From the IMG/VR virus record IMGVR_UViG_2721755498_000006, positions 1-52,298 of that record: 52,298 nt of DNA, one strand, 5' to 3'. The notes below the pieces were generated by a model. The model did no database searches and was not told the origin of the DNA. It worked only from the letters and a program-made list of their open reading frames with translations. This document shows, piece by piece, positions 1 to 52,298 of the stretch. The translations under genes were made by a program, and so were the position numbers. How positions within the stretch are numbered: the stretch's first letter is position 1; each line of letters opens with the position of its first letter. The stretch comes from a virus. Taxonomy: Duplodnaviria; Heunggongvirae; Uroviricota; Caudoviricetes.

Positions 1-3000
1 ATGCTGAAACGTCTGTTAAGTAAACTGACGGGAAACCGTCAGCAGATAGAACATCACCTAAAAAATCAGTACCAGGTTGAGGAAAACGGACTTAGCTTTC
101 CGCTATCGCTGGTTGATGATTCGCAGCTTTGGGCACTGGCATCCTGGCTAGAACAACTGGCTGAAGAAGACTATCTGATATCACTTACAGACCGGTGGTT
201 GTTGAGTTGGGACGCACTGTATCGCCTGCTGGAGGATGAGGAACATGCCAGCAGCCTGCCTCTTATCGGTGTACCTGACGTACTGCCTTTACGCGCAAGC
301 CTGAGTTCACGAGGAGCATTAAGCGATAGCGATTTTCGCGTCTGGATTGCTGAATGGGCTACGCTTCCAGCCCGCAAGCCGATCCGTTTCAGTCGTACCG
401 GTGCCATTTTAACCCATGAAAATCAGCAATACCTGTTATCGCGTGAAAACTGGGCACTCTTACAGGCAACAGAACAACTCAGTGCACAGAAAAATCAGAC
501 TCCTGGTGAAACCACTAACCAGTTGGGATGGGCCGCTATCCGCAAATGTGCGAAGCAAGCAGCCGCAAAATTTGATGATTATTTAGAAAAAACGCATGTC
601 GTCAAACCAACTTCATTGTCATTACGTCTGCGTAAAGCAACGGTTGCCGATACTGCTGTTATCGAAATTGAGCCCCATTTCGAGGACCAGCCTGCTAACT
701 GGCTAGGCAGTTTTGACAAAAACTCGCAGGTTCACGATAGCTACCGCATCCCTGGAGAGAATGGCGAACTCAGCCATGTCATTATCCCTCCCGAAGTGAA
801 AGAAGTCCTGAATTCAATACACTCGATTCCAGGCCGTCGAGTGGCCGGAAGCGAAGCGCTTTCCTTTGTTCGCAATCCTTATACCTTCCTGGGTGAAGAT
901 GCCGCCAGTGTTATTGCCCCTGAAGAACATGAACAGGCACTGTTTGATGCCAGGATTTTCTTTCATCATTTCAGGTTGATACCGCAACTGAATGCGGAAA
1001 ATAAGATCGCAGAAGTTACGCTGGTACTTGAGCCTGTTTCACCTGTTCCCCAGCCAGAAATCACTTTTGGGTTCTCAGCCCCCCGGGAGCTGGATAAATT
1101 CATACAGCAACTCGGTATTAGCGTCGCTGCACAGATGCCTGCCGGTTCATGGCAAGGTTACGAGCTGGAATTAAGTCAGTTCACTGAACAGCAGTGGCAC
1201 GATTGCCAGGCACTTCTAACTCGCTGGCAGCAAGAAATAGAAGGAAAAGAATTTAGCGATGTGCTGGATATTGCGAAGTATGGCGATCGCGTGATTGGCA
1301 TTGGTGAATTTGAAAAAATCTCCTCTCCCTGGCTGACCAAAGCGCAGAGTGAAAACTGGCTTCCAGATGACATCGATTTCTCCGCGTTTTCAGTCGAAAC
1401 ACTGTCTGGCTGGCAACCTGAAAACCTTCACCATTTCGATGAACTGCAGGAGAGAATTACTCAGGCAGAAGCTGTAGGTGAAACGCATATCACCGCACCA
1501 TGGAATGACAGCCAATTACCGTTGGATGCTGCTAAAACCTTCAGTAAGAACTGGGAAAAACAGCAAAGCACTGCAAATGAATCTCAAGGCAACGTTGCAG
1601 ATAAAACGGCCCGAGCCGTACTCAAAATTGAGCAGAATATTGAAGAAACGGCCTACATCAAACAGCGCCGCAATTCACTCCTCAATGCGCGTCATGCCGA
1701 GCCTGAAATTCCTCTGAGCCTTAAAGAGCATATCCGACTCAAAGACCATCAACGTGAAGGCGTAGCCTGGCTCCAGCAACTCTTCCTTCGTTCACCTGAG
1801 GAAACCGCAGGTTGCCTGCTGGCGGATGATATGGGGCTTGGGAAAACGCTGCAAATTCTGAGCTTCCTGGTATGGTTCATTGAAAAATTCCCGCAAGAAC
1901 CGCCCAGTCTCATTGTTGCTCCTGTCTCTCTTTTAGATAACTGGGAACGTGAACTGGACAATTTCTTCTATACCGCAGGAATACCGGTATTGAAATTGTA
2001 TGGCGAGACCATTAAAGCGGTGAAATATCCCAAACAGGCTATCCCTGCTCATCTGCAATCTCAGGGGATCAAAAACCTGCTTAAACCTGGCTGGCAGGGT
2101 GAGGCGAAAATCATCCTGACAACCTACGAAACGCTTCGCGACCAGGAGTTTTCTCTGGCACGCCAGCCGTGGTCCATTATGGTGTGCGACGAGGCACAAA
2201 AAATAAAAAACCCAGCTGCGTTAATCACACATGCGGCCAACGCGGTACAAGCCAGGTTTAAAGTGGCATGTACAGGAACACCTGTCGAAAACACACTTGT
2301 CGACCTGTGGAGCTTATTTGATTTTGCCCAGCCAGGATTGTTAGGGGCACTAAATGAATTTGGTAAACACTATGTTCGCCCCATCGAGAACGAAGATGGC
2401 CGCGATACGGAACGGTTGGAAAGCCTGCGAGCGCTGATAGAACCTCAGACTTTACGCCGAACCAAAGAAGAGGTTGCGCGTGATTTACCTCAGAAAATTG
2501 AAGTGGAAAGCTGCAAGCAATTGACGTTGTCTGGCGTGCAAAAACAGCTCTACCTTTCGTCCGTTGCAAATTGGCAACAACAGCAAGCACTGAGCGAAGG
2601 GATGCAGCAGGCCGGAACCGGTATGTTAGGTTTGTTACACCGACTGAAACTCATCTGTGCACACCCTGCAGTAGTTAATCCAGAACCACGTTTTCGTGAT
2701 AACTCACCCAAGCTTAACTGGCTGCTGAAAATACTCGCAGAACTAAAACACACCACGAAAGATAAGGTCATTATTTTTACGGAGCTTCGAGATTTACAGC
2801 GCGAACTTCAACATGCGATCCACCAAAAGTTTGGTTTCCGCCCTGTCATTATCAATGGTGATACCAGCACTAAAAGTCAAAGTCAAAACAGCCGCCAGCG
2901 CCTGATTGATGATTTTCAGGCTCAGCCTGGGTTTGGGGTGATTATTCTCTCTACGGTTGCCGTCGGATTCGGCGTTAACGTCCAGAAAGCCAATCATGTT

Positions 3001-3243
3001 ATTCATTTCACTCGCTGCTGGAACCCAGCCAAAGAAGATCAGGCAACAGACCGGGCGTACCGAATTGGGCAAACTAAAGATGTGTATGTCTATTACCCGA
3101 CGGTGAAGGACACTGAAATCACCACATTTGAAGAAACACTGGATGACCTTCTGCAGCGTCGACGTGCATTGGCCAGAGATATGCTCTGCGCTACTCCCGA
3201 TTTGAGTGGTGCGGATTTTGAGGCCATTTTGAAGGGGGCTTAA
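1..3243 (+). CDS. SNF2/Swi2-family helicase-ATPase with ~580-aa N-terminal domain of unknown function; ORF begins at the first base of the window
   Basis: 1080-aa ORF; motifs LLADDMGLGKT (motif I), VCDEAQKIKN (DEAQ box) and QATDRAYRIGQ (motif VI) in the C-terminal half; no motif recognised in the N-terminal half; not RapA-like at the N-terminus. Confidence 0.85.
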   Translation: MLKRLLSKLTGNRQQIEHHLKNQYQVEENGLSFPLSLVDDSQLWALASWLEQLAEEDYLISLTDRWLLSWDALYRLLEDEEHASSLPLIGVPDVLPLRASLSSRGALSDSDFRVWIAEWATLPARKPIRFSRTGAILTHENQQYLLSRENWALLQATEQLSAQKNQTPGETTNQLGWAAIRKCAKQAAAKFDDYLEKTHVVKPTSLSLRLRKATVADTAVIEIEPHFEDQPANWLGSFDKNSQVHDSYRIPGENGELSHVIIPPEVKEVLNSIHSIPGRRVAGSEALSFVRNPYTFLGEDAASVIAPEEHEQALFDARIFFHHFRLIPQLNAENKIAEVTLVLEPVSPVPQPEITFGFSAPRELDKFIQQLGISVAAQMPAGSWQGYELELSQFTEQQWHDCQALLTRWQQEIEGKEFSDVLDIAKYGDRVIGIGEFEKISSPWLTKAQSENWLPDDIDFSAFSVETLSGWQPENLHHFDELQERITQAEAVGETHITAPWNDSQLPLDAAKTFSKNWEKQQSTANESQGNVADKTARAVLKIEQNIEETAYIKQRRNSLLNARHAEPEIPLSLKEHIRLKDHQREGVAWLQQLFLRSPEETAGCLLADDMGLGKTLQILSFLVWFIEKFPQEPPSLIVAPVSLLDNWERELDNFFYTAGIPVLKLYGETIKAVKYPKQAIPAHLQSQGIKNLLKPGWQGEAKIILTTYETLRDQEFSLARQPWSIMVCDEAQKIKNPAALITHAANAVQARFKVACTGTPVENTLVDLWSLFDFAQPGLLGALNEFGKHYVRPIENEDGRDTERLESLRALIEPQTLRRTKEEVARDLPQKIEVESCKQLTLSGVQKQLYLSSVANWQQQQALSEGMQQAGTGMLGLLHRLKLICAHPAVVNPEPRFRDNSPKLNWLLKILAELKHTTKDKVIIFTELRDLQRELQHAIHQKFGFRPVIINGDTSTKSQSQNSRQRLIDDFQAQPGFGVIILSTVAVGFGVNVQKANHVIHFTRCWNPAKEDQATDRAYRIGQTKDVYVYYPTVKDTEITTFEETLDDLLQRRRALARDMLCATPDLSGADFEAILKGA

Positions 3244-3764
3244 CCGATACGAGTGGCAATACCACCAGCAGTCGAACCGATTCATTTGAAACGACACGTA
3301 GCCGCGATGGATCTGTATCACCTACCGACAGCTTGGGAAAGTCCCGAATTACAAATGTTCAGGGGAATACCATAACCTGCCGGACTTATTCGTTTGGAAC
3401 GACGTGTTACGACTTAGTCCGAGGGAAACATGCCAGGTAAAAACCGAATATCCATCCTCAGCTTTAGCAAATACCTCCCCATACTCGCTACTTCATATTG
3501 AGAAGATATTGTGTTGCTCATATTGCTTTGAGCATGCTCTTCAGCGTTTACATGTGGATCGTACTACCCTGATGATCCGATGCGTTGTTTACTGCTTTTA
3601 ACCTCTATATACAAAACCCCCACTAAATATTTTTCTGAGACTAACGGTAAATCATTATCTATCATGTAGTTACGATAGAATTGCATGTATCTGGCACAAA
3701 ATAAGGTTTCATTACGTTCTATCTTGTTAAATATAAAGGGATCATTTCCTCCCAAAGTCACAAT

Positions 3765-4478
3765 CTACAGGAACGGTTTCAATAACATCGGATCAATGAT
3801 CCCCTCTGGAAAATCGTAAAGATGCTGACGCGCTGTCGTCTCCTTCAGTCCCGCTGCTTTAGCAAAATCGCTGACGGAGTAGCCTTCAGGCCACCAGCTC
3901 TGATAGTAAATATCAAAATACTGCCCCCACTCTGCGCTCATCGGGCGTCGTGATAGCTGTCGGGCAGCAGATTTCTGAGTCAGTTGATATTTCACAATAT
4001 ATTCACCAACGCTAAGACCATTCTCGACTTTTTCGCGCTGAAACTGGCGACGATGGTAAACCCAGAACAGCGCCCTAAGCGATGCGCCACCAGCTTTATG
4101 CAGCGCATTCCAGGCTCTGCGGTGCGGTATCCTGTAGCGTTGCGCGTATTCGGTTTGTGTAATGCCATGCAGAATCGCTTCACGACGATAATTTTGCTTG
4201 TGCCAGGCCCAGTCAATCTTCCAGCGGTCGCATCGCTCGCTGTAGTCCTGAGCTCTTTTCTGGCGGGCAACAGGCAACTTCAGAAAGTTTTCAAAGAGTG
4301 TATCCAGCGAGCACGCAACCGGATGGATATGCTGCGTTTGCAGACGTATCTCATTGGGCGTAAGTGGGCGATATTCGAGCCCCGTTAGACGTTCCAGCCG
4401 CCATTCATGATAGTTTTTTCGACGACGTCTATTCCCGGCATACTTCAAACGATACAGTGCCTGTTCAGCGTATGACAT
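3765..4478 (-). CDS. hypothetical protein; C-terminal ~55 aa paralogous to the C-terminus of the upstream 360-aa protein
   Basis: 237-aa ORF; 14-nt overlap with upstream gene (translational coupling); shared C-terminal block (W..YFD.YY..WP.G.SV...A...L...TAR..L.D.P). Confidence 0.5.
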   Translation of the reverse strand: MSYAEQALYRLKYAGNRRRRKNYHEWRLERLTGLEYRPLTPNEIRLQTQHIHPVACSLDTLFENFLKLPVARQKRAQDYSERCDRWKIDWAWHKQNYRREAILHGITQTEYAQRYRIPHRRAWNALHKAGGASLRALFWVYHRRQFQREKVENGLSVGEYIVKYQLTQKSAARQLSRRPMSAEWGQYFDIYYQSWWPEGYSVSDFAKAAGLKETTARQHLYDFPEGIIDPMLLKPFL

Positions 4479-5547
4479 ATTGAATCTCCTTTTGAAGCCA
4501 ACCCCTCAGGATGCCAGGTGAGATAACTGCTGGTGGATAATCGCAGAGATAACGCCGGGCTGTTGAAGGATTTAAATCGTGCCAATTACAGTACTGAGCG
4601 ACGCTGACTCCGCAGGGCCAGTAATTGTCGTAATAGCGATCGAAATGCCGTAGCCAGTGAGGAGATAGTTGAGGTTTTTCAGCTGCTTTTCCGCGCTGAT
4701 ACAGCTTCAGTAAACGCTGAATGCTGCGAATCTGGCTATTTGTTTCATAATCCAGAGAGTCAATCTCTGCGGGTTCATTATCACCGAGAAATAACGGGTC
4801 AAGCTTACCTGGCAGCGGACAGTAACGTTCGGCAGGTGGCTGGCATTGCTTGAGTTTGGCTGGAGTCCTGGGTTTAGGCTTTTGTTGCTTCAGTACTTTG
4901 TAGTGCTTGCGTCCGTACAACGGAATATGTTTTGCGATTCCGGTCTTAGTGGCGTATTTAGCGAAATAGCTCAACCTTAACAGAAGCTCCCCCAGGGTCT
5001 GCGAATCGCGCTTATGGACCATGTAGTATCCGTTTTTGGGAAACCAAACTTTCCCGTTAGTTGCCGAACTCCAGGTCTTCTCCACCAGCCCATTCAATAC
5101 CTTTGGTGTACGTATGTGGTTCCCGTCCACCATGAGCACACAGTGATAGTGCTGCGCTGTCGCTTTGTCATGCTCACGAACCCAGAATATATCGAAAAAA
5201 GACTTTGGATAACGAGCACGTAATACCTGGGCTAATTGCTGGCAGAAGTCCGAAATAACCTGATTGTCATCTGTATAGCTCTTGAGATGTAAATCATAGC
5301 GAACAGCCAGAAAACGCGAAGTCCGCAGATAGGTTTGATTCACCGTATCAAAAAGGGCTTCCATGATCCTGGAATCATACTCTCCCTCTGCATGAAGTAT
5401 CGGCCAGAACACTTCGTCATACAGAAAGTATCCTTGAGCATTAATCCACTGAGCTGCTTGCGAGGCCGGTATATTATTAATTACCGATGGTTTCTCGAAC
5501 TGATGATCTCTATATTTTTCTAATTTATTCATTGAGTTACACAACAC
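4465..5547 (-). CDS. HUH-motif rolling-circle Rep-like protein (inovirus gpII / YfjJ-YagK-like as I recall the family)
   Basis: 360-aa ORF with HYHCVLMV (HUH) and downstream YFAKYATK (YxxK) motifs; directly downstream of alpA as in CP4-type islands; family name from memory, not searched. Confidence 0.5.
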   Translation of the reverse strand: MLCNSMNKLEKYRDHQFEKPSVINNIPASQAAQWINAQGYFLYDEVFWPILHAEGEYDSRIMEALFDTVNQTYLRTSRFLAVRYDLHLKSYTDDNQVISDFCQQLAQVLRARYPKSFFDIFWVREHDKATAQHYHCVLMVDGNHIRTPKVLNGLVEKTWSSATNGKVWFPKNGYYMVHKRDSQTLGELLLRLSYFAKYATKTGIAKHIPLYGRKHYKVLKQQKPKPRTPAKLKQCQPPAERYCPLPGKLDPLFLGDNEPAEIDSLDYETNSQIRSIQRLLKLYQRGKAAEKPQLSPHWLRHFDRYYDNYWPCGVSVAQYCNWHDLNPSTARRYLCDYPPAVISPGILRGWLQKEIQYVIR

Positions 5548-5599
5548 TTCATTCAGTGCTAATACAGCGTTTTAATCTGTAATTGTATTTCACGTTGTT

Positions 5600-5872
5600 T
5601 CACTGGATAAAAAAAAGCCGGACAAACCGGCTTAGGATGCAAAATGAATCTAATAAGTGTGATTTACTCAACCACTCCTCATACTGGCTGGCAGTCCAGC
5701 CGAGTGTTCTCCCTTGAATTTTACGGGGCTCAGGAAAAACCCCCTCATTCACCCAACGCCAGAGAGTAGTACGGCTGACTGCCAGCAGCTCAATCATGTG
5801 GTTGATTCGAATCAATCGCTGGGGCTCATGGAAGAAACGGATATTGCTTGAAAAGGTGTTTTCTTGTTCCAT
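5600..5872 (-). CDS. alpA: AlpA-family HTH regulator (prophage/island excision regulator type)
   Basis: 90-aa ORF; core RLIRINHMIELLAVSRTTLWRWVNEGVFPEPRKIQGRTLGWTASQYEEWL matches the AlpA pattern. Confidence 0.65.
   Translation of the reverse strand: MEQENTFSSNIRFFHEPQRLIRINHMIELLAVSRTTLWRWVNEGVFPEPRKIQGRTLGWTASQYEEWLSKSHLLDSFCILSRFVRLFFIQ
5609..5632 (-). terminator. intrinsic terminator (AGCCGG-N5-CCGGCU followed by U8) lying inside the last codons of the alpA ORF
   Basis: hairpin plus U-run read on minus strand; ORF stop codon is ~7 nt beyond the U-run. Confidence 0.5.
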
Positions 5873-5993
5873 AAAGATTCCTTAAATCAGGAGTAACGAT
5901 ATGAAACAAGAGTAATTTTCTGATCGCGTGAGGTCGTGCATACCTTAGCAATGGAATCCGAATACCTTTACTATTTAGCTGATAAATATAACT

Positions 5994-6851
5994 TTATTTT
6001 TTACTCTTTTTCCGTTTTTCGTGTCCGGCAGTACGTAATGATTCGAATCCTTGAAAGGTTTCATCCTGAAGGATATTTCTTGTCTCGCGTAAATTTCGTT
6101 TGATAACCTCTGCGCTATGCGGAGGCTCCTTAATGGTAGGCCAGAAAAATGCCGCATACTTATAGAGCAGTTTTTCGAGATTACTGGCATTTGGCAGGCA
6201 ATGACCATAGCTATCAGGCTTGAGCTTACCCTCTGCATCCAGCTTGTAGAGTATAGCGATGACTGCCCGATAGACTTCTTCACGCATTGCAGCATAGGAC
6301 TCTCCTCGTGCTGCAGGTTCACGGGCAGCGGCTAGCAGCTTATCCCTCTCAACTTTCAGGCTCTCAATCTCCTCCTCAAGTTTTCTCACATAATCGCTGA
6401 CAGCAGGAGCTGGGGATTTTTCAATATCAATGCCCAGTACCCGGATAATATCGGCACGGCGCAGTGCGAACTGCTCCAGATCGGCTTCACCAAGGGGGTA
6501 TTTTTGTACTGAAGTGATCATCTCTTCGGGGCTGTCATAACGCCCGTTAGTCACCCTAAGCAATGCAGGAGTTAACTCTGGTCGTCCACTGGAATAATCA
6601 TACTTTGGTATAAATCCAAACTCTCGCCATGAGTCCTGAAGAGATTCACGTTTGTAAAGAGGAGGCTTATGTTCATTCAGGCATTTGAGTAGCTGAAGGC
6701 TGAGCACATTAAGCGATTGATCCGGGAATCGTTTTTGCAGTGCTATGTAAAGCTCGTAAATAGAAATAAACCCAGTATCCGCTTCTGCTACCTGGCGCTG
6801 CTTTTGTCTTTGCTGCTCAATAATCTCATCAAAACTCATTTTCAAACCCAT
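5994..6851 (-). CDS. hypothetical protein (predicted coiled-coil, Lys-rich C-terminus)
   Basis: ORF track 5994..6896; start moved to MGLKM preceded by GGAGAAG; no recognised motif. Confidence 0.4.
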   Translation of the reverse strand: MGLKMSFDEIIEQQRQKQRQVAEADTGFISIYELYIALQKRFPDQSLNVLSLQLLKCLNEHKPPLYKRESLQDSWREFGFIPKYDYSSGRPELTPALLRVTNGRYDSPEEMITSVQKYPLGEADLEQFALRRADIIRVLGIDIEKSPAPAVSDYVRKLEEEIESLKVERDKLLAAAREPAARGESYAAMREEVYRAVIAILYKLDAEGKLKPDSYGHCLPNASNLEKLLYKYAAFFWPTIKEPPHSAEVIKRNLRETRNILQDETFQGFESLRTAGHEKRKKSKK

Positions 6852-7077
6852 CAAACACTTCTCCGATACGGCGGCACATTCTGCAACACCATGCATTATA
6901 TAGGGATTTTATTCACGCGTTCGGGAATGAAACTACGATACTACCCAACTGATTGTCAGATGATTAGCGGAAAATGGTGGTTGGCTATGCCGTGTTAAAC
7001 AAGTACGCCAGTAAGTACGCGAAAAGAAATTCAGTAGATTTTATTGAAAGAGACTTGAGCTAACTTATTGATTTTAA

Positions 7078-7126
7078 TGGTGCCGATAATAGGAGTCGAA
7101 CCTACGACCTTCGCATTACGAATGCG
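7078..7126 (-). repeat. att copy: 49-nt direct repeat of the thrW 3' end (plus ~17 nt of matching flank at 7061-7077)
   Basis: tggtgccgataataggagtcgaacctacgaccttcgcattacgaatgcg identical to 50855-50903. Confidence 0.9.
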
Positions 7127-7184
7127 TAAATTGATCTTGTAAAATCAATACCTATCGAATTTAAATGGATTTTTTGCCACAATA

Positions 7185-8288
7185 TTGCCACAGTTCGTTA
7201 GGAATCAGACAGAAATGGCGACTATACGCAAACGTGGTAACTACCAATGGGAAGCTCAAATCCGTAAACGTGGTTTTCCCTCTCAAACCAAAACCTTTAA
7301 CACCAAAGTAGAAGCAGAAGCTTGGGCCAAAATGATCGAGTCAGAAATGGCGAGAGGAGTTTGGCTTAGCCGCAGCGAAGCGGAATCTACGACATTGTAT
7401 GAAGCCCTAACGCGATATGAAAAAGAGATTGTTCCCGACAAAAAAGGGGCAGTGCAAGACCGATCATTGGTGCGGATACTAAAAGCCACTCAGCTGGCGA
7501 AAAACTATATGGCCAGCATCAGGAGTGCCGATGTCGCCAAGCTGAGAGATGAATGGTTGAAAATCTATGCTCCTGCAACCGTTTTAAGGCGTTTGGCCTT
7601 ACTTTCTCATGTATTCAATGTTTCGCGGAAAGAATGGGGCATGGAGAGCCTGCTGAACCCCGTAGAGGCCATTCGCAAACCCCAACCCAAGAACTCCAGG
7701 ACCAGACGCCTGGAAGCGCTGCCTGTAGTTTCTGAGAAAACCGGTGTTACGTCAGGAAAGCAAATAGCCAACGAGATCGAACATATCATCGCCGCAACAC
7801 ATTCATTAGTATTGCCAGCAATCATTCTTCTGGCGTTAGAGACAGCCATGCGCCGTAGCGAAATCGCAGAGCTTCGATGGCGCTTTATCGATCTTGATCG
7901 GCGAGTTGCACATCTGCCGGATACTAAGAATGGTAATGCCCGCGATGTCCCTTTATCAACGAAAGCCATTACGATACTGTCCAGTCTCAAGGAACATTCT
8001 AAGCCAGCTGCTGATAAGGTTTTTGATATGCGTGCAGACGCGATTACCCGAGCTTTTGACCGAGCTGTAAAACGAGCCAGAGAACGATACGAGAAAACAA
8101 ACTCATTATGTGATGAATCTTTCCTTAAAGATTTAAGATTTCATGACCTTCGACATGAAGCAACTTCTCGACTTGCTGAAATTTTCCCTATGCATGAACT
8201 AACCAAAATTACAGGACATAAAGATCCAAGAATGCTAATGCGGTATTATCATCCAAAAGCTGAAGATTTGGCGTTAAAGTTGAAATAA
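7185..8288 (+). CDS. int: tyrosine recombinase / integrase of the middle integrative element
   Basis: R..HxxR..Y catalytic signature (ETAMRRSE, HDLRHEATS, MRYYH); starts ~60 nt from att copy; likely true start at MATIRKRG (~7215); TGCCACAAT-A-TTGCCACA arm-type repeat just upstream. Confidence 0.85.
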   Translation: MPQFVRNQTEMATIRKRGNYQWEAQIRKRGFPSQTKTFNTKVEAEAWAKMIESEMARGVWLSRSEAESTTLYEALTRYEKEIVPDKKGAVQDRSLVRILKATQLAKNYMASIRSADVAKLRDEWLKIYAPATVLRRLALLSHVFNVSRKEWGMESLLNPVEAIRKPQPKNSRTRRLEALPVVSEKTGVTSGKQIANEIEHIIAATHSLVLPAIILLALETAMRRSEIAELRWRFIDLDRRVAHLPDTKNGNARDVPLSTKAITILSSLKEHSKPAADKVFDMRADAITRAFDRAVKRARERYEKTNSLCDESFLKDLRFHDLRHEATSRLAEIFPMHELTKITGHKDPRMLMRYYHPKAEDLALKLK

Positions 8289-8297
8289 GGACGTTGT

Positions 8298-8987
8298 ATG
8301 GATTATAAAAATAAGTTAGTTGATGCATCACCAAAATTAAACAACCCTCAACTATTGGCTATAATATACTTAATACCTTTTGGATACTTGATTGTAGAAA
8401 ACCCATTATGGCTAGAAAATATATACATTGCCGCTCCAATTTTCCTATCATCTATAGCTTTATTAACCAGTGTATACATAGGATATCGTGATTTATTAAA
8501 TAAAGTATTTAATAATGCAGTAGTTAAATGGGGCGTAACTGGCTTTACATATTCCGTATGCTTATGGATCGCAAAGTTTAAGCTTGACATAGCTTATGGT
8601 ATAGTCCCAGAAAACCTTAATTACTCGACATTAGCTTATGCTTTCATGCTCTCATTTCCAATAGGGGCAATGATTTGTGCAATTACAGTCTATATATACA
8701 TATTTTTGCGAGATGTATCCCCAGCAAAAATAGTAATATCCTCTATGATTTCAGTATATATTGGAAGCTTGGCTCAACATCATATACAGGTGAACAATCT
8801 TCCTGAAAAAATAATATTAATAGGACTTATAATTATGGTCCCCTATAACATGGTCAATTTAGCTAGTTCATTAGTTATTAAAAGGAAATTTAATTTTAAT
8901 CGTTTAGTATCAGGCTTATCCCTTTTTGCTGTGTCAGTTGCTCTTTTTATTATTAGCATGACAGCGGTAATGACTCCAACTTATTGA
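8298..8987 (+). CDS. AT-rich polytopic membrane protein, 3' end interrupted by IS1
   Basis: 229-aa hydrophobic ORF; reading frame runs into IS1 left end at 8966 so the last residues are IS1-encoded. Confidence 0.5.
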
Positions 8988-9484
8988 TAGTGTTTTATGT
9001 TCAGATAATGCCCGATGACTTTGTCATGCAGCTCCACCGATTTTGAGAACGACAGCGACTTCCGTCCCAGCCGTGCCAGGTGCTGCCTCAGATTCAGGTT
9101 ATGCCGCTCAATTCGCTGCGTATATCGCTTGCTGATTACGTGCAGCTTTCCCTTCAGGCGGGATTCATACAGCGGCCAGCCATCCGTCATCCATATCACC
9201 ACGTCAAAGGGTGACAGCAGGCTCATAAGACGCCCCAGCGTCGCCATAGTGCGTTCACCGAATACGTGCGCAACAACCGTCTTCCGGAGCCTGTCATACG
9301 CGTAAAACAGCCAGCGCTGGCGCGATTTAGCCCCGACGTATCCCCACTGTTCGTCCATTTCCGCGCAGACGATGACGTCACTGCCCGGCTGTATGCGCGA
9401 GGTTACCGACTGCGGCCTGAGTTTTTTAAGTGACGTAAAATCGTGTTGAGGCCAACGCCCATAATGCGGGCTGTTGCCCGGCAT
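8981..9484 (-). CDS. insB: IS1 InsB (transposase made as InsAB' by -1 frameshift)
   Basis: 167-aa [29 protein letters not shown]...; overlaps insA. Confidence 0.95.
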
Positions 9485-9678
9485 CCAACGCCATTCATGG
9501 CCATATCAATGATTTTCTGGTGCGTACCGGGTTGAGAAGCGGTGTAAGTGAACTGCAGTTGCCATGTTTTACGGCAGTGAGAGCAGAGATAGCGCTGATG
9601 TCCGGCGGTGCTTTTGCCGTTACGCACCACCCCGTCAGTAGCTGAACAGGAGGGACAGCTGATAGAAACAGAAGCCAC
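9403..9678 (-). CDS. insA: IS1 InsA
   Basis: 91-aa [43 protein letters not shown]... Confidence 0.95.
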
Positions 9679-9809
9679 TGGAGCACCTCAAAAACACCAT
9701 CATACACTAAATCAGTAAGTTGGCAGCATCACCTCAATCCGCATGACTTTAAAAAAGACAATTTTTAGAAATAAGCCGGATAAAAAAATAGCTTTATCCG
9801 GCACTCATA

Positions 9810-10760
9810 TTACAACCAGTTCTTCCGCTTAAAGTACAGATACGGTGCCAGGCCCGCGAGGATCATAAAGATAATCGCGGCAGGGTAGCCGAAGCTCCAC
9901 TTCAGTTCTGGCATAAACTCAAAGTTCATGCCATAGCTGGAAGCAACGAGCGTCGGCGGCAGGAATACCACGGATACCACCGAGAAGATTTTGATGATGC
10001 GGTTCTGCTCGATGTTGATAAAACCCATTGCCGCCTGCATCAGGAAGTTCACCTTCTGGAACAGGGATTCGTTATGCGGCAGCAGGGATTCGATATCTCG
10101 CAGGATTTCACGCGCCTGCTCCAGTTGCCCACCCGGTAAACGCGCTTTACGCACCAGGAAGTTGAGCGCGCGCTGGGTATCCATCAGACACAGGCGAACT
10201 TTCCAGCCGATATCTTCCAGTTCCGCCAGAGTGGAGAGCGCCTCGTCGTACTCATCGCCCTGATGCCCTTCCATAATCACCCGGCTCAACTGCTCCAGGT
10301 CGCTATAGATATTTTCAATTTCATCTGCCAACTGTTCGATTTTGGTTTCGAACAGATCCAGCAGCAACTCGTAGGCGTTACCGTCTACCATCGACTGGCT
10401 ACGGGCACGCATACGATACAGACGAAAAGCGGGCAGTTCACGCTCACGCAGAGTAAACAGACGACCATCACGGATGGTAAATGCCACAGTGGAGTTACCG
10501 GCGTGATCTTCCGCATCTTCAAAGAAGAAGAAGGAGTGAATATGCAGGCCGTCGTCGTCTTCAAAGAAACGTGCCGATGCTTCGATGTCTTCCAGTTCCG
10601 GGCGGGTTGCCAGGCTCTGGCCAAGTTCAGATTGTAAGCGCAGTCGCTCGTCGTCGTCCGGTTCGACAAGATCAATCCATACTGCATTTACAAGGGGTTG
10701 TGACTCTTCGACTTCCAGCCGGGTCAGTCGGTTATTTTCCAGTTGAAATGCGCTCAGCAT
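9810..10760 (-). CDS. corA: magnesium/cobalt transporter CorA
   Basis: [34 protein letters not shown] ... [11 protein letters not shown] ... matches E. coli CorA as I recall it; GMN motif present. Confidence 0.95.
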
Positions 10761-11129
10761 GACCGGGACTCCCAATGCTTAAAATATCGGACAGTTCGGT
10801 GGGCACACAGAAACAAATTGGGTTTCAGACCATTAAACAGCCTGACTCAGCGCGACGGGAAAAATTGAGGTCGCTGACAACCGCTAAGGCTATCAGCAAA
10901 AAGGGATAGCCTTAGGAGTTGATCCTGGATGACAGGATAGTGAGCCAGTATCTACTGGGTGTGTCCAAGGCGAATGTCCTCTTAGAGTGATCGTGCGCGC
11001 ATGTTACGCCAGCAAAATTTTGCCGTCAACACGCAACAGAACACCACAGAACAATAGTTGAACTTCGCGCTTTTTGGTACTCGTCAAGGTCGCTAACAGG
11101 ATAAAAAAATCCCACATCCAGGACCTATA

Positions 11130-11417
11130 ATGGCGCATCAGCTACTCATTGGTAAAGGAATGATCACCTTGAATCTCAAACGGATTTTTCTCGCCCTCAC
11201 CTTACTTCCCTTGTTTGCTGTTGCCGCTGATGATTGCGCACTCTCAGATCCGACGCTGACCGTACAGGCGTATACCGTTAATCCTCAAACAGAGCGGGTG
11301 AAAATGTACTGGCAAAAAGCCAATGGCGAAGCGTGGGGAACGTTACATGCTCTGCTGGCGGATATTAATAGTCAGGGTCAGGTGCAGATGGCGATGAACG
11401 GCGGCATCTATGATGAA
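11130..11417 (+). pseudogene. 5' fragment of a signal-peptide protein gene (yigE-like by position upstream of corA) truncated by IS1
   Basis: ORF with signal-peptide-like N-terminus runs into IS1 copy 2; identification as yigE is inference from K-12 gene order. Confidence 0.45.
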
Positions 11418-11471
11418 GGGATGCTGCCAACTTACTGATTTAGTGTATGATGGTGTTTTTGAGGTGCTCCA

Positions 11472-11747
11472 GTGGCTTCTGTTTCTATCAGCTGTCCCTC
11501 CTGTTCAGCTACTGACGGGGTGGTGCGTAACGGCAAAAGCACCGCCGGACATCAGCGCTATCTCTGCTCTCACTGCCGTAAAACATGGCAACTGCAGTTC
11601 ACTTACACCGCTTCTCAACCCGGTACGCACCAGAAAATCATTGATATGGCCATGAATGGCGTTGGATGCCGGGCAACAGCCCGCATTATGGGCGTTGGCC
11701 TCAACACGATTTTACGTCACTTAAAAAACTCAGGCCGCAGTCGGTAA
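11472..11747 (+). CDS. insA: IS1 InsA
   Basis: identical translation to 9403..9678. Confidence 0.95.
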
Positions 11748-12169
11748 CCTCGCGCATACAGCCGGGCAGTGACGTCATCGTCTGCGCGGAAATGGACGAA
11801 CAGTGGGGATACGTCGGGGCTAAATCGCGCCAGCGCTGGCTGTTTTACGCGTATGACAGGCTCCGGAAGACGGTTGTTGCGCACGTATTCGGTGAACGCA
11901 CTATGGCGACGCTGGGGCGTCTTATGAGCCTGCTGTCACCCTTTGACGTGGTGATATGGATGACGGATGGCTGGCCGCTGTATGAATCCCGCCTGAAGGG
12001 AAAGCTGCACGTAATCAGCAAGCGATATACGCAGCGAATTGAGCGGCATAACCTGAATCTGAGGCAGCACCTGGCACGGCTGGGACGGAAGTCGCTGTCG
12101 TTCTCAAAATCGGTGGAGCTGCATGACAAAGTCATCGGGCATTATCTGAACATAAAACACTATCAATAA
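11666..12169 (+). CDS. insB: IS1 InsB
   Basis: identical translation to 8981..9484. Confidence 0.95.
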
Positions 12170-12302
12170 GTTGGAGTCATTACCCTCATTCCAAAAAGAA
12201 ACCTGCCACAATTTTGCCACACTCACAACGCGCAAAAATGCACATTTGTGTTAAGAAAAGCAAAACAACGCAACAGTAACCAGATGATTTTATTAGAAAA
12301 AA

Positions 12303-12348
12303 TGGTGCCGATAATAGGAGTCGAACCTACGACCTTCGCATTACGAAT
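12303..12348 (-). repeat. att copy: 46-nt direct repeat of the thrW 3' end
   Basis: tggtgccgataataggagtcgaacctacgaccttcgcattacgaat identical to 50855-50900; preceded at ~12200-12222 by TGCCACAATTTTGCCACA arm-type repeat. Confidence 0.9.
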
Positions 12349-12436
12349 CTGTAGCACCAATCATAACTATCTGTTTTAGCAAGCATTAACCGCATTCACC
12401 AAGCAATAGTTGATGGCACAAACAGAAAGTTGATGC

Positions 12437-12769
12437 ATGATGTTGTCATGTGTATGTCACAAATACGGCACAACGATCTTCAAACATGTAGCCACCCAGC
12501 ATAGAAGAGCACAAAGCCTTGCAATCAAGTGCAAAACTTTGTGTACCATAGTTTTTCCTTATCAACTACCGCAAGTATCGATCGATGGAGGCTTGGATGT
12601 TAAATTTCATGACTTTGATCACTTGGTGCATCACGAAACTATCGAAGTGCAACTCGCTCATGCCAACGGCGGATCTGTGCGTGGAATATACAACCATGCT
12701 CAGTATCTAGATAAGCGCAGAGAAATGATGCAGTGGTGGGCTGACTGGCTTGATGGAGAGAAAACATAG
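12437..12769 (+). pseudogene. integrase remnant: only the last ~55 codons resemble a P4-family tyrosine integrase C-terminus
   Basis: ...VQLAHANGGSVRGIYNHAQYLDKRREMMQWWADWLD typical integrase tail including catalytic Tyr; upstream part of ORF has no integrase features. Confidence 0.6.
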
Positions 12770-12964
12770 GACAGGTTTTCAGCCAGTGTCAGTGAAATGG
12801 ATCTCCTGTGCATGAGCAAATTAGAATAACATTGCATAGTCACAGTATCGATCATGATTCACAGCAATGATAGAATACAAATAATTTTAACATGTTTCTA
12901 CCGAAACAATCGCACCTGTAGCATTCGTCTTTTCTGATGTAATTAACATTAAATGGTATAGCAT

Positions 12965-14752
12965 ATGGAACTGAAATATAGACCCGAAATTGATGGGTTG
13001 AGAACATTAGCTGTTTTACCTGTTATCTTTTTTCATGCAGGCGTTCAATGGATTCCTGGAGGTTTTCTTGGAGTAGATGTTTTTTTTGTTATTAGTGGTT
13101 TTTTGATTACCAGCATTTTGCTAAAAGAATGCAGCAATGGAACATTTACATTCTCTGGATTTTATGAGAGAAGGGTTCGCAGAATTGCACCAGCATTAAT
13201 TTTAATGACATCAGTAACATTCATTATATCATTATTTGTGATGGTCCCATATGACCTAAAAAATCTTGGTCAATCAGTAGTTGCAACTATTTTTTCAGCA
13301 AACAATATATTGTTGTACCTAACATCAGGATACTGGTCTACAGCATCTGAATTTAAACCATTATATCACACATGGAGTCTGGCTGTAGAAGAACAGTATT
13401 ATCTTGTGGCACCTATAATAATATATATTATTTATTCAATTAATCATAATAAATTAATAAAAAATAGTTTTATATTCATGCTGTTAGTATCAATTGCCAG
13501 TTTTTTATTTGCAGCAATTGAGACAACACATAATAGAGAGTTTTCATTCCTCATGCTACCCTCTAGAGCCTGGGAGATCGCACTCGGCGGGATTGCTGCT
13601 ATTGCTCATTCGAAAATAAAAAGAAAAAGCAATGCATTATCATTCATTGGTTTTTTGTTAATAATATTTAGTTATTTTCTTGTTAGAGGAAAAATATCAC
13701 ACCCAGGACTCGAAACATTGATGCCAGTGATTGGCACATGTTTATTTTTGATGCATGCCAACTCACATAAAGGCGTAGGAAAGATAATGTCAATAAAACC
13801 AATGGTATTATGTGGTATGATAAGTTACTCATTATACCTTTGGCATCAGCCAGTTTTTGCATTTATAAGACTAAACTCTCAGTTCGAGCCATCAACAATA
13901 TATTTTATTGTTTCTATACCTTTTATTTTTATTATATCTTTTGCATCATATTTCTTTGTTGAGAAACCATTTAGAAACAAGAAAAAAACTTCTACAAAAA
14001 AGATTGTATCATACGCAATAGCATCGTCGTTAGTGTTATCAATATCTGGTTGGTTGATGCACAAGACATATGGATTGCAGAATATCAGGCCAGAGCTTGC
14101 CTATGGCGGCAATCCTCAGGAGTATGTGGACAGCCCTAAACGATTAAAGAATATTGACTTTTCAGATAATGGAAAGAAAATATTAATCATGGGTAATTCA
14201 TATGCGCGAGATATCATTAATGTAATATCTACTAAATTAAACCTTGATGATCTTAATATTGTTTATTTTGAAGGAAATTGCTACGAATCAATAAATAACT
14301 CTCACAAATTAGATTATTACTTGAAAGACGCAAACATTATTATTTACTCTGACAACTGGGGTGGGGAGGAGTATAATAACAGCGTAGAGAAATTAAAATA
14401 CTGCTACGATAACGTAAAGTTAGCATCCAACGCTAAGGTATACATGGTAGGGACAAAAAACTTTGGGTATAACAATAACTTTGCCACTAACTTATCTAAA
14501 AATGATCGAATCTTAGCGAAAACATACCCACTATCAAAGTATTTACAGTTCAATAATGATGCAAAATTAGAGTTAGGAAATGATTATATAGATGTATTTA
14601 GTCTTATTCAAGATGAGAATGGGATGGTTAATGTTTTTGATGGTGATGGTAAGTTTTTATCATATGATACCAATCACTTAACTAAATATGGGGCAAGTTA
14701 CTTAGGTGATATTTTATCAAAAAAAACAGATTTGTTTCATAGTTTAAAATAA
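12965..14752 (+). CDS. O-antigen acyltransferase (acyltransferase-3 membrane domain plus C-terminal SGNH-like domain; OafA/Oac type), lysogenic conversion gene
   Basis: 595-aa AT-rich ORF; N-terminus ...LRTLAVLPVIFFHAGVQ...GVDVFFVISGFLIT..., multiple TM segments, long C-terminal soluble domain; located between tailspike and att as P22 gtr / Sf6 oac. Confidence 0.8.
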   Translation: MELKYRPEIDGLRTLAVLPVIFFHAGVQWIPGGFLGVDVFFVISGFLITSILLKECSNGTFTFSGFYERRVRRIAPALILMTSVTFIISLFVMVPYDLKNLGQSVVATIFSANNILLYLTSGYWSTASEFKPLYHTWSLAVEEQYYLVAPIIIYIIYSINHNKLIKNSFIFMLLVSIASFLFAAIETTHNREFSFLMLPSRAWEIALGGIAAIAHSKIKRKSNALSFIGFLLIIFSYFLVRGKISHPGLETLMPVIGTCLFLMHANSHKGVGKIMSIKPMVLCGMISYSLYLWHQPVFAFIRLNSQFEPSTIYFIVSIPFIFIISFASYFFVEKPFRNKKKTSTKKIVSYAIASSLVLSISGWLMHKTYGLQNIRPELAYGGNPQEYVDSPKRLKNIDFSDNGKKILIMGNSYARDIINVISTKLNLDDLNIVYFEGNCYESINNSHKLDYYLKDANIIIYSDNWGGEEYNNSVEKLKYCYDNVKLASNAKVYMVGTKNFGYNNNFATNLSKNDRILAKTYPLSKYLQFNNDAKLELGNDYIDVFSLIQDENGMVNVFDGDGKFLSYDTNHLTKYGASYLGDILSKKTDLFHSLK

Positions 14753-14800
14753 CCACCCCCATTGGAGGTGGCGCTGAGGTATAATTATAATAATAGAATC

Positions 14801-16693
14801 CTAAGCCACCTCACCCCTCCATGAGCAATCAACAATACCTCCGCGCACCATCTTCCACCGCATGTTGTACGATGCCGAAGGAACAAGCTTTATACCAACA
14901 CCAAGATTGGGAACTGTTTCAACTGATTTAATCCAAGCGTTATTTGAATTACTGTACGTGAATGTTAATTGCTCTGTATTAGTGTAGAAGTCATCAGTGC
15001 ATGTTGTTATTGCCGCTGAAGTATTTGCGTTATCCGCCCCGTTATAATAATACAGCTCAAAGGCTATGTAGCCGTGGTTCTTCATCCTCGTAGCAAACAC
15101 GCCGCCCGTGTTTCTTGCCGCGATACCACCCTGTTTGAATGTGGTGTTACGCTCACCTTGCACGCTTCCCGCATTGATAGTCTGGAACGGAGTAACATCA
15201 GCAGAACTGTACTTGTCATTGTACAACTGCATAGCCCCGCCCATTTTATCTGTGTAAAACACATAAGATTCAAGGTGGTAAGGGGATTGGTTTTTAATGG
15301 TATTATACGATTTTATCTCGTTATAGAAATCGGTGTCATTTGTAATATCCTTAAAGGAACTTATGATTAGGTTACTTTCCCACGCAAAGGCTACATAGCT
15401 TCCATCACCCATACCAAAAAACTCCTTAGCAAAATTTATTTGCTTTGTTTTATCAGAGAAGCTTGTTGGTTCAGTGAACATTCCGAGACAAGGCACTATC
15501 TTTGAATTTGGGGATTTATATTGCATTTCAGCCCAGCACAGTACAGCGGTCCTCTTGTTTTCGGCAGAATCCCTAGAAGAGTATGCATATGCATCCACAA
15601 AAATCAAATCGTACCCAACACCGTTATACCCAGAAGGGACTGTTTGGTTATCAAACGAAAAAATCCCGTTGTCAGCTATACATAAAGCTTTACTGGTAAA
15701 TGCCTTGAATGCATTTATACGAGTGGCTTGAGCAGTTGCAGATACCGAATGGTTTTGCGGTTCATCAAACAAGTAATAGCCGATAACGCAATCTCTGCCG
15801 TCAAGGTCTGTAGCCGGGGTGTTTGTCTGCCCGTACACAGTACCACCAAGTATAAGTTTCAATCCAACAGCTTCCGCGGCGTTACAAGCTTTTTCCATAT
15901 TCCCGCCGTTTGTCCACGCTTGACCGTAGTGGATTAGTGTATTAAACCCCGCGGTTTTTAGTTGTAACATGTCACAAATATCAAACACGCGATGAACGTA
16001 TACAGCCTTCATTAGTGAATGGTCTACAGGTATTTCACTATCAAGTTCACATGGAACGTTTGGTAGTCTTGTGTATGTAATCGTTGCTTTTCCGGTAATC
16101 CTTGCACCTTGTGGCCAGTCAAAACTAGATAATGTCGTGGCACCGCTGATATGCGCAACCCCTGTTTTACCTATGGCTGCAAGAACATAAGGCTTAGCGT
16201 CCTCTCCACTACCATATATATATCCATACAAAGAAATATCAGACCAATTATAGCTAGAATTATACTTTATTGAGTCTATTTCTTCTTGTACTGTTTTACC
16301 AGTTGCGGTCCCTACAAGAGATGCCCCGTTATCTGAAGAGATAGTCTGCCTAAACTGATCCGGGTCATACTTAAGCACATTAGGAAAATAGAACTGCTGC
16401 GCCCCATACGCATCATAAACAGCCATAGAATGGCCTTGCACAGTTACGAACTTGGCAATCTGTCCGTTATATACCGGATATCCAGCGGCGTTAATGATGA
16501 TTGGTTGCGGAACAGGAACGTGAGAACCGTCTTCATTCTCTACATAAATCTGAATCTGGTTTTCAGGATTTACCGGGTCAGTGTCAATTTTTCCGATATA
16601 AATTTTGCCATTGGCTACGGCTTTAAAAGAACGCGCCATAGTGAAGAGTTGCGAAGGCATGCTTACCACAATATTTGCGGTGATATCTGACAT
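14801..16693 (-). CDS. tailspike protein: P22 gp9-like N-terminal head-binding domain fused to a different receptor-binding/enzymatic domain
   Basis: [59 protein letters not shown]... matches P22 tailspike N-terminus; remainder unlike P22 endorhamnosidase as I recall it; start set at internal Met with GGAG SD. Confidence 0.9.
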
Positions 16694-16814
16694 TTCATTG
16701 CTCCAGACGAATGATATGATGCAACCATGATGTGATTGCATACCGAAATGGTACTATTGAGTATTTATCCAGTAGGTTACGATGCCATTCCACCCAACTG
16801 GTGAGGCATCAAGG

Positions 16815-17075
16815 ATGTACAGCAAATACGACGAGGCGCAGTTTCACTTGAGACTTCCGCATGAACTCCACGCGAAAATTAAACAGCGCGCGAAGATGAA
16901 TAACAGGTCGCTGAACTCAGAGATAATTGCAGCGATTGAAGAATCATTGGCTAAACAAAGCTCTGCATCAGTTTACATTGACGATGCAGAGCGTATGGCA
17001 GAACAACAATCTGATATGGTTAAGAAAATTGTCTTTGATACGCTCAAGGAGCTATATAAAAAAGACAGCAGCTAA
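16815..17075 (+). CDS. mnt: Mnt-like ribbon-helix-helix repressor
   Basis: C-terminus NDAERMAEQQSDMVKKIVFDTLKELYKK resembles P22 Mnt; N-terminal RHH region. Confidence 0.75.
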   Translation: MYSKYDEAQFHLRLPHELHAKIKQRAKMNNRSLNSEIIAAIEESLAKQSSASVYIDDAERMAEQQSDMVKKIVFDTLKELYKKDSS

Positions 17076-17095
17076 CCATCAGTTACGGAGGATTT

Positions 17096-17173
17096 ATGCA
17101 AAGAGATATGCTGAATATCGCGTTCTACATATTTGGTTTTTGCACGTTCCTGGTGTTTGCGAAGCTATTCTGA
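17096..17173 (+). CDS. 25-aa hydrophobic peptide ORF (MQRDMLNIAFYIFGFCTFLVFAKLF)
   Basis: GGAGG 6 nt upstream of ATG, immediately after mnt; below ORF-track size cutoff. Confidence 0.3.
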   Translation: MQRDMLNIAFYIFGFCTFLVFAKLF

Positions 17174-19162
17174 CAACGCATCAGACTTGGCACCCTGAGT
17201 CAGGGCGTTAATGGCCTTTTGTGCCTGCTGCATGGCTTTCTCAAACGCTGTTGATCCGCGTGGGGTATTTGCCATTCGGAGCATTGCATTTCTGAATGGC
17301 TCGCTCTCATAGGCGCGAGTAAGAAGTCCGTAGCTTACCGCTGCGCCAGTTGTCGCCGGGTTCATTGCCGTCCCATATCCGATAATGAACGGGATGGTTT
17401 GCTGCCCTGTTGGTGTTGTTACTGCTGCTTTTGCAGCCTGCTGCGTGGATTGCAGGTAGTTTTTCAATCCTTTCAGATAAGCGGCTTCCTGACCTTTAAA
17501 TGTGATGCCAGTCTGGTTTTGCAGGATATTAAGCTGCCGAAGGAACTGGTCAGGGGATCCGCCAGATTTCTCCATCGCCTTTCCAATGATGCCATTGCGC
17601 ATTTGCGCCCTGCCAACACGACCAACTGAGTTATACAGCGTCTTAATTTCCGATTTGTTCTTGCTGAATAGCATGTTGTTGACAACTTCCGGCGTCAGGT
17701 CGCCTTTCATGAGAACATTCTTCAGCCTGGTATTCTTTAGTTTCGCCGCTTCGTCAGCGTATACGGCATTGGCCTGCTGATATTTACGGAGAGTATCGTT
17801 GCCAAGATTCTGACCAATGGCACCATTGATATCGTCCGTCATCGACTTGTAAACGCGCTGAATGGCAGCATCGGAACGGTTTGGTAACACTGGTCGTTCA
17901 CCCTTCACGTCCATTCTGAACTGGCTGCGCAGATCGCTTAATTGCTTCAAATCCAGATTTACCGGACCATCAGGGCCAGCATTGCGAACAAGCTCATCAC
18001 GATATGACTGAAGTTTTGAAATGGTCTCGTTATCAGCAACCTTACCAAGCTTCTGCAGGTTAGATATTTCTGTATCAATCTGCTGAATTGCTCGCACAGG
18101 CTGAATGTTTACTCCAGCCATAGCATTCTGAACCTGCTCCAGTCGATTACCGGCGGCACGACGAATTCCTGATGTTTTCGCTTTAAGGCTGTCAATAACA
18201 ACCGCTGGATCATACTCACCGAATTTATCAGCAAATCTCTGCACCAACTGGCTTCTCGCTTCCTGTTGCGTTGCTCTCATTCCGCTTGTGCCAGCCAGGG
18301 GGATATTTTCTGCTGTAGTCTGCGCCATTTTCCCGACGCGGGAAGTAGGCTGTAACAGGTCTGTGGTGTGCAGAGGAACTCCTTCACGCTCTGCAAATCT
18401 GATAGCCTGCTGCGCTTCTGGCGCAATAGCACCACGAACGCCACGATAAGCAGCACCTAATCCACGTCCGGCAGCGTTAATAGCACCGCCAGCCAGCACA
18501 CCAACGCCTAAATCGGTGGCGAGTGCTTCCGCATCATCTTTCGCACTATTTGCAGCAAGTGATCCAACTGCGTTTTCTGCGAGAAGTCGTGTTGCCCCCT
18601 GAGCAATTCGACCAGCAAGTGTTGGTGCCTGTGTTGCTGCTCTCTCAACGCCAGCAGGAGTGAGGTAAGGCAATGCTTCAGCAAATACCATTCCCTCTGT
18701 CGTTTGTGGAGTCAGCGCGCCTTGCTGAAGGCCAAAGTCCTGCTCTAATCCATGCGTTGTTACTCGTGGCGCGGGTTGATATGTTCCATCGCCAATGCCG
18801 AGTTTACCGCCAGCCCATGCAGCCGCGCTTGTTACAGCATCGGCAACTGATGCAGGTATGTTTGCCACGTTCACGCCAGCCTGCACCAGTCCGCGACCAG
18901 TCTCTTTCACTGCTTCACCAAGATCAGACATAAATCCACTTTGCTGTGGTTGTTGCTGTGCTACTGGTTGCTGTGTCTCCACTGGCTGCACAGATGGCAA
19001 TGGATAGGCTGCATAGAAAGCTTGCTTAGCCTGCTCTGCATTTCCTCCGGCTTGCGGGGCCACGACTTCATTGAAGTATTGCTCCTGAGCCTGCGCTTTT
19101 TGTTCTGGTGCTAACGCCTGATACTGTGGAGAGGCGATAACATCTTTCCATGCTTTAGCCAT
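17165..19162 (-). CDS. ejection/internal protein gp16-like
   Basis: 665 aa, P22 gene order 7-20-16 and size. Confidence 0.8.
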   Translation of the reverse strand: MAKAWKDVIASPQYQALAPEQKAQAQEQYFNEVVAPQAGGNAEQAKQAFYAAYPLPSVQPVETQQPVAQQQPQQSGFMSDLGEAVKETGRGLVQAGVNVANIPASVADAVTSAAAWAGGKLGIGDGTYQPAPRVTTHGLEQDFGLQQGALTPQTTEGMVFAEALPYLTPAGVERAATQAPTLAGRIAQGATRLLAENAVGSLAANSAKDDAEALATDLGVGVLAGGAINAAGRGLGAAYRGVRGAIAPEAQQAIRFAEREGVPLHTTDLLQPTSRVGKMAQTTAENIPLAGTSGMRATQQEARSQLVQRFADKFGEYDPAVVIDSLKAKTSGIRRAAGNRLEQVQNAMAGVNIQPVRAIQQIDTEISNLQKLGKVADNETISKLQSYRDELVRNAGPDGPVNLDLKQLSDLRSQFRMDVKGERPVLPNRSDAAIQRVYKSMTDDINGAIGQNLGNDTLRKYQQANAVYADEAAKLKNTRLKNVLMKGDLTPEVVNNMLFSKNKSEIKTLYNSVGRVGRAQMRNGIIGKAMEKSGGSPDQFLRQLNILQNQTGITFKGQEAAYLKGLKNYLQSTQQAAKAAVTTPTGQQTIPFIIGYGTAMNPATTGAAVSYGLLTRAYESEPFRNAMLRMANTPRGSTAFEKAMQQAQKAINALTQGAKSDALSE

Positions 19163-20457
19163 TAATCACCCCATAGTGAAGAAAAGTTACTGCCAGTAGT
19201 AGATTGTTGCCCTGGCATATTCTGTACTGGCTCCTGATAATCAAACTGTTTTTTAACAGTGCTCAATTTGCTTTCAAGCTGATTTCTAATCTTTCCGATA
19301 GAGTCACGAAAAGCCTTTTCACTCATTTTGGGGCTTAGGGCACCAACCGCATCGGATAATTTTTTACCCTCAGCATCTGAAAGAGCGCCCATACCCTTCA
19401 GGGACTGCACCATAGGAAGGAATGTTTGAGCTTTAAAGGTGTCGAGCCTTGCTTCAAAGTTAGCCGCATCAGAGCCAGGAACTGTCGGAAACGCTGAGCG
19501 AATTCCTACTGCTTTTGAAAGGCCTGGGCTTTGCTCTATCTCGTTGAGAGAATCAAGCGCGGTGCTGAACGTATCAACTGCACCCTGAGCGGCGGCCTGC
19601 CTGTCAGCGCGGGCTATGTCAGCCTTTTGCCGAACATCTGCCTGTTTCTGTTTTAGCTCTTCAAGCTTTAACTGATTGCTTTCTCTGGCTATCTGTCTGT
19701 CCAGAGCCTTTTCTTGTAATTCTGCTCTTTGTATTTCTCGGGAAAGAGCAGCATTCTGTGCGCTGATGTTCTGTCCACGTATCTGGATGTCCTGACCTCG
19801 AGCTGTTAGTGCTTCTCCAGCCTGATTGCTGCGGATTGTCTCTGCAAGTTTGCCTCGGTCAATTTCACGACCAGCCATCTTGTCCTGAACATTGAAGTAA
19901 TCAATCGGACCAAGAGCAGCCATTCCGAGGTGATCAACAAACTCGCCAAATCCTGAAGGATTCTGCTGATACATCTGAGCAACGTTGTTAGGGTCAACGC
20001 CGACGCGCGCCAGTTCCTTGGCGTTGTTTTGCAGCCATGATTGCATTGCTTCTGGAGACGATGACGCAAGGCGTGCGCCAGCCGCTAAGGTGCCGATAGA
20101 ATTACGCTGGTCTTCATCAATGAATCCCATGCCTTTACGAACGGATTCAATCTGGTCTGGATATTGAGTAGCCAAATGACGCAAAGCACCGCGATCACCA
20201 GAAGCATAAGCATTAGCGTATGCCTGCTGAAATTCTTTCTGCCGCTGAGCCTGCTTTTCCTGCTGAAGCACCCCTGCAATACCTGAAAGGCCTTGCAAAG
20301 CAGTCAGCCCAACATTGTTAGCGCCTGAACGCTCAATATCATTGTTCTGCCTGATAAGCTGAAGCGTATTGCCGATGTCATTTACGCTCGGAGCGTTTGA
20401 GTTGACGCCGCCGATACCAGCCAACAATCCGCCGTTTGTTCCTTGCCAAGTAGCCAT
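19162..20457 (-). CDS. ejection protein gp20-like
   Basis: 431 aa; synteny. Confidence 0.8.
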   Translation of the reverse strand: MATWQGTNGGLLAGIGGVNSNAPSVNDIGNTLQLIRQNNDIERSGANNVGLTALQGLSGIAGVLQQEKQAQRQKEFQQAYANAYASGDRGALRHLATQYPDQIESVRKGMGFIDEDQRNSIGTLAAGARLASSSPEAMQSWLQNNAKELARVGVDPNNVAQMYQQNPSGFGEFVDHLGMAALGPIDYFNVQDKMAGREIDRGKLAETIRSNQAGEALTARGQDIQIRGQNISAQNAALSREIQRAELQEKALDRQIARESNQLKLEELKQKQADVRQKADIARADRQAAAQGAVDTFSTALDSLNEIEQSPGLSKAVGIRSAFPTVPGSDAANFEARLDTFKAQTFLPMVQSLKGMGALSDAEGKKLSDAVGALSPKMSEKAFRDSIGKIRNQLESKLSTVKKQFDYQEPVQNMPGQQSTTGSNFSSLWGD

Positions 20458-20466
20458 GATTACCCC

Positions 20467-21159
20467 TTAAAACAACGAGCCAAGCAATCCGATACCAGCA
20501 CCAATGCCAGCGCCCCAAGGCGTTGATGTTCCCAAAAGGCTGGCAAGACCTGCACCGGCAATCGCACCAGACGTGCCACCGCTAATTGCAGTCTGAAGAC
20601 TTGATGGTTTATTGGCATTAGCAGCGGCAAGTGCTGCACTTTGCTGTGCAATGCTGCTCATGTTGTTGGCGTACGTCTGCCCGGCGTTTGCCTGACCTTG
20701 CAGCGCACCAAGCCCAACGTTTGCCAGATTGTTGTAATTGCTCATCTGGTTTGATAACCACGACTGACCGAGAGTCGGAGCAATCGTAGCCAGTTGATTG
20801 CTTGTGGCTGTCGAACCAAGTCCTCCCGTAGCCTCCGCAGCAGCAAGACTCTGGTAACGAGCCTGACCTGCAAGGTCTTTATACTGCTGAGAGTTGTAAT
20901 ACTGATTAAGTGCCTGACCCTGTCCTTCTAAACTGGAAAGGTTCTGAAGCTGGTTAACATACTGCTCCGCAAGCGGCGTGAACGGAGCAAGGTTTTTCAT
21001 GATCGTCTGCCACTGCTGATTTTGCAGGTCTGCGGCATACTTCTGAGCTTCTGCTGCATACTTTGCGCTTTTATCAGAGCTACCACCTTTCCCGCCTTTT
21101 TCATGGCACCAAGGTTCCTCGCCGCGCAGTTTTCTGCCCAGCTTAAATGCATATAACAT
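20467..21159 (-). CDS. ejection protein gp7-like
   Basis: MLYAF.LGRKLRGEEP...KGGKGGSS N-terminus as P22 gp7. Confidence 0.8.
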   Translation of the reverse strand: MLYAFKLGRKLRGEEPWCHEKGGKGGSSDKSAKYAAEAQKYAADLQNQQWQTIMKNLAPFTPLAEQYVNQLQNLSSLEGQGQALNQYYNSQQYKDLAGQARYQSLAAAEATGGLGSTATSNQLATIAPTLGQSWLSNQMSNYNNLANVGLGALQGQANAGQTYANNMSSIAQQSAALAAANANKPSSLQTAISGGTSGAIAGAGLASLLGTSTPWGAGIGAGIGLLGSLF

Positions 21160-21161
21160 GG

Positions 21162-21617
21162 CTATCTCCTGTGATTCAGGAAGTCGATTAGTTCTTCGCG
21201 TGTGGCGCTGTAAAATGTCACGTCATCCACGCCTTTGAAGTATTTCTTGATGGTTCCGACACGCTTAAGGCCAATCATTGCGCAGTACATCTGACCGTGG
21301 CGGAATTTGCGTGCGGCGAACGATGTGACGCACTGAACGGTGGTGTTAGTCAGAATGTATCGCCAGAACGCCAGCCCGATTTCCTTGCTGAATCCACGAA
21401 CCTCTGGCAGGTACATGGCGTGGCAATCAAAGGTCAAAGGCTGAATCTCCTGATAGTAAACAATTCCGCCGAACTGCCCGTGCACGTTCACCTCAAAGTA
21501 ACGGCAATCAGGTTTGTAGTCGTATCCATCACCGTTGTTGCTCCCGGCGATAATGTCAGGGTGATTTCCGACTGCTTCGATCAGGTCAATGTTTCGCGTT
21601 GGTTTGAATGTAATCAT
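21162..21617 (-). CDS. gp14-position protein (head/tail hub accessory), assigned by synteny only
   Basis: 151-aa ORF between gp26 and gp7. Confidence 0.5.
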   Translation of the reverse strand: MITFKPTRNIDLIEAVGNHPDIIAGSNNGDGYDYKPDCRYFEVNVHGQFGGIVYYQEIQPLTFDCHAMYLPEVRGFSKEIGLAFWRYILTNTTVQCVTSFAARKFRHGQMYCAMIGLKRVGTIKKYFKGVDDVTFYSATREELIDFLNHRR

Positions 21618-22318
21618 CAGTCAATCAGCCCATGTAATCTAAGTGCCGTTTCAAGCGCCAGAATACGCTGCCGCGCCTGCTGCAAACCTGTAGCGAGAGC
21701 TGCGACTTCGGATTGTGTGTACGTAGTGCCGACAGTGTATGACTGGTTAGCGTTGAATGAGCCGCGAAGAGCCGTACCTGTAGCCGCTGTCCACCCTGTC
21801 TGACGAGCACCAATAACCTTGGTGCCGCCGACCGAATAGGATGTTGTTACATTGAGGGGGGATGCCAGCGATTGTGTTGCAGTGGCTGTTTTCGATACAT
21901 AGTCGTCCTGTAATGCAGAAATGTTGCTCTCAGCAGTCGTAACCCGGCCATCAAGAGCGCTGACGTCAGCCTGTAAAGTGACTATTTCTCCTTCAGCCGT
22001 GGTTAGTCTGACATCCAGCGCTGCAATTGCCGCAGTATTCGCAGCAATACGGATTTCATGGTCGTCTACGTCGATGCGGAGCTGACGAATTCTTTCTTCG
22101 TGATCGACCAGAATCACATCCTGCTCATCGTTCCTGACCTGTGCATCATAAGCGCCCTGTCCGGCCTCGTTGGCCTTATTCGCCACGTTACCAACATCAG
22201 TACCCTGTGCGATAACGTAAAGCAAATACGACTGCGAGAAGATATTGCGTGGAAGGATTGATGTATCGAGCCGCGTCGCCTGCACAATAACAGGGGTGTT
22301 GAGATTCGAATCAGCCAT
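21617..22318 (-). CDS. tail needle protein gp26-like
   Basis: 233 aa; coiled-coil heptads; synteny. Confidence 0.85.
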
Positions 22319-23736
22319 TACTCAATCCTTATCTGGCAGCCTGACAGAGTGACAGGTGACTTCGTGATAACGCGCAATTTGAAGCCAACATTTTTCCTGA
22401 TGCGCCCTACTCGCTTCCACAAAACACGTTTGTCGTAAACGAACGGTTCATTCTGCTCAATCATCTGCTCACGACCGTAATTGATGCCGTCAGTGGTTGC
22501 AGAGAGGAACAGGCGGTCGGCGTACTGCGCAACGCCAGTTGACGATTCAACCTCAAGGTCGAACACTCTGGCGTTATCCGCTTTGAACAACGGAGTAAAC
22601 AGCAGGTGTTCCTGCTGCTTGTCGTACTGGCTGCTGATATCGAACTGCAATTTCCCGGTCACGGACTCCAGCTTATCGCCGCACGTTATCTGATTGCCTT
22701 CGTAAATGAAGTCGATAGCGCGGTACACATCGTCATACAGTCCTGTTTTCAGTACGCACCATTGCGGACCATTAGCGCTTGAAGATGCGTCGTACACGAG
22801 AACATGGCGCGGAAGGTGGATAATCAGCAACTCATGAGCATCAAATCGCAGCGATTCCATCACACCATCAGCCAGTTCATCAGCAGTGTAGGAGCGTAGT
22901 ATTTTCTCAATGCTCGCGCTGGCGATTGGTGACACCTGACCGGAGCCGATGATATATACAGACGGTGCACCTGTTGCCGGATTGCTGATGAAAGCATAGG
23001 AATCAGCAAACGGCGTTTTGCAGTAAGTCCCGGCGATGCCTTTTTGCACCATCAGTGATGGCTGCGCGACATACAAAGCAGCACCAACGGTGGTTGCGCC
23101 AGTAAGGGAGAAATATTCAATAGTCGATGAACCAAAGCAGACGATGAAGTCTCGCCATGTTCCGATTCCGATGATGCCGTCAGGTTGCGATTCTGCACGA
23201 TATTGTGCGCTGTATCGGTCAGGATGTGATTCGTCTTCAAGGTCAGTGATGAACCATGAATCAGTACCGTCTTTTGACCACGCATAACGCCCACGTAAGC
23301 GCGTAATATCACGAACCGAACCTAACTCATACTGCGTAAACCCGCTGTCTGCAGGCCAGTTTGAGACGGTTTTAACCGTGCCATCATAGCGGTATTCGAC
23401 CAGTTGCCCGTTAACGCCTACCGCCTGTGATGTTCGACCATGCGCCATTGATACGCGACCACTTCCGGCAACATCACCGACTTCACTTTCTCCTTTGTAC
23501 AGCTTGCCACCACACACGCGATAAACAGCACCCTGCGCCATGTTGTACTCGACGCCGCGAGATACACCGTTCACATCAGAACGTTTGGCAATGCCCGGGA
23601 ATGAGCGAAGATATCCGCTGCTGTTGAGTATTTCTTTGGGTGTAGCCAGCATATTCACTGGCAGATAGTCGATATAGTCGGCGTTTCGAAAGTCTTTGCC
23701 GACACCTTTCATAAGCGGAAGTTGCTGAATCGGCAT
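22318..23736 (-). CDS. gp10-like head completion / tail hub protein
   Basis: 472 aa; synteny. Confidence 0.85.
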
Positions 23737-24214
23737 TTATTCGCTCCCGTTATCGCAAGGTTCCTTTCGGTGGAAGTAATTCCAACCGTTCCACTTCGCC
23801 AACTGGTTACCGCTACCAACAGGCATACGGTTTGGATAACCGGACTTACATTTAGCGGCTTTTGCTCTGTCCATTGCAGACAGTTTGACGAGTCGCTCTT
23901 TCCCGTATCTGGCAGTGGTTATAAGTTTTGCAGACGCTTCCAGCGCATAATCTGGAGCAATGCGGCAGGCAAGGTTGAAAATGACGGCATTTATAGCGTT
24001 ATTTGATAATCCGTGCTCATCTCCCGGATCTGGAGCGACATCTGCATCAGCAAAAATGTAGCCAACGTTGATACCAGGTGACACATCACCGCCAAGCCAT
24101 TCAGCCATCATCATTTCAAGGTCGTTGACGCCATCTTCCATGGACTGCGGTTCGACATCGGTTAACGTGGCATTTGATGCCACACCGAGCTTACGTAATG
24201 CCGCAAGAACTAAA

Positions 24215-24237
<23 letters not shown>
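23737..24237 (-). CDS. gp4-like head completion protein
   Basis: [33 protein letters not shown]... like P22 gp4; ORF-track N-terminal extension through the repeat rejected. Confidence 0.85.
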
Positions 24238-24475
<238 letters not shown>

Positions 24476-24488
24476 GCTTGTCTCCAGA

Positions 24489-24512
24489 TAAAAAAGGGAG
24501 CCGAAGCTCCCT
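24489..24512 (-). terminator. intrinsic terminator after coat gene (GGGAGC-UUCG-GCUCCC + U6)
   Basis: perfect 6-bp stem with UUCG tetraloop and T-run on minus strand just 3' of coat stop. Confidence 0.7.
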
Positions 24513-24519
24513 CTGGTTA

Positions 24520-25815
24520 TCACGCGGTCTGGTTAGGCAGACCAACACCAATTGCCTCTGGTCGTACAGCACATGCTGAATACCACACAGCAATACGGCA
24601 CTTGCCAGACAGAGTGTTGATATCCCCCTGCGTTGCGAAGATGCCGTTAACACCAATACCTGGAATGCTGAAGGAAGAAGTTTTCATGCCAGCAAACAGT
24701 TCATGGGTTACCGGAATCGGCTGAGACAGCAGGCGGATTGAGTCATCAGCCCAGAACACGTTAGCGGTGGTTGTTGCCACGTTCAGAACGTTTACCGGAG
24801 TGGTATCAGCAAGAGAGGTGTTTACGTTAGCGTAAGCCTTCTCTTCTTTTGTCAGTGACGCGTCATCCAGCGCAATCGGCTTCGGCGTGATTTCGATGTG
24901 AGTACCATCGATCACACGGGTGATTGAGAAAGTCGCATCATCAGTCAGCACGTTCTTCGCCATCTGAGACAGGAATTTCACACCAGTGAAGCTGATTTTG
25001 TCGCCGCGCTTAAATCCGGCGGTGGAGGATACGGTCACCTTTGCAACACGGTTATCGACGTTCTCTTTGTTACCATCGGTATCAATGGTGTATGCCTGCG
25101 GCTTAAACTTCTGCGCACCAGAAACAGTTACACCAGTAGCGGTTGACTTAGTAACTGCCGGAAGTTTCGGTGAGCGAAGAATTTCATCAAAGCCAGCAAT
25201 CTGACGCTGAATAGTACCGTTGCGATACGCGTCTTCAGGAACGCGCCCAAAGATGTCACCATCTACCAGGTTGCGGCCTGCTTTGCGGTAATCGTCAGGG
25301 TTCAGGAAGTAACTGATGCCCATATCGCGGTTTAGCTCACGGGAGAACATCAGGCGCTCTGCATCAGACACAAAATCCCAGCCAGACAGGCCAGTAGATG
25401 GACCAATTGCGCGGGTATCGTGAACAACAAGTGAGCCCATTTCAGTTGCCTGTTTGGCAATTGCTGACTCAATGTTATTCGCCAGTTTTTTGGCGGATGC
25501 CTGGATGCGGCGACGGTAAGAACGCTCATCACGCAGATCATCTGCACGAAGCTCGAAGAAATCGTTATCCGGATCGCCCATGTTGCATTTCACGGAGAGT
25601 TCCAGAATCCCGGTTGCGTTGCCAGTTAAATCCCAGCCAGTCTGGGTTGGAGCTTCCTGCTCAACAGGCATCCACACGGTGTTGCTTGAACGCTGCATGG
25701 ATTCTGCCGGAGGGGTGTATTTTGTCACTTTGGACGCCATTGGCGTCAGGTTCTGGACGGTTTCGATGATTTCATCCAGAGCATATGTGACCAGTTGACC
25801 TTCATTTAATGCCAT
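24520..25815 (-). CDS. major coat protein gp5 (P22-like)
   Basis: 431 aa; long collinear match to P22 coat as recalled. Confidence 0.95.
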
Positions 25816-26726
25816 TATCGAATTCCTTTATTCAGTTGCGCCTTAAGCTTGCGGTACGTCTCTACATCCCCTTTGTTTGCTGCCACCTCAATCTGCTTTT
25901 CAATCGCAGAGATATTTGCAGCAACAGCATGTCCCTGAATGGGTTCATCAGGTAACGGGGCTTCTGAAACAGGCTTGGCTCGAGGCTTGAGAGTTAAACG
26001 TTCTGACAGTCGAGTGAGTTCAATCAGCGCGGATTGCCCGTCCATCGCCAGCAACTGGCGTGTTTTCTCAGGATTAGCACCAAGGTGATACATGAGAGCG
26101 GCGGATTTCTCCGGGAAGAGGCGCATGATGTCGGCACCGACTGCTGGCGGCACCAGTTGCATGAATGCATCCTCTTTCTCCTGATAGTCAGGGATATTGA
26201 GCTTTTCCGCTGCGTCGTAGTGCTTACGGGCTGCCTCGACGTATTGCGCTGATTGCTGGGTGAACTCCTGAGTTTTGCGACCCTGCTCGGCGACAGCCTG
26301 GCTTCGTGCGTCCATAGCCTTGATCTGCCATTCACTGTTTGCCTGCTGGAAGGCAGCCAGTGCGCGGCTCTGGTCATAGTCGTACTTAGCCAGCGCATCT
26401 TCGGAAAGATAATCGTTAGGGTCTGGTTGTTTTGGTAACTCAGGGTTCACCCGCAGGTGCTCCGGCAACTCTCCACGCTTAACCGCTTCCATCTGCTGCT
26501 CAAGCTCACGCTGGCGTTTGCGTTCGATGCGGCGACGGGCAAATTCAGCATTAGTTGCCGGGTCTTGTTTTGGTTTCTCATCGTCTTTCAGGACAATCTC
26601 GAAGCCTTCTTCCTGACCTGCGATGTCGTTGGCATTATCGACAACTAAGCCATCAGCAGATGCCGCTGCATGATTGCCGGGCAGGGTTAATTCTTCAGAA
26701 GCCTGAATGTCGGTGGTTTGGTCCAT
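25815..26726 (-). CDS. scaffolding protein gp8 (P22-like)
   Basis: 303 aa; collinear with P22 scaffold as recalled. Confidence 0.95.
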
Positions 26727-26739
26727 GATTAACTCTCTC

Positions 26740-28908
26740 TTATTGAGGTGTCTCGGCTACTCCGCCGGAGGGGATTTGAACTTGACGCATAAGATTCGCG
26801 AAATCCATGCGTTGTGAATGAGTCTGGTCTGCATCTTTAAGAAGCAGCTCAGCGTTAGCACGAGCATCTTTGCTGCGCTGTTGCTGGAATTGACCTACGA
26901 GCTTGAGGTACTCACGCAGTTCTGCCTGCTTGTCGAGGTCCATATTGTTGAATATTTCTGCAATCTTCGCGGCGTTGAGTTGGTTTTGGGCTTCAACCTT
27001 GGCAGCTTCAACCTGAATCTGCGCCTGTTGGTTCTCTGCCTTGAGCAATTCAGCCTGACCTTGCAGAAGGATACCCTGCGCCTGAATTTGCTCTGCTGAT
27101 GGCTGCTGCGGCTGTTGTTGTGCCTGCTGTACCATCTCCATCTCTTCAGGTGTTTCTGGTTTCTTCAGCCCCATCATCACCAGTTGCTTGTTCGCGTACT
27201 CTCGCATCATCTCAACGCCTTTACCGTCAAGCAGCGTGAAGTATTGCAGCATCAGCATCTGGAACTCTGGAGTACCTTGCGGAACCTTGGTGAGTAACTC
27301 CTGAATCTCTGCGCGGTTCTGTTCCTTCATGCTCTGGAAGGATGGTCCGACGTCTGTATAGCACTCATAGCGACCGCGAATGTCGTTGAGTGTGACCACA
27401 TTGCCGGACTGGTAATCGACAACTTGCGCGTAGAGTTGAACGTCTTTCTCGCTTCCATCTTCAAGTGTCAGCGTTACATGACGAGGAACGTCATAAATAT
27501 CGTTGACCATTGAGGCATAAATCTCGCCATCACGTCGCATTGCGGTAGCCAGGTTATCCTGAAACACGTATGTCTCAAGGTCTGCCCGCATGTTCAGTTG
27601 ATTGACGGTATCGAAAGCGACCTGACCATTTGCCGCCTGCGCATCCACGCCAAGACTAGCCACCTCTTTCACTGCGTTGGTGGCAGCCTCAAGCATGTAA
27701 GCGTTGGCTTGCGGCACTTCAGGGTTTTCCATGTAGGAGATTGGACCAATCGGCAGGTCGTTACCGTTTTCATCGGTCTTGTTCTGCAGATAGTACGGAT
27801 AGTCATCATTTCCACCGTACATGTATTCGTAGCCTTCGATTTGCTCAGGGAAGAAGGTCGGTTTCTTCTTCGGTGAACGAGCAACAATATCGGCGTTGAA
27901 TGACATGATCATGTTACGAAGGCGTTGACCGTCTTTCGTCAGCCTTACCACTCCTTCGTAGCACTCCTTGTCACCAGCGAATGACCATTCGCCGTACACA
28001 GGAACTATTGGGATATGCTCTCCGGCTATCTTCTCGCGGTCTTTCAGTATCTGCGTGCAGGTGATGATCGACTTATACACACGCCGACGCTTCACCTTGC
28101 GCTCTGCCACCTTAATGAATCCACGATTAGCCAGGTCGTCGATGACGTCTTTGATATCCTGTTGGTAATAGCTGACCGGCTCACCTGTCAGCGGGTCGCG
28201 GTAGATGAAGACTTTCTCCTTCTTCTCTTCGACCTCGTAATACTCAGCGACGTAGACGACATCATTCGATACCCACGGAAACAGCCATGTATCGTTCGGA
28301 TTCTGGAAAGATGGCAGGGTGTCAGGATCAATACCGTAATCCTCTGCGAACTCTTTCCAGCCATTGCGCGACAAGGCGTTAATCACCGTGCAGTGCTTAG
28401 CGTCGCTCTTATCCATCTGCTTGCTGTTGGCGTCCCATATGACGTGTGAGCAGGCTTCATGAATTGGCAGGCGTCGAATTACCTGATTGTTGCTTGTTGG
28501 ATCGTTGTCTTCGTACTGCGTGACCAGACGCCATGCGCCAACGCCGGACTCTATCTGCTCACGAACGCCAACGTTAACGGCAATCTTTGCCGTGTTATGG
28601 CGCATATCAGTACGATACATACCCATCAATACATCGGCTGCATCAGGATTAGCACCGTCTTTTGGTCGGAAGAGAACGTCGATAGGGTTCCGGCGCATCT
28701 CTGCGACCAGCTTCCTGACCACCGGGCGGACAACATCGAATTGTCCGCGATATTGCAGGGTGGTGTAGTTTGATAGCCAGTCATCCCATTGCGACACTCG
28801 GCTAAAATACAGGTCATTTGTCGCCTCGGTTCTGGCCTCATCGCTTGCTGCCCAATCCCTGTCAAACCGAAGGAGAATGGTTCGCAATTTGTCGTCTTGG
28901 TCGGCCAT
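26740..28908 (-). CDS. portal protein gp1 (P22-like, with C-terminal barrel)
   Basis: 722 aa; ...[33 protein letters not shown]... matches P22 portal as recalled. Confidence 0.95.
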
Positions 28909-30368
28909 TATCTACCTCTGGAAATTGGACGAATTGGAGCCGGTAATGGCTTAGTTGGTTTGTTTTTGACTACCGGGAATGCAAACGTCAGGGCTAACGC
29001 ATCAGCGCGGTTTGGTGAAGGAACCCCACGGCGCTTCATGTCATCTTTGGCCTCAAGGACGATGCGCCCATCGAGCTTAACCCTGTACTCAGGAGCAACG
29101 ATTTCGTCAGCTGTTTGCTGATCATCGATACTTCCCCCTTCTTTGAGCCATGACTTCATTGAGTTCCACATCTCACCGCGCTTGTTCAGCATGCCGGGGT
29201 CTTTGGATTCACCCCCAAAGTTAACCAGCTGCCACTTCCTTCCCCACGACCTACCTATTGAGTGAATTCCGGTGCCATACCCGAAGTCTATGAACACTGC
29301 ATCTGCCTTATGCTCATCCTCAAATCCTGCGACGATTTGCGCGAACTTAACGTCGTCATCTGTTTTCGGGTAGGTGCCAAGCAGGCGCGCATGAAGACCC
29401 TGGCGAAGGTAAATTGATGCCTCATCACTACCTGTGTAAGCAGGGTCAACGCCGATTATTTTGGATGCGAATGTGTAAGAGCCGGGTTCAAGCGTGCGAG
29501 ACATGGCCTCATCCACATATGCCTGAGGTATGAACTGGACTTCTGATGTCGATGGGAATAGACCGCGAACACGTACTTTAAAGAAGTCGCTGTCTTCACC
29601 GTAATCCTTGCGCCACTCTTCGATGAGCTCTTTGTTGGTCATCTTTGCCAGGCGGCTATCAATTTGACGTCGACGCCATCGGTGTTTGAACTTGCGGAAG
29701 CACTCTCGGAATCGACCGGTGTTACGCGTCGGGTTCCCAAATGCAAACCAGAAAGGCTCGCCGTCAGTAAGGCCGCCCTCTGCTACTTCCCAAATTTTGT
29801 CAGGAACCGCTGAGGCTTCATCGAAGATGTAGAACGGGCTTGAGTTAGCTGCATGCAGGCCAGCAAATGACTCGCTGTTCTCTTCCCGACACGTCTGGCC
29901 GTCACAGCGCCATGATTCCATGTGATCCACATGGTAGATGTTCATGTTGCCTTTGCCGTTGTTGTACTCAAACCAGTGACCAGTGATGCACCGCTTCTTC
30001 CACTTGCCCAGCTCGCCCCATGTTTTGGTGCGAAGCTGTTCAGAGGTATTGGCTGTCACGACGCCCTTGCAGAAAGGACGAGTGCTGAGGATGTACAGAA
30101 TAACCCAGGCAGTTAGAGCACTTTTACCGATACCGTGACCAGAGCTGGTAGCGCAACGATAGGCTTCAACAGGTTTAACACCGTCGAAGTTATTAGTCCT
30201 GATTGCGTCTCCCCAATCTGTCAGAAACTCTTTCTGCCATTCATCGGGTCCGTCAAAGCCCTCAAGCTCACCAGTTCCCCAATCAAACGCATACATAACG
30301 AAGCCAAGCGGATCGTAAAAGAATCGCCCCATATCATCGGCAAGCATTGCCTCGAATTCTGACGACAT
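28908..30368 (-). CDS. terminase large subunit
   Basis: 486 aa; Walker A-like SSGHGIGKS; position upstream of portal. Confidence 0.85.
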
Positions 30369-30805
30369 TACTCACCTCTCGCGCGTTTTCTGGCCTCCTG
30401 AATGCGCTGAATCAGGTTAACCTCTCCGGTGTGTTCAACTTCTTGCTTATCGCGCCATTTATCCTTTTGTCGGTTCTTAAGCCAGAAGATGGCGGCGGTT
30501 GTATCAGGCGGGTAATACTTCTCAAGCGGAGTTTCGACAATTCTGTTTTCAATAACACGAATATCGATGTCTGGAGCCACGAAGCCCATAGCGCGTTGAT
30601 AAAGACGATCACTAACTTCTGCATCAGCGACGGCCTTACCCTTTTTTATGGACTCCGAAAACTTAGGATAATCAAGCTTCCACTTGTTAATAGTTGACTC
30701 ACTGACTTCGAAGAAATCAGCAAGCTCTGCATCGGTGTAGCCCAGCAAGCACAGTTTGCGTGCCTGTTCGGCGTACGCCTCTTGATACTTTGTTGGGCGC
30801 GCCAT
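30368..30805 (-). CDS. terminase small subunit
   Basis: 145 aa; position; HTH-like segment TDAELADFFEVSESTINKW. Confidence 0.7.
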   Translation of the reverse strand: MARPTKYQEAYAEQARKLCLLGYTDAELADFFEVSESTINKWKLDYPKFSESIKKGKAVADAEVSDRLYQRAMGFVAPDIDIRVIENRIVETPLEKYYPPDTTAAIFWLKNRQKDKWRDKQEVEHTGEVNLIQRIQEARKRARGE

Positions 30806-30807
30806 GT

Positions 30808-31050
30808 TTATGCTCCGGTAGTGAACAGGTCTAACGCTTCCTTCGATTTACGCACCGCTTCGAATGTGCGGATCGTGATATCTGAATTAGCGCCGCCTGA
30901 CTGGAAGTGAATTTTGAATAGCTCAAGCTTCAGCTCGTCAGTACCAATGAACTGAAATGCTTCCTCTGCAGCTGCGTTTTGGTTCATGACCAGTTTGTAA
31001 ATCTCTAACTGGAATTTCTGTTCTTCAGTCATGGGAATAATCTCTGCCAT
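30808..31050 (-). CDS. hypothetical protein
   Basis: 80-aa ORF immediately upstream of small terminase. Confidence 0.4.
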   Translation of the reverse strand: MAEIIPMTEEQKFQLEIYKLVMNQNAAAEEAFQFIGTDELKLELFKIHFQSGGANSDITIRTFEAVRKSKEALDLFTTGA

Positions 31051-31603
31051 TGTTGGCTCCGTTTATCCGTTAAATGGGATATCAGTTAAGTTATCCCGTG
31101 TAGGGTATAAGCCATTATCAAAGCCACTCTGTAGGGAATGGCTTTTGTGATGGCATCACTTACTCTTTACGCTGCTATCCCACTCATCCCGGAATTTTGA
31201 TGGGTTATTGAAACCTTCTGCTGACATAACAACTCCTTCAATGTTTGGCTGAAATTAGGATGTCTTTCCATCAGTCCGCCACCACAAAGAATCTTTTTTG
31301 CCATAAGGCAGGAGGTTCATCTTTCAGTGGCTGCCAGTGTTATTTCCCCACTTACTGGCTTGGGTTGTTTCGCTGTACTGCCGTAACTGGTTACCCAGAA
31401 TAAATTCCGGTTTCATTATCAAGCCCACCAGTAGATAGGCTTTGTAATGAACTGGCTCTTATCTCAACGCAGCCCCTTACCGCGCGCCAGATGCTCAATA
31501 TCAAGCATCAGCAATGAGATGTTTAATCTGGATTCACTCCAGAAGTGACCACCACCCTGTCTACAGAGCCAGATGTGAAGGATGATGAGTAAAATTATCG
31601 CTA

Positions 31604-32041
31604 TCATCGAAGGCATTGCGTCCTGATGTATTCCTGCAGGTAGTTAACCTGCGCGGTTATCCTGTCGATTCCACTTCGGAGACGGTAATAATTGAGTTCA
31701 GCATCTGCTGTAAGTCTTGGGCTTTCTCCATCGCCCATGCCGCTGGCTCCGGTCGTTGACTTTGCACAGGTGGCGGCGACCTGCAGGCGCTTACGCCCAG
31801 CAGAAACATCAGCGCGGAGACTTTCGATAGTCGCGTTAGCATCAGCAAGCTCCTTTGTGTATCTGGCATCGAGTTCAGCTACATCACGTTGACGCTTCTG
31901 CATATCAGCGATGATGGATGTGGCTTTATCGCGCTGCTCTTTGTAGGTCATGGCGTTATCACGGTAATGATTAACAGCCCATGACAGGCAGACGATGATG
32001 CAGATAACCAGAGCGGAGATAATCGCGGTTACTCTGCTCAT
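31604..32041 (-). CDS. Rz: i-spanin Rz
   Basis: N-terminal TM, lambda Rz-like; overlaps R end. Confidence 0.9.
31657..31842 (-). CDS. Rz1: o-spanin Rz1 lipoprotein embedded in Rz (+1 frame)
   Basis: lipobox-like LGVSAC followed by Pro-rich [13 protein letters not shown]. Confidence 0.75.
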
Positions 32042-32514
32042 ACCTCAATCTCTCTGACCGTTCCGCCTGCCTCTTTGAATTTTGCAATCAGGTTGTCAGC
32101 CTTATGCTCGAACTGACCATAACCAGCGCCCGGCAGTGAAGCCCATATATTGCTGCAACGGTCGATAGCCTGACGGATATCACCGCGATCAATCATCGGC
32201 AAAGCGCCACGCTCCTTAATCTGCTGCAATGCAACAGCATCCTGGCTTTTAGGAGAGAAGTCTTTCAGGCCAAGCTGCTTACGATAGGCATCCCACCAAC
32301 GGGAAAGAAGCTGGTAACGTCCGGCTGCTGTTGATTTGAGTTTTGGGTTTAGCGTGACAAGTTTGCGAGGGTGATCGGAGTAATCAGTGAATAGCTCTCC
32401 TCCTACAATGACGTCATAACCATGATTTCTGGTTTTCTGACGTCCGTTATCAGTTCCCTCTGACCACGCCAGCATATCGAGGAACGCCTTACGTTGATTA
32501 TTGATTTCCACCAT
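32038..32514 (-). CDS. R: endolysin R (lambda-type lytic transglycosylase)
   Basis: [49 protein letters not shown]... as lambda R. Confidence 0.95.
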
Positions 32515-32821
32515 CTTCTACTCCGGCTTTTTTAGCAGCGAAGCGTTTGATAAGCGAACCAATCGAGTCAGTACCGATGTAGCCGATGAACACGCTCGTT
32601 ATATAAGCGAGGTTGCTACTTAGTCCGGCGAAGTCGAGAAGGTCACGAATGAACCAGGCGATAATGGCGCACATCGTTGCGTCGATTACTGTTTTTGTAA
32701 ACGCACCGCCATTATATCTGCCGCGAAGGTACGCCATTGCAAACGCAAGGATTGCCCCGATGCCTTGTTCCTTTGCCGCGAGAATGGCGGCTAACAGGTC
32801 ATGTTTTTCTGGCATCTTCAT
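32498..32821 (-). CDS. S: holin S (dual-start MKM motif)
   Basis: [43 protein letters not shown]... as lambda S. Confidence 0.95.
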
Positions 32822-33063
32822 GTCTTACCCCCAATAAGGGGATTTGCTCTATTTAATTAGGAATAAGGTCGATTACTGATAGAACAAATCCAGGCTACTG
32901 TGTTTAGTAATCAGATTTGTTCGTGACCGATATGCACGGGCAAAACGGCAGGAGGTTGTTAGCGCGACCTCCTGCCACCAGCTTTCACGAAGATCATGTG
33001 TAGAAGGCCGCAGCGTAACTATCACTGATGAATTCAGGATAGCCAGTGGCTACGGCTCAGTTA

Positions 33064-33139
33064 TGGTGCTGGTTAACGGACTTGAACCGCTACCCATTCG
33101 CTTACAAGGCGACTGCTCTACCATTGGAGCTAAACCAGC
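33064..33139 (-). tRNA. tRNA-Thr (anticodon UGU) in the Q-S interval
   Basis: hand-folded cloverleaf: 7-bp acceptor GCUGGUU/AACCAGC, D-stem GCUC/GAGC, T-loop UUCAAGU, anticodon loop CUUGUAA, 3' CCA encoded. Confidence 0.75.
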
Positions 33140-33144
33140 ATATT

Positions 33145-33219
33145 TGGCGGGACAGCGTGGACTCGAACCACGATAAGAAGGTTAACAGCCTTCCGTAATG
33201 ACCTTTATACGACTGACCC
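33145..33219 (-). tRNA. tRNA-Asn (anticodon GUU)-like, slightly imperfect acceptor and D stems
   Basis: anticodon stem GAAGG/CCUUC, loop CUGUUAA, T-arm CGUGG-UUCGAGU-CCACG, CCA encoded; one U-U mismatch in acceptor stem. Confidence 0.55.
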
Positions 33220-33282
33220 AAATAAAAAAAGCCACCGTTGCAACTTAAGAGTCACTAACGGCAGCTTACCCTCTAATTATGG

Positions 33283-33801
33283 CTAAATGGCTAATTGCAT
33301 GTCAAGGTTTTTAACAGCAACATGCTTAACTTTCTCAACACGTTTACGCATTTTGAAAGCATTTTGCATTGGTTGGTACAAAACAAATAATGACGCTTTC
33401 AGGATGTCGTCAATTTCGTTTCTACAGGTTGCCAGTGAAGGTTTTCTCCATCCCTCGCCACCACGTCCACACATCTTGCGTGGCTTTGCAGTCGCGTGAT
33501 AGTAGGATGCAATTGCTCGCTTAGATGAACCATGAGCGTAGTAGCTGAGGAGGATGCCAAAGGCTTTTTTGTCAATGTACATGACGGAATCGACGACCTG
33601 AGAAATCAACATTCCATCATCATCATTGCACATTGGCCTTGTCATAACTCTTCCCGGCTCTACGCTCTCCATGAACTTCGCTATTACGCTGCTCATGCGC
33701 TTTTCCAGACGACCTGAATAAACCCATGCGCCCCACAGTTCAAGCCAGCCATTCAGCCACTCGTGCTGCTCTTTGGTGAGGTTTAGTTCTCTTATGCCCA
33801 C
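33283..33801 (-). CDS. late antiterminator Q-like protein
   Basis: position between nin phosphatase and lysis cassette; WLELWGAW-type N-terminal motif as I recall for a Q family. Confidence 0.6.
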
Positions 33802-34463
33802 GCGCCTTCTCCCTGTACCTGAATCAATGTGAGGTTTCCGCAGAACACTGCGCCGGTATCGATATACATCTGGTTGGCAAATTTGAGTGGTTTCACTGCT
33901 GGCGTATGACCAAAGATGAGCGTGTCCGCGCCTTTGATTTCTTTCACGATCCCGTCTTGTGAGTTGCTGATTCGTTCGCGGTTCCAGATTACCTGCTGAT
34001 GATCAACTGGCTTTCCAAACTCGTATTCGTCACAGGGATAATCGGCGTGGCAGATGACATATTTTTTACCTTCGCTCACCAGTTCGATGATTAACGGAAG
34101 TTCATCTGCTTTATGGGCAAGAGCTTTAGCCAGAATTTCTTTGTCGTAATCGAGATTAAAGAACCAGCCACCGCCATTAAACAGCCAGTGATTGACGTTT
34201 CCACGCTCTGATAAGCCATCAATCATCATTTGCTCATGGTTTCCACGTACAGCTCGGAACCAGGGGAATGTGATTAATTCCAGACATTCGACGTTCTCTG
34301 TACCGCGATCAACCAAATCGCCCACCGAGATAAGCAGGTCTTTTTTGGTGTCGAATCCTATCGTCTCCAGTTTTTTCATCAGGTTCGTGTAGCATCCGTG
34401 CAGATCGCCAACTACCCAAACATTTCGGTATTTGCTGCCATCAATTCTTTCGTAATAGCGCAT
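33792..34463 (-). CDS. Ser/Thr protein phosphatase (lambda PPase / NinI-like)
   Basis: GDLHGC and GNHE metallophosphatase motifs; start moved to MRYYERIDG. Confidence 0.9.
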
Positions 34464-34647
34464 CTCTTTCACTCCATCCGCGATGAACCATGAGAACGTC
34501 GTTGACGATGGCGTGCATTTTCCAGTCTTTATCATCAACGTATTTTCTGACCGTACCGCGACTACATTTCAGTCTGCGTGCCACTTCTGTCTGGTTTCCG
34601 TATGCTTCAACAAGCATGTCTGGAATGGTTTTTACTGAGAACGTCAT
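34441..34647 (-). CDS. ninH: NinH
   Basis: [41 protein letters not shown]... as lambda NinH. Confidence 0.9.
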
Positions 34648-35255
34648 GCGGCCTCACTTCTGCTATTTCGCAGGTCTTTGAGTTTCTGTTGGTACTCTGC
34701 CTTGATCGCCTTGCACTCTTCGATAGTCCAGCGATGGCGGTTATGGTTTGATTCGATTTCGTCTACTGCTTCCTGCCCGATGCGGCTAATCAGTTCGACG
34801 CGATACGGAACGAGATTTCCGCTTTTGTGCTGGTTGCACACCACGCATTGCTTGTGAATATTGCGTTCATCAAATCGGAGTTGAGGCGCCGCAGCAGTTG
34901 TCCGGTAATGCCCGGCATCCCACTGAGCAGACGTGAGCGTTCCGCACGAGATACATGGTAAGTCGCGGTCTCTTTCTCTGATGAAGGCGTTTACGGCTTG
35001 TTGTGCTTGTTTAATCCAGTAACTGCGGGGTTTTAAGGCGAGTTTTCGAATCTTAAGTTTATCTTTCTGTTTCTGCTCCTCTCGTCGTCGTTTCTTCTCT
35101 GCTGCTTTTTCCGCTTTTTCGCGTTCTTTGCCTCGTCGTTCGAGTGCTATCTTTGTTCCACACTCTGGAGAGCACCACCACTGATTAGCGAATGCAGGGT
35201 GAAACCATTCCCGACATTCATCGTTTTTACATCGTCTTCGCGCTGGTTTAGCCAT
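34644..35255 (-). CDS. ninG: NinG / Rap recombination endonuclease
   Basis: 203 aa; Cys-rich zinc-binding pattern; lambda NinG-like. Confidence 0.85.
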
Positions 35256-35424
35256 CGTCTTCTTCCTCGTACATTGAGCTACTCGGATCGCTCATCAGTT
35301 CTGCGCAGCAATCGGAGCACACGTGAACTTCCAGCACATGCAGCTTCTGACCGCAGTTAGCGCACGTTAAAGCCCGCTCGACGCTTTCTTTCTGGTATTG
35401 AAGGGATTGGGATGGGCTAAGCAT
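35248..35424 (-). CDS. ninF: NinF
   Basis: hand-translated 58 aa [36 protein letters not shown]...; stop overlaps ninG start. Confidence 0.8.
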
Positions 35425-35830
35425 TATTGGCGTCCTTCATCATGAGAAAGACAATCATGGCGGCGCGGAGTGGATTAGACTGATACTGAATTCCGAACTT
35501 TTGACAAGATGAAATCGCATCACACCACTCGTGATATTCGCCTTCATATCTCGTATCGGTACTATCAAACATTATGCTGATTTTGTTTTCAGTGATAATT
35601 GGCCACGCATATTCAGGATTATTGCAAGGATTGAAGCAATTTCCGTTTGAAGAACGGAAGCCATTAATATCCCTTTTTTGCGTCTGCCAAATAGGACCTC
35701 TTTCGTCAGTGGGGATCTCAGAATCGAAATCTGCTTCGTCATCAAGTATGAAGAAATGCTCCTCCATATCTAAAGCCTCACATACTCGCTTGTTAATTTC
35801 AAAATCACTTAACTGTGAATAATCCATTGT
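35417..35830 (-). CDS. hypothetical nin-region protein
   Basis: ORF; no recognised motif. Confidence 0.45.
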   Translation of the reverse strand, partial: TMDYSQLSDFEINKRVCEALDMEEHFFILDDEADFDSEIPTDERGPIWQTQKRDINGFRSSNGNCFNPCNNPEYAWPIITENKISIMFDSTDTRYEGEYHEWCDAISSCQKFGIQYQSNPLRAAMIVFLMMKDANNA

Positions 35831-36006
35831 CATTTCCTCGCACGATGCCTTAGCCACCGGATATCCCACAGGTGAGCCGTATAGTTGAAGGTTTTTACGT
35901 CAGATTCTTTTGGGATTGGCTTGCGTTTATTTCTGGAGCGTTTCGTTGGAAGGTATTTGCAGTTTTCGCAGATGATGTCGGTGATACTTCGTCGCTGTCG
36001 CCTCAT
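35830..36006 (-). CDS. ninE: NinE-like small basic protein
   Basis: [52 protein letters not shown]... Confidence 0.7.
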
Positions 36007-36566
36007 GCCGCCCTCCTGACGCCCTGCCCGATCGCCATCAATACCGCTTTTGATACGGTAGTAAACATCCGTCGAGGACTGATGAACGGTCGCCAAATCA
36101 GCAGCATGGAACCTTTGCTGTTTCCCTTCTTCTCCAGCCCTGTCGATGGTTCGATAAAATTAATCCGTCCATCAGTGATAATGCGAACTTCGTCGACACT
36201 CTCCAGAGCCTTGCTGAACCATCCGACTGACATATCCTCTGGCACAAGCATAACTACCGTCTGTCGCTGTTGTATGCACTGCTCAGCGGCTTTTTCCACC
36301 CACGGCCTGATATTGCTGTACGGTGGGTTATTCCAGATTGCACCGTGGCTTACCCACTCAGAATTTAGCGCGTCGTCGGCCTCAGTTAGCCAGTGAGCGC
36401 ACAGAGCATTTTTGTCGCTCGCTGCCGAATCCAGCCAGAATCCAAACTCAATATCCAGTGCATCAAAAAGCCAAAGCGGCGTTCGCCAGCAGTCCTTGTC
36501 GTGTGCTGGCGTATTTGATTTGATAGTCACTCTACTTGCCTCTCCTTTAGATCCCGGTACTCGCAA
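36003..36566 (-). CDS. phage Dam-type DNA N6-adenine methyltransferase (orphan)
   Basis: NPPY motif ([10 protein letters not shown]); typical nin-region location; no adjacent restriction gene. Confidence 0.8.
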
Positions 36567-36952
36567 TTATCAGGAATGGTTAGTCGTAATCCCTTCTGAT
36601 GCGCCCACTGGTCAATATCGGTCAGATATTTGTGCATATCTCCAATATCAAGCTGACGTGTTGATTTAACGCATCGTGTAATATTAAAAATCGTCACCCT
36701 TTTAGCCGGACAAAATATATCTTTCAGCCACTCATGAACCTCTTCAGGCGTGAAGTTTTCAGCAGAAGCAGCAGATAACTGTGCGGCTATTTCTGCATTC
36801 CACATCCACAGCAGATTGTTTTGTGACAATGTACGCTTCTCACGGTACTCAGATATTTTGATTCGCCAGCGTTTGCCGGTAGAGAGGATTTGTTTCAGAA
36901 CTAACCAGAATTGTGATTTATTGGTTTCGTGCAGAATGAAATCATTCATCAT
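36527..36952 (-). CDS. NinB-like recombination protein
   Basis: SQNNLLWMWN motif resembling NinB SxDQNxKLW; position. Confidence 0.55.
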   Translation of the reverse strand: MMNDFILHETNKSQFWLVLKQILSTGKRWRIKISEYREKRTLSQNNLLWMWNAEIAAQLSAASAENFTPEEVHEWLKDIFCPAKRVTIFNITRCVKSTRQLDIGDMHKYLTDIDQWAHQKGLRLTIPDNCEYRDLKERQVE

Positions 36953-37169
36953 CAGTCATCAAATCTAATTGCTGGATAATTCTGTCACACTGAAAATCAT
37001 TATCGATTTTAACCAACCGGCGAAGAACGCGGTCACGCGGATAGATACGTGGCTTAGGGGCGTTTTTCTGTCTCTCGCCAGTCGGAAGTCTGGAAGCAGA
37101 CCAGTACCGCTTTGCATGACCAATGTTCTCCTGAAAGTCGGCGCGGACAAGCTCAGTCATCGAACTCAT
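36942..37169 (-). CDS. hypothetical protein
   Basis: 75-aa ORF at start of nin region. Confidence 0.4.
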   Translation of the reverse strand: MSSMTELVRADFQENIGHAKRYWSASRLPTGERQKNAPKPRIYPRDRVLRRLVKIDNDFQCDRIIQQLDLMTDDE

Positions 37170-37195
37170 TTCTTAAAGCCTCCAATTACCCTCTC

Positions 37196-37231
37196 CCCCA
37201 AATAAAAAGGCCTGCGATTACCAGCAGGCCT
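37196..37231 (-). terminator. tR2-like intrinsic terminator between replication genes and nin region
   Basis: AGGCCUGC-loop-GCAGGCCU followed by UUUUUAUUU on minus strand, just 3' of helicase gene. Confidence 0.65.
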
Positions 37232-37259
37232 GTTATTAGCTCAGTGATGTAGGTGGTCA

Positions 37260-38711
37260 TCAGAATCCTCCTTTCTTCTTGGACTGCGGTTCCTCGCGTT
37301 CACGTCGGCGCATTTCAGCAGACTGTTGGTCTGTGTCATAAATAGCGCCATTTGCCTGAATGCAATACACCGTGCCGGTATTGCCATGACGATTGAGACG
37401 AAGGATTAGTTCGGTTTCACCAGGTGGAACACTGTCATCAAAAGCGCCTTCACGATGGATCCCAACCCAATAATCGCAATCCTGTTCAATCTGCCCTGTA
37501 TCTCGTGAGTCACTTGGTAATGGGCGTTTATTGGTTCGGCTTTCCAGTGCGCGGTTAAGCTGCGTCAGAAGCACAACAACGCAATCAAGCTCTTTGGCAA
37601 GGTTCTTCAGTCCTTTGGTGATCATGCCGTAAGCAAGGTCGTTGCGATCGGCCTTCTCAGCGGTCATTAGTGTCAGGTAATCGACCAGAATCATGCCAAC
37701 ACATCCTTTTTCTCGCTTGATTCGACGGCTTTCGCTGACGATTTGAGCCAGAGATAATCCCGGCGTGTCGTCGATGTAAAGCATGTCGATTTCACTCAAG
37801 CGATTAGCTGTTTCGATCGCCCTGTTGAAGTCACCATCGTAATCACCCTGATAGCCGTCATCAGCGTCATTTGTCGCCGGAAGGTAAAAAATATTCGGGT
37901 TAACACCTGACTTCTGTCCTACCAGCTTTTCCAGTATCTGGTCACCTGGCATTTCAAGGCTGAACATCAGAGCGGGCTTTTTCTCATGCACTGCGCAGTT
38001 GATTGCCATCTGGCTGTATAGCGTCGTTTTCCCCATCTTAGGGCGAGCGCCAATGACGAACAGAGAGCCTTTCACCAGACCTTTCGGTGAAAGCATCCTG
38101 TCCAGAGATGGGATCCCTGTGCTCATTCCTCGTTGTTCGCCTGACGGGTCAAATCGCTTCTCAAGGTCGCTAACCCAGTCTTCCATGACCTCACCAAATG
38201 AGCGAAGGCCGCGACGCGATCCGGTTTTTGCATGGTCTGTCAGTTGCGTGAAAATCGACTGAATAGCTTCGTACTTCTGTGTTGCAGTCATTCCGTTGCG
38301 GGAATAGAGCAATTCCGTCGCTTCAGTCATGCGGTTGATGGCGTAGCGTTCCATTGCGGTTTCACGAACCTGCATTGCATAGGCAACGATGTTTGCTGCG
38401 CTTGGCGTGTTCTTTGCGATCTCAGCGATATAAGCAAAACCGCCAACAGACGCCGTTAACGATTTACGCTCCAGCTCATCGAAAAGCGTCAGGCCATCTA
38501 CTGGCTTTTGCTCCCGGTGCATTCTGGTTATTTCTTCGAAAAGGATTTTGTGTGGCCGGCTGTAAAATGAGTCAGGCTTCAGCATCGCCAGAACTTTCTG
38601 GACGCGCTCACTGCTGTCATCATCCAGAAGCAATCCACCAATCACCGCCTGCTCTGCCTCGATGCTATGGGGCGGCGCATAAAAATTATCGGTCATCGTG
38701 TTCACCCTCAC
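37260..38711 (-). CDS. DnaB-family replicative helicase (P22 gene 12 / lambda P position)
   Basis: 483 aa; Walker A GARPKMGKTT; DnaB C-terminal domain motifs. Confidence 0.9.
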   Translation of the reverse strand: MRVNTMTDNFYAPPHSIEAEQAVIGGLLLDDDSSERVQKVLAMLKPDSFYSRPHKILFEEITRMHREQKPVDGLTLFDELERKSLTASVGGFAYIAEIAKNTPSAANIVAYAMQVRETAMERYAINRMTEATELLYSRNGMTATQKYEAIQSIFTQLTDHAKTGSRRGLRSFGEVMEDWVSDLEKRFDPSGEQRGMSTGIPSLDRMLSPKGLVKGSLFVIGARPKMGKTTLYSQMAINCAVHEKKPALMFSLEMPGDQILEKLVGQKSGVNPNIFYLPATNDADDGYQGDYDGDFNRAIETANRLSEIDMLYIDDTPGLSLAQIVSESRRIKREKGCVGMILVDYLTLMTAEKADRNDLAYGMITKGLKNLAKELDCVVVLLTQLNRALESRTNKRPLPSDSRDTGQIEQDCDYWVGIHREGAFDDSVPPGETELILRLNRHGNTGTVYCIQANGAIYDTDQQSAEMRRREREEPQSKKKGGF

Positions 38712-39576
38712 GAACTTTCAGGTAGGTATTGTCGTTAAGCAGGAAATCAAATCCCTTTTTGTGCCAGACGGTTCCGCGTTGATGGTTTGGACGCTCTTCG
38801 AACATCCATCGGCAATTTTCGCCTACGTAGCTCAAATAATTTCTCCAGTCCTGCATCGTGAACCCATGCCCGTCAAGCTGGCGGGTTATCACTCCGGCTT
38901 TGCGCCAGAACGTTCGGATCTGGTTTTTACGCTTGTCATTCAGTGCGCGGATTCTTGGCGCTTCAGGAAGGATTTCGTGGTAAGCATCGACAACATCCTG
39001 ACAGCTGACGGAAGGTTTTTTCTTGTCAGACTTTTTGTCTGCTGCGGTACTCTCTAATACGTCAGTATTAGAGATATTATTTATATTATTGTTTATGGAC
39101 AACCGTTGGACAACCGTTGGACAATCTCCGCTGAGAGCCGCGCCATTACTGGTGTTTGCGTTGGACAACCGTTGGACAACAGTTGGACAATTTTTTGCCT
39201 GAAAATCGTCATATTTAACGATTGTAAACAGGCTAAATTTCTTCCCCATCGCGCAAATATTAAGCATCCCTTTCGACTCAAAAGTCCGTAATAAGCTCCG
39301 AACTTTGTTGTCGGGGATGAATGTTTCTCTGACCAGCGACGGGCGTCCAGTTATCATCTGACCGCGATCAACAGTTATCGGACCGATATCCGTATTGACG
39401 ACAGTAGATTCGTGATTAGCCTTGAGGATTAAGTGAAGCCAAAGATGTACTGCCTGAGAGTCCTTATAGAGCCTGCTGTCCATAAACTGGCGGTGTATAG
39501 AGACATACCCCATACTGGATGCCTCCTGATGTTGTACAGGGTTATGCCTGTAATCAGCTAACTTAACGACGCCCAT
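38686..39576 (-). CDS. replication initiator (lambda O / P22 gene 18-like) containing the origin iterons
   Basis: 296 aa; internal repeated peptide CPTVVQRLSNANTSNG...CPTVVQRLS encoded by iterons; overlaps helicase gene. Confidence 0.85.
   Translation of the reverse strand: MGVVKLADYRHNPVQHQEASSMGYVSIHRQFMDSRLYKDSQAVHLWLHLILKANHESTVVNTDIGPITVDRGQMITGRPSLVRETFIPDNKVRSLLRTFESKGMLNICAMGKKFSLFTIVKYDDFQAKNCPTVVQRLSNANTSNGAALSGDCPTVVQRLSINNNINNISNTDVLESTAADKKSDKKKPSVSCQDVVDAYHEILPEAPRIRALNDKRKNQIRTFWRKAGVITRQLDGHGFTMQDWRNYLSYVGENCRWMFEERPNHQRGTVWHKKGFDFLLNDNTYLKVREGEHDDR
39097..39193. repeat. replication origin iterons: five copies of ~11-bp TTGGACAAC(C/A)G in two clusters, flanked by an AT-rich tract (39066-39095)
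   Basis: directly visible inside the initiator gene. Confidence 0.8.
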
Positions 39577-39724
39577 GTTTCACTCCTGCTTTGGCTAGTC
39601 TGTAAACACCAACAAGGCGCTCTGCGAACGCCCTGTTATTTGCTGCGGCTACCACTAATCCCTCAGGTGAATCAGGGTGTCGAATCTCTTCTTTTTCCTG
39701 GTATTTCTTACGACGTTTTGTCAT
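39563..39724 (-). CDS. 53-aa basic ORF between cII and replication initiator
   Basis: hand-translated MTKRRKKYQEKEEIRHPDSPEG...; GGAG SD 8 nt upstream. Confidence 0.3.
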   Translation of the reverse strand: MTKRRKKYQEKEEIRHPDSPEGLVVAAANNRAFAERLVGVYRLAKAGVKHGRR

Positions 39725-39758
39725 AATTACTCCTGTGGATTGATCCAGTCTTTCTACA

Positions 39759-40037
39759 TCAGGCCTCGAAGAATTCGCCGTTCTTCGGGGCTTTTTCTTT
39801 TGTCAGCATTCTGGCTACTTTCTTAGCCAGTTCCGCCAACTCCTCGTCTTCAACACCCCACTCCAGCACAGCCAGAAGCATGGCCATCTTTGGGATAAAG
39901 CTGTCTTTCCATCGCGAAATTTGCGATTCATTGATCCCTAATGCATCAGCAACCTTTCGCTGACCACGTACAGCAATTCGATTTAGGATGTTGCTTGTAA
40001 TTGCATTCGCTTTCTTGCGAGTACTTGTAAGTTGCAT
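39759..40037 (-). CDS. cII: CII-like lysogeny activator
   Basis: ...INESQISRWKDSFIPKMAMLLAVLEWGV... matches lambda CII core; start set at MQLTSTRKK. Confidence 0.85.
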   Translation of the reverse strand: MQLTSTRKKANAITSNILNRIAVRGQRKVADALGINESQISRWKDSFIPKMAMLLAVLEWGVEDEELAELAKKVARMLTKEKAPKNGEFFEA

Positions 40038-40093
40038 ATGTAAGTATTTCCTTAACAAATAAGAAGTTATGCGCACCAACTGATGCGCGTTGT

Positions 40094-40139
40094 ATTCCCG
40101 CATTTCGGCGGGAATGAGGACCATGACTGTTAAAGAGCG
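40094..40139 (-). promoter_or_regulatory. nutR: boxA-like CGCTCTTTAA followed by boxB hairpin UUCCCGC-CGAAAU-GCGGGAA
   Basis: read on minus strand between cro stop and cII start; same boxB hairpin recurs at nutL. Confidence 0.6.
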
Positions 40140-40146
40140 GTGTTAC

Positions 40147-40377
40147 TTATGCTGCCTGATTCGGTTTTGGAAACAGGTGTGGCAAATCGGGGCGAATTTC
40201 GTAAGCCTTGATCTGCCCTCCAGTGGCGTTAACGATGGCGGTAACTTTCTCTGGAGAGACCAACCCGCCTTTCAGCCATTTGTGTACTGCTGGCTGCGTT
40301 ACACCACACTTGTCGGCAAGGCGCTTTTGGCTACCGACAATTTTCAAGGCTCGTTGAATTACTAAATTCATGAGCAT
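40147..40377 (-). CDS. cro: Cro-like HTH repressor (start uncertain)
   Basis: small HTH protein ...QKRLADKCGVTQPAVHKWLKGG... divergent from cI across operators. Confidence 0.7.
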   Translation of the reverse strand: MLMNLVIQRALKIVGSQKRLADKCGVTQPAVHKWLKGGLVSPEKVTAIVNATGGQIKAYEIRPDLPHLFPKPNQAA

Positions 40378-40407
40378 ACCTCTTGTGGTCATTACTTATA
40401 ACCAAAG

Positions 40408-40470
40408 ATAACTCAAGTTATAAAAAATAGCAATAACCTTTGTTATTTTACTTTGGATAACCGTAGTTAT
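40408..40470. promoter_or_regulatory. OR operator region: three 14-bp palindromes ATAAC-N4-GTTAT (40408-40421, 40433-40446, 40457-40470) with divergent pR/pRM
   Basis: three evenly spaced inverted repeats between cro and cI starts. Confidence 0.65.
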
Positions 40471-40482
40471 AGATTTGTGAGT

Positions 40483-41190
40483 ATGAAAACATTCGCAGAA
40501 AGACTAAATGCAGCCATGAGCTCAGCAGGGGTATCACAATCACAGCTTGCTGACATGGTTGGAATATCTCAGCCAGCCATACAGAAGATGTCGTCCGGTA
40601 AAACAAACGGATCTCGCAAGATGGTTGAATTAGCCAATGCTTTAAAAGTGCGTCCTGAATGGCTTAGTTCTGGTATTGGTGAAATGAGGGATGGTGCACA
40701 TGAAGAACCATCCAATGTCCGTGAGTCATCTTTAAAAGCTGTTGTATGGGAAGACATTAAAAGAAACGATGACGAGTTTGTTGCGTTGCCTCTTCTTAAC
40801 GTTTCGCTTTCAGCTGGAAGCGGTAGCTGCGAGCTAGAGGAATCATCGGAGTTCTCTTTGGTTTTCAGAAAGCACTATCTGAAAAAGATGGGAGTATCTG
40901 AAAGATCAGCCAAGCTAGTTAGGGTTGTAGGGCAAAGCATGGAACCAACGCTTCACGATGGCGATGTTGTTGGTGTTAACACGCAAGATACCACCATCAG
41001 AGATGGTAAAACCTACGCTATTTGCCAGTCTGATTTGTTACGAGTAAAAACATTAATCGCCACCCCTACATCGGTGATAATCAGATCAATAAATCGCGAA
41101 GAGTACCCGGATGAAGTAATGGATAGAGATGAATTTCATGAAACCGTAAGGATTATTGGCAGAGTATTCTGGTCGTCTCATAGTTGGTAA
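40483..41190 (+). CDS. CI-type repressor (N-terminal HTH, C-terminal S24 LexA-like autopeptidase)
   Basis: HTH QSQLADMVGISQPAIQKM; GQSMEPT Ser motif and downstream RVK; start set at MKTFAER. Confidence 0.9.
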   Translation: MKTFAERLNAAMSSAGVSQSQLADMVGISQPAIQKMSSGKTNGSRKMVELANALKVRPEWLSSGIGEMRDGAHEEPSNVRESSLKAVVWEDIKRNDDEFVALPLLNVSLSAGSGSCELEESSEFSLVFRKHYLKKMGVSERSAKLVRVVGQSMEPTLHDGDVVGVNTQDTTIRDGKTYAICQSDLLRVKTLIATPTSVIIRSINREEYPDEVMDRDEFHETVRIIGRVFWSSHSW

Positions 41191-41230
41191 CCGATAATCA
41201 GAAGAAGACTTACGGAAGTGCGGAGGGATA

Positions 41231-41527
41231 ATGGAATTTCTGATAGTTTTTGTTGTTGTTTTGGTCATCATTCTTTTTGTTTTGCTAAGCATTAGTAAAA
41301 AGCTATCTCAAGTGATTGAACATAGCTCTAATCGCGCAAAAGAAGAAGAGCATCTAATTGATATAAAAGAGATTCTCTCTGATATAAAAATCACATTAGA
41401 TGAAATAAAGTACACAACAGATCTAATTGAACAGTATAAAATACCAACCCCAAACGAGAGAAAAGCAATAGATCAATATCGTATTGACTTAGAAATCGAC
41501 GAAATGCTAAGCAAAAGAAAAGACTAA
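41231..41527 (+). CDS. small membrane protein (one N-terminal TM helix + acidic coiled-coil) in the cI-adjacent rex/superinfection-exclusion slot
   Basis: 98-aa AT-rich ORF; GGAGGG SD; co-oriented with cI and followed by terminator. Confidence 0.6.
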   Translation: MEFLIVFVVVLVIILFVLLSISKKLSQVIEHSSNRAKEEEHLIDIKEILSDIKITLDEIKYTTDLIEQYKIPTPNERKAIDQYRIDLEIDEMLSKRKD

Positions 41528-41532
41528 AAACA

Positions 41533-41560
41533 CCCGGCCTCAGCGCCGGGTTTTCTTTTC
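41533..41560 (+). terminator. intrinsic terminator ending the cI-immunity transcript (tIMM-like)
   Basis: CCCGGC-loop-GCCGGG then TTTTCTTTTC. Confidence 0.75.
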
Positions 41561-41687
41561 CTGCCGTTCACCACCCAATCACCCATCATCATCATAGACA
41601 AGCATCAAGCCAAAGGTAACACCTTCACCCCGCACGCAAGCCCTCAAACACCAATCAATCAGCAACATTTACAAAAATAAAATACCT

Positions 41688-41766
41688 TTGTTATCCATCA
41701 CTTATAACTTATTTACCACAAAATATAAATTAGGTTATTGACCACACCTATAACCTAAGTTATCTT
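41688..41766 (+). promoter_or_regulatory. OL/pL: operator ATAACCTAAGTTAT (41750-41763) plus degenerate site; candidate -35 TTGACC (41738-41743) and -10 TATCTT (41761-41766)
   Basis: same operator family as OR; 17-bp spacing. Confidence 0.55.
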
Positions 41767-41811
41767 TAAGCCATCAGCAGGAAGCTGGAAGCCAAACGGA
41801 ACAGATTGGCA

Positions 41812-41853
41812 GGCTCTTTAACATTGATGGGATTGTCCCGCCGAAATGCGGGA
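41812..41853 (+). promoter_or_regulatory. nutL: boxA-like GCTCTTTAA and boxB hairpin UCCCGCCGAAAUGCGGGA
   Basis: boxB identical to the nutR hairpin; in the N leader. Confidence 0.6.
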
Positions 41854-42047
41854 ACCAAAGAGTAGTTGGCTTTGGGATTGGATGAATGAGCAGGCTGATG
41901 CTCGACCAATGTATAAACAGCGCTCATGGCAAGCAGTAACCAATCTGCGCCTCAAGACAGCGTCACTGGTAGTGCGGGCGCTCTAACCAGTAAGCCGGAG
42001 TTCAGCACCGGCCATCCAATCGCCAAAGTCAATCATCGGAGGTCAAC

Positions 42048-42320
42048 ATGACAGTAGTCATTACATATCTGGCTGACGATAACGCCAGAAATCGCCGCAG
42101 AGCACGCAGACAGGCTCAACGTGAACAGGCAATGCAAGAGCAGCGACTGGCACGAAAAATTGCGCTAAAGCTATCTGGTTGCGTCAGAGCAGATAAAGCA
42201 GCATCACTCGGAAGCCTTCGCTGCAAGAAGGCAGATGAATGCAGTGGAAGTATTTGTCTTCCAAACGTAGCCATTTACGCGGCAGGCTACCGGAAATCAA
42301 AACAACTGACAGCGAGGTAA
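42048..42320 (+). CDS. N-type antiterminator (P22 gp24-like)
   Basis: Arg-rich motif NARNRRRARRQAQREQ; C-terminus LPNVAIYAAGYRKSKQLTAR like P22 gp24 as recalled. Confidence 0.85.
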   Translation: MTVVITYLADDNARNRRRARRQAQREQAMQEQRLARKIALKLSGCVRADKAASLGSLRCKKADECSGSICLPNVAIYAAGYRKSKQLTAR

Positions 42321-42323
42321 GTG

Positions 42324-42548
42324 ATGAATCAGACATACATTCCATCATGCTTGAGAAATCTGCCAAAGCAGAAAGCAAAGCCCCGCAAGCAAGCCATAAA
42401 GGACGCTAAGGCAGAGGTTATTGATCAAGCAATACAATTGCTCAGGGAGGAGTTAAGAAGTGGCAAGCTCGAAGGAATGATGATGCCCTATCAGCGCGGA
42501 TATCTATCGGCGATTAGTAAGTTGGAAGTATTGAAGAGTGAATTATGA
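42324..42548 (+). CDS. hypothetical pL-operon protein
   Basis: ORF. Confidence 0.4.
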   Translation: MNQTYIPSCLRNLPKQKAKPRKQAIKDAKAEVIDQAIQLLREELRSGKLEGMMMPYQRGYLSAISKLEVLKSEL

Positions 42549-42612
42549 ACTATCTGGAATTTCCGGATGGTTCATTGTTTTGGCAGCAAACCACTTATTT
42601 GAGAGCTGATAC

Positions 42613-42855
42613 ATGAGAGTAAAAACTATTGGCGCAAGCCCATTAAGCGGTCGTATTTTTCAAGGAACATTAAACACTGAAAAAGGAATGTGGGTAGGAA
42701 AGAGAGAAGATGTCACCGATCAGGCAGTTAGGGCAGTAGCCGAACACATGATGATAAAAGACCAGAAATATGCATACGAAACGAAGGATGGCAAATGGCT
42801 GATAATAAGTCATCAACTGGTTGATAAATTACCAGAAGAGTTTGTTGATGGTTAA
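42613..42855 (+). CDS. hypothetical pL-operon protein
   Basis: ORF. Confidence 0.4.
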   Translation: MRVKTIGASPLSGRIFQGTLNTEKGMWVGKREDVTDQAVRAVAEHMMIKDQKYAYETKDGKWLIISHQLVDKLPEEFVDG

Positions 42856-42880
42856 ATTTGCTTTGGCATAAACAACAGAG

Positions 42881-43165
42881 GTGGATATGAAAGAGTTTAA
42901 GGGTACGCCTGGTAAATGGAAGTACACGGTTAGAAACGTCAACGAGATGATGACTACGTTCCATGGTGTGACGATTGGTGACACATACATTGAAGCAGCA
43001 ACAAGAAATGAAAGGGATGATGCGCTACTGATAGCAGCAGCTCCTGATTTGCTTGAAGCACTGCAAGAGCTTGTCTTCCTTTACGAGCATGACGAAGGGT
43101 GCAGAGAGTTAACCGAATACAAACGAGCCAAGGCAGCAATCAGCAAGGCTCTGGGAGGTGAATGA
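42881..43165 (+). CDS. hypothetical pL-operon protein
   Basis: ORF. Confidence 0.4.
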   Translation: MDMKEFKGTPGKWKYTVRNVNEMMTTFHGVTIGDTYIEAATRNERDDALLIAAAPDLLEALQELVFLYEHDEGCRELTEYKRAKAAISKALGGE

Positions 43166-43365
43166 TGTGCGAGTTTTATGAAGAAGATATCAAACGCCCA
43201 GAAATGGCAAGTGATGCGACATTACGTGATTACTTCGCGGCAAAGGCTATGCAAGCAATGATTAGCAATCCATCGATTATCGATAATGATTCTGATGGAG
43301 CTGTTAATTATGCAGCAAGCGCTGCATATAAGTTTGCAGACGCAATGCTCAAAGCTCGCGAATAA
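43162..43365 (+). CDS. hypothetical pL-operon protein
   Basis: ORF overlapping upstream stop. Confidence 0.4.
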   Translation: MMCEFYEEDIKRPEMASDATLRDYFAAKAMQAMISNPSIIDNDSDGAVNYAASAAYKFADAMLKARE

Positions 43366-43499
43366 GCACTGTGTATTCATTCCAACGAGTGAATACACGG
43401 AGCAATGTCGCTCGTAACTAAACAGGAGCCGACTTGTTCTGATTATTGGAAATCTTCTTTGCCCTCTAATGTGAGGGCAATTTTTTTGATGGAGGATAT

Positions 43500-44468
43500 A
43501 TGAGTGAAGTAACAGATTTAGTTGTTATTGAAAAAGCAAATGCAATGACTGTATTTCAGTCTGCCGACCAGATTGAAGAAATCCTTCAAAAGGTTGAACG
43601 TGAAGTTATGTCCTTTGTGCCTGATATCACAACGGCAAAGGGCAGAAAGGAGATCGCTTCTCTGGCGTATAAAGTTGCGCAGACGAAAACATATCTCGAT
43701 GGTCTTGGCAAAGACCTTGTTGCTGAACTTAAGGAAATTCCAAAGCTAATTGATGCCAACCGCAAGACAGTGCGTGATCGCCTTGATGAACTGAAAGCCA
43801 AGGCGCGCCAGCCTCTTACTGATTATGAGGAGGAGCAGGCGCGGATTAAAGCCGAAGAAGAAGCTAAGGCAGCAGCTGAAGCTCTCGCAAAGCAAATTGA
43901 GTCTGACCATGAAATAGCGATTTTGATGGATCGCGAATTTGACCGCCAAAGAGAAGAGGCAAGACTCAAAGCGGAGCAGGAAAAGCGAGAGCATGAAGAA
44001 CGCTTAAAAAGAGAAGCTGAAGAGAAAGCCAGATCTGAAGCCGAAGCAAAGGCAAAAGCCGAAATTGAAGCAGCAGCAAGGCGAGAAGCAGAAGCTAAGG
44101 CCGCAGCGGAACGTGCAGAGCGTGAACGCATTGAAGCCGAGCAACGAGCACAGCGCGAAGCAAAAGAGGCAGCAGAACGAGCTGAAAGAGAAAAGCAGGC
44201 GGCAATTGAAGCAGAACGCCGAAAAGCACAGGAGGAGGCTGAACGAATCCGGCGCGAAGCTGAAGCAAAAGAGCAAGCCAGAATAGCAGAAGAAAAAAGA
44301 ATCAAGGACGAAGAAGAGCGTAGAGCAAAGGATAAAGCTCACCGGAAAGAAGTAAATAACAAAATACTTGCTGACCTTATCAAGGTTGGTGCATCAGAAG
44401 ATGTTGCTAAAAATATCATAACACCCATCGTAAAAGGCGAAGTATTCGCAACAAAAATAACCTACTAA
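43500..44468 (+). CDS. protein with ~100-aa N-terminal domain and long E/R/K/A-rich charged helical region
   Basis: 322-aa ORF; ~200 residues of EAKAKAEIEAAARREAEAKAAAERAERERIEAEQRAQREAKE... low complexity. Confidence 0.55.
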   Translation: MSEVTDLVVIEKANAMTVFQSADQIEEILQKVEREVMSFVPDITTAKGRKEIASLAYKVAQTKTYLDGLGKDLVAELKEIPKLIDANRKTVRDRLDELKAKARQPLTDYEEEQARIKAEEEAKAAAEALAKQIESDHEIAILMDREFDRQREEARLKAEQEKREHEERLKREAEEKARSEAEAKAKAEIEAAARREAEAKAAAERAERERIEAEQRAQREAKEAAERAEREKQAAIEAERRKAQEEAERIRREAEAKEQARIAEEKRIKDEEERRAKDKAHRKEVNNKILADLIKVGASEDVAKNIITPIVKGEVFATKITY

Positions 44469-44492
44469 TAAAACCAACATAAGGAACCACCC

Positions 44493-44624
44493 ATGATTTA
44501 CGCAATCGCGGGAGGCGCTCGCATGGGTGCCTTCCAACTAAATGAATCTTTACTTGAACGAATCACCCGTAAATTACGTGACGGATGGAAAAGAGTTGAG
44601 GTCTTATTATGCGCAATGAAATAG
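44493..44624 (+). CDS. cIII: CIII-like protein
   Basis: hand-translated 43 aa; ESLLERITRKLRDGWKR matches lambda CIII core. Confidence 0.75.
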   Translation: MIYAIAGGARMGAFQLNESLLERITRKLRDGWKRVEVLLCAMK

Positions 44625-44761
44625 CCATCAATCACCAGATGCTTCGTGCTGCACAAAACAAAGCAGTAATAGCCAGATTTATTGGTGATTCAAAAATGTG
44701 GCTTGAAGCAAATAAAGCGATGAAATCAGCTATCAACCTTCCGTGGTATCGCAGGAAATGA
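44609..44761 (+). CDS. Kil-like small protein
   Basis: hand-translated 50 aa; ARFIGDSKMW resembles lambda Kil ATFIGDEKMF; follows cIII as in lambda. Confidence 0.5.
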   Translation: MRNEIAINHQMLRAAQNKAVIARFIGDSKMWLEANKAMKSAINLPWYRRK

Positions 44762-44916
44762 GTTTTACAGATAACTGGTCAGACGAAGAATTCATTCGTC
44801 AGATGAAAGAATTAATCGGTAACGAAGGAGATATTCATGTCACTTGCAACCACAGTGAAGGAGAGCAAGTTACAGAGACGCATGTACACGCAGAAAGCTC
44901 TCTGGTATCGCCATAA
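44758..44916 (+). CDS. small ORF (52 aa) at the arf position
   Basis: ATGA start/stop overlap with upstream ORF. Confidence 0.35.
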   Translation: MSFTDNWSDEEFIRQMKELIGNEGDIHVTCNHSEGEQVTETHVHAESSLVSP

Positions 44917-45017
44917 TGGCGACCGCGAAGGAATGCGGGTATGCCTTAATTTGTCCCGAGTCGAAGTATTAAATCAGCGTTATTTCCTTGGGCCATGTCC
45001 ATTCTGAGAACAATCAT

Positions 45018-45623
45018 ATGAGCAAAGAATTTTACGCAAGACTGGCAGCCATTCAGGAGAATCTGAACGCGCCAAAAAATCAGTACAACTCATTCGGTAA
45101 ATATAAATACAGAAGCTGCGAAGATATTCTTGAAGGCGTTAAGCCGTTACTGAATGGCCTGTTTTTATCAATCAGCGATGAAGTTGTGTTGATTGGTGAT
45201 CGGTATTACGTGAAAGCCACGGCAACTATTACCGATGGCGAAAACAGTCATACGGCAACCGCTCTCGCAAGAGAGGAAGAAAGCAAGAAAGGAATGGATT
45301 CTGCACAAGTTACTGGAGCTACAAGCTCTTATGCGCGCAAGTATTGCCTTAATGGTTTGTTCGGCATTGATGATGCGAAAGATGCAGATACAGACGAGCA
45401 TAAACATCAGCAGAACGCAGCAGCAAAGCAATCAAAGCCATCACCTACACCTGAACAGGTTCTAAAAGCATTCACTGACGCAGCATTGCAGAAAAACACC
45501 GTGGAAGAGCTTAAACAGGCGTTCGCCAAAGCGTGGAAGATGCTCGAAGGCACACCGGAGCAGCACAAAGCGCAGGACGTTTACAACATCAGACGAGACG
45601 AATTAGAAGGGGCAACTGCTTAA
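45018..45623 (+). CDS. erf: Erf single-strand annealing recombinase
   Basis: MSKEFYARLAAIQENLNAPKNQYNSFGKYKYRSCEDILEGVKPLLNGLFLSISDE... as P22 Erf. Confidence 0.9.
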   Translation: MSKEFYARLAAIQENLNAPKNQYNSFGKYKYRSCEDILEGVKPLLNGLFLSISDEVVLIGDRYYVKATATITDGENSHTATALAREEESKKGMDSAQVTGATSSYARKYCLNGLFGIDDAKDADTDEHKHQQNAAAKQSKPSPTPEQVLKAFTDAALQKNTVEELKQAFAKAWKMLEGTPEQHKAQDVYNIRRDELEGATA

Positions 45624-46006
45624 TGGCACATTCGATTACAGTAAGACTAAACAAGCCCGCAAGAGAGTTTCAGGCCGGGGAAAATATCGGATTCAACATC
45701 CGTGCTGGCGTTCAGTATTACGATCGCCAGACAAAAAAGAAAGAATGGACAAACTACAGCGCCGTTGTATTTGCCAAGCCGGGAGCGCAAGCGGATTACT
45801 ACCGTAGTGTTCTTGTTGAAGGTGGCATTGTGGAAATTACCGGAGAAAACATCAGGGTAGATGTTTATCAGGGGCAAAATGGTCAATCAATCACTCTTGA
45901 ATTACTGAATGCAAAGATTGGATTTGCAACTTCAGGAAACAGCCAACAGCAGCAAAGTAGCAATCATCAAAATCATCCTGAATACGACGATTCAATCCCC
46001 TTCTAG
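45623..46006 (+). CDS. SSB-like single-stranded DNA-binding protein
   Basis: OB-fold-like N-terminus, Gln-rich linker and acidic tail DDSIPF like SSB DDDIPF. Confidence 0.75.
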   Translation: MAHSITVRLNKPAREFQAGENIGFNIRAGVQYYDRQTKKKEWTNYSAVVFAKPGAQADYYRSVLVEGGIVEITGENIRVDVYQGQNGQSITLELLNAKIGFATSGNSQQQQSSNHQNHPEYDDSIPF

Positions 46007-46029
46007 ATTAGCAAAATAAGGATTCCATT

Positions 46030-46323
46030 ATGCCAGCGCCTCTGTATGGTGCGGATGACCCGCGCCGCTGTTCCGGCAATTCCGTATCGGAGGTGCTGGA
46101 TAAATTCAGAAAAAACTACGATCGGATAATGTCGCTACCGCAGGAAACGAAAGAGGAAAAGGAATTTCGCCATTGTATATGGCTTGCAGAGAAAGAAGAA
46201 CGCGAGCGAATTTACCAGACATCAATCCGACCATTCCGCAAAGCCACATATACCCACTTCCCTGAAATTGACCCGCGCCTGCGTAATTACCGCTCACGCT
46301 ATGGCGCTATCAGTAATGACTGA
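46030..46323 (+). CDS. abc2: Abc2-like anti-RecBCD protein
   Basis: 97 aa; recalled similarity to P22 Abc2 and position after erf. Confidence 0.6.
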
Positions 46324-46333
46324 GGAATTTACC

Positions 46334-46510
46334 ATGAGAGGACTTGCATACAATCCCGGCATTCTTCCGGCAGAAATGATTATTCGCCAGCGCGTAAAGC
46401 CAATGCCATCGAGAGAGGAATTGCTTAAGAGAAATAGTTTCGGTTCTGTTAACGACAACAGATATCTTGAAATGATTTTGAGGAGTAAGAAGGATTATGT
46501 CAAAAAATGA
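46334..46510 (+). CDS. small hypothetical ORF
   Basis: 58 aa. Confidence 0.3.
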
Positions 46511-47075
46511 CATTTCATATGAATACCTCATTAGCAACATTCACTACGATAAAGAAACTGGGGTTTTCAAGAAGATAATTAAATCAAATAATGGGGATAT
46601 AATTGGTTTCAAACCAACTGGCTGTACGCACTCGATGGGATACATAAGGATATATATTAATAAAAAATGGTATTTAGCGCACAGACTAGCTTGGTTATAT
46701 GTTACCGGGAAATGGCCAGTAAATGTAATTGATCACATCAACAGAAATAAAGCTGACAACAGGTTTATTAACCTACGAGATGTCTCCAGTAGGGAAAACA
46801 ATAGCAACACAAGTAGAAATAAAGGAACTGAAATAGGCACAGAAAGGTGTGCTTATGGATGGAGAGCATACATAGGTGTTAATGGAAAACTACATCACCT
46901 TGGCTCATATGCAACATGTGATGGTGCAAAATATGCGTATGCTCTAGCAAAATATCAAGTAGAAATATATGGTTACCTGCGCCCCACACCAATCGATTGC
47001 AGAAAATTAAATTACGGAAACAGGGGGAATCGTAATGGAAATCCTAAATCAAACCGTCGCAAGTTCCTTCAGTGA
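46497..47075 (+). CDS. HNH homing-type endonuclease
   Basis: HNH motif region [32 protein letters not shown]. Confidence 0.8.
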
Positions 47076-47883
47076 ATCAAAACAAATATCTGAATGCGAT
47101 GTGGCGGAGTGGGAAGAAATGAAACAAATGTCACTAATTGAGATGGATGGATTTCTGAAAGGTAAATGCATCCCATGTGATTTAAAGGTTAACGAAACAA
47201 ATGCTGAATATCTTGTCCGTAAGTTCGGTGAACTTGAATCAAAACTAGAAACGGCGTTGCGTGAGTGTCGTTCTGCTGGAATCACGATTGATAACCTTGA
47301 GGCCAAGTGCGCGGCGCTGGCTGACTTATTTGGCGATGTGAAAGAGATTTTTGGTTTTAAGTATCGCTATTTCATCACCTCAAAGGGGCTCATTTTCTCA
47401 TTGGCCTCTGGCGAACTAAAGCAATTAAACCCAACCATGCGCGGCAAGAACAGAAATCAGTATTTATTCGTTAGGCTGGAGTTTGAAGGAAAACTAAAAG
47501 GCGTGAACATCCACCGATTAGTTGCTGAAAACTTTCTCGGCCCTAAGCCTTCTGATGAGCACGTAATTAACCATATAGACGGGAATAAACAAAACAATGA
47601 TGTTTCAAACCTGGAGTGGACGACGGTAGCGGGCAACACTCAGCACGCATATAGAACAGGTCTGGCCGGGGGAAGAAAACACGGATCGTATAAAGGTCCA
47701 GTCTGCGCTGAGAACGAGGAAGGTTTTGGGTATGTGTTCTTTGACAGCAAACAGGCCATCGAGGCTGGATTTAACCCAAACTCAATCAGGGACGCTGTTG
47801 TTAAGCCATGGAAGAAAGTATTCGGATTCTATTTTAGTCGCATCAATACCGATGCCCAGCTTCGCAAAGGGGGCAACCAGTGA
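47035..47883 (+). CDS. HNH endonuclease (NUMOD4-like N-terminal region)
   Basis: HRLVAENFLGPKPSDEHVINHIDGNKQNNDVSNLEW. Confidence 0.8.
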   Translation: MEILNQTVASSFSESKQISECDVAEWEEMKQMSLIEMDGFLKGKCIPCDLKVNETNAEYLVRKFGELESKLETALRECRSAGITIDNLEAKCAALADLFGDVKEIFGFKYRYFITSKGLIFSLASGELKQLNPTMRGKNRNQYLFVRLEFEGKLKGVNIHRLVAENFLGPKPSDEHVINHIDGNKQNNDVSNLEWTTVAGNTQHAYRTGLAGGRKHGSYKGPVCAENEEGFGYVFFDSKQAIEAGFNPNSIRDAVVKPWKKVFGFYFSRINTDAQLRKGGNQ

Positions 47884-48452
47884 GCAATATTGACTATCAG
47901 GCACTGCGTGAAAAGGCAGAGAAAGCAACGAGTGGTGTGTGGTCGCTCGAATATGGAGAGGAGAGATTTGATGCTGGTGATGCGCTAATTCATCGTGAAG
48001 TTGTTGGATATCTTCCCATTTGCAGAATTGAAGGAGCGCATCCTGAAAGCGGTTTCGATGAAGATTTCCAAATGGAACAGCAGGCCAATGCTGAATTCAT
48101 CGCCGCAGCCAATCCGGCTACCGTCTTGGCGCTGCTGGATGAGCTGGAAACAGCAAAAAAGCGCATAGCAGAACTGAAAGCCGAACCTGTAAGCCAAACT
48201 TACAAGTTGAACCAGCTATCGGGCAACTCTCCGGTAACTCCGGATGGTTGGATAAGCTGTAGTGAGCGAATGCCAGATGATGGTCAGCACGTAATTATTT
48301 TATGTGATGGCGCATTCGTTCTTTATGCGCAATATCGAGACGGTGAGTTTTTTGATGTCGTCCGTGATGGTGATGAATTTTTCGAAACGCAGAGCCGCAA
48401 TGTAACCGACTGGATGCCGCTACCAGAACCGCCTCGATTAAAGGAGCTATAA
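47880..48452 (+). CDS. Ea22/DUF551-like early protein
   Basis: C-terminal DGWISCSERMPDDGQHVII...WMPLPEPP pattern recalled for DUF551. Confidence 0.55.
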   Translation: MSNIDYQALREKAEKATSGVWSLEYGEERFDAGDALIHREVVGYLPICRIEGAHPESGFDEDFQMEQQANAEFIAAANPATVLALLDELETAKKRIAELKAEPVSQTYKLNQLSGNSPVTPDGWISCSERMPDDGQHVIILCDGAFVLYAQYRDGEFFDVVRDGDEFFETQSRNVTDWMPLPEPPRLKEL

Positions 48453-48566
48453 TAGTGAACTATTATATCTATTTGTATTAAAAGAGTTTTTATAAAATAA
48501 ATCTTCCAAAGCATGTAAAAACACTGTTAATCTTAACGTGTGTGAAACGTGAAGAGAGGTGTTGAA

Positions 48567-48848
48567 ATGAGCATTCATGATTTGTGTGAAGATCAAGAGC
48601 AATGGGCTATGCAGACCCTTATGGGATCAGGAGTTCTTGCAAGGTGCAGAATCCATAACGATGTAATTTTAGACAGCGGAAATGATGCTTCTTCTGCTTA
48701 TAAATTAGGAACTTACTTATATCAAAAAGATAATAGCTGCAACTTATTCAATACTCTTACTGAAGCCCGCGACGTAATAAAGGATGCATATGAATCGTAT
48801 TGTGGGATTGATGATTGCCCACAATGCTCAAAATACATTGACGATTAA
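48567..48848 (+). CDS. Cys-rich small protein, AT-rich moron
   Basis: start MSIHDLCEDQ with GAGAGG SD; C...C ... CGIDDCPQC cysteines; AT-rich upstream tract with TATAAAAT. Confidence 0.45.
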   Translation: MSIHDLCEDQEQWAMQTLMGSGVLARCRIHNDVILDSGNDASSAYKLGTYLYQKDNSCNLFNTLTEARDVIKDAYESYCGIDDCPQCSKYIDD

Positions 48849-48936
48849 TAATATGAACAAGTAACTATCCTCGCACTCGCGGGGATTTCTTTTATCTGAA
48901 CTCGCTACGGCGAGTTTTGTTTTATGGAGATGATAA

Positions 48937-49104
48937 ATGCACTTCCGAGTCACAGGTGAATGGAATGGAGAACCATTCAACAGAGTTATCGAAGCAGAGA
49001 ACATCAACGACTGCTATGACCACTGGATGCTGTGGGCGCAGATAGCACATGCAGACGTAACCAATATTCGAATTGAAGAACTGAAAGAACACCAAGCCGC
49101 CTGA
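48937..49104 (+). CDS. small ORF (55 aa)
   Basis: hand-translated MHFRVTGEWNGEPFNRVIEAENINDCYDHWMLWAQIAHADVTNIRIEELKEHQAA; followed by terminator. Confidence 0.35.
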   Translation: MHFRVTGEWNGEPFNRVIEAENINDCYDHWMLWAQIAHADVTNIRIEELKEHQAA

Positions 49105-49115
49105 TGGCGGTTTTT
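49094..49115 (+). terminator. intrinsic terminator (GCCGCC-UGAU-GGCGG + U7)
   Basis: hairpin overlapping stop codon followed by TTTTTTATTT. Confidence 0.7.
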
Positions 49116-49130
49116 TATTTGGGGTAGTAG

Positions 49131-49346
49131 ATGGCTGCAATCCACATTGTATCAATAATATGCAATGCAATTCAGATAGTTGCTTGTATTATCTTTGTTT
49201 TCTCAATCCTTCGCTCCCGACGATATTCTCCAGCAATTAACCGACATCCTGCACAAGTTGAAGCCGTCAGGATGGCTATAGAGTTACGAAATGAGATGAA
49301 TAAGGCATTAATGGAGATGGAGAAACCATTCACTGACAAACATTAA
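49131..49346 (+). CDS. small membrane protein
   Basis: 71 aa, hydrophobic N-terminus. Confidence 0.4.
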   Translation: MAAIHIVSIICNAIQIVACIIFVFSILRSRRYSPAINRHPAQVEAVRMAIELRNEMNKALMEMEKPFTDKH

Positions 49347-49455
49347 GAGTGGAAATAAAGAAATCACACCGCCTCACACTCGATGAGGCCTGTTCATTGC
49401 TCAATGATATCCAGACCTACCGCAATAATACCAACTCAATAAATGGAGATTCCAA

Positions 49456-49803
49456 GTGGAAGAAGAAATCTTCACTCGTGAAGAGGCAGCATCGTATCTG
49501 AAGGTAGACAAAGGCACTATCACGCAGTGGATACGAAGTGGACGACTTCAGGCCGCAAAGATAAATCCAGATAAACCTAAAAGCCCATATCGTATTTGCA
49601 AGTCAGACTGCATTGCGGCGCTTAAGTCTGTGAGACACAATAGCGCGGTGAATGCGGTTGATGTGCAGGAGGTTAAAGCATGTCAATCAAACTACGCGGT
49701 GGCACGTGGCACTGCGATTTCGTCGCGCCAGATGGATCAAGAGTTAGACGCTCTCTTGAAACATCGGACAAAAGGCAAGCGCAAGAACTTCACGATCGTC
49801 TGA
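49456..49803 (+). CDS. xis: excisionase (P22 Xis-like, HTH)
   Basis: 115 aa; MEEEIFTREEAASYLKVDKGTITQWIRSGRL HTH; overlaps int start by ~124 nt. Confidence 0.7.
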   Translation: MEEEIFTREEAASYLKVDKGTITQWIRSGRLQAAKINPDKPKSPYRICKSDCIAALKSVRHNSAVNAVDVQEVKACQSNYAVARGTAISSRQMDQELDALLKHRTKGKRKNFTIV

Positions 49804-50840
49804 AAGCAGAAGCGTGGAGAGTAAAAAATCTCGGGGAATCACCGAAAAAGCTATTCAAGGAAGCCTGCATACGGTGGCTTCGTGAGAAATCGGATAAGAA
49901 GTCCATTGATGATGACAAGAGCATTATATCGTTCTGGATGTTGCACTTCAGAGAAACCATTCTCTCAGACATAACAACAGAAAAAATAATGGAGGCGGTA
50001 GACGGGATGGAAAACCGCCGCCATCGCCTGAACTGGGAAATGAGCCGGGACAGGTGTTTGCGGCTTGGCAAGCCAGTGCCGGAGTATAAACCAAAGCTGG
50101 CAAGCAAAGGAACGAAGACGCGGCATCTGGCAATACTTCGCGCTATTCTCAATATGGCTGTTGAATGGGGATGGCTTGACAGGGCGCCCAAAATATCAAC
50201 ACCACGCGTTAAGAATGGACGAATCAGATGGCTTACAGAGGAGGAATCGAAGCGCCTGTTTGCAGAAATTGCTCCTCATTTCTTCCCTGTGGTCATGTTT
50301 GCAATCACGACAGGCCTTCGCCGTTCCAACGTTACAGACCTTGAGTGGTCACAGGTCGATCTGGATAAGAAAATGGCATGGATGCACCCTGATGAAACAA
50401 AAGCTGGCAATGCGATCGGAGTTCCTCTTAACGAAACCGCATGCCAGATATTAAGAAAACAGCAGGGGCTCCATAAGAGATGGGTATTTGTCCACACCAA
50501 ACCTGCCTACCGAAGCGACGGAACAAAAACAGCAGCGGTAAGGAAGATGAGAACCGACAGCAACAAGGCATGGAAGGGAGCGTTAAAGCGGGCAGGCATT
50601 AGCAACTTCCGCTTCCATGACCTGAGGCATACCTGGGCAAGCTGGCTGGTTCAGTCCGGTGTCTCTCTTCTTGCGCTTAAAGAGATGGGAGGATGGGAAA
50701 CTCTCGAAATGGTTCAAAGATACGCCCACCTTTCAGCCGGGCATCTCACCGAGCACGCGAGCAAAATCGATGCGATTATAAGTCGCAATGGCACAAATAC
50801 GGCACAAGAGGAGAACGTAGTTTACTTAAATGCGAGGTAA
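49680..50840 (+). CDS. int: tyrosine integrase (P22 Int-like), thrW-specific
   Basis: 386 aa; N-terminus like P22 Int; R..HxxR..Y (RRSNV, HDLRHTWAS, QRYAH); stop 14 nt from tRNA 3' end. Confidence 0.95.
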   Translation: MSIKLRGGTWHCDFVAPDGSRVRRSLETSDKRQAQELHDRLKAEAWRVKNLGESPKKLFKEACIRWLREKSDKKSIDDDKSIISFWMLHFRETILSDITTEKIMEAVDGMENRRHRLNWEMSRDRCLRLGKPVPEYKPKLASKGTKTRHLAILRAILNMAVEWGWLDRAPKISTPRVKNGRIRWLTEEESKRLFAEIAPHFFPVVMFAITTGLRRSNVTDLEWSQVDLDKKMAWMHPDETKAGNAIGVPLNETACQILRKQQGLHKRWVFVHTKPAYRSDGTKTAAVRKMRTDSNKAWKGALKRAGISNFRFHDLRHTWASWLVQSGVSLLALKEMGGWETLEMVQRYAHLSAGHLTEHASKIDAIISRNGTNTAQEENVVYLNAR

Positions 50841-50854
50841 CTTATTGATTTAAA

Positions 50855-50930
50855 TGGTGCCGATAATAGGAGTCGAACCTACGACCTTCGCATTACGAAT
50901 GCGCTGCTCTACCAACTGAGCTATATCGGC
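50855..50930 (-). tRNA. thrW: tRNA-Thr (anticodon CGU), intact; attR-side att site
   Basis: GCCGATATAGCTCAGTTGGTAGAGCAGCGCATTCGTAATGCGAAGGTCGTAGGTTCGACTCCTATTATCGGCACCA on minus strand. Confidence 0.95.
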
Positions 50931-51044
50931 CCTGAAAGGACATGTTCACGAACGTGAATCACGGTGGACAAGGTTAAAACTAACCGGGCGATGCGTCAAT
51001 GGCCTTGTGAATCAAATGGCTACTTTTGCATCACCCGGTTTTAT

Positions 51045-52298
51045 TTACGCACGAATGGTGTAATCACCAATGCCGATCCACTTGTAAGTGGTCAGTGCTT
51101 CCAGCCCCATTGGGCCACGCGCGTGGAGTTTTTGTGTGCTTACCGCCACTTCCGCACCCAGACCAAACTGGCCGCCGTCGGTAAAACGCGTAGAGGCGTT
51201 AACGTAAACAGCGGACGAATCCACTTCGTTAACAAAACGCTGGGCGTTGCGCATATCGCGGGTCAGGATCGCATCGGAGTGTTGTGTGCCGTGTTCACGA
51301 ATATGGGCGATGGCATCGTCAATATCGCTGACGATTTTGACGTTCAAATCTAATGACAGAAACTCATCGTCATACTCTTCGGCTTTAACAGCAACCACCT
51401 TCGCAGGGCCTGCCTGCAACTGCGCCAGTGCAGCTGCATCTGCGTGTAATGTCACGCCGCTTTCCGCCATTTGTTTGCTTAATGCGGGCAGGAAGCTATC
51501 GGCGATGTTTTTATTCACCAGCAACGTTTCAACCGTATTACATGTGCTCGGACGCTGAGTTTTCGCGTTGACGATCACTTTTAATGCTTCAGCGATCTCT
51601 ACACTTTCATCAACGTAAATATGGCATACGCCTATACCACCTGTGATCACCGGGATTGTCGACTGTTCACGGCACAGTTTATGCAAACCAGCGCCACCAC
51701 GCGGGATCAGCATGTCGATGTATTTATCCATACGCAGCATTTCACTGACCAGCGCACGGTCAGGATTATCAATCGCCTGCACGGCACCCGCCGGTAAGCC
51801 GCAGGATTTCAGGGCGTCCTGAATCACCGCCACCGTTGCAGCGTTAGTGCGACACGTTTCTTTGCCACCGCGCAGGATCACCGCATTACCGGTTTTCAGG
51901 CACAGCGAAGCGACATCAACCGTCACGTTCGGGCGCGCTTCATAAATCACGCCAATAACCCCCAGCGGTACGCGACGACGCTCAAGACGCAGGCCGCTGT
52001 CCAGTACGCCGCCATCGATTACCTGCCCCACCGGATCGGCGAGGTTGCACACCTGACGTACATCGTCGGCAATGCCTTTCAGCCGTGCGGGCGTCAGTGC
52101 CAGACGGTCAAGCATCGCTTCGCTAAGGCCATTGGCTCGCGCGTCAGCAACATCCTGGGCGTTAGCGTTGAGGATGATTTCGCTTTGTGCTTCCAGTTCA
52201 TCGGCGATTTTTTCCAGCACGCGATTTTTTTCGCGGCTGGAGAGTTGCGCTAATTTATACGAGGCTTGCTTCGCGGCAATGCCCATTTGTTTCAGCAT
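51045..52298 (-). CDS. proA: gamma-glutamyl phosphate reductase
   Basis: 417 aa beginning [38 protein letters not shown]; start codon is the last 3 nt of the window. Confidence 0.95.

Follow-up and report, generated by a model that had tools for sequence, protein, structure and literature searches.

orf98, a small membrane-protein gene between cI and N of a P22-like Escherichia coli prophage, is a candidate exclusion or abortive-infection gene

Several superinfection-exclusion proteins are small proteins of the inner membrane, including T4 Imm and Sp, HK97 gp15, P22 SieA, and lactococcal Sie2009, and the prophage peptide DicB can be grouped with them. These factors are expressed from a prophage or early, each acts as a single gene at the cytoplasmic membrane, and there is precedent among small prophage membrane proteins for blocking genome entry. 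BstA is a much larger protein than the one considered here; it is soluble and DNA-associated and comes with the aba self-immunity element. Both bstA and the lambda genes rexAB are abortive-infection systems held in the interval between cI and N, a mosaic hotspot, where they are driven by the highly active repressor promoter (PMC8585504). In BTP1 and other prophages, bstA is one gene, lies 3' of cI, and ends at a Rho-independent terminator of its own, and its synteny with the repressor is kept across diverse prophages (PMC8585504). The Rex system includes a membrane component, the inner-membrane protein RexB (PMC8585504), and a preprint proposes that Rex acts on the transition from lysogeny to lysis (bioRxiv 10.1101/2021.04.19.439022).

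Here, we describe orf98, a gene for a 98-residue protein that occupies the same slot as lambda rexA and rexB, from cI to OL, on the same strand as cI and terminated before OL/pL. Like RexAB, it would provide a membrane component. However, orf98 is one gene with a single transmembrane (TM) segment and no RexA-like sensor, whereas lambda Rex consists of two genes and RexB is polytopic; the Rex family was absent from the PHROGs, Pfam, PADLOC, and profile-search matches of orf98. With bstA it shares the single-gene organization, the position downstream of cI, the terminator of its own, and the synteny with the repressor across diverse prophages, but the product, a 98-residue membrane anchor, has no similarity to BstA. 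It resembles the small exclusion proteins and DicB in being small, encoded by a single gene, and, by prediction, membrane-associated, but differs in that its functional domain is predicted to be cytoplasmic. None of Imm, Sp, gp15, SieA, Sie2009, or DicB was recovered with orf98 in an exhaustive profile search or in PHROGs.

Layout and transcription of the immunity region

The window (the whole stretch of 52,298 nucleotides that was analyzed) matches the chromosome of E. coli strain H1 at 100% in every stretch compared, and the annotation of the H1 record places a P22-like prophage, integrated at tRNA-Thr/proA, in it. The immunity region has cro pointing one way and, in the other direction, cI, orf98, a terminator, OL/pL, and N, as expected from the placement in the rexAB slot that had been proposed from the sequence. 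The features of this region are as follows.

39759-40124, minus strand: cII
40147-40392, minus strand: cro
40408-40470, no strand: OR, three operator palindromes ATAACnnnnGTTAT at 40408, 40433, and 40457, between cro and cI
40483-41190, plus strand: cI-type repressor, 235 aa (HTH_3 and Peptidase_S24; phrog_4)
41193-41662, no strand: variable cargo slot, from the end of cI to the OL-proximal conserved block
41221-41554, plus strand: portable cassette of Shine-Dalgarno sequence, orf98, and terminator stem, about 80% identical to Citrobacter prophages
41222-41227, plus strand: Shine-Dalgarno sequence GGAGGG, 3 nt before the ATG of orf98
41231-41527, plus strand: orf98, 98 aa, ATG start (ORF call; RefSeq hypothetical protein WP_000394871.1)
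41532-41561, plus strand: intrinsic terminator, 7-bp stem (6 G-C pairs) then T-run (hairpin folding)
41725-41766, plus strand: OL operators ATAACnnnnGTTAT at 41725 and 41750, overlapping the pL-like promoter
41738-41766, plus strand: pL-like promoter, TTGACC-17-TATCTT (promoter-like site)
42048-42320, plus strand: N-type antiterminator, 90 aa, arginine-rich N-terminus (PF25694, E 1e-15; phrog_271)

The start codon of RefSeq WP_000846394.1 is the same ATG as that of the cI call at 40483, and CIII is also encoded in the window. The operator pattern ATAACnnnnGTTAT occurs six times in the window against 1.5 matches expected, and five of the six lie at OR or OL. A boxA-like GCTCTTTAACA, read directly from the sequence at about 41814-41824 and followed by a short GC hairpin, would fit a candidate nutL site on the pL transcript.

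The original prediction described a 98-residue, AT-rich gene that has a good Shine-Dalgarno sequence, is co-transcribed with cI, and is closed by a strong terminator before OL/pL, and each of these elements was recovered, co-transcription by inference. The ORF has a GC content of 30.6% (GC3 27%), compared with 43.4% for cI and 46.9% for the window. The terminator stem (41532-41551) forms seven pairs, six of them G-C, and is followed by TTTCTTTT (-13.7 kcal/mol, z = -2.2); the site is the sole terminator-like one between cro and N, and, given the A-run upstream of it, looks as if it works on both strands. The gap of 40 bp between the cI stop codon and orf98 is free of terminator-like sites. A search for a promoter of orf98 itself gave nothing above chance, the best candidate being a 9/12 promoter-like site inside cI (41156-41184) that is matched by the shuffled expectation. 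Since the gap is 0-54 bp in nine lambdoid loci and no promoter stands out, co-transcription of cI and orf98 from the repressor promoters appears to be the only economical reading.

From the terminator to OL, the spacer (41562-41662) is strongly C-rich on the plus strand, with a GC skew of about -0.4 to -0.46. It is kept with the cassette at 94-100% in the E. coli loci and is missing from phages in which the same cI is followed by different cargo. Neither an ORF nor an Rfam match accounted for the C-rich stretch, and the search of the window spacer for a remnant of a convergent DUF2767 gene found none. A published small RNA, svsR, lies at the 3' end of cI in a different phage; an Rfam scan for a small RNA in the cI-N interval gave no match.

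Other parts of the window are recorded here as observations. The type I Zorya gene zorD (positions 1-3243) is truncated by the window edge and lies outside the prophage according to the H1 RefSeq annotation. A separate integrase (7215-8288) is found at tRNA-Ser (7078-7189), and corA (9810-10760), in the segment 8981-12169, is flanked by two IS1A copies and adjoins integrase remnants and the tailspike/O-antigen acyltransferase end of the prophage. A tRNA-Asn and tRNA-Thr pair (about 33064-33219) is just downstream of the prophage Q antiterminator gene (RefSeq). The pL operon encodes a 322-residue protein rich in E, A, and K, annotated as TolA-like (43500-44468), and the corresponding position is filled by genes of 322-323 aa in the loci from Citrobacter and the Erwinia-like ones (L002, L045, L046, and Midgardsormr38).

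Architecture and relatives of the orf98 protein

The protein can be divided into five parts, given here by residue.

3-21: TM anchor, N-terminal
23-43: linker, variable
42-68: heptad helix
70-74: KIPTP turn
74-97: C-terminal helix, conserved

One N-terminal TM helix and an acidic coiled-coil tail had been predicted. The TM helix was borne out: residues 3-21 are the sole hydrophobic segment (Kyte-Doolittle 19-mer maximum 3.67), and the segment is purely hydrophobic, with no evident pore-forming features. The coiled coil is represented by the heptad of residues 42-68, with L-I-L-I-L-I-T-I at the a and d positions, and the tail as a whole (residues 23-98) is only mildly acidic (18 D/E, 14 K/R, pI 5.2). 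AlphaFold2 models the protein as helices 2-38, 45-68, and 74-97, or as helices 2-68 and 74-97, with a pLDDT of 80-81. All 17 family members have no K or R before the TM segment and one to three just after it, so that, by the positive-inside rule, we infer a topology with the N-terminus outside and the helical domain in the cytoplasm.

The statement that orf98 belongs to no recognized family also stood, in that the only family found was PHROG 18389 (phrog_18389, function unknown), which matches the protein over its full length (residues 1-98 to positions 1-98, E 1.8e-61). When 1.84 billion cluster representatives were searched exhaustively with a profile, only 14 relatives (94-126 aa) were found at E < 1e-3. 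The alignment of the family has three parts, namely an N-terminal TM segment that is conserved, a linker whose length varies, and a C-terminal block that reads I-K-Y-T-T-D-x-I-E-K-Y-K-L-P-x-x-x-E-R-x-x-I-D-x-I-R-I-D-x-E-I; Y69, P72, D81, and E88 are invariant down to 26% identity. There was no significant match for orf98 in Pfam, NCBIfam, or PADLOC, and none of the 17 aligned members carries a Pfam domain. Likeness to a known exclusion or defense protein was sought in PADLOC, PHROGs, Pfam, and NCBIfam, and none was found. Fold searches gave either zero matches or generic long helices, and a PDB sequence-profile search found no solved structure for the family. The family had zero copies in 100,044 species-representative genomes (GTDB), and no paper found in the literature names WP_000394871.

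Several candidate identities were considered and rejected. MotB/ZorB-type stator anchors have a conserved acidic residue in the TM segment and a peptidoglycan-binding or large C-terminal domain; the TM segment of orf98, LIVFVVVLVIILFVLLSI, has neither D nor E, and the protein ends at residue 98. The sole match in PADLOC-DB v2 was to ZorB3 (E 0.01, 13 bits, over the TM region), and it and the weak NCBIfam and PDB matches to MotB/ZorB were judged compositional. The PDB profile matches were designed coiled coils only, over the TM and stalk region. Kinship with the SHOCT domain (PF09851), raised by a neighbor of the homologue on contig L043, received an hhalign probability of 0.1%, and no member matches the Pfam model. 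The IMG/VR locus L041 was discarded as a pattern-driven chance match within a giant ORF. As judged from its sequence, orf98 is outside Rex, BstA, every PADLOC family, MotB/ZorB, and SHOCT, whose defining sequence features it lacks; it would best be filed as an uncharacterized, lysogen-expressed accessory gene of the lambdoid cI-N hotspot, a kind that is already known.

Distribution and exchange of slot cargo

Among 5426 complete E. coli genomes, 99 carry the orf98 cassette at 97.5-100% identity, on the chromosome every time; 98 of these 99 contain at least 80% of it, and the identity at the best place is at least 95% in all of them. Carriers, about 2% of complete E. coli genomes, include O26:H11 and O111:H8 strains. 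The exact protein is found on 603 contigs and is labeled hypothetical in every source, save for one evident mislabel in IMG. Among 50,697 phage records, the sole carrier is that of the Stx1a-converting phage Stx1a_10051. A link to the Stx1 phage H-19B was dropped; the copy in strain H19 sits in a defective prophage of P22-like, non-Stx type. For homologues with 73-77% identical proteins, synonymous divergence from the window gene is about 0.8-1.4 per site. In comparisons between divergent homologues, the dN/dS of the whole gene is 0.11-0.16, that of residues 44-98 is 0.04-0.08, and that of the linker (residues 23-43) is 0.16-0.45. Thus, orf98 is a real gene under purifying selection.

We compared 12 distinct genomic contexts, nine of which are lambdoid immunity regions (the window, L002, L007/L009, L010, L044, L045, L046, L047/L048, and L050/L051). 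In all nine, the order is cII and cro on one strand and cI followed by the homologue on the other, CII is encoded, and the homologue (35-77% identical) is preceded by a Shine-Dalgarno sequence and lies 0-54 bp 3' of cI on the same strand, the gap being 0 bp in L050. Seven of the loci have an N call farther downstream; the contigs of L010 and L050 end before N. A stable hairpin is found 3' of the homologue in every case, with a direct T-run in all except L010 and L046. The GC content of the homologues (29-41%) is always below that of their own adjacent cI (43-50%). Several types can be told apart among the repressors, with little or no relationship between them (about 20% identity in many pairs), and the homologues are paired with unrelated cI, cro, and N types. 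The window and the Citrobacter loci share nucleotide homology only over 41221-41554, from the Shine-Dalgarno sequence to the terminator stem, at about 80% identity, and the cI of the Citrobacter prophages that share this cassette is unrelated to the cI of the window. Within E. coli and IMG/VR, cro, cI, the cassette, and the spacer form one block that is 94-100% identical, and N varies. It is striking that this position is kept behind unrelated repressors by homologues as little as 35% identical.

The prediction tied the gene to the slot beside the repressor, and this held for nine of the 12 contexts but not for three more distant relatives (26-35% identical). One of these stands alone on a Rep3 plasmid-like contig, where an AT-rich intergenic region precedes it, another is located away from a repressor on a contig of a Pelagicoccus draft genome, and the third, on contig L043, is beside a SHOCT-domain lipoprotein. 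Apart from that one SHOCT domain, their neighbors had no Pfam or PADLOC identity. Since these members are on a plasmid-like contig or non-enteric chromosomes, an orf98-type protein can apparently do without the components of the lambda switch.

In many related prophages, a small gene (68-88 aa) that converges on the cI-side cargo is located between the cargo and OL (L002:8324-8530(-), L007:5324-5548(-), L010:1138-1347(-), and L044:2402-2611(-); compare L005:3943-4209(-)). The gene in L010 encodes a DUF2767 protein (Pfam, E 1e-34). Where the small gene is present, it and the orf98 homologue use one bidirectional terminator; the window is without the convergent gene.

Turnover of the slot in related prophages, which had been suggested as a check, is seen in SH2026Stx1 and PA28, whose cI proteins are 93% and 79% identical to that of the window and whose slots hold different cargo. 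Homology between the window and these phages breaks at 41190-41192 and resumes at 41663/41673. In SH2026Stx1, the slot contains a DUF3024 protein (L004:3829-4170) that matches the PADLOC defense candidate PDC-S43 (E 7e-42), followed by ORFs of 177 and 44 aa; in PA28, an ORF of 88 aa runs there on the opposite strand. Outside the immunity module, Erwinia phage Midgardsormr38 and L046 are 94% identical; in its cI-N slot, behind a different repressor, the phage encodes a P63C-domain protein (L053:5457-6341). Facultative cargo and turnover of the slot are supported by these comparisons. With its patchy presence in close phages, deviant base composition, and own terminator, orf98 has the features of a moron, and would work like a moron of the rex slot.

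Possible roles in the lysogen

We propose that orf98 belongs to the prophage immunity module as an accessory gene of the moron-like kind. Judging from the operon layout, it would be transcribed with cI from PRM and PRE, so its product would be made in the lysogen, and the transcript would stop at the gene's own terminator before pL, which may also be shielded from read-through by this site. The product would be a single-pass inner-membrane protein with a two-residue N-terminus outside and a cytoplasmic helical domain of about 75 residues, in which a coiled-coil stalk is followed by a strongly conserved helix-turn-helix hairpin that would probably bind a partner on the inner side of the membrane. 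Protection of the lysogen against other phages is the role that we tentatively favor, and it seems to us quite possible, if somewhat short of probable. It is favored because the known occupants of the slot, RexAB and BstA, are abortive-infection systems (PMC8585504), because the defense candidate PDC-S43 alternates with orf98 behind the same repressor, because the slot cargo is facultative, and because there is precedent for small prophage membrane proteins that block genome entry. The likelier mode would be superinfection exclusion, in which orf98 would interfere with entry of the genome or with a host factor of the inner membrane on which incoming phages depend; action as a membrane-acting abortive-infection effector would be less likely. 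An anti-phage role is plausible, and orf98 is read as a candidate exclusion or abortive-infection gene from its position and architecture, the slot position being suggestive of function, not diagnostic. A more specific version, which we regard as possible while leaning against it, is that the orf98 family is an unrecognized single-protein, inner-membrane-tethered system hard-wired to prophage repressor operons, in which the hairpin (Y69, P72, D81, and E88) would bind a host or phage component and either stop incoming genomes or kill infected cells.

The same architecture would suit a lysogenic-conversion factor that, from a membrane tether, binds and modulates a transporter, sensor kinase, protease, or other inner-membrane protein of the host and confers a benefit unrelated to phage attack. 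A single TM segment with a short cytoplasmic helical domain resembles many small membrane-protein regulators, distant homologues occur outside phages beside envelope or lipoprotein genes, and retention of the C-terminal hairpin across Enterobacterales and in the Pelagicoccus member suggests a conserved cellular partner. However, nine of the 12 contexts are prophage immunity regions, the slot cargo elsewhere includes a defense candidate, and the rarity of the family (14 of 1.84 billion representatives, and none of 100,044 species-representative genomes) would be unusual for a generally useful host function. We consider this explanation unlikely, though it deserves attention. Somewhat more doubtful still is a part for orf98 in the lysis-lysogeny circuit, in which it would be expressed from PRE and PRM and tune how lysogeny is established, how stable it is, or how it is induced, for instance through FtsH/HflKC-dependent turnover of CII or through the switch, as proposed for RexAB. 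The tight linkage to cI in the lambdoid loci, with presumed use of the same promoters, would be consistent with such a part, as would the presence of CII in all nine of these loci, the near-identity of the cro-cI-orf98-spacer block in E. coli (94-100%), and the role in the lysogenic-to-lytic transition put forward for Rex in the preprint cited above (bioRxiv 10.1101/2021.04.19.439022). Yet the module can dispense with orf98, as the same cI occurs with other slot cargo; the family is paired with unrelated cI, cro, and N types, some distant members are found in contexts without cI or cII, and CIII is already encoded in the window. We disfavor a role in the core switch because distant homologues stand alone and cargo is freely exchanged.

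Finally, a small, AT-rich ORF without a known domain could be non-functional or decaying, or its DNA could serve merely as a 3' stabilizer and terminator carrier for the cI transcript. This is very improbable, given dN/dS values of 0.04-0.16 at a synonymous divergence of about 0.8-1.4 per site, a conserved length of 94-126 aa, four residues that are invariant down to 26% identity, and the near-complete retention of the cassette in E. coli (at least 80% of it in 98 of 99 genomes, with best-place identity of at least 95% in 99 of 99).

Every lysogen expresses the cI-N interval of its lambdoid prophage, the interval that earlier yielded RexAB and BstA. In this slot, behind at least eight different repressors, the family of this 98-aa protein has been kept, and its C-terminal hairpin is under strong purifying selection. 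With four invariant residues, one TM segment, and a 334-bp cassette, orf98 is easy to dissect. Anti-phage activity, if true, would extend a familiar theme and not overturn one, and would place orf98 among the smallest self-contained defense proteins; the more specific tethered system, if true, would open a new mechanistic class among minimal prophage defenses, found across the lambdoid phages of Enterobacterales. If orf98 excludes phages, it would affect the spread and coexistence of prophages, Stx phages included, in these E. coli lineages.

Follow-up and report, generated by a model that had tools for sequence, protein, structure and literature searches.

Two HNH endonuclease cassettes embedded in neighbouring early-left genes of a P22-like Escherichia coli prophage

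Some homing endonuclease genes of mitochondria, for example that of Allomyces atp6, bring a replacement gene end with them and displace the resident one. I-HmuI (PDB 1U3E) is an intron-encoded, nicking HNH homing endonuclease from Bacillus phage SPO1. Free-standing homing endonucleases of T-even phages, SegF and MobE among them, are known for 'intronless homing' (reviewed in PMC2988022; PMC2790892), organellar intron ORFs can be fused in frame to upstream exons (PMC8393795), and an HNH endonuclease is inserted in a methylase gene of the actinophage ShiLan (PMC11855218). Gene 31/31A of Salmonella phage epsilon34 has been described as an 'EaE-like protein in-frame fusion with HNH endonuclease' (Villafane et al., 2008; PMC2629481), and the annotators of epsilon34 labelled 31A 'possibly defective'. 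With HK629 gp36 and epsilon34 gp31/31A, both kinds of nuclease treated here are already annotated, and their side-by-side combination alone is rare. Our literature search found no published analysis of the insertion anatomy of the first of them, HNH-1, and no experimental paper on the HNH-1 and HNH-2 proteins, their close relatives, DUF2737 or EaE.

The window, that is the whole stretch of 52,298 nucleotides analysed here, is derived from a P22-like E. coli prophage integrated at thrW. Pfam and PHROG assignments give the gene order erf, ssb-like, abc2, DUF2737, HNH-1, ORF2, Ead/Ea22-DUF551, ea8.5-like, xis and int, in agreement with a first-pass annotation that had placed an HNH pair between abc2 and xis in the early-left operon. 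All genes and cassettes of this region described below lie on the plus strand. ORF1, the HNH-1 gene, spans 46497-47075 (192 amino acids), and ORF2 in its longest reading, as given by the open reading frame list, spans 47035-47883 (282 amino acids). Their surroundings are the non-essential, dispensable 'ea' part of the operon. Rfam searches at the gathering threshold returned nothing but three tRNAs in the window, and neither ORF carries a Hint/intein domain of Pfam; a group I intron or intein context was therefore rejected. In fact, both cassettes are flanked by ordinary DUF2737 and eaE coding sequence. The terminase-associated type of HNH protein represented by HK97 gp74 does not apply either, as both genes reside in the early-left operon between abc2 and xis; a long distance separates them from the large minus-strand ORFs located at 14.8-30.4 kb, among which the tailspike was the sole one identified by domain search. 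Promoter-like and terminator-like sites in the region did not exceed the numbers in shuffled sequence, and a promoter or terminator belonging to either cassette was rejected on these grounds.

The first-pass annotation had credited both ORFs with clear HNH catalytic motifs and with different N-terminal parts, and the profile searches and alignments bear this out. Each protein contains one Pfam HNH_3 domain (PF13392) well above the curated cut-off of 24.8 bits (ORF1, 53.5 bits, E = 1.8e-14; ORF2, 51.6 bits, E = 7.3e-14). Furthermore, both match PHROG HNH families (ORF1, phrog_99, E = 2e-53; ORF2, E = 6.5e-40) and the generic 'homing endonuclease' models of PADLOC, while NCBIfam holds no family for either protein. 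Residues D74, H75, N87 and N96 of I-HmuI correspond to D79 (46731-46733), H80 (46734-46736), N92 (46770-46772) and N101 (46797-46799) of ORF1 and to N151 (47569-47571), H152 (47572-47574), N164 (47608-47610) and N173 (47635-47637) of ORF2, the latter numbered from ATG 47119. These positions are conserved among homologues: D79, H80 and N92 of HNH-1 are invariant and N101 is nearly so (≥90%) across 47 sequences, and H152, N164 and N173 of HNH-2 are invariant in 16 sequences. The match of Asn151 to the metal ligand D74 is inexact, and this Asn is likewise invariant in all 16 members, free-standing ones included. The ratio dN/dS amounts to 0.17 for HNH-1 relative to the Salmonella copy and to 0.13 for HNH-2 relative to epsilon34, over 13% divergence. 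A comparison of HNH-1 with a 70%-identical relative yielded a dN of 0.23 with saturated dS.

Contrary to the initial description, HNH-1 is not located between genes. Junction alignments place it inside the DUF2737 gene, where 628 bp (46436-47063) are absent from the empty-site allele and 4 bp are present instead. Positions 46001-46435 of the window match 2059-2496 of the HNH-free prophage L004, and positions 47064-47321 match 2501-2758 of the same prophage. Together with identity steps at the borders and a GC content of 32-39% as opposed to 46-50% in the flanks, this identifies HNH-1 as a foreign, low-GC cassette inserted at about codon 35 of a 54-codon gene. The resulting DUF2737 gene (46334-46510, 58 amino acids; Pfam DUF2737, E = 5e-29) is chimeric. 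Codons 1-34 (46334-46435) are the resident allele, with 97% identity of 46333-46435 to HNH-free prophages that breaks off thereafter, whereas codons 35-58 (46436-46510) constitute a diverged replacement 3′ end carried in by the cassette, so that the tail consists of 24 residues here versus 20 different ones in empty sites. HNH-1 supplies a substitute for the last ~20 codons and the DUF2737 gene therefore stays intact. The same replacement tail accompanies HNH-1 in Salmonella and in the 70%-identical relative. The start of HNH-1 overlaps this tail by 14 nt and is preceded by a good Shine-Dalgarno sequence (GAGGAG/AAGGA). The displaced native 3′ end of DUF2737, corresponding to 18 residues, is still present at 47064-47122, as evident from alignment of both junctions with the empty site, and its TGA (47120-47122) overlaps the eaE start codon ATG 47119. 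The proper description of HNH-1 is thus that of an insertion in DUF2737 which brings along a substitute end for this gene.

HNH-1 of the Salmonella type reads in frame through the DUF2737 remnant and comprises 208 amino acids. Such read-through is represented by two homologues of 208 (P0121, with Pfam HNH_3 and DUF2737 domains) and 213 amino acids (P0122). In the window, a 1-nt deletion near 47066, apparent as a 1-nt indel relative to the copy L013, ends HNH-1 at 47075. Copies in IMG/VR comprise 192 or 208 amino acids and one is truncated at 93; in the annotation of strain JX2 a 24-residue 'DUF2737 family protein' fragment follows the HNH gene. The ancestral HNH-1 may accordingly be pictured as reading through the displaced native tail up to the ATGA junction with eaE, which would have kept translational coupling, and the 1-nt deletion in the E. 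coli copies would have moved the end 47 nt upstream.

The HNH-1 protein consists of an N-terminal beta region, the HNH_3 nuclease and, probably, an AP2-type DNA-binding domain. Its AlphaFold2 model (pLDDT 83) matches I-HmuI 1U3E (probability 1.00, E = 1.8e-3), and residues ~115-158 of the model match the AP2 domain of Arabidopsis TEM1 (probability 0.85-0.91, rmsd 1.7-3.7 Å). The Pfam AP2 profile (PF00847) did not match ORF1, even when the segment was searched in isolation, and is present in many homologues aligned over the same C-terminal region; the probable AP2 assignment is derived from these homologues and from the predicted fold. A sequence search of ORF1 against the PDB gave nothing significant, I-HmuI and AP2 having surfaced in the fold search alone. 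Among the GTDB species-representative genomes, no close relative of HNH-1 was found, just alphaproteobacterial ones at 38-41% identity.

The second nuclease resides in eaE. Positions 47119-47321 are 98% identical to the 5′ part of a 151-residue EaE-like gene in HNH-free prophages (phrog_614, E = 1e-36). This segment has its native start codon with GGAG upstream and encodes ~68 helical residues that end in the conserved joint LEAKCAALA; in the AlphaFold2 model of the fusion, residues 6-15, 26-52 and 57-71 form helices. The HNH-2 cassette follows at 47322-47857; its borders were defined by comparison with the HNH-free prophages L004 and L003 and by protein alignment. It replaces 227 bp of eaE, with the frame kept at both ends, and sits in the variable middle of the gene between the conserved joints ..KCAALA and ..QLRKGGNQ*. 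The last stretch (47858-47883) is common to ORF2 and HNH-free eaE alleles, and its ..QLRKGGNQ* end harbours the ribosome-binding site (AAGGGGG) of the downstream gene for an Ead/Ea22 and DUF551 protein (47880-48452; Pfam Ead_Ea22, E = 1e-21; DUF551, E = 4e-20), the GTG start of which overlaps the ORF2 stop codon (GTGA). The ancestral start region of HNH-2 is GTG 47338. Free-standing relatives start at this point with an AAGGGG-type Shine-Dalgarno sequence of their own; none is present in front of GTG 47338 in the window. Because HNH-2 lacks its own ribosome-binding site, the product is most likely a 254-residue EaE(N)-HNH fusion beginning at ATG 47119, 44 nt after the ORF1 stop codon. Its model (pLDDT 77 for ORF2) consists, after the EaE part, of a beta DNA-binding region, the HNH domain and, towards the C-terminus, strands with two short helices.

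These findings modify two earlier statements. The term 'freestanding' holds only in part: HNH-1 is embedded in DUF2737, and ORF2, by its junctions and protein alignment, is not freestanding but an in-frame eaE::HNH chimera. The overlap of ~40 nt between the two ORFs is real in the longest-ORF reading (41 nt), yet it is probably a start-codon artefact, since this reading extends ORF2 upstream to an ATG whose existence depends on HNH-1. The first 28 codons of this reading (47035-47118) cross the 3′ end of HNH-1 and the DUF2737 remnant in another frame, which is limited to the tandem arrangement; identical 282-residue proteins occur on just four contigs, while the 254-residue form is common. The appropriate annotation of ORF2 is therefore an eaE::HNH fusion with its start at 47119, and not a freestanding gene overlapping ORF1.

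Comparison of the same interval in related prophages, as suggested by the first-pass annotation, revealed clear presence/absence polymorphism. Among 5,426 complete E. coli genomes, HNH-1 is found in 16, HNH-2 in five, both in none and the uninterrupted site in at least 674. Both cassettes are thus rare, occurring in about 1% or less of DUF2737-bearing prophages. In other genomes, either cassette is encountered singly with identical borders; alignment with empty sites fixes these borders to within a few bases, and nearly every copy has an intact ORF. At neighbouring positions other prophages contain different HNH genes. The HNH-1 cassette and that of a Salmonella Teko prophage are ~98.6% identical, as opposed to ~79% in the left and ~91% in the right flank; the flanks are lineage-specific on both sides, and the left crossover point varies in that the 5′ end of the Salmonella DUF2737 gene becomes E. 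coli-type at about codon 22. HNH-1 furthermore occurs together with four different recombination modules, of the Erf, RecT, Sak4-like and Rad52 types. For HNH-2, identity to E. coli MSB1_9D is 99.8% within the cassette versus 91% in the eaE flank. Higher identity in cassettes than in flanks and the diversity of backgrounds fit horizontal spread, and ordinary mosaic recombination fits these sequence patterns as well.

The tandem of HNH-1 and HNH-2 is present on four public contigs and is combined with two different integrases. Over positions 46333-47323 the prophage of strain JX2, which of the two cassettes has HNH-1 only, shows 98.5% identity to the window; over positions 47068-47913 the prophage of strain VTB97584v, with HNH-2 only, shows 97.4%. 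These stretches overlap in the 5′ part of eaE. Judged by this pattern, the tandem seems to stem from recombination between two phages that each had one of the cassettes. It probably arose when a phage with HNH-1 and one with HNH-2 underwent ordinary homologous recombination in the ~260-bp eaE 5′ segment common to both, in which the SNP pattern did not locate the crossover.

On the whole, we consider it probable that the locus harbours two independent selfish cassettes of the homing type, embedded in DUF2737 and eaE, respectively, that spread by homing and were brought together by recombination. During lytic growth or co-infection, each enzyme would nick or cut close to the insertion point in related phages or prophages that have the cassette-free allele, and repair by recombination from the cassette-bearing genome would copy the cassette and some flanking sequence across. 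The adjacent erf and abc2 functions would help such repair. The turnover of selfish elements proposed early on for this site gains support as homing-type turnover from the presence/absence pattern, the other HNH genes nearby and the truncated 93-residue copy. On the other hand, identity steps and shared junctions are equally compatible with mosaic recombination at conserved lambdoid gene boundaries, HNH-2 replaces 227 bp instead of being a clean insertion and could therefore be one alternative module of a variable gene, and the rarity of both cassettes counts against an efficiently homing element at a common site. Since the original 3′ end of DUF2737 persists behind HNH-1, it has to be assumed for immunity of the occupied allele that the recognition site spans the insertion point. 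Model phages such as HK97 and at least 674 complete E. coli genomes have the uninterrupted DUF2737-eaE junction, a defined target for asking if homing takes place among temperate coliphages and adds to their mosaicism.

The nucleases might instead be kept because they benefit the phage, by cutting competing related phages or resident prophages in the course of co-infection (marker exclusion, interference competition) or by feeding Erf/Abc2 with breaks. The position of both genes, which come right after erf, ssb and abc2 in their operon, the purifying selection (dN/dS 0.13-0.17), the fact that the HNH-2 family holds the slot after DUF2737 down to 49% identity and the recurrence of several different HNH genes in this region of other prophages all point in this direction. 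A useful function should however be more common than 16 and five occurrences against at least 674 uninterrupted sites, and a decaying HNH-1 copy exists, so we regard this explanation as unlikely. Nor is it a clean alternative, marker exclusion being homing seen from the loser's side. The lambdoid early-left operon is repressed in the lysogen, and a role of the HNH genes in prophage defence is therefore unlikely.

It is rather improbable that one or both genes are inactive relics of former homing endonucleases, carried as passive mosaic filler in a non-essential region. The 'possibly defective' label of epsilon34 31A, the Asn of HNH-2 at the position of the I-HmuI ligand Asp74 together with its missing ribosome-binding site, the loss of the C-terminal read-through from E. 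coli HNH-1 and the truncated copy would all agree with decay. The low dN/dS values for both genes, including HNH-2 over 13% divergence, and the dN of 0.23 at saturated dS for HNH-1 argue against it, as do the nearly always intact ORFs and the conservation of the general-base His and both Asn residues. Catalytic decay of HNH-2 had been considered specifically on account of Asn151 and was rejected on the strength of the alignment and of the dN/dS of 0.13; because this Asn is invariant across the family, free-standing members included, its presence probably does not signify decay. The frameshift in HNH-1 costs just a borrowed 19-residue tail outside the folded domains. Finally, a frameshift within what was one HNH gene, or a recent duplication in tandem, suggested by adjacency on the same strand and by the 41-nt overlap of the longest reading, has next to nothing left to recommend it: the two ORFs are to be seen as separate genes because their identity is just 26%, confined to about 40 residues around the motif (E = 0.078), each has a complete HNH_3 domain and occurs alone at the same junctions elsewhere, their architectures differ (probable AP2 C-terminal domain versus I-HmuI-like C-terminal region), and the DUF2737 remnant and the native eaE start lie between them.

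Beyond the preferred reading of two embedded homing-type cassettes, we entertain with considerable reserve the idea that residence of HNH-2 on a helical EaE N-terminus is functional and not an accident of recombination, and that HNH-1 is similarly 'self-healing', having co-evolved with DUF2737. Most HNH-2 relatives down to 49% identity bear an N-terminal extension joined at the same ..AL(A/E)xLFG.. point; these extensions differ in sequence, and that in the window is predicted to be helical by AlphaFold2. If true, the EaE extension might bring about dimerisation or targeting of an I-HmuI-like nickase, with the result that the enzyme cuts both strands or that its activity is linked to EaE function, and HNH-1 would carry a recoded, cleavage-immune gene end. 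Endonucleases of temperate phages would then have a mode of residence in which a cassette settles within a small gene that is translationally coupled and takes over the start and stop codons already there. As a separate observation, the HNH gene of VTB97584v begins with codons 1-11 of the Ead/Ea22 gene and would be a third example of such residence.

How does the locus compare with the systems introduced at the outset? Gene 31/31A of epsilon34 and gene 26/26A of g341c occupy the same slot as HNH-2 right after DUF2737 in the early-left operon. The epsilon34 fusion is in frame at both ends as well and shares with HNH-2 the joint of ..EKCAALA to DLF.DVKEI.. and the HNH core (87% identity on the amino acid and 88% on the nucleotide level), whereas the EaE N-terminal segment in the window is an E. 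coli allele unrelated in sequence to that of epsilon34. Unlike in epsilon34, a second endonuclease cassette precedes the fusion and creates the extra upstream ATG and with it the 282-residue reading. The 'HNH endonuclease' gp36 (F849_gp36) of Escherichia phage HK629 is the HNH-1 gene, which Salmonella prophages and 16 of the complete E. coli genomes possess as well. HK629 is 98.2% identical to 46334-47323 of the window (DUF2737, HNH-1 and the eaE 5′ part), with the same 192-residue product, junctions and DUF2737 remnant. It is, however, a Lambdavirus with a Sak4-like recombinase and an intact 151-residue eaE-like gene downstream, without HNH-2.

I-HmuI and HNH-2 align from I-HmuI residue 4 through the HNH motif (phmmer, E = 4.8e-8), and the HNH-2 model matches the whole chain of 1U3E (Foldseek, E = 5e-9, probability 1.00, 179 columns). 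H75, N87 and N96 are kept in both window proteins at an identity of just 19-26%. Both models display the I-HmuI-like succession of beta, HNH and C-terminal modules with a high global rmsd (13-16 Å), as expected if the domains are arranged differently. In contrast to I-HmuI, neither gene is intron-encoded, Rfam having found no intron in the window; HNH-2 has Asn at the D74 position and an additional helical EaE N-terminus of ~70 residues, and the C-terminal domain of HNH-1, probably of the AP2 type, stands where I-HmuI has its DNA-binding one.

The pair resembles the intronless homing systems of T-even phages in that ORFs lie in or between conserved phage genes, are polymorphic for presence and absence, show co-conversion of flanks and lack an intron or intein. 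Cleavage and biased inheritance have been demonstrated for the T-even enzymes, whereas the pair in the window is known from sequence and models. Moreover, the T-even genes are intergenic with promoters of their own, while the cassettes described here lie within resident ORFs, on whose translation signals they draw. HNH homing-type genes are common passengers in dispensable lambdoid regions, and the present case is ordinary apart from its neat insertion anatomy. In this respect it comes close to ORF-embedded or fused homing endonuclease genes, with an endonuclease inside a host ORF, no splicing element and use of the expression signals of the host gene. The ShiLan HNH endonuclease is out of frame with its host gene and HNH-2 is in frame, and the hosts in our case are small non-essential lambdoid genes; the ORF-embedded cases are, as far as tested, not homologous in sequence. 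HNH-1 in particular parallels those genes that bring a replacement end, for here, too, a foreign end comes along and the displaced native end is left behind.

The interval 46497-47883 contains two HNH nuclease genes of the I-HmuI type, both intact and maintained by selection, with exact junctions and a polymorphic, patchy distribution. HNH-1 (46497-47075, + strand, 192 aa) and ORF2 (47035-47883, + strand, 282 aa in its longest reading) each encode a single Pfam HNH_3 domain (E values of 1.8e-14 and 7.3e-14, respectively) scoring about twice the curated cut-off, and both strongly match PHROG HNH families. Domain and PHROG searches identified the neighbouring genes as erf (45018-45623), ssb-like (45623-46006), abc2 (46030-46323), DUF2737 (46334-46510), Ead/Ea22 + DUF551 (47880-48452), ea8.5-like (48549-48848), xis (49456-49803) and int (49680-50840), which places both nuclease genes in the early-left operon of a P22-like or lambdoid prophage. 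The prophage adjoins tRNA-Thr(cgt) (50855-50930) and a proA-like gene. The first-pass annotation is thus right on coordinates, strand, domains and genomic context. Also in the early-left operon, upstream of cIII and kil, lies a 322-aa ORF (43500-44468, + strand), for which the precomputed table of the identical locus L008 lists no Pfam family.

A prophage of E. coli FORC_082 that lacks both cassettes (locus L004) served as the empty-site reference for the junctions. Since window positions 46001-46435 correspond to L004 2059-2496 and positions 47064-47321 to L004 2501-2758, the HNH-1 cassette comprises 628 bp (46436-47063), as opposed to 4 bp in the empty allele. The insertion point is at about codon 35 of the 54-codon DUF2737 gene. 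Upstream of the nuclease gene, the cassette provides its own, diverged version of the DUF2737 end (~20 codons), which differs from the native tail in protein sequence and by many synonymous changes; owing to this replacement DUF2737 is still a complete 58-aa ORF that matches its Pfam profile end to end. The HNH-1 ATG is located inside the new tail and is preceded by a good Shine-Dalgarno sequence. Downstream of HNH-1 the native DUF2737 3' end is retained (47064-47122), and its stop codon (TGA) and the start codon of the following gene still share bases (ATGA, 47119-47122); PGAP calls this remnant a 'DUF2737 family protein' of 24 aa in JX2. The nuclease ORF is longer in the Salmonella copies (208 aa) and in a metagenomic relative with 70% identity (213 aa), where it continues in frame through the remnant to the ATGA junction, which indicates that the arrangement is old and originally kept translational coupling to the downstream gene. 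In the E. coli copies, including that of the window, a 1-nt deletion near 47066 leads to the end of the HNH-1 protein at 47075. The cassette is compositionally foreign (GC content of 32-39% versus 46-50%).

In phages with an empty site, DUF2737 is followed by a gene for a 151-aa EaE-like protein, whose ATG corresponds to window position 47119. The 5' part of this gene is 98% identical to window 47119-47321, 227 bp of the middle and 3' part are replaced by the HNH-2 cassette (47322-47857), and the sequence is again common at 47858-47883, which encodes the ..QLRKGGNQ* end and includes the ribosome-binding site of the following gene and its overlapping GTG. The reading frame is kept at both ends of the replacement, and the joint ..KCAALA/DLFGDVKEI.. 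is also present in epsilon34 gene 31. A C-terminal ..QLR(K/A)G.. motif is common to HNH-free EaE proteins, EaE-HNH fusions and free-standing HNH-2 relatives in other phage regions; this segment, which in the homologues likewise overlaps with the next gene's ribosome-binding site and start, may be a conserved sequence at the gene boundary that serves for module exchange.

Presence or absence of the interval in relatives, to which the first-pass annotation had pointed, was assessed in 5,426 complete E. coli genomes. The HNH-1 core occurs in 16 and the HNH-2 core in five of them (all at least 99% identical), none contains more than 80% of the combined interval, and the DUF2737-eaE junction is uninterrupted in at least 674. 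No phage-collection record carries both cassettes; the exact 282-aa ORF2, diagnostic of the tandem of HNH-1 and HNH-2, was found on four contigs from about seven samples, and one of these contigs has a different, lambda-type integrase. HNH-1 is accompanied by Erf, RecT, Sak4-like or Rad52-type recombination modules. It is present on five IMG/VR contigs, on one of them (UViG_643692035_000004, L025 1501-1780) as a copy cut to 93 aa that is apparently decaying next to intact flanking DUF2737. HNH-2 relatives (49-66% identity) occupy the same slot after DUF2737, the nin region and other places, and in most of them an N-terminal extension of some kind is attached at the same motif. Further, different HNH genes are situated just downstream of HNH-2 in VTB97584v (L001 3313-3903) and MSB1_9D (L003 3716-4093). 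The former encodes 196 aa with 37% identity to HNH-1 in an alignment spanning the HNH and putative AP2 regions, and its first 11 codons are those with which the Ead/Ea22 gene starts (MSNID...); it is a third case in which an HNH cassette uses the start codon of a resident gene.

In comparison with a Salmonella Teko prophage, the HNH-1 cassette of the window shows ~9 mismatches in ~630 bp; the flanks show 31 in 150 bp on the left and 9 in 100 bp on the right. These flanks are lineage-specific, that is the DUF2737 5' end and the remnant are of Salmonella type in Salmonella and of E. coli type in E. coli. The left crossover lies at codon ~22 in the Salmonella lineage and at codon ~34 in that of E. 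coli, as would be expected if co-conversion tracts vary in length. The HNH-2 sequences of the window and MSB1_9D share 99.8% identity, as against only 91% in the adjoining eaE 5' segment, which has a 66-bp in-frame deletion. The patterns fit the prediction for homing and are supportive rather than decisive, as ordinary recombination at conserved gene boundaries, the general source of lambdoid mosaicism, would produce them as well. As for the tandem, window 46333-47323 shares 98.5% identity with the JX2 prophage, which carries HNH-1 only, and window 47068-47913 shares 97.4% with the VTB97584v prophage, which carries HNH-2 only, both stretches overlapping in a ~260-bp eaE 5' segment. One homologous crossover in this segment between singly occupied phages would yield exactly this arrangement; the SNP pattern within the segment does not locate the crossover point.

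GTG 47338 is equivalent to the start of I-HmuI and of the free-standing relatives. These relatives have AAGGGG-type sites, but no Shine-Dalgarno sequence precedes GTG 47338, which makes a 254-aa EaE-HNH fusion from ATG 47119 the most likely product of ORF2. The first ~70 residues of this fusion are predicted to be helical in an AlphaFold model. ORF2, in frame with eaE at both ends, is therefore not the freestanding gene it was taken for in the first-pass annotation. The 282-aa reading starts from an ATG within the 3' end of HNH-1 and then passes through the DUF2737 remnant in a different frame, so that it can exist only in the tandem; its production by re-initiation at 47035 is possible. The reported ~40-nt overlap of the two ORFs exists in the longest-ORF reading and is probably an artefact of calling longest ORFs, the likely start being 47119. 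A single frameshifted gene is ruled out by the low similarity of the two proteins (26% identity over only ~40 residues around the motif, E 0.078) and by the occurrence of each gene alone in other genomes, HNH-1 in phage HK629 and E. coli JX2 and HNH-2 in E. coli VTB97584v and MSB1_9D and Salmonella phages epsilon34 and g341c; the original count of two genes stands.

The alignment of HNH-2 with I-HmuI, a homing endonuclease of solved structure (1U3E), begins at I-HmuI residue 4 (E 4.8e-8). I-HmuI residues D74, H75 (the general base), N87 and N96 correspond to N151, H152, N164 and N173 in ORF2 (numbered from ATG 47119) and to D79, H80, N92 and N101 in HNH-1, with the same H-N-N spacing of 12 and 9 residues in both. 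In alignments of 16 and 47 homologues, each of the catalytic positions is either invariant or conserved to at least 90%, bearing out the clear HNH motifs initially seen in both genes. The sole departure is Asn151 of ORF2 in place of the I-HmuI metal ligand Asp74. A decay mutation is improbable here because Asn is invariant throughout the HNH-2 family, including free-standing members of 189-193 aa, and is thus a family trait. The dN/dS values of 0.13 (HNH-2 core versus epsilon34) and 0.17 (HNH-1 versus a Salmonella copy) point to purifying selection on both genes; between HNH-1 and its 70%-identical relative dN is 0.23 and synonymous sites are saturated. AlphaFold models support the fold assignments: in Foldseek searches the ORF2 model (pLDDT 77) matched I-HmuI with a probability of 1.00 (E 5e-9, 179 columns) and the HNH-1 model (pLDDT 83) did so with a probability of 1.00 (E 1.8e-3). 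Residues ~115-158 of the latter match the AP2 domain of Arabidopsis TEM1 (probability up to 0.91, rmsd ~2 Å). Pfam AP2 is present in many HNH-1 homologues, but its profile does not match HNH-1 itself.

Both cassettes would be transcribed within the early-left operon; cassette-specific promoter or terminator signals did not exceed the shuffled-sequence background. Given such transcription, the enzymes would be made only in lytic growth or upon induction. Each may then nick or cut the cassette-free allele of a related genome near its own insertion point, and recombinational repair would copy the cassette into the cut genome. For the occupied HNH-1 allele to be immune, the recognition site would have to extend across the insertion point or fall in the recoded tail, as is assumed here. 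The phage could possibly benefit through exclusion of competitors by the enzymes. The lambdoid early-left operon is repressed in the lysogen, and a role in prophage defence is therefore unlikely.

Elsewhere in the window, the 3' part of tRNA-Thr(cgt) is present in three direct copies (7057-7126, 12282-12351 and 50834-50903; 97% and 79% identity to the reference copy), which suggests that several elements have integrated in tandem at thrW. The first (1 to ~7056) would be an island with a SNF2-family helicase and a YagK/YfjJ-like gene, the second a small island with an integrase (7185-8288), a CorA-like transporter (9810-10775) and IS1 (11666-12169), and the third (~12352-50833) the P22-like prophage. 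Within the prophage, a 296-aa ORF (38686-39576) contains about seven copies of 11-nt repeats (TGGACAACCGT and variants) in two groups (39096-39202), which resemble the iterons of a lambdoid origin of replication located in an O-like gene. The prophage also carries tRNA-Thr(tgt) and tRNA-Asn(gtt) (33064-33219, - strand) and, at its end, an AT3 + SGNH acyltransferase ORF of the O-antigen-modifying type (12965-14752, + strand) adjoining a tailspike gene with a P22-type head-binding domain (14801-16741, - strand). The best phage match of the early-left region is the serotype-converting Shigella phage Sf101.

In the literature searched we found no description of the rare HNH-1/HNH-2 tandem or of the anatomy of the HNH-1 insertion, with a replacement gene end and the displaced native end serving as nuclease tail and coupling signal. 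HNH-1 as such is already annotated as HK629 gp36, and the HNH-2 fusion has been described as gene 31/31A of epsilon34 and 26/26A of g341c. Free-standing or ORF-embedded phage HNH homing-type endonucleases are a well-known class, for which the T-even Seg/Mob enzymes are experimentally proven models (PMC2988022, PMC2790892). HNH insertion into an ORF without intron or intein has been discussed for an actinophage methylase (PMC11855218), and in organelles endonuclease ORFs are fused to upstream host coding sequences and thereby gain expression signals (PMC8393795).
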